A stretch of 64,000 bases of DNA, taken from the NCBI GenBank assembly GCA_964035545.1, contig OZ037768.1:2884741-2948740 (forward strand), written 5' to 3'. Below the pieces are notes generated by a model. It saw only the letters and a list, made by a program, of their open reading frames with translations. It ran no database searches and was not told the DNA's origin. Position 1 is the first letter of the stretch. The number at the start of each line of letters is the position of its first letter. Shown here one piece after another: positions 1 through 64,000 of this stretch. The position numbers were made by a program, and so were the translations under genes. Source of the stretch: Bugula neritina. Its lineage: Eukaryota; Animalia; Bryozoa.

Positions 1-997
1 AGTTGCCAATTGATTGTGATTGGGGAAAATATTTTAAGAATTTAACAATACGAATGAGACAAACAAATTGGTTAGAAGATTTGTATATAAAATTCCTTCA
101 TAGATAAATTTTCTTTTAGAAAATCGATTGTTGCACCTAAAGGCTAGGAGTATACAAGTTAGTGATCAACTAAGCTTTACATAATATTTACTAAACTATA
201 CATGGGCTGTATTAAAAACTATAACTATATTATAACGAAGATTGTATTTTTAACACTTCATTAACATGCTAGGCCTTCTACAGTGTAAATATAGAAATAG
301 CCAATATACCATTTTGCTGTGTACCATATACACACATTAACCAGAATTCAAAACCTAAATTTAATCACAATAGAAAGACAACTGATAAATATGGCTAGTA
401 AATACAAGCATTCATATATTCAACTGTATACACCCAGAGCATATATTATAATACAGCATGCTAACATAGCAGCTTAGACAATAAGTCACGTGTAATGAGT
501 TAGCAGATCTTATAGCAAATTATAGTGTCAAATCTTATAAATATTGCACAAAACCAAAATAAATTAGTAGCCATTAAAGTTGTTGTTGACACAAAAACTA
601 ATGAAACAAATGGGTTTCTTTAAGTATCTTGACTGGCATAGTGAAACTTTGAGTACATACATATAATGCATGGATAATAAATAGGCTTTGATATATGAAT
701 GGAATTCTGCAAATCCAACAATGATATACCCCAATAAAATCATTGTTAAAAATTTCAGTTAATTATAATTATTATTCGAGCTGAATTTTCAACAATGCTG
801 TGAAATAAATATTATTTTACAACATTTAAAAACTGCATATGTTTTAACTATGGTGCGCCTTGCGATTCTATGGATTAAATCAAAAGATATACTGCATGTT
901 ATTCCTGAAATTCAGCCAACACATCACAACTGTCTCTTGTGGTATTTCCGCTTCTAAACTTACTCAGTTTACATCTAAACCTACACTCAGTACTTAC

Positions 998-3900
998 CTT
1001 CATTGGTATTCCAGTTACACTGGTTATGACTAGATTAAAATAGTCCACAGCCAAAGCGACCATCCTGTTGGCTAGGTTACGCCCTGACTCTGTCACTATG
1101 ACTGTTACAGTGAGATTACTAGTCGCCTAAAGAACAGATAATCAGCAATAAAAAGACAACTCCAACATTTAATGTTATTATTAAAGCACTGTAATTGCGT
1201 TTGCTCAACTAATATGGAAATGCTGTGGTAATTATTCAAATTAAAACTATAACTGCTAATACAACAAACTCTATAGTTGAATAGATTAATTAAAATATTT
1301 CTTTATAATAGTATATGCATATGAAGCCTTAGTTCCCAACATTTAGAAACAGAATAGCAAAGACAGTAAATGTGAAGGAAGGACAACTCTACACACCATC
1401 CAAGAATCCTTAGGCAGGACTTTAGGAGTGGATCCCACAGGATGTATGAGGACCAGCACTAACTCACAGTTGGTTATTGGGATACACCTGCACACCAGAC
1501 AAGAATATAATATGTAATATGTATAACATAATATATAATAGGTATGGCATAATATGTAATATGTATAACATGATATATAATATGTATGGCCTAATATGTA
1601 ATACATATAACATAATATGTATAACATAAAATATAATATGTATAACATAATATATGATAGGTATGGCATAATATGTAATATGTATAATATAATATATAAT
1701 ATGTATGGCCTAATATGTAATACATATAACATAATATGTATAACATAAAATATAATATGTATAACATGATATATAAATAGGGAGCAGCCGTGGTCTAGGA
1801 GGTTAGAGTTTTTGCTTTGTGAACACGAAGTCATGGGTTGGAGCCCGGACAAAGGCCATTGGTGATGTTAGGAAGAGCATCCAGTCATAATTGCTCCTGT
1901 GCCTCATCTTAATAAGTCCTTAGCCCGATTTAACAAAAAACCTCTTTCATCAGGGGTTTCCCACAGGGATAGCGACTATAAACTTGCGTGAGTGTGAGAT
2001 ATATAAATAGGTATAATATTTAATACTTCTTGGTGCAGACTAACAGGACATTAGAGTTTACCATTTCTAAGTTATCATTAAATCATAGAATATTAGAGAG
2101 GCGCAAATTAGAAAAATACTGACAACCTGCACTTTCCAGAACTGTCACTTATGATTTGGTGATGCCTTTGTGTAAGTTTACATTAAACAACAACAATAAA
2201 ATATTACATGATACAAAGATAACTAGACATTTAATAAAATGTATAAACTATTGAATAACCAATGAAGATTCATAGTTTATGCTGTTTTATAATCATAATA
2301 CCATAATAAGAATACACAAGGTATTAGCTATAGCACAAACATGGCTGCGTCAGAAAACAGCATTCGAACAATATTACCCAGTTGCGTATTAATTCATTTC
2401 ATCAAATTTCTACAGTAATAGTAATATAAATAGTTGGTTTTATTTCATATTGTATAGTATTATAATGGGTGTATTGCACTTTGCATAGTAATATAATAGC
2501 ATATTACACATTGTATGGTAATACAATGGTTATATTACACATTGCATAGTAATATAATGGTTATATTACACATTGTATGGTAATATAATGGTTATATTAC
2601 ACATTGTATGGTAATATAATGATTATATTGTACATTGTATGATAATACAATAGTTATATTACTATACATTACAGGGTAAAGGGTAGCTGTAAAGTACATA
2701 CTCGTCAGAGCAAAGAGCCTCCCGATTCTTCATCTCAAAATCATTCACAAATTTATCAATAAGATCTGAAACTTGGTTTTCTGACCGAGCAACCTGCAAC
2801 ACAAAACTTAGTGTGAGAATCAGTAACATCCGAGTATAATATGCAGTATACTATACTATATGCTTTGTATTAAAATCAAGTCCAAATTGTCAAAGTGCCA
2901 AAGCACTATGAAACTTCTAAAGTGACTTAAATTTTCCACATTAGGAAATTTATAAAACATAATAACTGGCCTTAATATATAGCTAAAATCTTCGTGTGGT
3001 TTGTGTGCATAAGATTAAATAATCCGTAATATGAAAGACAACTAACATCAAAAAATATAATTTAAGTAGGTTTAGTTCAAAATAATTTAATCAAAACATA
3101 CACCACATTCTTCCCTAGTGTATCAGTAGTTTCAACCAATTGATGGGAATGGTTTAATAGAATCTATTTTGATGTAATTTATAAGCTCTCCTTAAATGAG
3201 TTACAAAACTCTTGAGAACTAGTTCTTGTGGAGCTTTAGAACTTTAAGCTGTGTTGAATATATAAATACCAGATCTTCATTACTTACAGTTACACAAATT
3301 ATTCTGCCATTATTCTGGAAGCTATCAGCATTGTCTAACAAAGTCAACCGTGCATTCACTTGACACTGGGAAGGAGTCAAAAGCTGAGCTGTAGCTGCAT
3401 ACAGACCATGTAGTATAGAGACGTCATCGAATCTTCCAGCTTTTCTAGGTAAACCCAGTGACCCAAAAACTCTTTGAATCTACAACATAAAACAATATAA
3501 TATTAATGGTAATATTTATAGCCAATCAAACAACAGAGTCATTCAGACTAAAGTAACTAGTAATATGTTTATTTAAGTTTGAAGAAAAGCAGAGATGGTT
3601 AAAATACTTACATATTCCAGGTCTTGATGGTCATCTGCCCAACCTGTTAGCTGTTGAGCTATGGTGTCACTGGCTAAGAAACTGATCTGAAATACATAGA
3701 ACATTCATTTGTTTGTAATTAAATAACCAAATATTAATATTTTTGCTGAAATACTTTTGTGGTCAACAAATTGTATAGAACATATATAGGAAATATTGTG
3801 TTCAACTATTCCATATTATTATTCATGTTATGCTAAATAACCAACACTCTTTCTTACCAATTTCTTTCTTCCAAATATATCATAAATAATACGACAAAAC

Positions 3901-4076
3901 TCCAAACCAGCTTCTATGCTGCATGTCCAGTGTGACTTTGACAACGCGGCCAATGGTATAATGTTAGGTCTGTTTTTATTGGCTACATCATATTCATATT
4001 CCTCGTCAGAAGGGGACAACATTTTGGGGCCATGATCAAAAACAAAAACAGTTTTGTAGTTCTGTGGGTACACCAT
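998..4076 (-). CDS. INTS13: Integrator complex subunit 13 (asunder), 5' part; exons 4076-3858, 3686-3612, 3479-3288, 2793-2702, 1487-1397, 1126-998; continues off the left edge
   Basis: Spliced translation MVYPQNYKTVFVFDHGP..IIPLAALSKSHWTCSIEAGLEFCRIIYDIF..ISFLASD..SILHGL..NGRIICVT..CELVL..ITSVTGIPMK follows the INTS13/ASUN N-terminus (KTVFVVDH, SKSLWTCSVE, GRIICIT, TITNIPMKEE). All introns are GT-AG with consistent phases. Confidence 0.93.
1505..1778. repeat. AT-rich ~21-bp minisatellite (ATATGTATAACATAATATATA variants) in an INTS13 intron
   Basis: Tandem degenerate units are visible; they explain the spurious Y/I/L/H-rich ORF 1343-1852. Confidence 0.85.
1779..1988 (+). mobile_element. tRNA-derived SINE, family 1
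   Basis: tRNA-like head with A box (TGGTCTAGGAGG) and degenerate B box (GGTTGGAGCCC). A closely similar ~205-bp copy lies at 41621-41825. Confidence 0.85.
2455..2670. repeat. ~31-bp minisatellite (GGTAATATAATGGTTATATTACACATTGTAT)
   Basis: About 6-7 tandem copies just inside an INTS13 intron. Confidence 0.85.
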
Positions 4077-4279
4077 TTTTCATACCTAAAATTTCAATTA
4101 CTTGAATAAAAATTGAGTATAAAACTGAAAGAAATGGATATTTGTTGAATGAGCAACGTCAACTTCACTAATTGTATATGAACTAACAACTAAAATTGAA
4201 AAACAATCATGAATCAGTTATACAAGATGAAAGTAATAAAATAATAAAATAATATAGACTAGTAAAAGTATTTGTCATA

Positions 4280-5700
4280 CTTACACTGATGGTGATACTC
4301 ATATTGAATACTGATAATCATGATGATAATAAAAAATTATGACCATGAGTTCACATTGACTTTTACTTTATCACTTGAACTTCGACTTAGAGTTGAACTT
4401 GAAGTTGATGTTTGTTTACAATTTAATATTTGCATTTTTTACTCTTACTCTAAGTCTAACTCTTAGTCCTACTCTTAGTACTTAGTTTTACAAGTTCAAG
4501 TTCAACCTGTTTAAGTTACATATTATAATTAATAATCATATTAATATTATTATTATAAATATAAATTTTAATATACTTATAGTTATAGTTATAAATTAAA
4601 ATTATAATTATTATTTATATCTGTATCATATATTACCTGAGGTGTAAATTAATGTTTATTACCTAAGCAGATTGATTTACTTAGGTTTAAAAACTTATTT
4701 TAACTAACAAATCTACTTGAAGTTTATTATGGCATGAGCTGTAATTTGACAGTGAATGCCACCAGCAAGTATTATTATTATAATTATAACTAGCGCAAAT
4801 TATTGCTCCATAATTAAACGGATGTTATAAAGAAGTAAAAACGGCTGTTGTCGCTACAAGTAGCCTGTGTTGTAAATTGAAATTATTGTAAAGAAGTTGT
4901 TTAATGCACTTTTTATCCTGTGTTTCTTGACTTTGCAAAATCTCATTTGATAAACTCATACTTATGTTTTATGTCTACTATTTTATATTAGACTCAAAGG
5001 CTAATATTAAGAACCTCAACACAAATAATACACTCGTTGACAAGGAGCAGGCCAGCATTATGAATCTAATACTGCGTTCATCATTGTAATAAAGGCCAGA
5101 AAGTTAGTTGATTGCACAGCTTAATTGTTGATACCAAATTCATTGTGATTGTCGACATGCTTTAGTACAATCGAATGCTATAATCTAGATCTGGAGTATT
5201 GGGCACAGTAGCAGACAGGTAAGGCGTAACACCAAGGAATAAGGTAGCCATAGTGATAGTCATAGTGCCACTGAAAGTGAATCTGATAGTCATAGTGATA
5301 GACTGATAGTGATACTGATACTCATTAGTCATTACTGATACTGATAGTGATAGTCATACTCAATCTCAGACTGATAGTGATACTCATACTCATAGTGACT
5401 GTGATAGTCACTATCAATATCATTATTCATAGTGATAGTCACCCAGTGTAAGTGATCAGTAACTGTAATGCTCAGCCTCATAGTTTCAGTCATGCTCATA
5501 GTCATAATTACTGATAGTTATACTGCTACTTATACTATAACTATTACTCATAGTCATAATCATGGTGATAGTCATACTGGTACGACACTGATAGTTTAAC
5601 AATAACAATGCAAATATTACTAATACACTTATAGTAATAATAAATATAATTATAATACTTAGTAACTCTTAGTAGTTAGTAGTTAGTACTATAATTTTAA
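4280..5700. promoter_or_regulatory. Probable divergent promoter / 5'UTR region between INTS13 (-) and the Cas gene (+), with a degenerate T(C/G)ATA(C/G) hexamer tract at ~5250-5590
   Basis: The genes are head to head. Candidate UTR splice donors lie at ~4283 (-) and ~5219 (+). The low-complexity hexamer tract is directly visible. Confidence 0.45.
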
Positions 5701-6369
5701 ATTTAACTTCTTCAAGTTAATAATGTCAAATATATATATTGTCTATTGCCAGTAAATATAATGGTAGTATAAGTACTAAACCGTGCATGAGATTTACATA
5801 AATTATGTAACTAAATCTTATAGTTATTATGATAATTTTAACTATTACTAACTACTATGTAATTGATATTTTTTGCAATAGTCAAAATGATGATAGAACA
5901 GAAACTTCATAAGATTGCTTATAACGCTCTGTGACCTATTGATAAAATAGATAAATTTTAATAAAGATAAAATAAACAATATGAATATACATAGTGCGTA
6001 TATTGTTGATTTTATCTTCATCATGATCAGACTTTATCTAGTATAACAGTTTTTTAAAACAGTGATGACATAAAGCACAAAAAATATCCTAACGTAGACA
6101 GGTTTCAAGAGTTGAGTGTTGAAAGTTCATACAATGTCTAAATTTACTGTAGGCTGATAGGGAATTCACAGAGTTTTATTTCCTTGCAGATGTCTTTGAG
6201 CCTGCTAGTCAAACTATGTGTTAAAAAGCTATACTTTTGTTGTTGTCATCTTATAGAAATCCTGCACACAGCAGTTGAGAGATATACAGCACAGCATTCA
6301 AGTTTGAATATAATTGCCTTATATACTATGCTCTCGTATGGACAAGGTGCTCAGAATCTGAGCAATAAC

Positions 6370-9300
6370 ATGTCTAAGGTAAGAATGGTAGGCTATGTAT
6401 TAAATCATTTGTCAGCTATATATGTTTGTTCATACATTTCAACTACAGAGCTTTTCATAAGACAAGTTCTACAATAATGATGAAAATTGTATCAAGTCAT
6501 TTTATTTTCTATTCAAATTTTAGTTTAAATTTTGAAAGTTTTCTGTTTTAAAACTAATTTCTTTTGTAAAAAAATATGCGACAAGTTTCTTCTATGTTGC
6601 ATTTGTCTCAAGTTACGATACTCTCAATCTTGCACCACCCCCCCCCCCCTCAATATCCAAAACCCTAAAATAAAAATAACTCTTGACGACTAACTCTTTT
6701 GGTAGCTTAGACTTTAACTGATCATAGTGTTTCATCTATATAGCACAATCATAAGTCCGTTGCAAATACCCAGCAACATTTGAAAGGTGTCAGCGGTGTT
6801 CTGCTTAATGATTTCATTGTCTTGTTATCTCTGTTTATCAAATTATCCCAAAATGACACTCTGTCACTAAGAAATAACTTGAAAAGGTTTGAACAACTCC
6901 TACACACTGTCTATGAGAATCCCTACGCCAACATCTTTTAATCATAGAGAAAGCGAGATATGACAATTGTTGGGTTGAGTGTACCTTGAAACTGTTTTGG
7001 AAAAAGCTGCAAATCAGTATACGTAGAGAAAATAAAACGAAAAGATAATCAGATTTGTCTGCAGGCGCACTGATAACATCACAGATAAAAAGTTGTCATC
7101 CGAATAGACTCCAGTGTGACATTTGGCAGCCTGGTTAAATAAGGAATGGTGTAGCCAGCTGTAGTATATAACAGGTGCTTTGGAGTACATGATTACGTAT
7201 CAAAGCCTCTAACTAATTACTTATGACAGGCTTAACTGAATAATTAGATGATCCTTTGCCAAAAACTACTGCCATCAACGCATCAATAAGTACAAATAAT
7301 GAGCCTTACATTGACTGGCGTTAGCCTAGTGTAAATGATATCTCATTATCAGGGTTTTTTTTCAGACTACCATGTCAGTTGGTGGAATAAATTTTTTTAC
7401 TTATATCAAGTAGTGATTCCGGACTATCAAATGTGGCATGGGTTAGCCAAGTTGATAGACAACTGACAGTCAAAATCATTATCAAGTATGTTGAAGTTGG
7501 TGACGTCTTGCTGGATATCATATCTAATGTGTATCAGAAGTTGCTATCAGAGCTCTATGAAATAACATGTAACTTTACACAACAGGGAACTGGGATATGA
7601 TCGGTAGCTAAAAAGACTAGCTTTAAAACTTAACCCTGTTGGGGAACATTTTTCATCATATTTGTGAAACCTACAGATGAGGTGCATAAGGAAAAGGTGA
7701 TGCATTACCATTGTAAGGTTGCATCAATTAGGGCAATGAGGGCGACATTATTGCATTGTGTCAGGTATTAATGAAGGAAGTAAAGTCATAAAACACTTCC
7801 TAATCGTGACTTACATCAGCTATTAAACTTACTGGTTTCTTCAGTTTCATTAGTGTGTAAAATGGAGGTCCAACTGCAACTATGCTTGCCCATTGCTTCA
7901 TAAACTTCTATTGGCTGTTTTTTCCATCTTTATCTTTTTTGAACTAATGAGAAACACGAAGGCACTAATCGTAGTGCCACTTTGCTAATCTATTTTAAAG
8001 CCTGCTAGATAGAGATCTTGTAAATAAGTTGTTTGTCTTTGCCATGATTAAACCAGAAAGATGTTGCAGTTGATAATTTTTTATCCTGACACTTTGACTA
8101 AAATGTTAATCATGGTACAAGAGATTTTCGGTCAGCCTAGATGATAAGACACTCTTCAGGCTGCAACTTAGTACAACATCCCAATTTATCACTCATTAAG
8201 CGCTTGTATTTGTTGGCAATTAAATCGATAACAAAATGCTTCAAGATAATTTATATATAAACAAAGCGTGCACTGTCCGTTGATGGCCCACAGATGAGCA
8301 CACACCAAGCTAATAATATGCACATTATATTTATTAATAATTTTAATGGGTTGGCATAAAGCAAGAGACAGAATGTTAATGAATTGCATATAAAATTGAA
8401 GAGTAACAAAGAACTCCAACTCTTATTATTAATGACATTATAAATGCATAAGAAGTGCTTTGTAAAGACATCCCTTGGGGGTGCTGATGCATCACATAAT
8501 AGTAGCAGCAAAGGTCTGCCTCGCTATCACCAATAGTAAATAGATTTAGTGCACAATGTTAAGATACATCATGCATTTGCAGCTAGTACTTCATAAGCAA
8601 CCATTAACCAAACTGCAACCATCAATTCCAAATGACTCACGTCTTAAACTCATTTGAACCAATATTCCCAGTTCAATGAGGGTCATGTGTGATAATCTGG
8701 ACTTCAGACAATATGTTTGTGTGAACTGAGTTTATTAGCTGTATTATTATCAGCAACGTACACTTGATCTGCTGTAGGCTGAATGTTGTTAAATAGTGTG
8801 AAAATATGCATGCTGTTTATATTGTCTGTCAAACTGAATAGCTAGGTGCCCCTCATGTGCCTCTATGTTTTCTTTACTGCTAACATTTTGTTTTTCTAAC
8901 TTGTGCTGTTGTTTTCACTTTTACTTTAAAAATCTCTAATTACACTAAAGGAATTTGCTAACAATGGTGGGCTCCACTTGTTCGGACACAATATGCCCTT
9001 TGTGCTATCTTGATTAATTACATCAGTTTTAAAGTCAGCCGCTCTGGTCAGCACCACCTCAGCTTAAGTTGGTTATTGGCAGTGAGTTTTACAAGGTGTA
9101 CAGCTTCATGTAATGGCAATTAATTAATATCAACTAATATACAGCACTTGTGGTGTATGAAGATGTAATTGAGATGAATTAGTGTACAGAGATGAAAGGA
9201 CTTGCAGAGTGTACTGCAGCCACATCTGCTGCAATTAAATGTTATAAGGAAATGTACAATCACTTTAGATCTGCTAATTATAGAAATAGGGGTGCAAGTG

Positions 9301-12300
9301 TAGTAACTCAGAACTGTTCTTATGTTATTAATATAAAGTATGAATAAGTATCACATGACTTCAATACTGTCTCATCATTTCACCATAAAATATGCTCAAC
9401 CCACAGTGATTTGTAAATTTATGGTATATTTTGTAAATCTGCAATCTGATTGGCCCACATTGGCTTTCTGACTTCATATACTTTCACTGACTCACTTATT
9501 ACTCATCTAAACCTTTTAGTCATGGCTTTAGGCTTTAAAATACCATCTGCCCTTACTCTGTTGATGTCACTAAGTGGTGATTACTGTGCCTTGCTGTGCT
9601 TGTTTATTATCAGCAAAATGCTGCTACTAATTATTATGTAATCCTGGCAATAACCAAACTTTTGCTGACTCTATAACTTATTACAATTGCTTGAAACTGC
9701 AAAGTATTTTGATAATATCACGTTACATTTTACTAACACTCCACATGCAACAATTGAGAATAATTTTGAACAGCGTAATTTGACTCAAATAAAAGCGTAC
9801 TCTTAAAATTACACAAGGGCATACGTATGCTTGGTATGCCTTATGCAAGACTCACTACCAGCTAAAAGCTTGTTTAGTAAACTTAGGTTGTTGTTAGTGA
9901 ATCATAAAGGTATGAACACTTTGAATCACTTGGCTTTTGAATCAATCTTTAGCCGCTGATTATTAAAAGCAGTGATATTGAACAAACATAATAGGGGGAT
10001 ATTTTATCTACACTTGCACTGGGTAATGTTAAGATTATTGAGCGACTGAACGGAAGGTGTTCAGCTGACATTCTACAGTCACGACAAACACAAAAAGTAT
10101 AGAATAGTTTATTCATAGCACTTGGAACAATCAAAGCTACACTTTAATTGATATCTTGTTGGCTAGACTTAGTCAAAAGGTTGACAGTTATCAATTAATA
10201 GACTGAAGAATGGAAACATCATTTAATCAATCATTTGCCCTATTATCAGACTTGGTTTGGAAAACAGAATTATTTCATTTTCAGCATTCTTGAAACTGGT
10301 GTCCTGAAAATGTGATAACATTGATATCAAACATCAAAACTATTTTGTTGAATTCCACAAAATGTAATGATTTAAAATGAACATAGATGGGGCTAGCATA
10401 AGCTGTTTCACTTAATAGTAGTAGACTTCAACACAAAATATAAGAATCCCTATTGTGTGTGCAGTGAGTGGATACAGTTAGGGGGTACAGTGAGTGGATA
10501 CAGTGAGTGGATACAGTGAGGGGGTAAAGTGAGTGGACACAGGGAGATCACAAGTAGCTCTCCCGCCTTAACAAGAGTGCCTACTTCGCATACCTCAACC
10601 ACTGAACTTTGGTCAATAGAATAGTAGATTAGATTTAAGCACCCTGAAGTATAGGACTTTAACACTCTTGTATCACTAAGGAGTTTATTAAGCTCTGCCC
10701 TAGTTCTTGCAATAGTCATGTATGTACGGCGGGTACCACATGCTAAGGTAATTGCGATACATTGCAACAGCGTATTCTGTCAAATAAAACTTCAGCTTCT
10801 CGAAGGCCAAACTCTTACAAACGCTGCCATTTTCCAGCAGACTGGCAGCATATTTGACTTATTAAGTAAAACTTTGGCAGCTGCTTTAGTTCCTACACTG
10901 GATTTACATTCCATGGTTTGGGGCCTGGGTTGACCAGACTAATTTTGAACCGAAATGAGTGTTGGAATAGAGTATTTTCTTAAACCAATATTGCAGCAAC
11001 TTCTCGTAGCCCGAGGGCTTGATTTGCTCCAAATACTGGGCCTATGTCTAAAGACTAATTTAATTGTGCTTATTGCTGACTCTGATATGCATTACAGTGC
11101 ATTATACAAGTATCCTTAACAATGGCCAAAGCCTAAGGTAATAGCAACCTTAAGCAAACTTGTAATCTTGCAATGGCATAGCTTATACAAAGTATTGACT
11201 GCCCATGGGGTATGGAAAGGCCCAAACAATTTGAAAAGGAAAACTATTCATGCTATTACTTGATGTGAACAACCCAACTTTATCTTTTAAGTTACGCAAT
11301 AATCTCAATTATAATATGAAGTTTGCATGTATTCAAGTAATAACATTGTTCCATTCATTGAATTATGTAAGAATTAATGTGTTGAGGTGCACAATGATAA
11401 TCTGATGAAGGCATACTACTCAAACATGTATGATATTGTATAGTTACACATTCCTCTTTATCTCCATTGGCTAATTTCTCACTGCGTCTGATCACATCTA
11501 TTATAATGTTTTATCCCAGCCCAGACATACCCTTGTAATTGCTGCCGAGCACTGGACATTGTGTTAATATCGGCATCAGACTTGGTGTGAGTCACTCGTG
11601 CATCAAAATGAATATGAGTTTTATTTTGCAGACGTGCTGCTTGGCTAAAGCTAAGTTCGACAACTTTGCAGAGTCACACGATGAGCTGGCTTTTAGGAAA
11701 GGCGATGTGCTTACAGTTGTAGACCAGGTATAGTCTATACTCTATATATACTAGTCTATACTCTATATATATTAGTCTATATTCTATAGATACTAGTCTG
11801 TACTCTATAGATACTAGTCTATACTCTATAGATACTAGTCTATACTTCATATATTCTATACTCTACAGTCTGTACTCTATAGATACTAGTCTATACTCTA
11901 TAGATACTAGTCTATACTCTGTAGATACTAGTCTATACTCTATAGATACTAGTCTATACTCTATAGTCTGTACTCTATAGACACTAGACTATACTCACTC
12001 AGTGCAAATGTTTAGCAAAGTGTGCTGTTATTAATAGCACTGTCTTGTGATGTTGTAAGTGATGTGCACATAGGAAGCCAATTCATAGGTTATGTAAACA
12101 TGACTCTATTCATTAAGTGTTAATAAGGTTACTATTAGCTTGTGGTGTGACTTTGGTCACCACCCAAATCTTATCAGTGAAAATGTGAATGAAGGCATTA
12201 TAGCCTGTAAGTTGATGATGTTGTTTGTGTTGGCCAAAAGTGATTCTCCTGTAGCCTCAGGTTGTGAAAAATTAAATCTATAAAACCTGTTCTAAGTCTG

Positions 12301-15300
12301 TACTGTAAATTATTGTTTTAATTTTATTGTTTCTTTTTGGACTAACAGAAGATAGAGGGACTGGAAGGCTGGTGGCTGTGCAGTTTCAGAGGAAGGCAGG
12401 GTATTGTACCAGCCAACAGAGTGTCCTTGCTGGCTGGCCTTTATCATGAAAGTGCACTAAGGTTCAACACCAGCCCGGAATCTTCCATATCTGATGTAAG
12501 CTCCTAGCAAGTATCTCCAGTGTGTACAGATCTTATCACATTGCCATAACGAATTCTCGGACAAAGTGTTGTGTTTATTGATATGGCAGTTTTCTTGGCT
12601 CCACTATCAGTGGTATCATGTGACACAAGGCTAGGCAGATACGTGCTTCATCTCTTATCTTTCTCTACCCTGAAGATGGATATTCAAGATACCACTTTTG
12701 GTGTCTCCCAGTTTGTGAAGCTTGAAATTTTATCACTTCTTATTCTTATGTGATGTCATAATATTGTGGCTTTGTTCACCTTGCTGGTGATATCACCTTT
12801 ATTCTATTGCGTAGGTTTCACCTTTGATTTTGTTGAATTTTCAGGGTGGCAACGCAACTCCCGACTATGACATTCCTAAACAAAGTGTACAGAACCGAAA
12901 GCTACCTCCGGTACCAGCCCCTGCCGAGCAAAGTAGAGTGGGGCAACAACTTCCAATCAGAGAATTAGTCTATGACATTCCCAAATCCCTAGAGAAGACG
13001 AGGGTGGGCGCAGTCAAGTCGAGTAATTCATTCGCCGGTTCATTGCAATCAGCAGGCGCCGTGGTGACACCATCAGGGAGCACAACTCCTTCTTCAACAG
13101 ACAATGTATATGACACTCTACCTACAGGTGCTCCGGTACCGCTGCAGGTGCTGCCCTCTAGTGGCAGCAGTGCACCGGGTAACAGAATGAGTAACACTTC
13201 CTGTCCGATATCTCCCCTTTACAGGTCAGGAGACAGCGCCGTGGACGTCAGATCAAATCGCTCTTCTCTCATGTCCACCACGTCTAGCCCGCCAGGCTCT
13301 AGTGTATATGACTACCATAGCGGGGAGCTGTACGACACCCCAAACATTCACCTGCGTTCTAACGCATCTTCAATCAACAGAAGTAAAACCAGTAGCCGTA
13401 TTTCAGACATTAGCAGCACAACTCTACCGCCCATGGGTGGAGAGAATGAGCAGTGCTACTACGACGTGCCAAAGACCATTAGAGAGACTTTACAGAACTA
13501 TAGAGACTCTGGTATATATGATAACAACATGAGGCAGCCTTTGCAGATGTCTCCTCAAAAGGACCCGCTGCCTGGCCTGCACCACGACGGCAGGTTAGCA
13601 AATAGCTCTCCGGTTACGCTGCCGTTTTCCAACCACTCCGAGGTCGTGTATGATACACTCCCGTCAAAATCCAACAGAAAGCTTGGAGCTTTAAGCAATC
13701 AAAACAGTTTACAGAAAATGGAGAGTTTGGATCTAAACGACATTGAAAAGCTGTCTCTGGACTTAGACGAGGCTATAGAGATCGTGGTGAAGTTACAGCA
13801 GCATGTACACACATCTTCTAATAGACTTCTCTCCTTTGTACACAGTAAATGGAGGGTTCGAGCAAACCTAGAGTCAGTTCTATACGACCTAAAGATAGCT
13901 TGTGTGGGCTTCCAGTCAACTCTCCAAGAGTTTTACGAGTTTGGTTTGGGTGCTGTGGCTAACTCCTCCTCAATTGCCGACAAGACGGTTATGAACCGAC
14001 TGTGCCAGGTGCTCGTACCTCTCAAGAACAAGTTGGATGTGGTCAACTCTTGCATGAAGGTATCGTATGTAACTCTTTGTTCTAACATGTTCAAGTTGGA
14101 ATAAATTACGATGGAGCTGTATGTAGAGGACTGACAGCCTCTAAGATTTTATACTAATGAATGATTTGTTGAAAGGGTGTTCACGTCTCTCATCTGAAGT
14201 AACAGCGCCTTTTGAAATTCTATATCTTCATATCTTTATTGTCTTTAAATGCAAATTAGTAAGTTATAAGGTGGGAATGTTGATGAGTCGATTAATCATA
14301 GAGCACTCATCTTTGAGACGAGCTGAGAGCTTTCACTATTTCTACAGTAAAACATGCTAGCAGCATTCCATTGATGCACCAGATACTCACTGCCTTTGTA
14401 CTTGATTATCCAGTGTAAAAGAAATTGTTTTAATGATTCTTCGCAGACACTGAGTGGCATGAAATGGCACATTGCCAAGCTGGAGAAACAGCCAGACAAG
14501 GATGATGATCACGAGATAGTGAGGCTGGTGAACGTGGCGAGAGAGATCAGCGAGGACGTGAATCGTGTAGCCTCAGTGATACACGGAAACAGTAGCTTGC
14601 TGTTCAAATCTAGCCAGAGTGATGGTGAGTAAGCAGCCAGTGTGTTATCTTACTAGTAAGTTATACCTGGTTACCTCGCATATGCAACTCTTGCAATGCA
14701 CACAGCTATTCTGCTGGTAGGCAATATTGTTATGACTTACTCAGTTTTTGGCACATGTAACTGAGAACTGATGCAAATCATGGATACAACCAGCAGAAAA
14801 TATTTTGAATTCGCAAGAACTGTTTTCAGTGTCCATGGTGATGCATTACTACATCACCTAGCACCAAGCTAATTATCTTACCTGAATCATTCCATATCCA
14901 ATCGCTCTGTTTAATTAATATATTATACAGAAATCTATTAGTATTATGATAATTGTATCCTATGATGGGTCTTACGCATACATCAGACTGAGTTAAATTG
15001 TTTTTCTAATTTCCTGTGCGAGGACACCACTGTCATCAGCCATTTCAACTCGTGCATAATCCAAGGTTAATCCCATCTCAACTGTTAAATAATTTGAACT
15101 TGTCAGTTTTTGCACAGAATAATAGAAAATAGAAGTGGTTAATGGCTACATTAAAGAAATTCCTAGGGTAGCACTAGTAGGGAATATATTTTAAATAAAA
15201 ATAATTGATATCTATTTTTTGTAAACCAAACACTACCATATGTATTTAAACATGTTGCTACCATTTATAGCAATATCTTTGGAATGTAAATAATTATTCA

Positions 15301-16933
15301 ACAAAGCTGGTGTTGATGTAGCTATAGTGTCAACAGAGTTGTCAAAAGGTAGCAGGTACTTCATAACAAGACTGGCAACTTGTAATAATATTTCCTAAGT
15401 TGGCAGCACAAGTCATCATAGTACAGAAGAGCTTAAAACGAACTCAATGGTTAGCGTAGTAATACTAGAATCTAAAATTATATTGATTAGGCTCTCGGTT
15501 ACATACTCTACTATATTTACTATGAGAATGTTTTACTCTATAATGACCCAATGTTTTCAACAAACATAGTGATATCCACTTCTAGAACACGTAATCTCTA
15601 TTCATAACGTTCTTATGGTAGCCTTAGATTCGCATATCACTTTCTCTCTTTCACATGGCATTCGTCTCCTTCTTCTTATTCAATGCATGTGTTCCTTCGC
15701 TCCATGTGTAATCTAGCACCTGTGTTTGAGTAACTTGCGTAACTCTTATGCTAACACAATCTTTAGAATATGTGTGGGCAATGCATATTAATAGACGGAG
15801 GAGATTAGTGCATGAGTATGTTTACTCAAGTCAAACTCTCAACTCATACTACTCTTATCGGCCATTTTTATCTTCAAATGTTTACATCCTCCTTCTGCTG
15901 AGTTGACCTTGACTTTAGTAGATGGTATCCCAGTAATAAGTTTATAAAAATATGTGGGACCCAAATCAACTAATGGCCTTTTACTATAAATATTTATTTT
16001 ATAAATCACGTTTGGAATTTGACTGTAAAAATTGTCAACAGACTTTTAAATATTTATTCCTTTGGGGTTGAAAACCTACTATCTTCATTTGCCTTTGTCA
16101 TTTGAGCTTGGCATTATGACACAACTTGGACTATGAATTAATAACTTGTCTAAACACGAGAGTAACCTTTAAGATGAAGAGAATGCATTGTGAGCGATAA
16201 TGTTGACCTCCATGTCTATTATGCTAATAATTTATTTGGATTATGTTACCTTTTCGATTGAATTGACACTAAATAGTTTTACATAATGTTATATCATTTT
16301 ACAGTGCAAAATCTATCCTCTGAAATAAAAGAGTCATCAGATGCCCAAGCGCGCTTGTCTTCTGCTACATCATCTACTATATCGCTAGGGAGAGATCAAG
16401 GCAATGAGGTCTCCAATGAATACGACTATTGTGATATAAACGACAAACCAACTGAAGTCTCCTCAAATATCAGTCCTTTACATCCTAATACTGATGATCG
16501 TATAGCCTTGGATTTACAACTCGATAGTCAGTATCTCTGCTACTATTTACAACACATATATAGCATCTGTAACAGAGTGAAGGAACACAAGCTTAATGTT
16601 GAAAAGACACTGGACAGCAAATCAGAGTTTAATAAACAAATGCTAGTTAGGCAAAGCAGGGAGCTGGTTGCTACAGCTCATGAGTTAGTGTACATAGGAG
16701 ATACGTTGTGTCGGTACATTCGGTCCTCTCATATCCAAGTGGCGGTCTCGAAGGCCGCTAACTCTTTGTGCAATGTTCTCAAAGAGTATATAATGAGTGT
16801 TAAAGACTTAGTCACAGCTACATCTAAGAAATCTCTAGCAGAGAGTTTGTTCAACTCTTTGTGCTCCCATGTTAAGGGAATACAACTTCAAACCCAGTCA
16901 TTTCATGATGTCGTTAACACCTACTGTCAGTAA
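6370..16933 (+). CDS. BCAR1: p130Cas/BCAR1-family (Cas) adaptor; exons 6370-6378 (tentative MSK start), 11632-11727, 12349-12495, 12845-14059, 14447-14624, 16305-16933
   Basis: N-terminal SH3 (LAKAKFDNFAESHDELAFRKGDVLTV..EGLEGWWLCSFRGRQGIVPANRV), YDxP substrate motifs, a helical serine-rich domain ending IHGNSSLLFK, a YDY motif, and a C-terminal FAT-like domain (AHELVYIGDTL). The first micro-exon is a guess. Confidence 0.9.
10455..10540. repeat. Short 13-bp tandem repeat (CAGTGAGTGGATA)
   Basis: About 6 degenerate copies. Confidence 0.7.
11730..11995. repeat. 21-bp minisatellite (CTAGTCTATACTCTATAGATA)
   Basis: About 12 copies starting immediately after the splice donor at 11728. Confidence 0.9.
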
Positions 16934-17989
16934 TACAGAAATTGATCTCTGATCTACATTGATATTATATATAGTTTCCAACTGAAAGGCTGCAGTATAT
17001 AATATTTAAGCTGCATTTTATTTATATATGCTAGAATGTACATTTTGTTGAAATGATTTCATTGGTGGATTGGTATTCAGTATTACTGTTCTCCATGTCA
17101 ATATTACCTTTCAAAGGCGAGTATTAAAATAGATGTTGTTAAACATCGTATTTTTTAACTTCCTCTTTCGATGTTGTAAGGGTACACGCGTAAAACTTGT
17201 TTTATTTCTATGGGCACATTATTGAATTTATTATTATATTTATGCACTTTGTACACAAGATATTATCATGTTAGACATGTCACGTTTCCATGTATTGCAA
17301 AAAACTATTACAATAATTATTTTTGTTATCATTTATAGATCATTGTTATATTATTAAAAAATGTTGGTAGGATTTACTATTTATATAAATATATTTTGAC
17401 AATCAAATACATTGAAATATTATTATAACATTTGTACTGGGTTTCTAAATAAAAGGATATTGTAATGGAGGAATAAGCACATGTGTTCATAGACTGGCTC
17501 TACATACCAATTTCTATGCATCAAAATTCCGTAAGTCAGAATGTAATGATTTTCTTTTATACAAAATTAAACACCTATAAATACAATTGATCACTTAGGA
17601 TGAGGAGATCAATTTTCAATGTATTTAGCAAGAGAATATAAAAAGTGAAATTGAATACCTAAGATACTGGAATAGATAGCAGCATGGTTCACTGTACAAG
17701 TATGCAGAAGTAGAGCAGTGGTCCTGTGTAAACAGTAACTACACAGTCTACTATTTGATGAATGTGAGAGTTCACACACACATACCAGGGCTTGAGTTAT
17801 ATAATCTTCAATAGCTTGAAAGTTAGTACATGATATTTCACAGGCCGGTTTTAATGACACCAGAAATGTCATTCACATAATTTTAGAAATATTTCACAGC
17901 TGAGAACTTATGACCTGCTATAATGCAATGTCCAGATTGTGTTTAGAGATTCTAAATGTATGGATGTTGTCTTCTTTGATGTTGACCTA

Positions 17990-18120
17990 GCCTAGTAACT
18001 ACTATTCATCAATAACTGTTAGCTAGTCATTGTAACTACTAGCTACCAGCTAGTAACTAATAACTAGTAGCTTGGTGACTAATAGCCGCCAGTAACTACT
18101 AGTAACTACTAGCTAGTAAC
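17990..18120. repeat. Degenerate CTAGTAACTA repeat in the CFDP1 3'UTR
   Basis: Recurrent CTAGTAACTA/ACTAGCTAG units. Confidence 0.6.
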
Positions 18121-18149
18121 AATGTCTCATAACACTTCAACACACTGCG

Positions 18150-21100
18150 TCATAATTTTCTTTTACTTGCAGACAGAAGTCTAGCATCTCTCTCTTGTTC
18201 AAACTGTCTCTGGTCAGCTCTTTCCAGGAACTCCTTCCTCTCCAGGTAACTGCAAGAACCCCAATTCATTGCATATCATCAACATATCACAAAATATAAC
18301 AAATGAGTGTTGGCACTAGCTGTGGCTTACGGGGAGTAATTTGCTGTACAATGATGAGTCATTATTAATAATAAATAAATTTTGTCATTTAAATATAAAA
18401 ATGAGACTAAAAGTTGAGCTAAACTTTACCACTCAAGAATGTACCTATTTTCCAGCCTGACGAGTGAAAACTATATGCAGGAAAATTAAATTAAAATAAA
18501 GTAAAAGAGGAGTAAAATCTCTTTGAAAAATGACCGATCAACAGGATGATCCTACTGATTTATAAACTGTGAAAATCTTGTTGCCAAACATATTAAAGCA
18601 GACACCTAGTAGATAATTTAAGTTTCTATTTGACAAGAGGGACAGTCACTGATGTGTGTATAAAGTAATTGACTTGAAATGTTACACCTGCATACACTCA
18701 CTAAGATAGGTATTTCCTATCTTCAACACATGCTTCACTACACTTAGCCAGCACATTACTACATGTAAGGAGTTAGCTCCCCTATTAGTGGGCAGACAAC
18801 TCTGTAGAAAGCTAATAATGAAAGAGGACAACTCTATAAAGGGTAATTGTGTGTATTATTGATCTGCTAGAGTAATATTCAGAATATTAGCAGTACTCTA
18901 CCAAATATAATCTGCAGAAGCTAAAATTCGGAGAGTAATTTTAAAGCTATTTTATCTACCTGTACTACCTGTGGAGTATTACTACTGTACTACCTGTGGA
19001 GTATTACTCGTTACCTGTGAAGTATTACTCACTACCTGTAGGATATTACTACTGTACTACCTGTAGGATATTACTACTGTACTACCTGTAGAGTGTAGAA
19101 TATTACTACCTGTGGAGTATTACTACTGTACTACCTGTGGAGTATTACTCACTACCTGTAGGATATTACTACTGTACTACCTGTAGGGTATTACTACTGT
19201 ACTACCTGTAGAGTACTACTGTACTACCTGTAGAGTATTACTGTACTACCTGTACTACCTGTAGGATATTACTACTGTACTACCTAAAGATTACCACTCA
19301 CTACCTGTACTACCTGTAGATATTATTCACAAACAAGTTAATAAGGTAGCACTGACCTGCCCTTGCTGTTGGCATGGTTTTTAAGTTCACTGGTTATTCC
19401 TTGTTCAGATTTATACTTTTCCCAGTCGAGTTTTGATTTATCCTGATAACACATGGCAAGATAGCTGTTACAGGAGTTATGTTTAAAACTTACTAAATCT
19501 GTCTTACATAAAAGTATTGTGTGACGCAGAAAAACACATTCTATGATATAAGAAGGTAAGAGTACCTCACATGAATGTATTACGCAAAGTCTAATTATAC
19601 CTTTTGGATTTTATTTTATATTGTAGAGCGTATATTTACAGTATACAAAGCATTATGTAGGCAAGAATAAGTAAACATCAATCTTTATACAGACATAAAA
19701 GGTGTAGATGATGGAAACTTTTAAACACAAGTTTCTTAGTAACTAGGCACCATTTATTCATATAATACATTGATGAGACATACGACACACACATATCAGC
19801 ACTGACTAGTAGTCCTTAGAAATATTTAAAAACTTGTGAGTAGACATGCAGCATTAGGGGATATTGTTTAAGGTCAAGGTTAAACTCACCAAGGTGCTTA
19901 TTTTCTGCTTCTTAGATATGAACCCCAACACAGCTCCTAAGCCACCAGGCCTCTTTGTTCTGGCAAACAGAAGCAAATAGACAGCGACTGTATAGGATAG
20001 AACATATGGTCACTATATCATATTCAAACTTCATACAAAGGAAGACCTCACTAGATTGTATTATAAGTCAGCAGGTGGGGGGGGGGAGGTCTCGCGTGAA
20101 TGAGATGTTAGTGAACTCAGCATTTAGCCTTATTTTTTTAAAAAAAATTGAATGTAAGTTACTAGCAGTACTAGGCCATAAAGTTCACTAAAACTAATTG
20201 ATTTCATGAATAACCAATAACAGTGGAACTCACTGCCAAATAGTTAGATACATACGCAGACGGCCCTAGTTGTGCTCCCAGGGTGCTAGTTGGTGGGTCT
20301 CCATTAGTAGTAGATTTACTTTCTTTAGTATCAGCTGCTATTTCCTTTTCCACTCTAAACATAATTAAAGCATAGAATAAGTGCCAGTGAAATCATATAT
20401 AACAAGTTATACTACTCAATATATTGTAGAGTCGCATTGGGGTGAAACATGGCTGTGAGTAGAGAACTCCAATATCAACACTGAAACACACATGTATGAG
20501 TTCATTGCACTTTTACCTGACTGTCTCTCCGGCAAAATCAAACACTTTCGTGACCTTGACAGTGCCTTTGGGTTTACTCACAGCCGGTGACCTTGACACA
20601 GTCTCTTTCACATCCACCTAAATATTAAGCAATATCCAGTTCAACAAACTTTTCTCAAAAATATTATTGAGTAAACAATCAAAATACAAATTCTTTCACA
20701 AATAATGCAATATTTAATCTTTTCCAATTTACAGCATTTGAGTATATTATTTATACTCAATCTCAAAACAGGAAGACAACTCCCATTAAAATCTTAAAAA
20801 CAAGTTTTGTCAACTGATTGCTAACCACACACAACTAATACTGGTAGCTAACATTACAGTTAGACTGTTAGAGTATGAGGCAACTAAACCAATGTTACTA
20901 GCGAGACTAAAAAGAGTATTTGACCATGACTGTGTTTATATCTGTATAATCCAAGTTAGTGCATAAAATAGGAACACACTCAACATAGGTTTATGCTCAA
21001 AAAGTAACACAAAAATCAATTTGCTGGCTTTCTGAAGGTATGAAATAAGTAAATTCATTAGTCTATAAACTTACTTTCTAATACAAAAAATGAACAAGAA

Positions 21101-22186
21101 TAATAATTGTATTAAAAAACAAACACTTGAGAACACAACAGAATTGCCAATACCTTTTTTTCTGGTGCTTTAGCCTTGGGTCCTACATCAGACAAAAAAC
21201 TTGCCCATAATGCATCGGTTCTAGCCTTTTCCTTTACTTCTTTGGCAGCTGCTTGTTCAGCTTCCAAGTCTTTCCTGAGTTGCTCTGATTGCTCATCACT
21301 CACTCCTCTACCTCTCCCCAATCTGTGGACAATATCACTATATAAACCTGATTATCATACAAAATTAGCTCCGCCTCTTTTACGTCTGCTATTAACTACT
21401 ACATTAACAGGAAGACAACTGCTAAAGCAAGCGATTGTACGCTAAAAGACAATTTCTAACAGCTGAAGAGCTTTTTGAATCTTCAAAGAACAGCATTTCT
21501 CCCATACACTTCATGTAACTATTAGTAAGTTCAACCTGGGGTTGCCTGTAGAAGCTGGCTTTTTGCTCTTCTTTTTTCGACTCTTTGATGCACTTTGACC
21601 TTCATTCTCATTGGCTACAAAGTCTTCATCCTCCCCAGAGTTATCTTCTTCACTAACTTCGTGTTCTAGTAGAAATACTTTACAAATTACCAAACAAAAT
21701 CACCAGATTCCAAAATTTAATGCACCATATCTGAAATTATTATTTGAAGATCGTAAGAAAATATAACATAATCAAGAAAAAAACACACATTTGATTCTTC
21801 AAAGCATCTATAAAGGTTCTGACCAAACAACTTTTTGGTGTCAATATAAAGCTTGAGGTCAGATTCAATGTAACATGAAATACGTGGATCTAAAACAAGG
21901 TCTATGGCATAAGAGAACAAAACAACAACATTGTATTTTTGAGGTATAAATTACCAACACAGCAATATTATTTTTGCTCTTTTACATAATACTCTCTGTT
22001 ACATAGCGCATTATTTAAAATAGTTTCAAACATTTTGTTGGTAGTCTTTTTGATGTATCATACACCCTTAGTAAATTATATAATGTGTAGGAGCTCCTTA
22101 CCAGATGGTACATAATCTTCATCTTCACTTTCATCGCTTTCATCAGAGTTTAACTTTTCATTGTCAGCGAGTTTATCATCAGCCAT
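18150..22186 (-). CDS. CFDP1: Craniofacial development protein 1 / BCNT (Swc5/YETI family); exons 22186-22102, 21665-21536, 21322-21154, 20617-20517, 20354-20256, 19959-19890, 19442-19357, 18249-18150
   Basis: Acidic N-terminus (SDESEDEDYVPS), DALWASFLSDV, VKVTKVFDFAGETVRVEKEI, and the BCNT-C domain KKQKISTLDKSKLDWEKYK..SYLERKEFLERADQRQFEQERDARL. Intron phases are consistent. Confidence 0.95.
18955..19325. repeat. ~21-25-bp minisatellite (TACTACCTGTAGGATATTACTACTG)
   Basis: About 16 units in the last CFDP1 intron. Confidence 0.9.
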
Positions 22187-22740
22187 AGATGGTGACTAAC
22201 CACTGTTCAGGAGTAAACAAATTAGCTGAGTAATCAATTAGATTGGTTCATGTCCATGTTAAAGTAATTCTCTAAGTTTATGATTAAACTTCAAGTTTAA
22301 AGTCATAAGTTGACATTCGAATTACCACAATTCGTTATTAGACTTGAAGCTAGCAAATTGCTTACTTATAATGATATTCAATATTGGTTATAGCTGATGG
22401 CTGATACTGTTTGAAAAAGCTAAAATTCAAATATTTAAACAGCTGCAGTTATCAGTGATAATACCAAGCATTTACGGTTCAGTGTTCAGTAATGGCATTT
22501 ACATAGACTAATATCACTATCATACTGACTATCAGACTCAGTATCAGTATGAGTATCTGTGACAGTATGAGTATCAGTATCATACTGATACTCATACTGT
22601 GACTATGACTATGAGTATGCTAATAGTAATTGCTATTAGTTTATTTTTTCATTAATAATTATAATAATTTTCATTAAGCCTAGCTGATGACATTTACTTA
22701 TTAATATTAGTTACTGCTTGTACTTATAGTTATTCACTTT

Positions 22741-25335
22741 ATTATTATTATTACCTCAGTTGAGGTAGGACTTCCGCAGCAACTGGAAAGTCTATAGGGA
22801 AGCCTCTAGTGAAAACTTACATTGGACCAGGGTTAGCACTAGTTACAGCATTTGCTGTTTTGTAATTAGTTATTATATTCTCCGCGCATTTCACGAATTG
22901 TTCGTGGTAGAAAACTAGTGTGGAATAAGTTTTTCCTAGATGATATAGAGATAAGCTCTCCTCTGGCAGCTGCTCGAGTGGTTACAGTTACAAGTTCCCT
23001 GCCTTCAATTATTTCGTCATAGGCTCTGGATAGAGACTGGTGTTGATCCTCATTTTGAAGAATTCGGGTCAGCAAACACAGTCGATGATTTTTTCGTCTG
23101 TCTTCCAGCGACCGAAGTCCTAACTCATCCCTCGCCTCAGAAACACTGTCAGCACGTCCCTTCATATTGCTTATAAATCGTATGGCACTGTTCTGGACCA
23201 GCTCTATATCATGCACTTTACCCCTAGCCGCAGGATCCCAAACCACATCCGCATAATCGAGTATAGGCCTACATAGACTTGTATAAGCCAGTAGCTTAGC
23301 ATCTTTTGGGGCATCATACATCAAATGCTTGATGCCGCCAAGAATTTTCCGGGACTTGGTACACTTGTTATTTATGTGTTGATCAAACTTTAGGTTTGAC
23401 TGGATGGTTACCCCAAGGTATTTAGTGCTTTGTACCCACGCAAGGCATGTGGTACCGAGTTTGTAGTGTGATATAGGGGTTACCTTACCAAAATTAATTG
23501 CTTGGCATTTCTGTTCATTGAAGGGCATTTTCCATTTTAGAGACCACTCATATACAGCGTTAATGTTAGTTTGGAATAGTTCTGCATCCTTAGTGGTGTT
23601 CACAGTTTGGTAAAGTAGAGTGTCATCAGCATAGAGGCTGACTTTACATGACAACAAATCCGGAAGATCATTTATATAGCACAAAAACAGGATTGGGCCT
23701 AGCACAGATCCCTGCGGCACTCCTGAGGTTACTCGGCACTTTTGAGAGCTTGCCCCTCTAAGTACAACAGACTGCTGTCGGTCGGAAAGAAAATCGAGTA
23801 TCCAGTTAAGGAGGTATCCATTTATACCCGGTATCTCTTGTAATTTTTGGAGCAACATAAGGTGAGGTACCTTGTCAAAAGCCTTTTTGAAATCCATAAC
23901 TACTGCATGGGTAGTATGTCCTTCATCGGCTGCTTTTACTAGGTTATGGTAGGTAACACACAGTTGAGTTTGGCAGGACAGTCCTTTCCTAAAACCATGC
24001 TGTCGATGGTGAAGCACACTGTCAAGCTTTTCATTGAGGTGATGAAGCACGATGTGCTCCATCATTTTACAGGGAATACTTGTCAGGGATACGGGCCTAA
24101 AGTTGTTTGGAGATTCACTGTCCCCGCCTTTATGTATTGGTGTGACATTTGCAAGTTTCCACTGTTTTGGCAGTTTACCTGTGTCTAAGGAACTTTTGTA
24201 GATCAGAGCAAGACATCTAGCAGTACCCTCCAAGTCTATGAGCATGTCAGGCTTTCGAATTCCATCAGGTCCTGGCGATTTTCCATTTGGCAAATTTTGG
24301 ATGTTTGGCAACCCCTTCTGGTGTAACATCAATAGAATCTTGGGCATCGGTTTCGATCCTTGAGAAGTCTTCTGCCATAAAGCCCAGCTGGAACTGACTC
24401 TGGAAAAAAGTGTTCAACAACTCAGCGCATTGGACAGGATCTCCCGTCACTATATTTTGATCGTCCTTCAGTACCAATAGCTCTTGTCTTTTGTTTTTGT
24501 CTGCTTTAAGCAGTTTAAAGAAAGGCTTTGAGTTCCCTCTTTTTAGTGGACGATATATTCTGTTTGTGTAAAAGGTTTTTCGTATTACTTCCAGCTCTTT
24601 CTTCCCGTCTCTTCTCAGTTTTTTGTACTGTTCACGATCAAAGCTATTTGAGCTGACTTTGGATCGCCTATGTGCCTTCCTTACTCTTTCTTTGATTTTC
24701 ATAGCTTTTTTATTGAACCACTCTGGGACAGAGGGGTGGGGTGATTTCAGCTGCTTGATTGGGACGTGCTGACCAATACTTCTTTGTAAGTTTTCCGCGA
24801 AGAGATTCCACATTTCCTCTGGGTCCTCCAAAACTGCTAATGCCTCTGATGTTTTTTGCATATCTTCCTGAAATGCTTCTTGATTGGCTTTCTTGTACAG
24901 CCTGAAAGTTTGTGGTTTTCTCAGGGTAGCGGTGGTTGCACTTTGGACATGAGTAATGATCAATGAATGATCACTAAGACCTGGGCTTATGATCTCAGTG
25001 TCACATATAACGTTAGGCTGGTTGGTGCATATTAAGTCCAGCGTGTTACCAAGAAGGTGTGTTGATCCTTTTACCACTTGAGTCATTTTATGGCTATTTA
25101 GTACATTAAGAAAATTCTGATGAATCTTTTTGTATGGGGTCAAGGGCTTTACTGCTTTTGTATTCCAGTCAATCCCTGGAAAGTTCATATCTCCAACAAA
25201 CAAAATAGTGTGCCTTTGATACTCTCTTTGTAGGTAATCCAAAATATCATTTATAACATCTGTGTTGGAGAGATGTACATAAGGTCTGTAGTAACAGCAG
25301 ATGACCATTCGTGGTTGAATTTTCACTGCTACCAC
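22741..25335 (-). mobile_element. 5'-truncated non-LTR retrotransposon (CR1/L2-like group): partial AP endonuclease plus reverse transcriptase, one frameshift at ~24303
   Basis: Endonuclease motifs GDMN, LDL and SDH in ORF 24265-25335. RT motifs KSPGPDG, NFRPVSLTS, DFKKAFDKVPH, GVPQGSVLGP and YADD in ORF 22866-24347. Short 3'UTR ending in a (TAA)n tail at 22741-22753. Confidence 0.92.
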
Positions 25336-26082
25336 TTGATGATTATCATATTCATATTGATATTTATAATAGTTATTATAATTTATATCAATTGAAAATT
25401 AACATATGAATATTCGTAAGAATAATCATAGCCCATAGGATTCCGAGTAGGCAAAATTTATATTGATATTCACATTGGTTTTGTAATACATTATGATTAT
25501 AAAAGTAAAACTCCAACTCAAACTGTATTTATTTTAAATCTTTATAATTATTGTTAGAGTTCATAGCTTTTGTACTTGTAGTAGTAACACTAACATACTA
25601 ACATAGAAATTTGTTTTTTATAGTAATATACTATGATTATTGAATAAGTTAGTGTCAATTAAACATTGATAGTGATACTCGTACTGCCTTCCTTTGTCAT
25701 GTTTACAGCTTATTACTAATACTTATTATGGGAAAAAAGAGCTATTGAAGGTAGTGAATTGTGGGCGTGAGTTAATATTACTGAACGATGTACCTGTGTT
25801 CTTTTACTGAGTAAGACACGCCTTTAACCCCGAGAAGGCGCTATATATATTATACCTTTCAGACATGCTGTTTCCGGATTAGCTATATAGCAAGGTTTTC
25901 ATCACTAGACTAATGATTAGGTAGCCGTGAATAATGGTCATTCATGCTCAATATAAACTTATAATAAAGTTAGACTCTCAGACAGTGTGAGTGTAAATAA
26001 TTTTATAGTTTCTTTTTGGACTGCTAGTTAACATGAACATCAGTATAACTGTAATTTAACATGAATATTTAAGATGTCTATT

Positions 26083-26210
26083 ACATTTACTATTAGTATT
26101 ATAATTACTATTACTATTACTATTACTATTAGTATTACTATTAGTATTACTATTAGTATTAGTATTAGTATAAGTATTACTATTCGTATTAGTATAACTT
26201 TAAGTATTAC
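26083..26210. repeat. (ATTACT/ATTAGT)n hexamer microsatellite
   Basis: Direct reading; it explains the spurious I/T/S ORF 26074-26256. Confidence 0.85.
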
Positions 26211-26804
26211 TCATTCATTGCTGTTGCATATTGATATTGATATTTATTTTTGTTAGATTTTTAAGCAGTAAATGTAATACTAATACAGTAATAGTTTTCA
26301 AAGATTGTGCTATTTGGGAGACTGTGTAACTTATCACTTACTATTCTCTTTAAGGTTGATTTGTTGGTGCTATGAGTAAGTGGCCACTCTTTCCTGCTAG
26401 GTGAGTTTCTATCAATGCAGGAAGTTTTCAAACTATAGGTACTGCTGACAAATTAGCAATATTTTATGACAGGTAACTACCATTTACAATAATAATAATG
26501 GTACTTACAAATGTTTTTTTATGAATGTCACACTTGGAATTGGTGTGAGAATTTCAGCCATGACCCCAATTAGTGTTGCTATTGTGAGACTTGTGAGATT
26601 TTATGGTTTATCCATGTTTATATTTAATATTGATGGTGACATGCTAATGCAGAGTGATTAACTCATCCTATTATTACTAGCATACATTATTATCTTTGAA
26701 TATCATTTATTTACATTAGCATCAGTTATTTAAATGTGTGACTAATATATTTGTTAAAAGTCTAATTGAGATTTTCAACTGTAGGATATTCAGTAGTTGG
26801 CATT

Positions 26805-29800
26805 ATGACTTCTCGAAATCAAATACTGGCAGCTTTGAAGCCAGGAGCTGGCATGAAAGAAGATTTCAATATGTTTTTGCATCATTTTGTTGAAAAGAAG
26901 ACATTGAGGTTAGTATTTCAGTTGGTCAATATATTATTGTGTTGTTTCATGATTTCTATCTCATGCTTTATACTCTTAACATGTTTTGAGTAATCTTTTT
27001 TGTCATGATCTTTCCTAGATAAGTAACAATAGTGTCTCTATACCTAGTCAGTCATTTCCAGGAAACAGGATGTGAATAAAAATTTAATATTGTCTGATTG
27101 TTTAGAAAATGTTCCAATTTCTATAGCTTTTGAAAACCTTGATTAAAATTGTTATTTTTTAAAGGGGAGTAGGTTTTATCTTATAAACATGTGTTTGTAG
27201 ATATGAGGACTTTGCTGAACTGTGGAAAGAGTTACGGATGCCATATTTATTCGCCGGTAGAGTTGACGCGGAGCTCAGAGAGGTTAGTTCGGTTTGAAGT
27301 GTCGGAAAGCCGAGTCATTCAGCACTGAATCTTGCAGTCGAATGAATATAGTTATCAATCAGATGTATACAGTGTTGTGTCGGGTGTCTTCATTTGCTGA
27401 CGTGTTGTTACAGGGCGTTGTATTTGCCTGTTCGTGTGCTATTGCAATGTTCAATTCATCAAACAATATTCAGACCAAGATATGCGCTATCTACCTGCTC
27501 TACGCCACATACCAGACACAATGCCTGTATCCCAAAGCTAAGGTAAGCTCTTCATTTATACACAGTAATATCTGCACCTTGTGTGGATGGCAAAAACAGA
27601 GCTAACAGTAGTATACTTGAACCCAGCTTTATTTATACATGTAGAAAAACAATTCATCTCAGTAGCATGCAGTTGTTATAAATTTTTTTTATTTTGTTTC
27701 TGTAAAATAGTCAGCAATAAAAAATATTAAACTATGAATTGCCGTCATAAAACATTTCAAATGGACTCATGTTTTTTTAAAAGACGATGTAAATGTATTT
27801 AGTGGTTTCCATGTAGTCTGTATGATATGCTGTTTAAAGATCATATGTTGGTATTTATTTTCAGATTAGAGTTACTTCCCCTCAGTTTGTTGCTCTCTCG
27901 AACTTTGTTGATGAGATGGCTGCTGAGCAGCATTATGATTTCGTTTTTGTCTTTACGAGGCTTAGAATGGAAAGAGCATTTCTTTACGTTGCTACACCAA
28001 CTATTGTGAGTGCATGTCAAGACTCAAGATGCTATACTATTAGGTGTTGAAAATGTAACTCTGTGTATTCTTGTAAATGATAAGTGTTAGAAAAGTTTGG
28101 TATTGATTTGTCATTTCATTTAATGTACTATCTAAGTTCTATTATACCAATTGTCATTCACAAGAAGATAGTGTGATAGACAGTTTTTGTTCCATTTTAA
28201 ATATTTTGAATATTAAACTGTAATTGAGAAAAGAATTATTTTCTATGGAGTTGTCTTTCCATTCGAAGTATTGTAAATACTGAGTGTGTTTGTAAACTGA
28301 TAGCAAGGTAGGCTGAAGAAGAACCAGGCAGATGTGAGCAAAGTGAGAGATCTGCTGCCCACGAGTATTGTCACCACTTTCTCTGACCTGTCCTTGGACC
28401 TGATAGAGGTGACTCATCCCCATATTACCTGCTCTCTCTCAGTATCCTACCTGCTCTCTCTCTCTCAGTATCCTACCTGCTCTCTCTCAGTATATTACCT
28501 GCTCTCTCTCAGTATATAACCTGCTCTCTCTCAGTATATTACCTGCTCTCTCTCAGTATCCTACCTGCTCTCTCTCAGTATCCTACCTGCTCTCTCTCTC
28601 TCAGTATCCTACCTGCTCTCTCTCTCAGTATCCTACCTGCTCTCTCTCAGTATATTACCTGCTCTCTCTCTCAGTATATTACCTGCTCTCTCTCAATATA
28701 TTACCTGCTCTCTCTCAGTATATTACGTGCCCTCTCTCAGTATATCACCTGCTCTCCCTCAGTATATTACCTGCTCTCTCTATATTTTACCTGCTCTCTC
28801 TCTCTTAGTATATTACCTGCACAAAGTGTATCACCTCTTTCTCAGTTGACTGTTGAGAGATTTTCAAGTTATTTCCTTAACTCAAGTCTATATATTTGAA
28901 AGTATTTATGTATGATGGTTTATTAACATATTTTAGTAAAAGCCTTTTAGCTGTTCTCCCATAATGTAACTTCAATGTTTTCAGTAGAAAATTACTATTC
29001 CTTTGAGAAGTAACTAATTTTCCATTAGCTTAAATCACCTAAACTGGTCACCTAAACTCCAAGATCAGCATCATAAAGGATATAAACAAAAGACACAAGT
29101 TTTATCAGTTGATTTACTACCAACTCTCTTATTATTGACCCATTATAACACAACTGAGCTGTGTTCTAGGATCTGGCAGCTGTGAATGAAGAATACTATA
29201 GAGTAAAATGTGTAGCCACTAATCCTACCGAAACTTCTACATCTGAGGGTGTTGCTGTTCCCGCCACGTCACCTCATCCTTCAGTTGACTTGGCTAAGCC
29301 CGAGTTCATCAGAGATATCACCAGGTTAGAGCTGCAGGTTTACTTTGACGGGTTCTGTAGGTGTTACATGGGATACTGTAGGTGTTACATGGTATACTGC
29401 AGGTGTTACATGGTATACTGCAGGTGTTACATGGTATACTGTACGTGTTACATGGAATACTGCAGGTGTTACATGGTATACTGTGGGTGTTACATGGAAT
29501 ACTGTAGGTGTTACATGGTATACTGTGGGTGTTACATGGTATACTGTAGGTGTTACATGGAATACTGCAGGTGTTACATGGAATACTGTAGGTGTTACAT
29601 GGTATACTGCAGGTGTTACATGGGATACTGTACGTGTTACATGGAATACTGTAGGTGGTACATGGGATACTGTAGGTGTTTCATGGGATACTGCAGGTAC
29701 TACATGGGATACTGCAGGTGCTCCATGCTGCCATCTTTGTATCTTTGATGCTACAGGTTATGGAAAACAAGTATAGCTGATTGTAGATCTCTCAGTATTT

Positions 29801-31087
29801 TTTTATTTTAGACAACTTGCTCAGTTTGACAACTGGAGAAAAACTGGACAATTGAAGAAAAAGGTATTAGCAATCATGTTTTATATTGCAGTGTATGCTT
29901 TGTACATATTCAACACTTTCTAAATAATCAACAGTATGATACCTGATTAATATTGTACTAAGTAGAACTTTGAAGGTTTGAGAGAAAATCATAACTTGAA
30001 ATTTAAAGTTGATGCTAAGTTATGAATTAGCTACTTGTACAGTAATATTTCATTCAGTTATGAGTTTCATATGGTTTGAAATGTTACTACTCTATGTAAT
30101 ATATATAGTTAAATTTTATCACTGTTTGCTGTCACTGTTTGCTGTCACATGCAGGTGTCCAGACGGAGGACAAGTGTCAGCGGTGTTACCACGTCTGAGT
30201 CAGAGGGAGATAATCTGTCCGACTCAGATTCTGCGCCAGACGTGCAGGAAAATGTGGGTGAGAAGAGGCGAAAGATCCGAGACAGGGCCTTTGGTTTCGT
30301 GGCAAGCGACAGGCGATCCACCCGTTACCGCAAGATGGTTTCTGGGTCTATAAAGTCACCGGATGAGGCGGCTGCATCTGCCAGGTCAGTCTACTAGTCT
30401 TCTTTTTGGTAAATGCTTCTAGTTTGGAAAAACTTTTCATGTAAAAGTTGCAGAAGTTGTATTTGAAGCTCAACACAGCTATTGTACTGAAATGCATGTC
30501 TTAGCTGGCTGTTGTCTCCGCAGTTAAAGTTAGGGATTGCATCACACTATTTGTTGTCTATATTCTTCCTGCAAGTTGTTTGTCTGCAGATGGGGGTGCT
30601 AACAGTTGTCTCGACGCGTTCAATCAAATCTGTCGGATGGCCCCAGTTCTTATTCATCAACTTTTACTCAACTGCTCTGACTTGACTGTAATTCTTCCAT
30701 ACCTCTACCTCTATCCTTGGCACTAATTACATCACTCACTAGCATTACTTACTCACTCACATTATATGACTCACTAGCATTACTTACTCACTCACATTAT
30801 ATGACTCACTAGCATTACTTACTCACTCACAGTATATGACTCACTAGTAGTATAGTTATACATGTTGCAGTGCCCAATCTCCCCCCAAAGCCACCAGAAC
30901 TCAACGTAAACACAAACTCACTCTGCTAGAGATGGAAGATGTCACCAACACAAACACCTATCTACAAACAATAACTGCGCCGTCTAGAAAGGGCAAAGGT
31001 AAACGTCATCAGAAGGCCAAGGTCCAACAAGTGGCAACTTCTGCTGTTCCCATGACTCATGGCATGGAGAGTGGTAGTGATGGCTAG
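26805..31087 (+). CDS. SNAPC1: snRNA-activating protein complex subunit 1 (SNAP43); exons 26805-26908, 27201-27282, 27414-27542, 27865-28005, 28304-28408, 29170-29324, 29812-29863, 30155-30384, 30871-31087
   Basis: LRYEDFAELWKEL..LFAGR..AIYLLYATYQTQCLYPKAKIRVT..QHYDFVFVFTRLRMERAFLY matches the SNAPC1 conserved domain (RFEDFTELW, ALYLLYGLYNTQ, QKIRV, RLDRAFHF). The C-terminal exons are low-complexity but phase-consistent. Confidence 0.88.
28423..28820. repeat. ~21-25-bp minisatellite (TATTACCTGCTCTCTCTCAG)
   Basis: About 17 units starting ~15 bp after a SNAPC1 splice donor. Confidence 0.9.
29355..29720. repeat. 21-bp minisatellite (GGTGTTACATGGAATACTGTA)
   Basis: About 17 units in a SNAPC1 intron; source of the CRCYMVY and GVTWYTA ORFs. 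Confidence 0.92.
30735..30848. repeat. 34-bp tandem repeat x3 (ACTCACTAGCATTACTTACTCACTCACATTATATG-like)
   Basis: Three near-identical copies before the last SNAPC1 exon. Confidence 0.8.
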
Positions 31088-31748
31088 CGGTGCTGATACC
31101 TTTTGTGTTGACACCTTCTGTGCTGATACCTTCTGTATGCATTGTGTCAGATTCTAACATTAATAGATTTAGCTAACTAAACAGATTTCCTCTGCATTTT
31201 TGACTTGCGTGTAACATGTTAAGATATACTGTAGTATTTTGTTGGTAAGGTGCTATTGTGTTCATGCTTAGTTGTGGGCTGCGTTATTTGATAAACTTGT
31301 ATATTAAAATGTAGAAATGTAAATACAGATATAAATAAGGCATTATAAATAAGAAATTTTATATTTTTAAGCAATGTATCGGCATTTCTGAAAATAGAGG
31401 TTAACTATATTCTACATTTACTATTTTTCTAAAATTACATAGTCAACTCGTATTATGCTGTATTCACAAAACCTGTGTAACTATCTACTTTTGTATTACA
31501 TGTTTATGCAGTGTGTAAAGTTACCATAAATGAAAAAAAATAAAAATAAAATAAAACATTTTTAGTTATTTTTTTAATTCTGTTAATTCCGATAGCGATA
31601 TAGAATTTATATTTTACAAAAATAATGTAAGAATTATACTATAAACATTATCAACATAGAACTTGAGACTGGGGTTAGTCATAGTAGAGTGTCCTATGCT
31701 ATAAACTGTATAATAGAATATATGCAATGGAATGTAGAGAAATGGCAG

Positions 31749-34700
31749 TTACTGGTAGGCAATGTTCCCATCATAGTTTCCATATGGGAGATCGTACATA
31801 CGGCCCCTACCGTACCCAGCATCCATGTACTGTACTTTAGAATATGGGCGTTGAGGAGCAAGGTATGGTGTAGCATAGCCATAGGCAGCGTGAGTCATGT
31901 CTACGTACTCCACACTGGCTGGAGCAATTGGTTGCTGACGGGATTCGTAAGTCAGCCATATTGCTAGTAATATCACCATCAGGGTCAGCACCAGCCCCCA
32001 CACTATCAGTACTATTACCCAATTCTCATTGAGCCAGGTTGTCTGTTCAATTGTGATATCTGTAACGTAACAATACCAAAGCTCAGAGAACCATGTGCGG
32101 CTTTATACTATTATGTGACAATTGTGAGTTCTGGATACAATGTACTTTTAGAGACTAAAGTTTCCTTCTGCCAGTGTGAACTTTCTTGGTCATTTAAATA
32201 ATTTAAATTCTATTTGTAAAGATTCATTACTAAAGTTCATGTGTCACACAAAGGTCAGCAATGAGTTCTGTTCACTGAAATGTACAAGTCTTGTACCATA
32301 GTACATAGTAGAAGTTCTGTATCATAGTATAGTACAAGGGCTAAGCCTACCTTCAGATCTCCTGTACTGTAGAGACATCGCTGCGGCGTTCTCTCCATCT
32401 GCCATGAGAATAGTAGTTGGTAAGCACTGAGGGCCTGAGGCTATGGTCACACAATTCTCGTCAGAGGTACAGCTACACTGTGAACTGTCTACAGCAGCAA
32501 TATGCTAATGGATATTTATAGCACAGACTATGATACAGCTGCAGTGTTTTACTATACAAACTTTTAGGTAGTTAATGAAGAGTATTGTCAATTTTTTCTT
32601 ATATATTTATAAGTTATATGTGTGGTTCAACTGTTGAAGTAGACAATTAAGTAGACAAGTAAAATTTTAAACAATTACCTGGAAAAAAGTTACAAAAATT
32701 GTGTTACTGTCCTCCATTTTTTCAGTCACATGTTTTATGGAGCATTGAAATATAGCATATTTATATAGACATTTTCATATCAATGTATAATCAGAGCAAT
32801 TTCAAATCAAGCTTTTTACAATATTAACTACAAAAATGACAAATAAATAACAACAGATTCTCCCCCTTTAAAATACTAAATATATAGTTATTGCTTAAAA
32901 AGCCATAATGTAAGCAACTAAGCATATATATAAAGAAAAGAAAGGTTATAATGAACAGAAGTTATAAGTGTTATACCTATCTGACAGGATCTGCCATCAT
33001 CAGCTAGAGAGTGGCCAGGTAGACACGTACATCTGTAGCTCCCCTCTGTGTTCTGGCAGCTGTGAGCACAGTTACTGGATATACACTCGTCTACGTCTGC
33101 ATGCAACCAAGATAATAGAACTTTGAAAGTATTAGTTTGTGTTGCTATTTGCAAAACAGGTTGTGCATTTGATCTAAACATAATTTTTTTTTAAATGTTC
33201 ACAAAGAATACATTTGTCTTTATTATTTTGTCCCACAAATCGGTTTATAAATAGAATAGAATAGAACTATTATAACCATGTTGTTCGTACGAATTATGCA
33301 TGCAATATATTTTTTTAAAATCATATTGCAAGTAGTTAATAAATGCTAAAAAGACATTTGTTATTTTATATAAAAAAAACCACATAATGGCTGAAAATTG
33401 ACAGTCAATGCTACGAGTATATATAAGTATATATAAGTATATATAAGCACATGATGGGATGTACCAAACTGATACTTTTGCTAGCATAGTTCTCTTCACT
33501 TATCAATGAGCTCTACTAACTCATTACATAATACACAGAACTGATACACACCAACACAGTTAGTACTCTGTCCATCTTCGATTCTGTAGCCAGGGTCACA
33601 TGTGCACACAGGTCCTGTGACTGTGTCTGTACAAGAGCTCGCCCCCGTACATCTAAATGATGGTCCACATTTCACTGCTGCACTAATCACATCTAAAATA
33701 TATATTTAGTAGTGACATGTAAAGCCAGAGTCAGCAGTAACGCAGAAACTTATGATATGTGAGCAAATTAATGTTTTTGGTGGTTCTATAACATTAGGTA
33801 AGTGTACACAAAGAATTCTAGTTATTTAATTTATTCTATATTTACCATCTAAACTCTCTCCTGGTGGGCCCCTTGGGCCTTGACTGCCAGCAGGGCCGCG
33901 TGAACCCCTGTCCCCTTTCTCTCCTTTATCACCGCGCACCCCCTTCTGACCAGAAGCTCCTTGGGGCCCTGGGCTACCTGTAGGGCCTGGCTCTCCAGTT
34001 TCTCCTCTTTCACCTGGTGTACCATCAGCTCCAGGCTCTCCTCTTTCTCCCCTGACACCACGGTCACCAGAAATACCTTGGTTGCCTTTCTGTCCAGTAG
34101 CTCCAGTTGCACCTAAATAATTTCTGGTGCAGATTTAGGATTGTTTTACAATATCACCATGATAATATACTACAATATTATTATATTGGGCTATATTGTA
34201 TTATATTGCATTATGTTATTCTATTGTTTTACGATACTACAGCATCTTATACTATAATATCATCATACTGTCTTATCATACTAGTGCTTTGATAGAAGAC
34301 AGGTTATATCGAGTTCACCTTCTACTCCGGGTACTCCGATGGTTCCATCAGCTCCCCCTCTGTTTACACCATCTATTCCTACATCTCCTTTACTACCCTT
34401 GAAGCCGGAGTTACCGGGAACACCAGTAGCCCCCACTACACCCTTCAATACACAAAACTATTTTTAGCAAAACAAATGTAAAACAACATTGTATAACTCC
34501 CACCCTTAATAATGAGTAATAAGTATTCGGCACTAGTACCAGAGTAAATGTTGCACATGAATGTCTACAAAATTTGCTGTGAAGAAGATATTTTGACAAA
34601 AAGTTGATGCGCCTATAACAAATTCTTTTAGTAGTTTTATCAGTAAATTTACAATAAGAACTCTTACCCTGTCCCCCTGGATCCCATTGTCTCCAGTGCT

Positions 34701-35369
34701 GCCAACGAAGCCCTTCTCTCCTGGATCTCCCTTCTCCCCAATGGAATATATTAACGTGGTGGGCCCCTCAACACCTGGTGAAATAGCATTATTCTGCAAT
34801 GTTCAAAGTCAATTCCTACTCCCATAAATATTGTATATAGTTAACATTTTTAATCAAATAAAGTTTATAAAAAGATACAATATTATAGAATTCAAATCAA
34901 TATCCATTTACTCAAGTAGTGAACTATATTAAGTGTCATTTATCTTTACTTTTAATACAATATTATTCTTTCTCAATGTAAACTTAGAAATCATATTAGA
35001 AGGTGCTTTTACACCACTTTTAGTTTTTATTAGTTACTCAAGATAATAAATAGCCTATGCTAAATCAATCATTTCTTATTAACAACCAAAGCAGTTGATA
35101 GATTAAATTATATGGCCTTTCATTCAAATAAGTTTATATTAACTGTTAACTCAAAGTTTACAAAACCAAGGTTTTAGAAATTTTCTATATTGTATGCACT
35201 ATATCATGCATGGTAGAGATGTGTGTATAAAACTGGCTAGAGTTAGACTATAGTTATGTTGGAATACTAATATTGTGTTATATTAATGACAACCTTTACC
35301 TTGTCCAGCTATCAGTGGCAGGCATGCTAAGAAAAATATGCAAGCACTTGCAATCACTTGACTCTTCAT
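31749..35369 (-). CDS. Type-I membrane collagen-EGF protein 1 (signal peptide, 50 Gly-X-Y triplets, 2 EGF plus a 4-Cys module, TM, Tyr-rich tail); exons 35369-35300, 34774-34668, 34442-34319, 34112-33846, 33692-33552, 33096-32977, 32488-32351, 32059-31749
   Basis: Signal [22 protein letters not shown]; Gly-X-Y exons; [19 protein letters not shown]; calcium-binding [28 protein letters not shown]; [25 protein letters not shown]. The exons splice into one open frame. Confidence 0.85.
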
Positions 35370-37141
35370 CTTGTCTCTCAATAGAAACTATGCCAAGCTT
35401 GTCATAGTGAAAGCACCTGCTAAGAAAGGCGTGGCACTGCTACTACTGACTTACTATACACACTGACTGGAGCATTTCATCAATAGAAATGCATAACAAT
35501 AGCATGTGGAATGTGGGCATAGAAGCGCACAAGCAATATAGAGGATTGCCACGGGTGAATGGCATACGTAAACTACTACTATTATATTATATGAATTTGA
35601 TGCCGGCTTGTACAGCTATATTCGTGTGCTTAAAATTAATTTAATATATTGGGTTGCCTATTAAATTTGATACCTAATTTTCAAGTTTAAAATGTTTCTA
35701 CTGTTTAATGTAATAAAATATATACACATGTACTAATTATAAGTTTTATATTTTCAACAATTCCTTACCTCAAACATAGAGAAAACTTTACTTCTGTAAC
35801 GCAGGGTTCGTTGCATTAAAGTCATAGAATATGTAGCTATTGTCAGATCAGAGAATACATGGCATTTTGTGTTTTTGCAGAGTAGATACTGTGCAATGAC
35901 ATAATATATTTACAGAGAATAATATATTATGCTGGTAATGACTATAGGAGAGTTAACAATTCGACTAGGCTAGGTGTGGTAAATAACTTACCAAGTAAAT
36001 GTAATCTGATATAGAGGTAGTAAATTATAATTTAGTCCCTAGAAAGTCAAAGTTCTTGGAAAATGTACTATTTTTGAGACAGTAAATAATTATGGATGTA
36101 TGAGGTCTTCTTTCCTTTTTATGTTTAACTATTACTTCTGTATTTCACAAGTTATACTTTTAAGATATTCCACCAGGTCGCTGAAATATGGCTCCGTCGA
36201 TGCTGAGGTTTGTCTGTCTCCTTGGGACTTTCAGTCAAATAATTGCTGTGACAGGTTGACGTAACTATAAATTATTAAACCTGCTCCGCCATGGTATGTA
36301 GACTACACTGTATCTACAAAATTCCAGAAAGAATATGGAATACATATTCTGAAAGCCATGGACTTGTTACTTGAGTACAGTTGAAAATGAAATAAACAAA
36401 TCTAAATGAGCTAGGCATCATGATGGTACATGGAAATTGCTTTAGACAAGAAATGCATTATTATACTATAATTTCTAGCTCTTTGAATAATGCAAATGTA
36501 ATATGCTTAGTATTATGGTATTATACAAGTAATTGTGGTATATAAGGATAATTCTACATACATGTTTCGTTCAAGTGTTGGAGTTTGTAATTTTAACCTC
36601 TTCTTACATAAACATTAATTGGTAAACAAACATGAATAAAACTGGCATGTATATATTTATTCAGTCATACTAACATATGGATGATATTTAATATTTATAT
36701 GCTTGATGAATTATACAGATTTGATATAACCTAATGTTTACTTCACTTATAAAACAACAACTAATACATATTATTATATATTATATTATTGTTGTTATAA
36801 AACATATTATACTTTAGACTATGGGTTATGATACAATTAGTGCTGGTATAGCTTATGGACCTTAAAGATCCTTATACAGTCAAAGCCAAGAAGTTCTCAT
36901 CAACAACTCCTTTCCTAGTGCATTGTTTAATCTGAAGCTGTGGGCCAACCAGCAACTTGCTTAGTTGATCAAAGCCAACAAGTTCTCATCAACAACTCCT
37001 TTCCTAGTGCATTGTTTAATCTGAAGCTGCGGGCCAACCAGCAACTTGCTTAGTTGATCAAAGCCAACAAGTTCATGTCAATGACTCCTTTCCTAGTGCA
37101 TTGTTTAATCTGAAGCTGTGGGCCAACCAGCAACTTGCTTA

Positions 37142-38967
37142 CACGGGCTTTCCATGTACCGATCTCAGATCGATCTCGCTAAGATCGATCTGAGAGATGT
37201 GCTCAGATCGATCGTTTTTCCATGAGAGTGTCAAGTTGCCTCCTCTTAGGGGCCATCCATAAATTATGTCACACTTTATTCAGCACTTTTTGACCCCCCC
37301 TCCCCCCCTTGTCACAAAGTGTCACGCTTATATGACCCCCTCCCCCCCATGTGATGTCACACAGATTATGTAAACGCCCTTTTAAGATTAAATACTACAT
37401 ACAAAAAGTACTGATTGAATGGTTTATGTTTAGTAATGATTACAGGCACAAAGTTCAATATTTATGAATGCAACTTTTTAAGAACCTAAATTTATTCAGT
37501 GTATCATTATTATCCAATGACAAGAAAATCATAAACATTATTGAAACCATGCTTGATTTAATAAGGCAGGTCATAAGTTCTGGCCTATAACTGCTATTTT
37601 TACTGCCTCAGTGGTATTAAAGTTCCACTAGACTCTAGAGCATGAAGTCTGTTTTTCAACATCATAATAGTTAGTTTTCTTCGATCCATGGTACTGTGGC
37701 CCATTCCTGGACTGACATGAACCACACTAATGGTTACATTATATAGGTCACAGGTGCAGAGGTCAAGGAGTGGGATTTTTGCTAATTGGTCTGGGGAGGG
37801 GGGGTCTGTTTTTATTGTGCTTTATATTGACAAAAAATACATGTATTTGATGTTTTATGTTCAGTATTAATACATATCTGAAATATTTTGTTTTGGTAAA
37901 ATATTTGAAAATGTGACATCACACATATCTACCCTCCCCCCTGTCACAAACTGTCACACATGAGGGTACCCCCTCCCCCCTTGAGCGTGACATAATTTAT
38001 GGATGGCCCCTTAAGTGAAGGATACTTTAAAAGTATACTTTGTTCACCTATTTGAGTGATTAAAGCTACTACTGTTGAAAACAAGATGGTCGTAGTCTAA
38101 AATTTAATCCCAGCTATAAACTATGTTATGTTTTTCAGATTTAGGGTTGATATGCTATCCAGAGAGTCTAATTACTTGCTATAGAACTGCACCAGGATAA
38201 GTCGAGTGAACGAGTATATATTTTACACACAATAATACATTATAAAAAACGATACAATACATCTGACAATTTACACATCTAATCTATTCAGCACTCTAAC
38301 TTCGACTGAGTTAGCAGCGGGAAACTACAATTGCTGCTAACTATCAAATACGCTAATTGGCTATCCATTGTTCCGGGTCAATTACGCGACCCTACATGTT
38401 GCGCTGCTGGTAGTTCCACGAACCACCACAACTATACGCAGCAAAGCTTTCAGTGTATGGTAATTTGGCCAATTTAAAGTAATTAATTTTAATTTTTGCG
38501 CTTGACAGCTTATATAAAATTAATGGCTGCCTTGCAGGTTATTAATAAACTTACAGGACTGTTGGGCTTAAAATTACAAAAAATAGCTAATGAAACTAAG
38601 TTTTAATAGTCATTTAAATTCAATTTAAATCCTCCCATTTTTTTACCTTCTACTGCATACAATTGAGTTTTCTTAATCATTGTACTTAAAAGTCAAAGTT
38701 TTGGCATCTGAAAAGGTGGCTATCATAATTATTCAATACTTTGCTTAGTAATTATTAATAAGTTATCATTTTTATTAGCAGACAACATTGTAGCGCGCAG
38801 TCTTTTTCTACTTCTCAGATCGATCTGGCGTCTTTCCATGGTCTTATTGACATGAGATCGATCTGAGTTCGAGCTCCACAGACCGACCAGCTCAGATCGA
38901 CGGAGATCGATCTTTTGCGTCTTTCCATGGATCGATCTCCCTGAGATCGGTCCATGGAAAGCCGGTG
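37142..38967. mobile_element. Non-autonomous DNA transposon, PIF/Harbinger-like
   Basis: 27-bp TIRs (CACGGGCTTTCCATGTACCGATCTCAG / CACCGGCTTTCCATGGACCGATCTCAG) and subterminal GATCGATC repeats. It is inserted at the TTA of a satellite unit (flanks TTA / TTT). No transposase ORF. Confidence 0.8.
37249..38010. mobile_element. Nested MITE with TTA target duplication (PIF/Harbinger-like)
   Basis: TIRs GGGGCCATCCATAAATTATGTCAC / GTGACATAATTTATGGATGGCCCC, with TTA on both sides. Confidence 0.85.
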
Positions 38968-39880
38968 TTTGTTGATCAAAGCCAACAAGTTCATGTCAAT
39001 GACTCCTGTATTTCCTTCAAAACTGAAAGCTGCGGGTTAACCAGCAACTTGCTTATTAGTTGATCAAAGCCAAGAAGTTCATGTCAATGACTCCTTTCTT
39101 AGTGCATTGTTTAATCTGAAGCTGTGGGCCAACCAGCAACTGGCTTAGTTGATCAAAGCCAACAAGTTCATGTCAATGACTCCTGTATTTCCTTCAAAAC
39201 TGAAAGCTGCGGGTTAACCAGCAACTTGCTTATTAGTTGATCAAAGCCAAGAAGTTCATGTCAATGACTCCTTTCTTAGTGCATTGTTTAATCTGAAGCT
39301 GTGGGCCAACCAGCAACTTGCTTAGTTGATCAAAGCCAACAAGTTCATGTCAATGACCCCTGTACTTTCTTCAAAACTGGAAGCTGCGGTTAACCAGCAA
39401 CTGGCTTAGTTGATCAAAGCCAACAAGTTCATGTCAATGACCCCTGTACTTTCTTCAAAACTGGAAGCTGCGGTTAACCAGCAACTGGCTTAGTTGATCA
39501 AAGCCAACAAGTTCATGTCAATGACTCCTGTATTTCCTTCAAAACTGAAAGCTGCGGGTTAACCAGCAACTTGCTTATTAGTTGATCAAAGCCAAGAAGT
39601 TCATGTCAATGACTCCTTTCTTAGTGCATTGTTTAATCTGAAGCTGTGGGCCAACCAGCAACTTGCTTAGTTGATCAAAGCCAACAAGTTCATGTCAATG
39701 ACCCCTGTACTTTCTTCAAAACTGGAAGCTGCGGTTAACCAGCAACTGGCTTAGTTGATCAAAGCCAACAAGTTCATGTCAATGACCCCTGTACTTTCTT
39801 CAAAACTGGAAGCTGCGGTTAACCAGCAACTGGCTTAGTTGATCAAAGCCAACAAGTTCTTATCAACAACTCCTTTCCTA

Positions 39881-40044
39881 CTCTGCGTTTCCATTATCGC
39901 ATTATGCGAATGGATTTTTTCATTCGGCTAATGGAAACAGTTACATGGGATGAAACCGCAACTATAAGGTAATGCAAACCACAAACCACAAATAATCCGT
40001 ACGAAGCATTCATTCGCATTATGCGCAGTCATGGAAACGCAGTG
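39881..40044. mobile_element. 164-bp MITE with CTA target duplication
   Basis: TIRs CTCTGCGTTTCCAT / ATGGAAACGCAGTG. Neighbouring satellite units show the empty site TTTC-CTA-GTGC. Confidence 0.85.
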
Positions 40045-41078
40045 CTAGTGCATTGTTTAATCTGAAGCTGTGGGCCAACCAGCAACTTGCTTAGCTGATC
40101 AAAGTCAACAAGTTCATGTCAATAACCCCTGTACTTTCTTCAAAACTGAAAACTGCGGTTAACCAGCAACTGGCTTAGTTGATCAAAGCCAAGAAGTTCT
40201 CATCAACAACTCCTTTCCTAGTGCATTGTTTAATCTGCATGAAGCTGTGGGCCAACCAGCAACTTCCTTGGTTGACCAATCGAATTAGAGTTATCACTAA
40301 AATCCTGGGAACCCAAAACTTCGACTATAAAAGGCAGCACAGAGGTAGCAATAGCTATTGACATAGAAATAATCATTAAATTAAACCATTATATTTTAAA
40401 CTGAGGAATTTTACAGTGAGTGACTTGGTCTATTTTTTCCTGTTTAGAGTGATGTATTAATTGTTGTAATTATGTTTGTAGTGGTGATCTATGAATGTTA
40501 CATTCATAGATCACCACTATAAACATAGACATAGTAATAGTCATAAGTGGTACATTTACAACAAATTGCCATGATGATAGTCATAGTAAGTTATAGTAAG
40601 TGCAAGCATTAGTCTTAGATTTAGTACTACTGCTGTCTATTACTAATAGTATTAGTATTACTTTTAATATTAAACCAATAATTAAAGTTATAGTATAACT
40701 ATAGGTATAAAATATATTGTCATTGAATTACATTTATTCTACTATTACTAATAGCTAATACTAATAACTAATAAGTAATAAAATAATACTAATTTGTTGT
40801 AGTTATTATATTATAATTATAAAATTGATAATAATAATACTAATGTAAATGTCATTATGAATATAAGTATATTTAGCTTCAGGGTTCAGGTTGTTCCCAT
40901 ACTAATGCATCAGTTTAGCTTTTTGCTAAAGAGCACTTATTTTACAAATAGTTAATACCATCAACATATAAATTTGTCTTCATGTTTTCATTAAATCAAA
41001 TGAGCTATTTTCCATCATGACAATATATTTGAAAAGACTTGTATACATTTACATGAGTATCTTTATCTTACAGGCAAC

Positions 41079-44000
41079 ATGTCTGCTGTGAAACACTTAG
41101 CAACTGTATTAATACTAAGTACAGTGGTACTGGCTCAAGTACCAATACCTACCAGACCGCTAGGTGTTGTGTATAAGAATGCGTCATCTTCTGCTGCTAT
41201 ACATATGGATGCGTATCTGGACCTTTCATGTGGAGACTCTAAAGCAGCTTTTCCCGTCCTGAAACAAGTAGCTGATAGTTACGGGAGCCAATTGCGACTC
41301 AAGTTTTTTAATTTCCCACTTCCATACCATCGAAATGCTCATTTATCTGCTGTTGTAAGTCTATTTGATAATTTGTGCTAGACTAAATACTTGAGACTAG
41401 GTTTTGAATATTATTTTTTTTAGATAATTTACAGGTGATCTATTTTATTTGTTGAAACTTTATTGTAGCAAAAGGCCATTTCATTTTCTCCATTAATTAT
41501 AGCAAAAAGGATGTTTGTAAGAAATAGTTTATGGCGTCTTATATAAATTATTTTTAATATTTTTACTAAACCGCTATGCCTATTCTTAGGTGTGTGGACA
41601 TTTGCAGAAGTTAATTTAACGGCACAGCCGTGGCCTAGCGGTTAGAACGTTTGCCCAGTAAACACGAGGTCATGGGTTCGAGCCCAGACAAAGGCCATTG
41701 GTGATGTTAGGAAGAGCATCCAGTCATTATTGCTCCTGTGCTTCATTTAAATAAGTCCTTAGCCGCTTTAACAAAAACCCTTTTTATCAGGGGTTTCCTT
41801 CAGGGATATCGACTATAAACTTGCAGTTTAATGAGATTTTTAACTTCTAGAATCATTGAGAGTAAAGAGTAATCAAAGGAGCATTTTATTAGCATTGACA
41901 GCTGTTGGCATTCTTATTGATTAAACTGCAATTTCACTTGCCATTTCTAAGTAACGAAGTTTTCTTTTACATCACACTGTTTTGTGCTTAGTTGTTGCCT
42001 TTTTCTAATGAGATGCCGAGCCAGAATTGAATTGACATGACATTTTGTGGGCAAAACCATTGAATGCACCACTTACAGTTTGTGCAGTAGAAGCCTAATT
42101 CAACCAAGAAACATGATTGCATCTACATGCTGTAGCTGATATCATTAAATACTTTTGGAAGATATGAGTTACAGATGAGTAAATGTGGTACCAACTTTTC
42201 TTTCTATTTACGACCCTGAGATTATTAATGAATTTAATGTAGTTGTCAGTTGATACGGAGGTTGATTTCACCTCTACAGATATGTTTTTTGGGGTTAACT
42301 TATTCAGACCTGTGAATCAGTAAAGTCAGGACATAGTATATATGTCTATATAATACAGATTATATTTTTACTAGTTTCTATTAATATCTAAAGAAAATTA
42401 ATTAAAAGAAACTTTTGGTGTAGAAAACTTGTGGTTTTTAAAATCTGTTGATCTAAAGCATGGGTGCTCAACCTTTTTTGGGAAAAGGCCGTAAAATAAC
42501 CCTGAGCCACCAAAAAGGCCACTAGAAAGTAGAAAGTTCAGTGTCAATCTTTCTGTCAAAACTCTCCATGTATTTTAATTGAAGCCTATTTTCTAATTTG
42601 ATATGTATTTATTGGTGTCCGGTAAAAATGGCACAGGTAAAAATGGCACAGGTAATAATGCCACAAGTGACAAAGTACGTAAAGATGGCACATTTTCAAT
42701 ATTAGGGTTTAGGATGGGGGTTGGGGGTTTGGGTTTGAGAACATCAGTGTGCCATTTTTACCTACTTTCCATTTGTGCCATTATTACCTGTGCCATTTTT
42801 ACCATGCCATTTTTACCATTTACCATTTTTATCTGTGACATATTTACTGGTGCCATTTTTACCTAAAATCATACTTATTTTATGAAAAAAGGATTCAGAA
42901 GAATAGCTTGATTTGTTCAGGAAAGTAAGCATTTCTCTGTACATTGAACAGAACACAGTATGGTTTGATAATTTGGTTCAATGTGAAGGATATCAGCCAA
43001 ATAGGAGTCTGTTAGCCTCAATTTGAATTTGTTTTTGGCATACCCCATTCGAGAGAATAACTGTTCACACCAATATGTGCTTGCAGTCATGATTAATATA
43101 GTAAACTTGGGAATTAGTAAAAAGCAAAATTGCGAAAGAATTGAACCTGAACTAAATTTTTATTTTACTAAGAGACAAAAAGGCCACATTTACCAGCTCA
43201 AAAGGCCGCCAAAAGTCTAAAGGCCGCAGGTTGAGCATCGCTGATCTAAAGTAAGATAGTCTACATCTTCAAGTTTACAGAATGCAAGAGAAACAAACTG
43301 GAGATCAACCAGAGTTCAATGCACATATCTACTTCCTTTTGAAAACCTCGCACTTAATTACGCAGATAGTTTGGCAACTGACAGTTTAACATTTTATATA
43401 TTAATTTTTAATGAATACATTATTGTGTATCGTATCATGTTATATGTGCAAAGGATACATGTAAATAGTGTAGAGTTTCTCTCCTCGTTGAACAGGGTTC
43501 TAAAATAGTGCATGACAATCCTATTCCTGGTCACAGTGCTGATGAGTCCGTTATTATGTGGGCACAAACCTTATTCGATACACAAGCCGAGTGGTCTGAT
43601 TTGGCAACTAAGGATGACAACTTGGGTCAAATTCAGGCGTAAGTGATTATCTTCAAGTAATCTCAATGATAGTTTAGTAGTCTAAGGGAAGTTATGTGAC
43701 ATGTGTTATCAGGTCATGTGATTGGAGGTGAAGGATACGAAATCATTATGTTGTGTGGCTCTGTCTGCTGCATCTACCTTTAGACTGCGTGTTACTATAG
43801 CTAACCCACTGAAGTATATAAATCTATTTGATTCTTTTTACTTTCGAGCAGCCATAGTCTAATCACTCTAATGGTTATAGTACTAGCCTAGCAAGCACTA
43901 GGTCACCGGTTCGAATCTCGGCTGAGCCATTGTTGATTCTAGAATGGTATTCAGTCTATAATTGCTCCTGTGCAAAACAAAACTATGTTGCTGGCATAGT

Positions 44001-45020
44001 ACTCAAAACTAAAGCAGCCCCTTTATTATCGGGGGAGGGGGGAGGGGGGAGGAGGGGGGAGGGGGGGAGGAGGGGGGAGGGGGCCCTTTCACAAAGGTAG
44101 AGACTCTAAACAGACATGAGCTTTGTTTGCTTTTATTCAATGTTATTATTCTCTCATATACCAGCCACCAGTACACTATGCATACTATATGCCTGCATAC
44201 CACTTCCTTCATTATAGTTTATAAGTGCTGGAGTTTTCCTCTCATTTTGTAGGCAGATTGCTTCCTACAGCTCAGCTCATGGTTACGATGTAAATGCGTT
44301 CCAACAGAACCTGACCAGCTCTGAGTATGATTCGGGAGCACGCATTGAATGGAAATATGGCTGTTCACGTTAGTGATTATACTTGTATATGTTTGTGTTT
44401 GTTGCCATGGTTACATATCAAGTATGAAATTATGCTAAAAAGTTTAATAGATGTTGTCTGCAGAAGAGTCTAAATAATGTATTTTATTAGAGGTATGGTT
44501 TTATATAAGATAGAAATCATGTTGAATAGTACAGTTGTGTAGCAAAGTGTTGGATAAATGTGGAATATTCTAAAATAAATCTAAAATATTGTAAAATTAG
44601 AATGGGTGTAGAATTTTATATAATAGATGTAGAATAGAATTAAAATGTTATAGGGTAGATATAAAACGCTTGCAGTGACATACTCAGGGTGATGTGTGTA
44701 TTATACTCTTTTTGTCCACCCATCTGCCAGGCTCTGTAGTGTTTTAAAGAGCAGTTACTAGTTGTGACCCAACAGTATTAAATGTTTCTCCAGTAACAGA
44801 GGGGTTTACTGTACTCATCACGGGCTATCAGGAAGTGACATATAGTATGTGAGGAAAAGGAGAGTTGTGTAATCAGCTGGATGCAATTAACTGATGTAAT
44901 TTCCTGTTTACAGGTGGAGTGGCCGGCACTCCCTGGATCTTCATAAATGGAGTAAACGTGGCTGCCGATGGCTCATGGAGCCTCTCCAAATATGAAGCTC
45001 TGATTGACTCCCTGCTATAG
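41079..45020 (+). CDS. Secreted DsbA-like / thioredoxin-fold protein, copy A (CGDS); exons 41079-41354, 43496-43638, 44253-44368, 44914-45020
   Basis: Signal peptide, DAYLDLSCGDS (CxxS), FPLPYH, and WKYGCSRGVAGTPWIFING (cis-Pro loop typical of the DsbA/Thioredoxin_4 family). Confidence 0.85.
41621..41825 (+). mobile_element. tRNA-derived SINE, family 1
   Basis: A box TGGCCTAGCGG and B box GGTTCGAGCCC. Homologous to 1779-1988 and absent from the paralogous intron of copy B. Confidence 0.88.
42459..43243. mobile_element. Non-autonomous hAT-type element with 8-bp TSD
   Basis: TIRs CATGGGTGCTCAACCT / AGGTTGAGCATCGCTG and TSD ATCTAAAG on both sides. The empty site is present in copy B at ~53500. 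Confidence 0.88.
42613..42870. mobile_element. Foldback-like element nested in the hAT element (GGTAAAAATGGCACA repeats, inverted at the other end)
   Basis: Tandem GGTAAAAATGGCACA on the left and TGTGCCATTTTTACC on the right. Exact ends and TSD are not resolved. Confidence 0.6.
43846..44100 (+). mobile_element. tRNA-derived SINE, family 2, with an expanded G-tract (44031-44083)
   Basis: B box GGTTCGAATCTC and a body shared with family 1 (ATAATTGCTCCTGTGC). The corresponding copy is in the other arm at ~52690-52900. Confidence 0.65.
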
Positions 45021-46180
45021 GTGGAAGAACTCTGTATTCCACTATATAGGAAGATATCTGTAGCCTCTAACCCTCAGGCCGGTAACTTAAGGCTGTCTCG
45101 AAATGCATTACATTAGTCCAAAATAATTGTAATTGACAAATTTTCATGTAATTGTAATTAATTACATACGTATGTAATTGACCCTAATCCTGACTCCTAG
45201 TATGATTTTAGTGTGATCAAATGGCAATTTCTTGCCTATTTCAGACATTTTTTGCTTTTTCAAAGTTAGTGATTATTCTTTTGTTAATGTCATATTCAAA
45301 ATTTTAATAAATGCAAGTCGAAACTCATTCATATAAGTTTCTGTTTATATAAAACTATCAATACTGGTTTTGAATAGCAGAGTGTATCTCACTCGGAGTT
45401 GTCTTGCCAGTTCAACATTTGAAATAGACTACTACATCAAATAATGGACATGCATGTCTAGTGTATACTATATCATAAAATATATACCTAATTCACAGAT
45501 TTAATTAAATTTAAATAACAAAGTATTTATTATAGCTGTTGAAAAAGCTCCAACTTATACATAACTTATTGTCAGCTATATAGTATGTACTGTAAACTGG
45601 TACTATTACAGCATCTATACCTTATGCATAAAGCTTTTTTATTTAACCAGCAGCTCTGTTTATTAGTGCACATAAAAAGACAGCCTTGCACATCTGAGAA
45701 TGATGGATGAAGTTTCAATATTTATTATAATACTAACATATATTTCAGCAGCCTCTACATTAGTTTCATATTATATTCATAGCCAGTATTAGTTTCGTGT
45801 GGTTGTAAAACAAATCAAAAATATAAATTCACTCATGCATGTGTTTATAAAAATAAAATGATATAATATTTCTCTAATAAATCTACTCTATGCCAATAAT
45901 TAAACAGCAATTACTATTTACAGCTAATCAGAGTAAAATGCTTAATATGGCAGCTTTTAAAAACGTGTTTCTAACAACTGAAGTTATAGCCAAAAAGTAA
46001 ACCTTCGTGTTTTATGCTGGGTTAATACTAAATGTTTACTGGCTAACTGCATTCTAGCAGGTTTAACACCAGACTTGGTTAGAGTGTTAATAGTGTCTGT
46101 AATACTACCTAGTGTCTTGTATACATTTTATATATTCAGGGAAACTCTTGTGCTATATAGGTGTCAAAACTGTATCATAT

Positions 46181-46440
46181 AGATGTCAGACAGGTGTCAG
46201 ATAGATGTCAGACAGGTGTCAGATAGATGTCAGACAGGTGTCAGATAGATGTCAGACAGGTGTCAGATAGATGTCAGGCAGGTATCAGATAGATGTCACA
46301 TAGGTGTCAGATAGGTGTCAGGCAGGTGTTAGATGGATGTCAGATAGGTGTCAGATAGATGTCATATAGGTGTCATTTGTGTCAAAAGGTGTTATTTAGA
46401 TGTCATCTAAGTGTCATCTAGGCATCATCTAGGTGTCAAA
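46181..46440. repeat. 22-bp minisatellite (AGATGTCAGACAGGTGTCAGAT), decaying into the stop codon of collagen-EGF gene 2
   Basis: Direct reading. Confidence 0.88.
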
Positions 46441-49400
46441 TATGCAGTGCTGACTGTCTTCCTCGTTGAGTTCTCAACAGCTGGAGCCAGACAACAGAAT
46501 GCTATCACCAGAATCACCACAACAACCATTAATAGTAGAAACCAAATCAGCAGCGCTAGGAGAGCGTTCTCATTCAGTAAGCTGGTGCCAATCAGCTTTG
46601 CTACAAAATAAACAGTATGTTAGATACAAACTTTATATTAAACAGAGGTGAAAGTTTTTTCAGCTTTCATCAGTAATAATTTCAAAAAAGTGATCATGCT
46701 TTTAGTTGCTTTAGTTGCAAAGACTTTTTAAAGAGTCTACAATTTAGGCTATTTGTAGAAAGTTAAAAAGTATCAAAAGTTGTAGCTTAACTTTAAGGTT
46801 GACTTTTTTAATATTTTTTTTTCTCAAAGCTAATGAAGTAGCTTTATAGTGTCTTTTGTAATATTTTTGTGTAAACAAAAATGTACTTTAGTAGACCTAT
46901 GCCATTAGTAAGAACATTTATGTTTTCATACCATTAGCTGCAGTTTTATTGTCTTGAAAGCATTTGTATGAGCCGAGAGTGTTGAGACATATCTGGTCAG
47001 ATGCACATTTATCTTTTCCTTCCAAGCATTCATCTATGTCTAGAATTGTCACACCATAATCATGATAATGATTATACACTATACCTGTATAGCTCAGAGT
47101 GATATACCTACGTGCCCTTCAACTCTTTGGCAGAGCATACAGTTTACACAAGCTGAATTTTTGCTATGGCCTTACAATTAATACTGTCACTAAAATAAAA
47201 TTGTTACTTATTCAAGCAAAGCGCTTATATTATTTTTGAAATGGCTGAATCAGAAGTTACATTTCTAGGTCTACACAGTATACTACAATGAGCTCTAGCT
47301 TTACACAGAATGCTATTCTACAGTAAAGTTTGTAGAAGAACCGTATGTAAATAGTAAACCCAAGAATTGAATGCTAAATTGTTTATATAAAGTATGAGAC
47401 CAACTGACCGACACAGTAGCCTGAGGCCCTAGCCCGGTAGCCACTGTAACAGCTGCACTCCCCACTGCTACAGATTTGATGGCATCCTCCATTATCTATG
47501 GAACACGTTCTTGCTGGGAATAAGTCACCTGAAAAATTAATTTTAAACACAGTCATGGATTGAAAGAGCAAAACTTAATGATGTTGTGTTAATTACTATG
47601 AGTTAAGTTGAACTATTATAGTGATAAAAACTAAATACTAGAGCTTATAGCTAAGAAATTACTACTTTTTATACCTCAATACAATGTTTTTCTGTAAATA
47701 AACTACAACATTAAAATATACAAATATATTTATTTGATATAATATATTGAATAACAAAAAATTATCTCAAACAAGCTTCATATTTTTTTAATTTGATAAA
47801 AAGTGTTTGAAACCAGTGCTTTTAAATCCCTATCCTTCCTATCCACAGTTTTAACTTGCAGTTTAAATTACTTTTGCACATGTTGATATGAATTTAAAAT
47901 GACATTTAATATCATAATTATACTTCTTCACATAACATTTACACTCACTTCTGCATGTGCCATCTGGTCTGAGACTGTAACCATCTAAACACTTGCAATC
48001 ACCAACGACGTTTCCGGAAGAGTCTAAGTTATCCTGGCAGTATTGTGACCGGCACGATTTACCGGAATACCCCTCCAATTCCAGGCAGCCATCTTTGTAC
48101 TTGCTGTCTGCAAGTCATTAATTAATGTCATGTATACATATGACACGTGATGAGAGTGCATGCAGGTGCCAATTTGTTATGCAACCACACATCAAAATAA
48201 AAAACAACAAAACAACTAACATCAATACCATATATACATATTATGTAAGTAACGGTGTATATAACATAGTATCTTTTGACAACATTAAGTATATATATAC
48301 ACACGAGGATACACTGGTGAGCTATATTATAATAGCTAACTATAGATATAATGATATAAAGCAATATACCAGCTGCAATGATAATGAGAGGTTTTTATGT
48401 TATTTTTACCATAAAAATAAAATGTATTGTCCTATCAGTGTGCACAGTTACTTTATTCTTAGCTACAACTGAAATTGTGCCCCCTTACCATAGGGGAATG
48501 GATAGCCTAGGAGTCCTTGATAACCATGAGAGCCAGGTGCACCTATATCTCCAGCTTCTCCTGGATTACCAGCGGCACCCCTCAAACCAGAATTCCCTTT
48601 AATTCCTGTTTGACCTGGACTTCCTTTAGGTCCAGGAAATCCCTGAGCTCCAGTAGCTCCTTGACTGCCCTTAGCACCTGCAGCTCCAGTTACTCCATCT
48701 AAACCCTCCACTCCTTTGATGCCTTCAGATTTCAAATCATTAAAACATTTAACCATATTGTATATAAAAATAGACTAAAAATTTTTGTTTGAAGTTTTCA
48801 ATGACAAACATTATTTTTGTAAAGATTACATCATCCATTAGGGTGCATTATCCATTCAGGTGCATTATCTATTACTAATTATTATTTGTACCTACAACAC
48901 GTATGAAATTTAACACAGCAAATACAAAACAGACAAATTTGTTTAACAACTTTATTGATCTTTAGAGCTGTATGAATGCAGTATTATAAATAATATTACG
49001 TTTGAATACTGATATAAAGACATCACAACATCTGCCCACCTTTTTCTCCTTGAGCACCAGGTGTACCAATATCTCCAATGACACCCCTCACTCCAGTAGC
49101 ACCGGTTGCACCGCCTGTGTTAGCTAAATGAGCTCCTTTAGCTCCTGGTGCACCTTTCTGTCCTGTTGGACCAGTTGCACCAGTAGCACCTTGTAAGCCC
49201 TGTTATATAAAGTTATAGCTCAGTGCTAACAATGATGTCCTGTGTTGATTACAAACTAATGTTCTATATATCTAAAAGTCAACATAGTAGAGGGTACATA
49301 TGAACATATCTATCTGTAACATTTTGTGTTCTATGCATAAAAAGGTGTTTTCTATGTTTAGAAAAGCATGCATTATATTTAGAAAGATACATTCTATATT

Positions 49401-49597
49401 TATAAAAGTATAATTTATATTTAAAACAACCCTCTTACTTTACTTCCTGTAGCTCCTCGATCACCAGTAAATCCTTGACTTCCGGGTAATCCGACTTCTC
49501 CTTTTTGACCTGAAAACTGAGGCGGTGCTGTTGGTTGGCCAATTACAGCAGCCACACAGACTAACAGACATACTGCTAGATAACGTCTGACATTCAT
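46425..49597 (-). CDS. Type-I membrane collagen-EGF protein 2 (signal peptide, 49 Gly-X-Y triplets, 2 EGF-like plus a 4-Cys cbEGF half, TM, short tail); exons 49597-49439, 49199-49040, 48722-48489, 48107-47949, 47528-47409, 47039-46932, 46600-46425
   Basis: Signal MNVRRYLAVCLLVCVAAVIG; Gly-X-Y exons; CSIDNGGCHQIC..CSCYSGY; DIDECLEGKDKC..CLNTLGSYKC; TM ALLALLIWFLLLMVVVVILVIAF; tail CCLAPAVENSTRKTVSTAYLTPR*. Confidence 0.85.
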
Positions 49598-50484
49598 AAT
49601 AGTTGGATATCCCTGAAATACATAACTGTGCAAACTATACAAACACGATAATCTAATAGACTGGCAACAACTGTAATGTGCTCCAGCTGTTCTTGGCTGA
49701 AGCCTACACAGAACTGCATGCAAATATTAAAAACATAAATGGCTACGAAAGCAACTCAAAAAATATATATGCATGTACCAAAAGTGATTATGATGGCACC
49801 AAAGTGCAAATTAATTTCAAACTTGTAACCAAACTCATTTTATATTGGCACATTAGTACAAGAGCATAGATAAATTATACAGTTTAAAGTCCTAATACCG
49901 AATCCTGTTAAAAATTTGTCAAATGAACTAAAGCCATCAGCTCAAGTGAAGTTATAAAATATATTCAAAAGGTTATGTAAAAATTATTGCAAATAGCACA
50001 CTCTTTTTAAATTGACTATAATCATGAGCTAAAAAATATAAACTTGAAAAGCCTAACATTCTGTTACTAAAGCACTAACCAGTTACAGTGGTGCATCAGC
50101 TGCTGTAGTAGTAACTCACTGAAGGCCACGCCTTACTATAGTTTCTACACACTAGTTACGCTCCATTAAGCAACTAGTTATTGTGAGACTAACTTTAAGG
50201 TTGCACTGCTATAGACATCAATGTTAGCTGAACAGTTTAGTTGGGAGACAAAAGGTAATGTATGCTTAAACATTCAGCAATCAAAAGATTCAATGAAAAG
50301 CTCGCCATGACTGAATGACTGCAATGAATACCCTGATAAGTGTTGAAGCAACATTAAGCCAGGTTATTTTACCCTTATAATATTTTAAACATAAATGTAA
50401 AATATCTCACCTTACATTGAAAGGCGGCTTTAAAGTGTTAGCATGTTATATGCCTGTGGACAAAGTATAATAATAGGTATCTGT

Positions 50485-50595
50485 AACATCTTGCTTTATA
50501 CTGTACTATGCAGTTTATGAAACATCTTGCTTTATACTGTACTATGCAGTTTATGAAACATCTTACTTTATACTGTACTATGCAGTTTATGAAAT
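50485..50595. repeat. 36-bp tandem repeat x3 (AACATCTTGCTTTATACTGTACTATGCAGTTTATGA)
   Basis: Three near-identical copies. Confidence 0.85.
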
Positions 50596-51754
50596 ATTAT
50601 ATAGTTTTTATCAGCATAAACTTACTTGTTCAAACAAAAATTAAGTTAGTGAAAATTTTGTATTTTTAGCAGCATAAACTGACAAATCAAATTAAATTAG
50701 GCAAAAGCCGAATGGTCACAGCTATACAAAAATATTTTGCTTAACTGGGAGGATCTGAAGCAGTCAAATATAAAGCAGGAAGAACAACTAAATTAAAATC
50801 AATGTCAATTAGTGAGAGTCTAGAGTGAAATAGTTTTAGAAATTGTGTCGATGTTGCTGGTTATTTGCAAGTTTATGTTATAAACTTGTCAGGCAACTTC
50901 AAGACTGGCTATGATTATAATATGCAACTAACATAGAGGCTGCTAAAGTATGCGTTAATGTATTACTATAATAGATATTGAAACTTGATTCAACATTATA
51001 AGATGTGCAAGGCTGTCTTTTAATGTGCACTAATAAACAGAGCTGCTGGTTAAATAAGAAAGCCTTATGCATATGTACATTAGCATAAGTTATTATAGAT
51101 GTTGCAACTATCAGTTCACAGTACACATATAGTTGAAGACAAGTTATGCATCAGTTGGAGTTTTTTCAACAGTTATCATAATAGCTATTTTGTCATTTAT
51201 ATTAATTAGTTTCGTATGATATTATTGAATTGTTTGTTAGAGATATCCATTATATTTTGATGTAGTTGTCTATTTTAAATGTTGAACCCGACAAGACAAC
51301 TCCAAGTAAGATACACTTAGCTATTCAAAACTAATATTGCTAACTATATATAAACATAAACTTATATAAATGGGTTGCAACTTGCATTTATTAAAATTCT
51401 GAAGATGACAATAATAAAAAATAATCACAAAACCCCAAAAAGTACAAAATGTCTGAAATAGGCTAGAAATGGCCATTTGCTCACATTAAAATCATACTAG
51501 AAGCTTAAATGTACTTCAACATTAAAACTTTTCCACAAATTTATAAAACAATTTTAGAGCACAACATTTTATCAAAAATAGAGTTGAATAAAATCTTTTT
51601 TTAGCAGCATTACATATGATACAGCATCTTCAGTACATGTTTAATTAGCACCAAGTTTACGAATCACAACATGTTGGACTAATGTTAAGTTGTGATCACA
51701 TTCCGAGACAGCCTTAAGTTACCGGCCTGAGGGTTAGAGGCTACAGATATCTTC

Positions 51755-54700
51755 CTATATATTAGAGTACAGAGTTCTTCCATTGAGCAGAGAATCAATC
51801 AGAGCTTTCCACTTGGAGAGGTTCCATGAGGCATCGGCAGCAACGTTTACTCCATTTATGAAGAACCAAGGAGCGCCGGCCACTCCATCTGTAAACAGGA
51901 TATTACACCAGTTAACTGCATCCAGTTGACTACACAACTCTCCTTTCCCTCACGTACTATATGTCACTTCCTGATAGCCCGTGATAAGTACAGTAAACCC
52001 TTCTGTTACTGGAGAAACATTTAATACTGTTGGATCACAACTAGTAACTGCTCCTTAAAACACTACAGAGCCTGACAAATAGGTGGAAAAAAAGAGTATA
52101 ATACACGCATCACCCTGAATATGTCACTGCACGTATTTTACATCTAATCTAGAGTATAATACATTTATTCTACAGTATTCTAAATATTATATTCTACAAT
52201 ATTCTAGATTTATCTCAGAATATTCCACATTTATCCTTTAGTTTTCTTACACAGCTGTACTATTCAATAAATTCACTCTTTTATCTAATCTAAAGTGACA
52301 CCTTTAATAGAACACATTATTTAAACTCTTTCGCCACCTCCACGTAGCATCTATTAGAATTCATAGCATAACTTCATACTTGAGATGTAACCATGGCAAC
52401 AAACACAAACATATACAATTATAATCACTAACGTGAACAGCCATATTTCCATTCAATGCGTGCTCCCAAATCATACTCAGAACTGGTCAGATTCTGTCGG
52501 AATGCTTTTACATCGTAACCATGAACTGAGCTGTAGGAAGCAATCTGCCTACAAAATGGGAAGAAAACTCCAGCATTTATAAACCATGATGAAGGTACAC
52601 AGGCATATAGTATGCATAGTGTCCTGGTGTCTGGCATGAGAAAATAATAACATTTAATAAAAGCAATCAACCAAAACTCATGTCTGTTTAGATTCTCCAC
52701 CCCTGTGAGAACCCCTGATATAAGGGGGGGGGGGGTACGGCCTGTGCCTTTCACCATGCCGGTAACATAGTTTTGTTCTGCACAAGGTCAATTATGACCG
52801 GATGCCCTTCCTAGCATTACCAATGGCCCAGCCAAGATTTGAACCGGTGACCTAGTGCTTGCTAGGCTAGTACTATAACCACTATAACCATGGCTGCTCC
52901 GAAAGTAAAAAGATACAAATATATTCATATTTCAGTGGGCTAGCTATAGTAACACGCAGTCTAAAGGTAGATGCAGCAGACAGAGCTACACAATATTATT
53001 ATTTCTTATCAACCACCTCCCATCACATGACCTGATAACACAAGACACATGACTTCTCTTAGACTACTTAACTATCATTGAGACTACTTGAGAAGAATCA
53101 CTTACATCTGAATTTGAGTCAAGTTGTCTCCCTTAGTTGCCAAATCAGACCACTGGGCTTGTGTAGCGAATAAGGTTTGTGCCCACATAATAACGGACTC
53201 ATCAGCACTGTGACCAGGGATAGGATTGCTATGCACTATTTTAGAACCCTGTTCAATGATGAGAGAAACTCTACACTATTTACATGTATAAATCGCACAT
53301 ATAACATGACACGATACTCAATAATGTATTCATTAAAAAATAATATATAAAATGTTAAACTGTCATTGTCGCAGTTGCCAACTATCTGCGTAATCAAGTT
53401 GACAGAAGGAAGTAGATATGTGCATTGATTTCGAGTTAGTTTCTCTTGCATTCTGAAAACCCTTTCAATGTTTGTAAACTCGAAGATGTAGACTATCTTG
53501 CTTTCAATCAACAGATTTTAAAAATCACACGTTTTCTACACCAAAAGTTTCTTTTAGATAATGTTTTAGATATTATTAGAAACAAGTAAAAATATAACTT
53601 ATATTATAGACATATATACTACCTCCTGACTCTACTGATTCACAGGTTTGAATAAGTTAACCCCAACAAAACATATCTGTAGAGGTGAAATCAACCTCCG
53701 TATCAACTGACAACTACATTAAATTCATTAATAACCTCAAGGTTGTAAATAGAAAGGGAAGTTGGTACCACATTTACTCATCTGTAACTAATATCTTCCA
53801 AAAGTATTTAATGATATCAGCTACAGCATGTAGTTGTAAACATGTTTCTTGGTTGAACTAAGCTTCTACTGCACAAGCTGTAAGTGGTGCATTCAATGGT
53901 TTTGCCCACAAAATGTCATGTCAATTCTATTCTGGCTCAGCATCTCATCAGAAAAAGGCAAAACTAAGCACAAAACAGTGTGATGTAAAAGAAAACTTCG
54001 TCACTTAGAAATGGCAATTGAAATTGCAGTTTAATCAATAAGAATGCCAACAGCTGTCAATGCTGATAAAATTCTTTCTTGAATACTTTTTACTTTCCTT
54101 GATTTTAGAAGTTAAAAATTTTATTGCTAGACTAATAAAAGTAAAATGGGCCATTTTACTTAATTTAGTACACACTGGAAATCTCCAGTTTTTAGCTATT
54201 TTTCACAATTTAGCTGCTATGAACATGGGTTTTTGCCCAAAACTAGTAAAATATCAATAAATACACCTAAATAATCAAAGTTCTTTTTAATTTTGGTAGA
54301 TTTTCCATGTTTTTTCCCTATTTATTTAGTTAATTTAGATTTTGGATTATTACGGTTTTTTCATAACGGTCCATAGAAACTTAGCAAAAATATTAAGTTA
54401 ATTTATATAAGACACCATAAACTATTTCTTACAGAAATCCTTTTTGCTATATTAAATGGGGAAAGTGAAATGGCTTTTGTTTTGTTACAATTTAGTTTCA
54501 CCAAATGAAAGAGATTTCTTGTAATTTATCTAAAAAAACAATAATCAAAACCCAGTCCCAAGTATTTAGTCTAGCACAAACTATCAAATAGACTTACAAT
54601 AGCAGCTAAATGAGCATTTCGGTGGTACGGAAGTGGGAAAATAAAAAGTTTGAGTCGCAATCGGCTCCCGTAACTGTCAGCTACTTGCTTCAGAACGGGA

Positions 54701-54873
54701 AAAGCTGCTTTAGAGTCTGGACAGGCAAGGTCCAGATACGCATCCATATGTATAGCAGCAGAAGATGATGCATTCTTATACACAACACCTAGCGGTCTGG
54801 TAGGTATTGGCACCTGGGCCAGTACGACTGTACTTAGTATTAATACAGTTGCTAAGTGTTGCACAGCAGACAT
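51755..54873 (-). CDS. Secreted DsbA-like / thioredoxin-fold protein, copy B (CPDS); exons 54873-54598, 53248-53106, 52548-52433, 51888-51755
   Basis: Same four-exon structure as copy A; DAYLDLACPDS, FPLPYH, WKYGCSHGVAGAPWFFING. Confidence 0.85.
52690..52900 (-). mobile_element. tRNA-derived SINE, family 2 (duplicated with the arm)
   Basis: Minus strand reads GGTTCAAATCTT..GGCCATTGGTAATGCTAGGAAGGGCATCCGGTCATAATTG. Confidence 0.65.
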
Positions 54874-55376
54874 GTTGCCTGTAAGATAAAGGTACTCATG
54901 TAAATGTATACAAGTCTTTTCAAATATATTGTCATGATCAAAAATAGCTCATTTGATTGAATGAAAACATGAAGACAAATTTAAATGTTGATGGTATTGA
55001 CTATTTGTAAAATAAGTGCTCTTTAGCAAAAAGCTAAACTGATGCATTAGTATGGGAACAACCTGAACCCTGAAGCTAAATATACTTATATTCACAATGA
55101 CATTTACATTAGTATTATTATTATCAATTTTATAACTATATAATGATTACAACAAAATAATATTATTTTATCACTTATTAGTATTAGCTATTAGTATTAG
55201 TAAAATAAATGTAATTCAATGACAATATATTTTATACCTATAGTTATACTAACTTCAATTATTGGTCTAATATTAAAAGTAATACTAATACTAATAGTAA
55301 TAGACAGCAGTAGTACTAAATCTAAGACTAATACTTGCACTTACTATAACTTACTATAACTTACTATGACTACTAC

Positions 55377-55848
55377 TATGCCAATTTGTTGTAAATGTAC
55401 CACTTATGACTATCACTATGTATATATTTATAGTGGTGATCTATGAATGTTACATTGATTTGCACATTCAGAAACTCACTAAAGAACTTGCCATCAAATA
55501 TATAATAGACAATGACCATTTCATCAATAACTTTCTGAGTCAATGCCCTTCTGGAAGATATCGAACCATCAAATATAGAGGGGCATGGAGCAGAGATAGC
55601 TTCTTGCGACATCTTGTAAATACTTTAAATGAGCTTTTATTTAAATAGTCTAACAGAGTTTTGACTTTTTCTCTTAATTTTGTTCATGCCTAGTTATGTT
55701 ATAGTCAGCATTTACACTGAATTTTGCAACGTGTTGTCATGTTTGTGATATGTAATAAATCAATCAATCAATCAACATTCATAGATCACCACTATAAACA
55801 TAGACATAGTGATAGTCATAAGTGGTACATTTACAACAAATTGGCATG
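55377..55848. repeat. ~73-bp-arm inverted repeat split by a LINE fragment
   Basis: 55377-55449 is the near-perfect reverse complement of 55776-55848. Confidence 0.85.
55457..55774 (+). mobile_element. 318-bp 3' fragment of a LINE (L2/Rex1-Babar-like RT C-terminus) with an (ATCA)n tail
   Basis: Encodes ..HFINNFLSQCPSGRYRTIKYRG..RDSFL..LN, resembling the LPSGRRYR..SF..LN end of such RTs. AATAAA is followed by (TCAA)4, and the flanks carry an ACATT TSD. Confidence 0.75.
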
Positions 55849-57323
55849 GAGATAGTTATACTGATACTGAGTTACTGATACTCATGCACTTACGTAATTG
55901 TTAATTTTGTAATATTAACATTATGATTACTATTCCTATAAGAATAAGTATAATAATTATAATACCTATGGCTATTCATATTGGCTATTGTCTATTACTA
56001 TTAGCATTAGTATTACTGTATTACTATTAGTTATTACTCTTAGTCTTACTATTACTAGTACTAGTAGTAGTAATATTAGTTTAAATAATAGCATTTTAAT
56101 CTAGTATTAAGTTATTAGTTATACCTAATCCTATACTTATATTAACTTATAGTTATAGTTATACTTATAGACTATAGCTATAGTACTACTAATATTATAA
56201 TTTATAAGTAATACTAATGTCTAATACTAATTATTGCCAATGGTAATACTAATAGTAATAGTGATAATGTGATTTTAAATTTATCATTATGATTATGATG
56301 ATTATCATTATGTTGATCATGATCATGATGTTCATTTTCAATGCCCATGATTGAATTTGATAGTAATAGTAATACTAATAACTAATAAGTAAAGCAATGT
56401 CAATCTTTAGCTCAATAGTTATTTGATTATCCAAATATTTGGCAGGAAAGCAAAGTCAAGTTTGAACTCAATGGCAACAAGAAATGTAAAGTCACTCTGT
56501 GCAAAGGCAACAAACTGCCATTTTTATATAATCATAAATTTTAAAAAAACCAAAGAAAAGTGTACCTGTATGGGCCCTAAATTAAAGTCGTAAACCGCTT
56601 TACGCCTAACCAATAGCTAAAGTGAGTTAAAATCTTGAACCCATGTACCGCCCACTGAAATGGAATATACCGCCTATTTACTTCACTACAGACTTTATCG
56701 ATCGATAGGTTTTCTTCGGATTGTTTCATTATCTTTAACGGTGTGAATAACCAGTCTATTTAAGCGTGCGCAACAAAAAACGGACATAACACTATCACGT
56801 GGTTATAAACCAGAGGGCGAACCATTGATTCAAGCGGAAATGCCAATGAATGTATCCTAGGTGATAGCTACAATAATAATGGCTCTGAGTGATCACGATG
56901 CAAAAATCTTTATCTTTATTCATATCAATAACAATAATACTTAATAAGTTTTAATTTTATGTATATTTGGTTTAAGTGTTATCTATTAACAATAAATATA
57001 TTACATAGTTGTTTATCTTATGATATATAACACGGAATCAAATGTTTGTGCAGCCATGCACTTGCAGTTACTGTTAGTGCTACGCTCACCCTGACGCATT
57101 TAGTTTTACAGTTACTCATACCCATACTAGTTAGAGTTAAACTAACTATCGTCATTAGAGTTAATTACTAAGTCTAATGATAATAGTTCAATTTTAATTT
57201 TGTTAAATTGTATTCAAACTTATTTCAGTTAAAACCAGTTGTGGATTTTAAAGTTAAACTTAATAATTTATAATTAAAATTCAACTTTCAGAAGGATGAA
57301 ATAACTATAAATATATTTAATAC

Positions 57324-57651
57324 TGAAACATTAAGTATAGTGAGTATATAATTACCTGAGAGTTACTCGAAGTAGGCAGGCATGACATTGAAATATCGAA
57401 AGAACAATAAAGTGGGGTCTGGCCGGCCAGGGGAAATACAAGGACCAAAAGTATAGTACTGATTTATAATTATTTTATCACAAAGTCTATCGGCGTGTTT
57501 ATCTACTGTAGGCTGACATCTTTCATCTCGTAGTATCTCGTTCGTCCTTGACCCAATATGTATTTTAATAAACAAATGCACATGACATTATAACGTAGCA
57601 TCTCGCTAGTCCGTAATTAGTGATAAACAAAAGACATATAATAATATAACA
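57324..57651 (-). repeat. 3' LTR
   Basis: Identical by eye to 61826-62153. Confidence 0.95.
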
Positions 57652-57802
57652 TCTCCCTTCTTAAGCAGGTGACTTCCTTCTATAACATTGTGATTAAGGT
57701 TGCTGAGATTAATAATATGATACGAGTATACATGATTAATATGGATTGGGGATTAACAATGAAACTAAATAACTATGTACAGGGTGGGAAACGGCTAATA
57801 GC

Positions 57803-60800
57803 TTATCCCATGTGGAAGTCCTTGTATTTAGCGGGGAGGACTCCACGGTTGCTTCTGGGTTGACGCTCTGGTGGTGGTGCCGCGTTCCTGAGAGGTGTTG
57901 CAGGCAGGGCAGGCATGTGGGGGGATTCATTAGGAGCATCTCCAACATCAGTATCAGCAGCATCAGCTACACCAAGGGTCTGTGTGTTATCTGGTTTGAG
58001 GTGAACACGATTCCTACGCACTATAGACTGACCGTTGTCAACCAAGTAGGATCTGGGGGAGTCATGCTGTTCGACAATCATTCCTGGCGACCATTCTTTG
58101 TCAGTGCTTGACCTGATTAGTGCAGGAGTCCCAGGTTCCAGATCAGCCAACGGCCGTGCATGGCGGTCATGGTACTTCTTCTGCAAGTTTTGGTTGGCTA
58201 TTAGTTGTTGGCTAGCCTCAATAACAACTGGTTTAAGCGACTCGGCAGTGATTGGCAAATCACTTCTTAGGGCTCTGTTGAACAGAAGCTCAGCTGGACT
58301 GAAAGCACAGCCAGTGATAGGAGATTGCCTGTATCTGAGTAGTGACCTGTATATATCCTCGCTTTCATCCTCACATTTTTTTAGAAAGGCTTTCATCGTT
58401 TGCACATAACGCTCAGCCATTCCATTGGACTTAGGGTAGTGCGGACTAGATGTTACAATGGTGAAGCACCAGCTTGATGCAAAAGTCTGCATGATTCTAC
58501 TGCTGAAAGGCATGTTGTCCGCCAGAATGGACACTGGCACCCCGTGTACAGCAAATATGGATTTCAATGCCAAAACCACGTCTTCAGCAGTCTTTCTCCT
58601 GAGTAATCTCAGCTCGGGGAAGTGAGAGTAACAGTCCACAACTACCAAGTAATCATTATTCTTATAGGACAGTATATTCATAGCCACTTTATTCCATGGT
58701 AGACTTGGCAGCTCATGAGACATTAACGGCTCTTTCTGTTGACGGTTGGAAAACTTAGCGCAGGTGAGGCAACTTGACACTTCATTCCGTATATCAGCAG
58801 ATAGCCCAGGCCAATAGAATGATTTCCTCGCAAGCTCTCTGCATTTCTCAACGCCCAGGTGGCCCATGTGTAGCGACTTTAGAATGTGCTTCCTTTGTGA
58901 CTTCGGAACTATAAGCCGCTCTTCAACGTAAAGAAATCCATCCACATCATAGATGTCAGATCTAACATTCCAGTAGGGTTGGATTTCTGTGGGGGCCTGA
59001 CTCCGTCTACTCCATGACCAACCATCTTGCAGTGCTTTTTTCAGACTGTCCATTGTCGGGTCTTCAGCATATGACTGTCTCATCTCATTCATGGTGCTAT
59101 CATCGGTTTCTAAGGCATGAACCATCACAACTTCACCTTCGAGATCACACTGATCATTTGTAACGCGTTGAAGGTAGGCTCGGGATAGTGTGTCAGCAAT
59201 ATATAAATACTTGCCCGGAACATATGTGAACTCAGCTATCCGGTATCTTTGTAGTCGCAGAAGTAGTCTTTGCAGCCTTGGGGATGCCTTGTGCAACGAC
59301 TTGTTCATTATCGGGATGAGAGGTTTATGATCCGTCTGTATGTGAACAGCACGTCCATAGAGGTAGCTGTGAAAGCGCTCACAGCCGAACACAACTGCTA
59401 GCAGCTCCTTATCTATTTGGGGATAGTTGCACTCAGTCTCAGTTAAGCTGCGTGAAGCGTATGCAACAGGTTTACCTTCCTGTAGTAACACTGCACCAAG
59501 TCCCGACTTTGAAGCGTCAACTTGTAAATGCGCATCCTTGGTAACATCAAAATACTGCAAGACAGGTTCGGACGTAAGCAAGCGTTTAATTACCTGGAAG
59601 CTTTCCATTTGTTCTTTGGACCACACCCACTGACTATCACTCTTCAGTAGCACTCTCAAGGGCTCAGTACAGGCTGACATGTTGGGTATGTAGGCTCTTA
59701 GAAAATTGAGAGTACCAATCAGTCTTTGTACTCCCTCTCGGTCTGTTGGGTCAGGCATGGCCTCAATAGCAGCTATCTTGTCTGGGTCAGGACGCAGACC
59801 ATCTTTCGATACTATATGGCCTAAATAGCGTACCTCCGTCTGATTCAACTGAATCTTCTTGCGATTAAACTTCACATTAGCCTCTTTGGCCTTTACCAAT
59901 AGCTTTCTCAGATTGGCATCATGTTCCTGTTGTGTCTTTCCAGCTACAATGATGTCATCAAAATACACTGAGACACCAGGCAAGTCTCCAAATATTTGCT
60001 CCACCTTCTTCTCAAAGACTTCAGCACTTGAGTGAAGACCAAATGGAAGTCTATCAAAACAGTAGCGACCATATGGGGTGTTGAACGTTGTGAGCAGACT
60101 ACTCTCTTTGGTCAAGGCTACATGCCAGTATCCATGTTTCATGTCCATGATGGTGTAGTATTGCATACCATTGAATCTGAAGGCAATGTCTTCTAATGTG
60201 GGTATCTTGTGATGTTCTCGTCTCACTGCTCTGTTCAGGTCCTTGGGGTCTAGGCATATACGAACCGACCCATCTTTCTTTTCAACGCATACCATACTAC
60301 TCACCCAGTTGGTTGGTACGTCAATCTTAGATATAATTCCAGATGCCTCCATATCATCCAGTTCCTTTTTCACTTTGTCTAACATACTGAGTGGGACACG
60401 TCTTGGATGATGAACCACAGGCTTCACATTCTCGTCAACACATATCTCGTGCTCTCCATCAAGTCTGCCAACGCCTTCAAACACCTCAGGGAACTCCTGA
60501 AGTATCGAGGTTGACAACTGATCAACTCTGCGGATCAGACCAAAAGATTCAGCAGCCTCGAGGCCAAGTATGGGAGGAAGGTCCTCATCAACCACCTCGA
60601 AGTGGACACTCTGGCTATGCTCCTTGTGGTTCACGGTGAGTTGAACTGCACCCACATTCTTGATCTTGGCCTTATTATAGCCGTAAAGGCATACAGAAGT
60701 GGGCTTTAGAGTAGCACCAAGTGACTGAACGGTTCTTAGGTTGATGCAATTTGTTTCAGCTCCAGTATCAATCTTAAACTGAATATCATTGGCCTTTCCT

Positions 60801-61717
60801 TTGTCACTGACCTTCATCGGAAGAATCCAAGATTTCAATTTAGATTCATTAGAAAGAGCACCAACAGCACCTATGAACAAGCTATTCATTTGTTTCGCTG
60901 CAAGAGCTTTGCCTTTGCAGACTTTCTCAAAGTGATTTTTCTTCCCGCAGTTATGACATGTCTCGCCATAAGCAGGACATCTGCCTTTGGCATGTGTATA
61001 TCCACAAAATTTGCAATCTATGTTGTCCTTACGTGTGTTACTTCTGGTTTTATTTTGCGTAGCGCCAGGCTGACTCTGCACAGTGCTGACTGCAGCATCA
61101 TTTATCTCATTGACTGTCTTCATAGTAGTATCACCGGCAGCCATCCTTGACATCTGCTGTTTGGTAATCTCAGCAGCACGGATGTCATCTAAGGCACTCT
61201 CAAGTTTAACGTTTTTGTCACGGAGTAGCCGCTCCTTCAGCTTTCCATCAGTGAGTCCAAACACAATTCTGCAGAGAAGCATTCGGTCTCGCAATTCGCC
61301 AAAATCACATTTTGTAGCTTGAGTTTTTAGACGTTTCACAAAGGTGTCAATGGGCTCTCCATCACTCTGACTGAGAGACCAAAAAACAAACCATTCATAC
61401 AACACGTTACGCCGGGGATTGCAATAGGCTTCAAACTGCTCCAAAACATCAGCCATAACATCCTTGCTTTTACCTGCGGGAAAGTCAAATTGACCATAAA
61501 TCTCAGTAGCTTCCTCACCAGCCTGGTTCAGAAGTATAGCAACTTGACGTCTATTAATACCCACATTCTCAGGAGGAGGCTCTTGGCCACTCTCTTGAGG
61601 CTTCAAAACCAAATCACTTGCAAGCAAATAATTTTCCAAGGCCCTTCTCCACTTCCTCCAATTGTCTGACACATTACCTTCAAATGATAATTCTCCAGGG
61701 GCCTTCAAACCTTCCAT
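57803..61717 (-). CDS. Single-ORF Gag-Pol polyprotein
   Basis: Two CCHC knuckles, protease DTGA, RT YFDD, RNase H DAS..E..TDH, and an HHCC integrase, in Gypsy order. First ATG at 61717. Confidence 0.95.
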   Translation of the reverse strand: MEGLKAPGELSFEGNVSDNWRKWRRALENYLLASDLVLKPQESGQEPPPENVGINRRQVAILLNQAGEEATEIYGQFDFPAGKSKDVMADVLEQFEAYCNPRRNVLYEWFVFWSLSQSDGEPIDTFVKRLKTQATKCDFGELRDRMLLCRIVFGLTDGKLKERLLRDKNVKLESALDDIRAAEITKQQMSRMAAGDTTMKTVNEINDAAVSTVQSQPGATQNKTRSNTRKDNIDCKFCGYTHAKGRCPAYGETCHNCGKKNHFEKVCKGKALAAKQMNSLFIGAVGALSNESKLKSWILPMKVSDKGKANDIQFKIDTGAETNCINLRTVQSLGATLKPTSVCLYGYNKAKIKNVGAVQLTVNHKEHSQSVHFEVVDEDLPPILGLEAAESFGLIRRVDQLSTSILQEFPEVFEGVGRLDGEHEICVDENVKPVVHHPRRVPLSMLDKVKKELDDMEASGIISKIDVPTNWVSSMVCVEKKDGSVRICLDPKDLNRAVRREHHKIPTLEDIAFRFNGMQYYTIMDMKHGYWHVALTKESSLLTTFNTPYGRYCFDRLPFGLHSSAEVFEKKVEQIFGDLPGVSVYFDDIIVAGKTQQEHDANLRKLLVKAKEANVKFNRKKIQLNQTEVRYLGHIVSKDGLRPDPDKIAAIEAMPDPTDREGVQRLIGTLNFLRAYIPNMSACTEPLRVLLKSDSQWVWSKEQMESFQVIKRLLTSEPVLQYFDVTKDAHLQVDASKSGLGAVLLQEGKPVAYASRSLTETECNYPQIDKELLAVVFGCERFHSYLYGRAVHIQTDHKPLIPIMNKSLHKASPRLQRLLLRLQRYRIAEFTYVPGKYLYIADTLSRAYLQRVTNDQCDLEGEVVMVHALETDDSTMNEMRQSYAEDPTMDSLKKALQDGWSWSRRSQAPTEIQPYWNVRSDIYDVDGFLYVEERLIVPKSQRKHILKSLHMGHLGVEKCRELARKSFYWPGLSADIRNEVSSCLTCAKFSNRQQKEPLMSHELPSLPWNKVAMNILSYKNNDYLVVVDCYSHFPELRLLRRKTAEDVVLALKSIFAVHGVPVSILADNMPFSSRIMQTFASSWCFTIVTSSPHYPKSNGMAERYVQTMKAFLKKCEDESEDIYRSLLRYRQSPITGCAFSPAELLFNRALRSDLPITAESLKPVVIEASQQLIANQNLQKKYHDRHARPLADLEPGTPALIRSSTDKEWSPGMIVEQHDSPRSYLVDNGQSIVRRNRVHLKPDNTQTLGVADAADTDVGDAPNESPHMPALPATPLRNAAPPPERQPRSNRGVLPAKYKDFHMG

Positions 61718-61825
61718 GACAGCTCCAAGGCAGACCAACACAGTCCACAACAACAAACAACTAAAAGCTAAACAATCACCACTCCAGTGGCAAAGTAGGG
61801 TGCGAGTACGATCTAGCTGCCACCA

Positions 61826-62153
61826 TGAAACATTAAGTATAGTGAGTATATAATTACCTGAGAGTTACTCGAAGTAGGCAGGCATGACATTGAAATATCG
61901 AAAGAACAATAAAGTGGGGTCTGGCCGGCCAGGGGAAATACAAGGACCAAAAGTATAGTACTGATTTATAATTATTTTATCACAAAGTCTATCGGCGTGT
62001 TTATCTACTGTAGGCTGACATCTTTCATCTCGTAGTATCTCGTTCGTCCTTGACCCAATATGTATTTTAATAAACAAATGCACATGACATTATAACGTAG
62101 CATCTCGCTAGTCCGTAATTAGTGATAAACAAAAGACATATAATAATATAACA
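61826..62153 (-). repeat. 5' LTR
   Basis: Identical by eye to 57324-57651; followed on the minus strand by the PBS. Confidence 0.95.
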
Positions 62154-62627
62154 AATACTCTATGTTATTTGATGATTATTATTATCATTATAATTATGAT
62201 ACTGCTTTAAAAATACACCCAATTGTATTTGTTATGTATGCTTAAAAATTAAAGCAATAAAAACTTTTGCCAAACATCTTTAACCTTTTGTGATTTGGAT
62301 AGCAAAAAATTACAGTTAGTATAATACTAAAACTTACTGATAATATTATTAAATTGTTGTTTGTACATTAAAATAAACCAAAAATGTAAATTATATAGTT
62401 AATAAGAATGCAAGCAAATTAGTATTTTTAATCAATTTCTGTAAATTAGATTAAATTTCTAATTGACTTAAAATTGAACTGAAATTGTAACAGAATTTTA
62501 TTCAAAACGAAATCAGATAACATTCAAAATGATTATGGCTTTTACAGCACTACTTTAAGTACAAAACTTAAAGCCTAATCATTTTGAATATCTCTTTTAT
62601 TTCAGTATATACAACACACACTTGAAT

Positions 62628-64000
62628 ATGGATATTCAGTACCCTCCACTAAATGAGAATCAGATGCCTCAATGGTCCAGAATTGGACAGCTTGATAAAT
62701 CTCGTTACCCCAAACCATTTAGCAAAGATCAATTAACTCTGAGTGCAGCTGATCATGAAGACAGAGACTTTACTTCAAATAATAATGTGGATAAGTTAGA
62801 TGATCAACATCCAGCTTTGAGAGTAGAATATTTAGAAAGGACCATACAATTTCTGAAAGCGCAACACCAAGAAACATTGGACAGCCTTCATATAGAAATA
62901 GAAAAACTTCGAAAAGAGAACAAAGGTAAAATATTGCAACATTTAACTGTATTTTTATTAGCTGCAGTTTAAAGTCGAATACAAAGTCACTTATTAACAA
63001 TCCAGCGTTAATTAGTTTCTAAAGCATAATTCTTTTTTTTAGAGATTTGACTAACAATTAATATAGGTAGTTGGTACACTGTACGCAGCAATACATGTAG
63101 TATATTATTAAGCTATAAAAGTACATTGTTCTACACACATACACTAGACAAAGTATTTACCTATTCCAAAGTTGGAGTTTATATAAAACATGTCCTATAT
63201 GTTGCAGAATTGCACTTCAAGCTTGTCACAAAAATTAACGAGGATGATGATATATCAATTGAAGAGTCTGTCACTGAAGAAATAGAAGAAGCTTTCAAAA
63301 ATGATATTTTGCTTGATTCTTATTTAAAGCAAAAGGAGCAGGTAACAACAAGTAAGTGCCAATCACTAGAAATTTTGTTGTACATCAGTTGGTAAATGAT
63401 AACTGCGTACTAAAAAGGCTACAAATTTACACCAGTTGGTAAATAATAGGCAGAGTAGGTATTGCATACCAAACTTCATTTAGATTAATCTGGTAACTTG
63501 TAAAAATGCAATTTTAATATTTTGACAAAAAGATTATCCTTTGAGATGCAGGTTTTATATCATTGATCATACTTTGTAACTGCAGGAGTAAAAAGTGGAA
63601 GTGCTAAATCTAAAACTAAGATCTTAGAAAAACAAATATTGGAACTCAAGCATCAAGTTAGAGAATTAAAGAACAAAAATGAATATTTGACTCAACTAGT
63701 AGACAAAAACAGGCCACAGGATCAGTCTAGCAGGTAAATTTACGTGTAGCAACAGCAAGTAAACTTACATGTAGTAACAGGTCACTTTTTGGCCATTCAA
63801 TGCTTTCAGTCAGTAAACTCTTGCAATGTCTTGAAGCTAGCTGTATTGATTGTGAAAAAAATGTATAACTTATGCATTGTAATTTCTGGTATGACCAAAG
63901 AACCAAATTGTTCAACTACTTCAAGGGCTCTTCACAATATGTAAATATAGACATGGTGTCATTTACAACTTTCAGTGCAAAAGAAAAGCATCAAAATGAG
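62628..64000 (+). CDS. CCDC74: CCDC74-like coiled-coil protein (CCDC92/74 N-terminal domain), 5' part; exons 62628-62925, 63208-63351, 63586-63733, 63976->64000
   Basis: RVEYLERTIQFLKAQHQETLDSLHIEIEKLRKENKELHFKL matches the LQFLQQQH..LHEEIEHLKRENKDLHYKL motif of the family. Intron phases are consistent. Confidence 0.72.

Follow-up and report, generated by a model that had tools for sequence, protein, structure and literature searches.

Do two neighbouring genes of the bryozoan Bugula neritina, each encoding a predicted membrane protein with a collagen helix of the same length, provide the chains of one mixed helix at the cell surface? The question arises from a window of 64,000 nucleotides (the whole stretch of DNA that was analysed), C4:2884741-2948740 of a genome of 216 Mb, in which the initial annotation had read the two products as chains of a single heterotrimeric receptor. 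Our results indicate that both genes are conserved and that the geometry of their helices has been held while the sequence was replaced. A mixed helix appears to us the more probable explanation, and the evidence for it and for its rivals is considered below.

Structure and conservation of the two genes

Both genes were rebuilt from the minus strand and the spliced models were joined in local scripts, while single exons or database protein identifiers served as the database queries. In both models all introns are GT-AG and the frames are closed (Table 1). The order of signal peptide, collagen, two EGF modules, four-Cys module and transmembrane (TM) helix, which had been read from the window before, was recovered in each gene with the agreement of Pfam and hydropathy. 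Pfam matched Collagen on both collagen exons scanned. The EGF exons matched EGF-type families, with only exon 6 of each gene above the curated cut-off, no family was found for the four-Cys exon of gene 1, and no family other than Collagen and EGF was found in either gene. After the collagen, each chain carries 16 Cys (6+6+4). The signal peptides were called from hydropathy and from a conserved Gln after a small residue; the Gln stands at the same position in the Watersipora orthologue of gene 1. The C-terminal 19-residue windows have a mean hydropathy of 3.1 in gene 1 and 3.5 in gene 2. AlphaFold modelled the region after the collagen with low confidence (mean pLDDT 50).

Table 1. Positions of the features in the window, counted from its first letter (cbEGF, calcium-binding EGF)
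Feature	Position	Strand	Remarks
Gene 1 (chain A)	31749..35369	(-)	8 coding exons, 425 aa; signal peptide, 13-aa head, collagen 17+2+33, EGF, cbEGF, 4-Cys module, linker, TM, 66-aa tail
Gene 1 exons 1-4	35369-35300, 34774-34668, 34442-34319, 34112-33846	(-)	
Gene 1 exons 5-8	33692-33552, 33096-32977, 32488-32351, 32059-31749	(-)	
Gene 1 exon 1, predicted signal peptide	35300..35369	(-)	cleavage likely before Gln, by eye
Gene 1 collagen, aa 36-187	33853..34739	(-)	exons 2-4, triplets 8 / 9+2+4 / 29
Gene 1 helix interruption RG	34356..34361	(-)	RE, II, IS in relatives
Gene 1 exons 5-7	32351..33692	(-)	EGF, cbEGF, 4-Cys module and linker
Gene 1 TM helix	31950..32018	(-)	limits approximate
Gene 1 cytoplasmic tail	31752..31949	(-)	66 aa, 12 Tyr
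Gene 2 (chain B)	46425..49597	(-)	7 coding exons, 371 aa; signal peptide, 9-aa head, collagen 16+5+33, two EGF-type modules, 4-Cys truncated cbEGF, TM, Cys pair, 21-aa tail
Gene 2 exons 1-4	49597-49439, 49199-49040, 48722-48489, 48107-47949	(-)	
Gene 2 exons 5-7	47528-47409, 47039-46932, 46600-46425	(-)	
Gene 2 collagen, aa 30-181	48499..49510	(-)	exons 1-3, triplets 8 / 8+5+8 / 25
Gene 2 helix interruption LANTG	49113..49127	(-)	APSA, AGGS (1 residue shorter) in two distant lineages
Gene 2 exons 4-6	46932..48107	(-)	6-Cys EGF-like module, EGF, 4-Cys truncated cbEGF
Gene 2 TM helix	46494..46562	(-)	limits approximate
Inverted duplicate of DSBA-like neighbour	40491..45790	(+)	between the collagen genes; derived; outside the protein pair

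In a second B. neritina assembly with an independent annotation (GCA_010799875.2), the span of gene 2 and its 371 aa are identical. The database protein KAF6018761.1 (B. neritina, 410 aa) has all junctions but one in common with gene 1 and is five triplets short. The source of the difference is two 1-base gaps in gene 1 exon 3 of GCA_010799875.2 (locus positions 10896-11017), and placing N at both gaps restored 17+2+33. It suggests that the shortfall is probably an assembly error. The DNA of that locus is about 85–90% identical to ours and keeps every splice site, and against the sister assembly gene 1 has a dN/dS of 0.26 and gene 2 one of 0.22. Four assemblies retain the splice sites and their phases, while the Logan contigs of the locus keep the introns and represent DNA only. 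The model of gene 1 exon 3 uses the acceptor at 34442, and a second acceptor in the same frame lies 45 nt downstream. An assembly artefact or a pseudogene was ruled out by the intact frames, the purifying selection and the conservation of the orthologues. Taken together, the data show two conserved genes under purifying selection, both with a predicted type-I layout.

An exhaustive search with the four-Cys/TM/tail part of gene 1 gave 8 matches among 1.84 billion proteins. One is Watersipora subatra XP_067932468.1 and the rest come from sequencing runs and metagenomes as fragments of the last exon; none of the 8 matches to this juxtamembrane query carries a brachiopod name. Word searches gave no match for the TM exon of gene 2 and only EGF-level matches for the EGF-TM region of gene 1. 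Orthologues of both genes stand in tandem in W. subatra (378 aa for gene 2) and in a third, more distant lineage, which is probably bryozoan. The pair is known only from bryozoans or bryozoan-like samples.

The membrane end is well conserved. In the TM helix of gene 1, W, L, T, L, W and the next E are invariant across 8 homologues, LALL-W is invariant in the orthologues of gene 2, and the TM profiles of the two genes match each other (E 6e-6). This conservation would suit a helix-packing surface. The tail of gene 1 carries a membrane-proximal Tyr motif, YVDM, for which relatives have YENI, YETM, YETL and YEKI, and a Tyr-x-x-hydrophobic motif was seen about 12–16 residues past the TM helix in 5 of 8 relatives. 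Most relatives are Tyr-rich, while the tail is otherwise unconserved and cannot be aligned in detail. Gene 2 encodes a Cys pair and ends in a short tail, of which one Tyr is invariant. It is the Tyr-bearing tail of gene 1 on which the label of a receptor would rest. Two smaller readings of the initial annotation changed at this end of the proteins: LNEN, rejected as a family motif, is unconserved in the gene 2 orthologues, and the spacers from collagen to membrane are similar as stated, but their lengths of about 148 and 144 are corrected to 156 and 152 from the collagen end to the conserved TM Trp.

Geometry of the collagen helices

The counts given earlier for the two helices, 17 triplets, RG and 33 triplets in gene 1 and 16 triplets, LANTG and 33 triplets in gene 2, are exact in Bugula; each collagen has 152 residues, of which 53 precede the last block. 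The reported divergence was also observed, as only 18 of the 102 X/Y residues are identical between the genes. The same is true of the shifted intron: the first collagen intron is common to both genes, and the second is offset by 4 triplets (8|13|29 vs 8|16|25) with totals that still match. Within each gene the collagen introns are fixed, and the exon split of the gene 1 collagen is the same in Watersipora and the third lineage.

All three lineages have 17+2+33 in gene 1, with RG or RE, II and IS as the breaks. In gene 2 the count is 16+5+33 for Bugula and 16+4+33 (151 residues; APSA and AGGS) for Watersipora and the third lineage. The block of 33 triplets and the position of the kink are thus constant in all six chains of the three deep lineages, and the helix lengths of the partners are matched within one residue. 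Free variation of helix length among the orthologues was looked for and did not appear, with X/Y positions saturated. The register of 53+99 residues proposed at the outset is kept in its 33-triplet block and its kink, but outside Bugula the tie is off by one residue. Since gene 2 has 151 residues there, the exact 152/152 tie is specific to Bugula, and "exactly 152 in both" was rejected as an invariant.

The sequence carried by this geometry has turned over. Between any two deep chains the X/Y identity is 8–20%, about the off-register background; identity in register does not exceed the off-register level and lends co-assembly no support. The post-collagen regions of orthologues are 36–47% identical with 2–5 gaps, and the EGF modules and tails of gene 1 and gene 2 are 19–27% identical. 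Conservation was seen in a few residues at each helix end and in the short N-terminal heads. The helices are poor in Pro (6–13 per 152 collagen residues) and have 6–14 Thr at Y.

As a control for the rate of indels, four tandem secreted short collagens of the same genome (C1:2.23-2.25 Mb) were compared. Their main exons have 30, 22, 30 and 15 triplets, and copies with 84–89% X/Y identity differ by 8 triplets, which indicates that triplet indels are common in this genome, with the caveat that young tandem arrays are prone to unequal crossing-over and overstate the usual rate. The secreted short collagens form an expanded family that ends in a GAVYTRWG-type head and gains and loses triplets fast.

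The stasis of the helix geometry in the pair, as read from the orthologues, points to selection on geometry. By itself it cannot separate a mixed helix from two equal homotrimers, and because gene 1 and gene 2 are paralogues, the common register can be inherited. The pair is a clean natural case in which the geometry of a helix is conserved and its sequence is not.

One mixed helix or two homotrimers

We consider it rather probable that these old tandem paralogues encode a kinked heterotrimer of about 44 nm, folded from the membrane end, with a Tyr-bearing tail on chain 1 (the product of gene 1). A 2:1 ratio of chain 1 to chain 2 would be the most likely stoichiometry. The heterotrimer of the initial annotation is favoured by the geometry kept in the orthologues, while paralogy allows an inherited register and the charge pairs are only suggestive.

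It has been reported that chain register can be set by axial Lys-to-acid pairs (PMC7824840). Charge pairs were counted for all eight registers in each of the three lineages, with shuffled triplets and cross-species pairings for comparison. A z of at least 1.5 in all three lineages, whatever the scoring, was reached by ABA alone. On the axial edge from chain 1 to chain 2, the combined z was 2.4–2.5 for cognate (same-species) pairs against 0.2–0.4 for cross-species pairs, and among 17 slides the best was that at zero offset; the signal is marginal, as six mixed edges were tested and the reverse edge from chain 2 to chain 1 was flat. The raw scores were highest for homotrimers (AAA in Bugula, BBB in Watersipora). 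The charge-pair result may weakly favour a mixed helix.

The alternative that deserves most weight, possible but considerably less probable in our estimate, is that the genes form two separate homotrimers, whose geometry predates the duplication and is kept by each gene for its own reason, either a fixed distance that must be spanned or the damage that a heterozygous indel does to a trimer. Homotrimeric collagens too resist indels. The paralogy on which this explanation draws is clear from the common first collagen intron and the matching TM profiles, in two lineages the homotrimers reach equal or higher charge scores, and the EGF modules and tails differ strongly. On the other hand, the same numbers of triplets would have to persist in two independent genes during a complete replacement of the X/Y residues on six branches, while long members of the family differ in block lengths and other short collagens drift fast.

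It is improbable that the products are matched partners outside one helix, that is, two homotrimers bundled via their N-terminal arms or binding across a cell contact, with equal height and kink under selection. The single kink, roughly a third of the way from the N end, is reminiscent of C1q, in which the N-terminal halves are bundled (PMC5902488), and the short heads are conserved, but the heads have no Cys for C1q-like cross-links and residue-level equality is not obviously required by lateral packing. The shedding known from type II membrane collagens (PMC7848082) hints that the membrane form could be a folding intermediate of a short matrix or cuticle collagen, yet this, like mis-spliced models, is very unlikely, since no RxxR or dibasic site is conserved in the ectodomain, the part between the EGFs and the TM helix included, the Tyr-bearing tail is retained and the four assemblies agree in splice sites and phases.

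For the mixed helix, which we favour, the following assembly may be proposed. After removal of the signal peptide, the chains would be gathered in the ER by their TM helices and the adjoining four-Cys/linker region, which would take the role of a C-propeptide. The helix would then zip outward from the membrane end, the direction of ordinary collagens and the reverse of that in type II membrane collagens, and give a rod of about 29 nm, a hinge and a tip arm of about 15 nm on an EGF stalk, if a rise of 2.9 A per residue is used (PMC10404678). A gain or loss of a triplet in one gene alone would put the partner out of register, and we propose that for this reason neither gene can drift. The stability of the Pro-poor helix may lean on pairs of Lys/Arg with acids and possibly on glycosylated Thr at Y. 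Glycosylated Thr stabilizes the cuticle collagen of Riftia (PMC11766948), and by analogy its presence at Y in this pair is our guess. The binding target of the tip would be matrix, cuticle or an adjacent cell, and a connection to signalling or endocytic adaptors may be made by the Tyr motif of chain 1.

A stronger form of this proposal is tentative and, in our view, rather doubtful. The pair would be an obligate heterotrimeric type-I collagen receptor, in which the TM helices and the truncated EGF select the chains and set their register, the collagen is the ligand-binding tip and the signal passes via the Tyr motif of chain 1. If it is true, the pair would combine, in one membrane collagen, an inverted topology, a mixed composition and a direct capacity to signal. 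It would then also be the short and tractable representative of a lophophorate family that has yet to be described.

Relation to known collagens and to the surrounding genome

The MACITs (XIII, XVII, XXIII, XXV and COL-99), ectodysplasin A, the colmedins and the class A scavenger receptors are all type II, with a cytoplasmic N-terminus (PMC7848082). The pair resembles these proteins in its single TM helix and its extracellular, interrupted Gly-X-Y helix, and differs in carrying a signal peptide and in its order, in which the collagen occupies the N end, the TM helix the C-terminus and the EGFs the part between. The N-proximal TM helix that defines type II is missing, as the ATG opens a short hydrophobic leader and a strong TM helix lies near the C end in all orthologues. 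Unlike the MACITs, the pair has no conserved juxtamembrane furin site. Reviewed membrane collagens trimerise near the N-terminal anchor (PMC7848082), and a tail-anchored design implies another choice of chains and another start of the helix, by TM helices or the truncated EGF and not by a propeptide. Because the proteins are small (371–433 aa) and easy to express, the question of chain choice is testable.

Luo et al. described abundant collagen and EGF proteins of Lingula as shell matrix collagens, some of them tandem-duplicated (PMC4595640), and neither "transmembrane" nor an anchor was found for these EGF-collagens in the main text of that paper. Compared by that description only, they are like the pair in combining collagen with EGF/cbEGF, in having no COLFI and in coming from a fellow lophophorate. 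The nearest Atlas cluster is CCBE1, with a score of 0.80–0.81 that is a lead only; it has collagen and cbEGF in 300–430 aa. CCBE1 is secreted, with EGF first, collagen last and no TM helix, whereas the order in the pair is collagen, EGF and TM.

CD93, thrombomodulin and endosialin gave the top EGF-only matches and are also type I with a cbEGF stalk, but they have a C-type lectin tip and no collagen, and the likeness is limited to the EGF modules. C1q A/B/C and the collectin CL-LK invite one and the same kind of comparison. The pair shares with C1q A/B/C, and also with collagen IV, the clustered paralogues, the short kinked helix and the matched chain lengths (PMC5902488, PMC10404678). It differs from C1q and collectins in having no gC1q, lectin, fibrinogen or NC1 head and no N-terminal Cys, in its membrane anchor and in a heterotrimer that is inferred here. 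If the mixed helix holds, the pair would work like C1q in the matching of chains without being a C1q member.

No description of a type-I membrane collagen was found in the literature searched, which left subscription journals mostly outside. The Pfam, word, exhaustive, Atlas and literature searches agree with the earlier proposal of a type-I topology outside any described family, and the pair is a membrane collagen with inverted topology that is undescribed in that literature. The architecture, which the same proposal did not recognise, extends beyond the pair. The collagen-EGF-TM layout occurs at other loci of the genome and is therefore a family trait; what is new is the locked geometry of the pair, a short member of a wider, undescribed family with relatives of 1,000–3,000 residues. 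Two long relatives at C1:30.19 Mb and C1:30.23 Mb form a convergent pair with the same collagen-cbEGF-4Cys-TM ending. Their last blocks are common (29 triplets, a 3-residue break and 42 triplets) and they differ further up, so that another matched pair is possible. A cbEGF with a four-Cys truncated cbEGF is also present at C1:7624180-7627281, where there is also a gene-2-like TM exon, and at C2:11715289-11718378. A third close paralogue of gene 1 or gene 2 was not found in the genome.

The order DSBA, gene 2, gene 1 and SNAPC1 (on the opposite strand) is the same in four assemblies. The linkage of gene 1 and gene 2 is part of this wider conserved block, which is interrupted in the present genome. 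The separation of about 11 kb noted initially is real here but derived, as the distance is about 0.6–1.3 kb in the other three assemblies, and the inverted DSBA-like duplicate inserted between the genes accounts for much of the gap. The secreted DSBA/Thioredoxin_4-like genes at 41079-45020 (+) and 51770-54873 (-) belong to an inverted duplication of about 5 kb that flanks gene 2 and is 78–92% identical. By synteny the upstream copy is ancestral; its Cys motif is CPDS, against CGDS in the derived copy, and both copies look open in the exons read. Satellite arrays also lie between the collagen genes (36880-37141 and 38971-39874), with 84/89-bp repeats, a 177-bp higher-order unit and other repeat inserts. 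The further neighbours are a CAS-family adaptor gene (12824-16933), a LINE-type reverse transcriptase (22866-25335), SNAPC1 (26835-30390, convergent with gene 1) and an LTR-retrotransposon pol frame with RT, RNase H and integrase (57803-61756).
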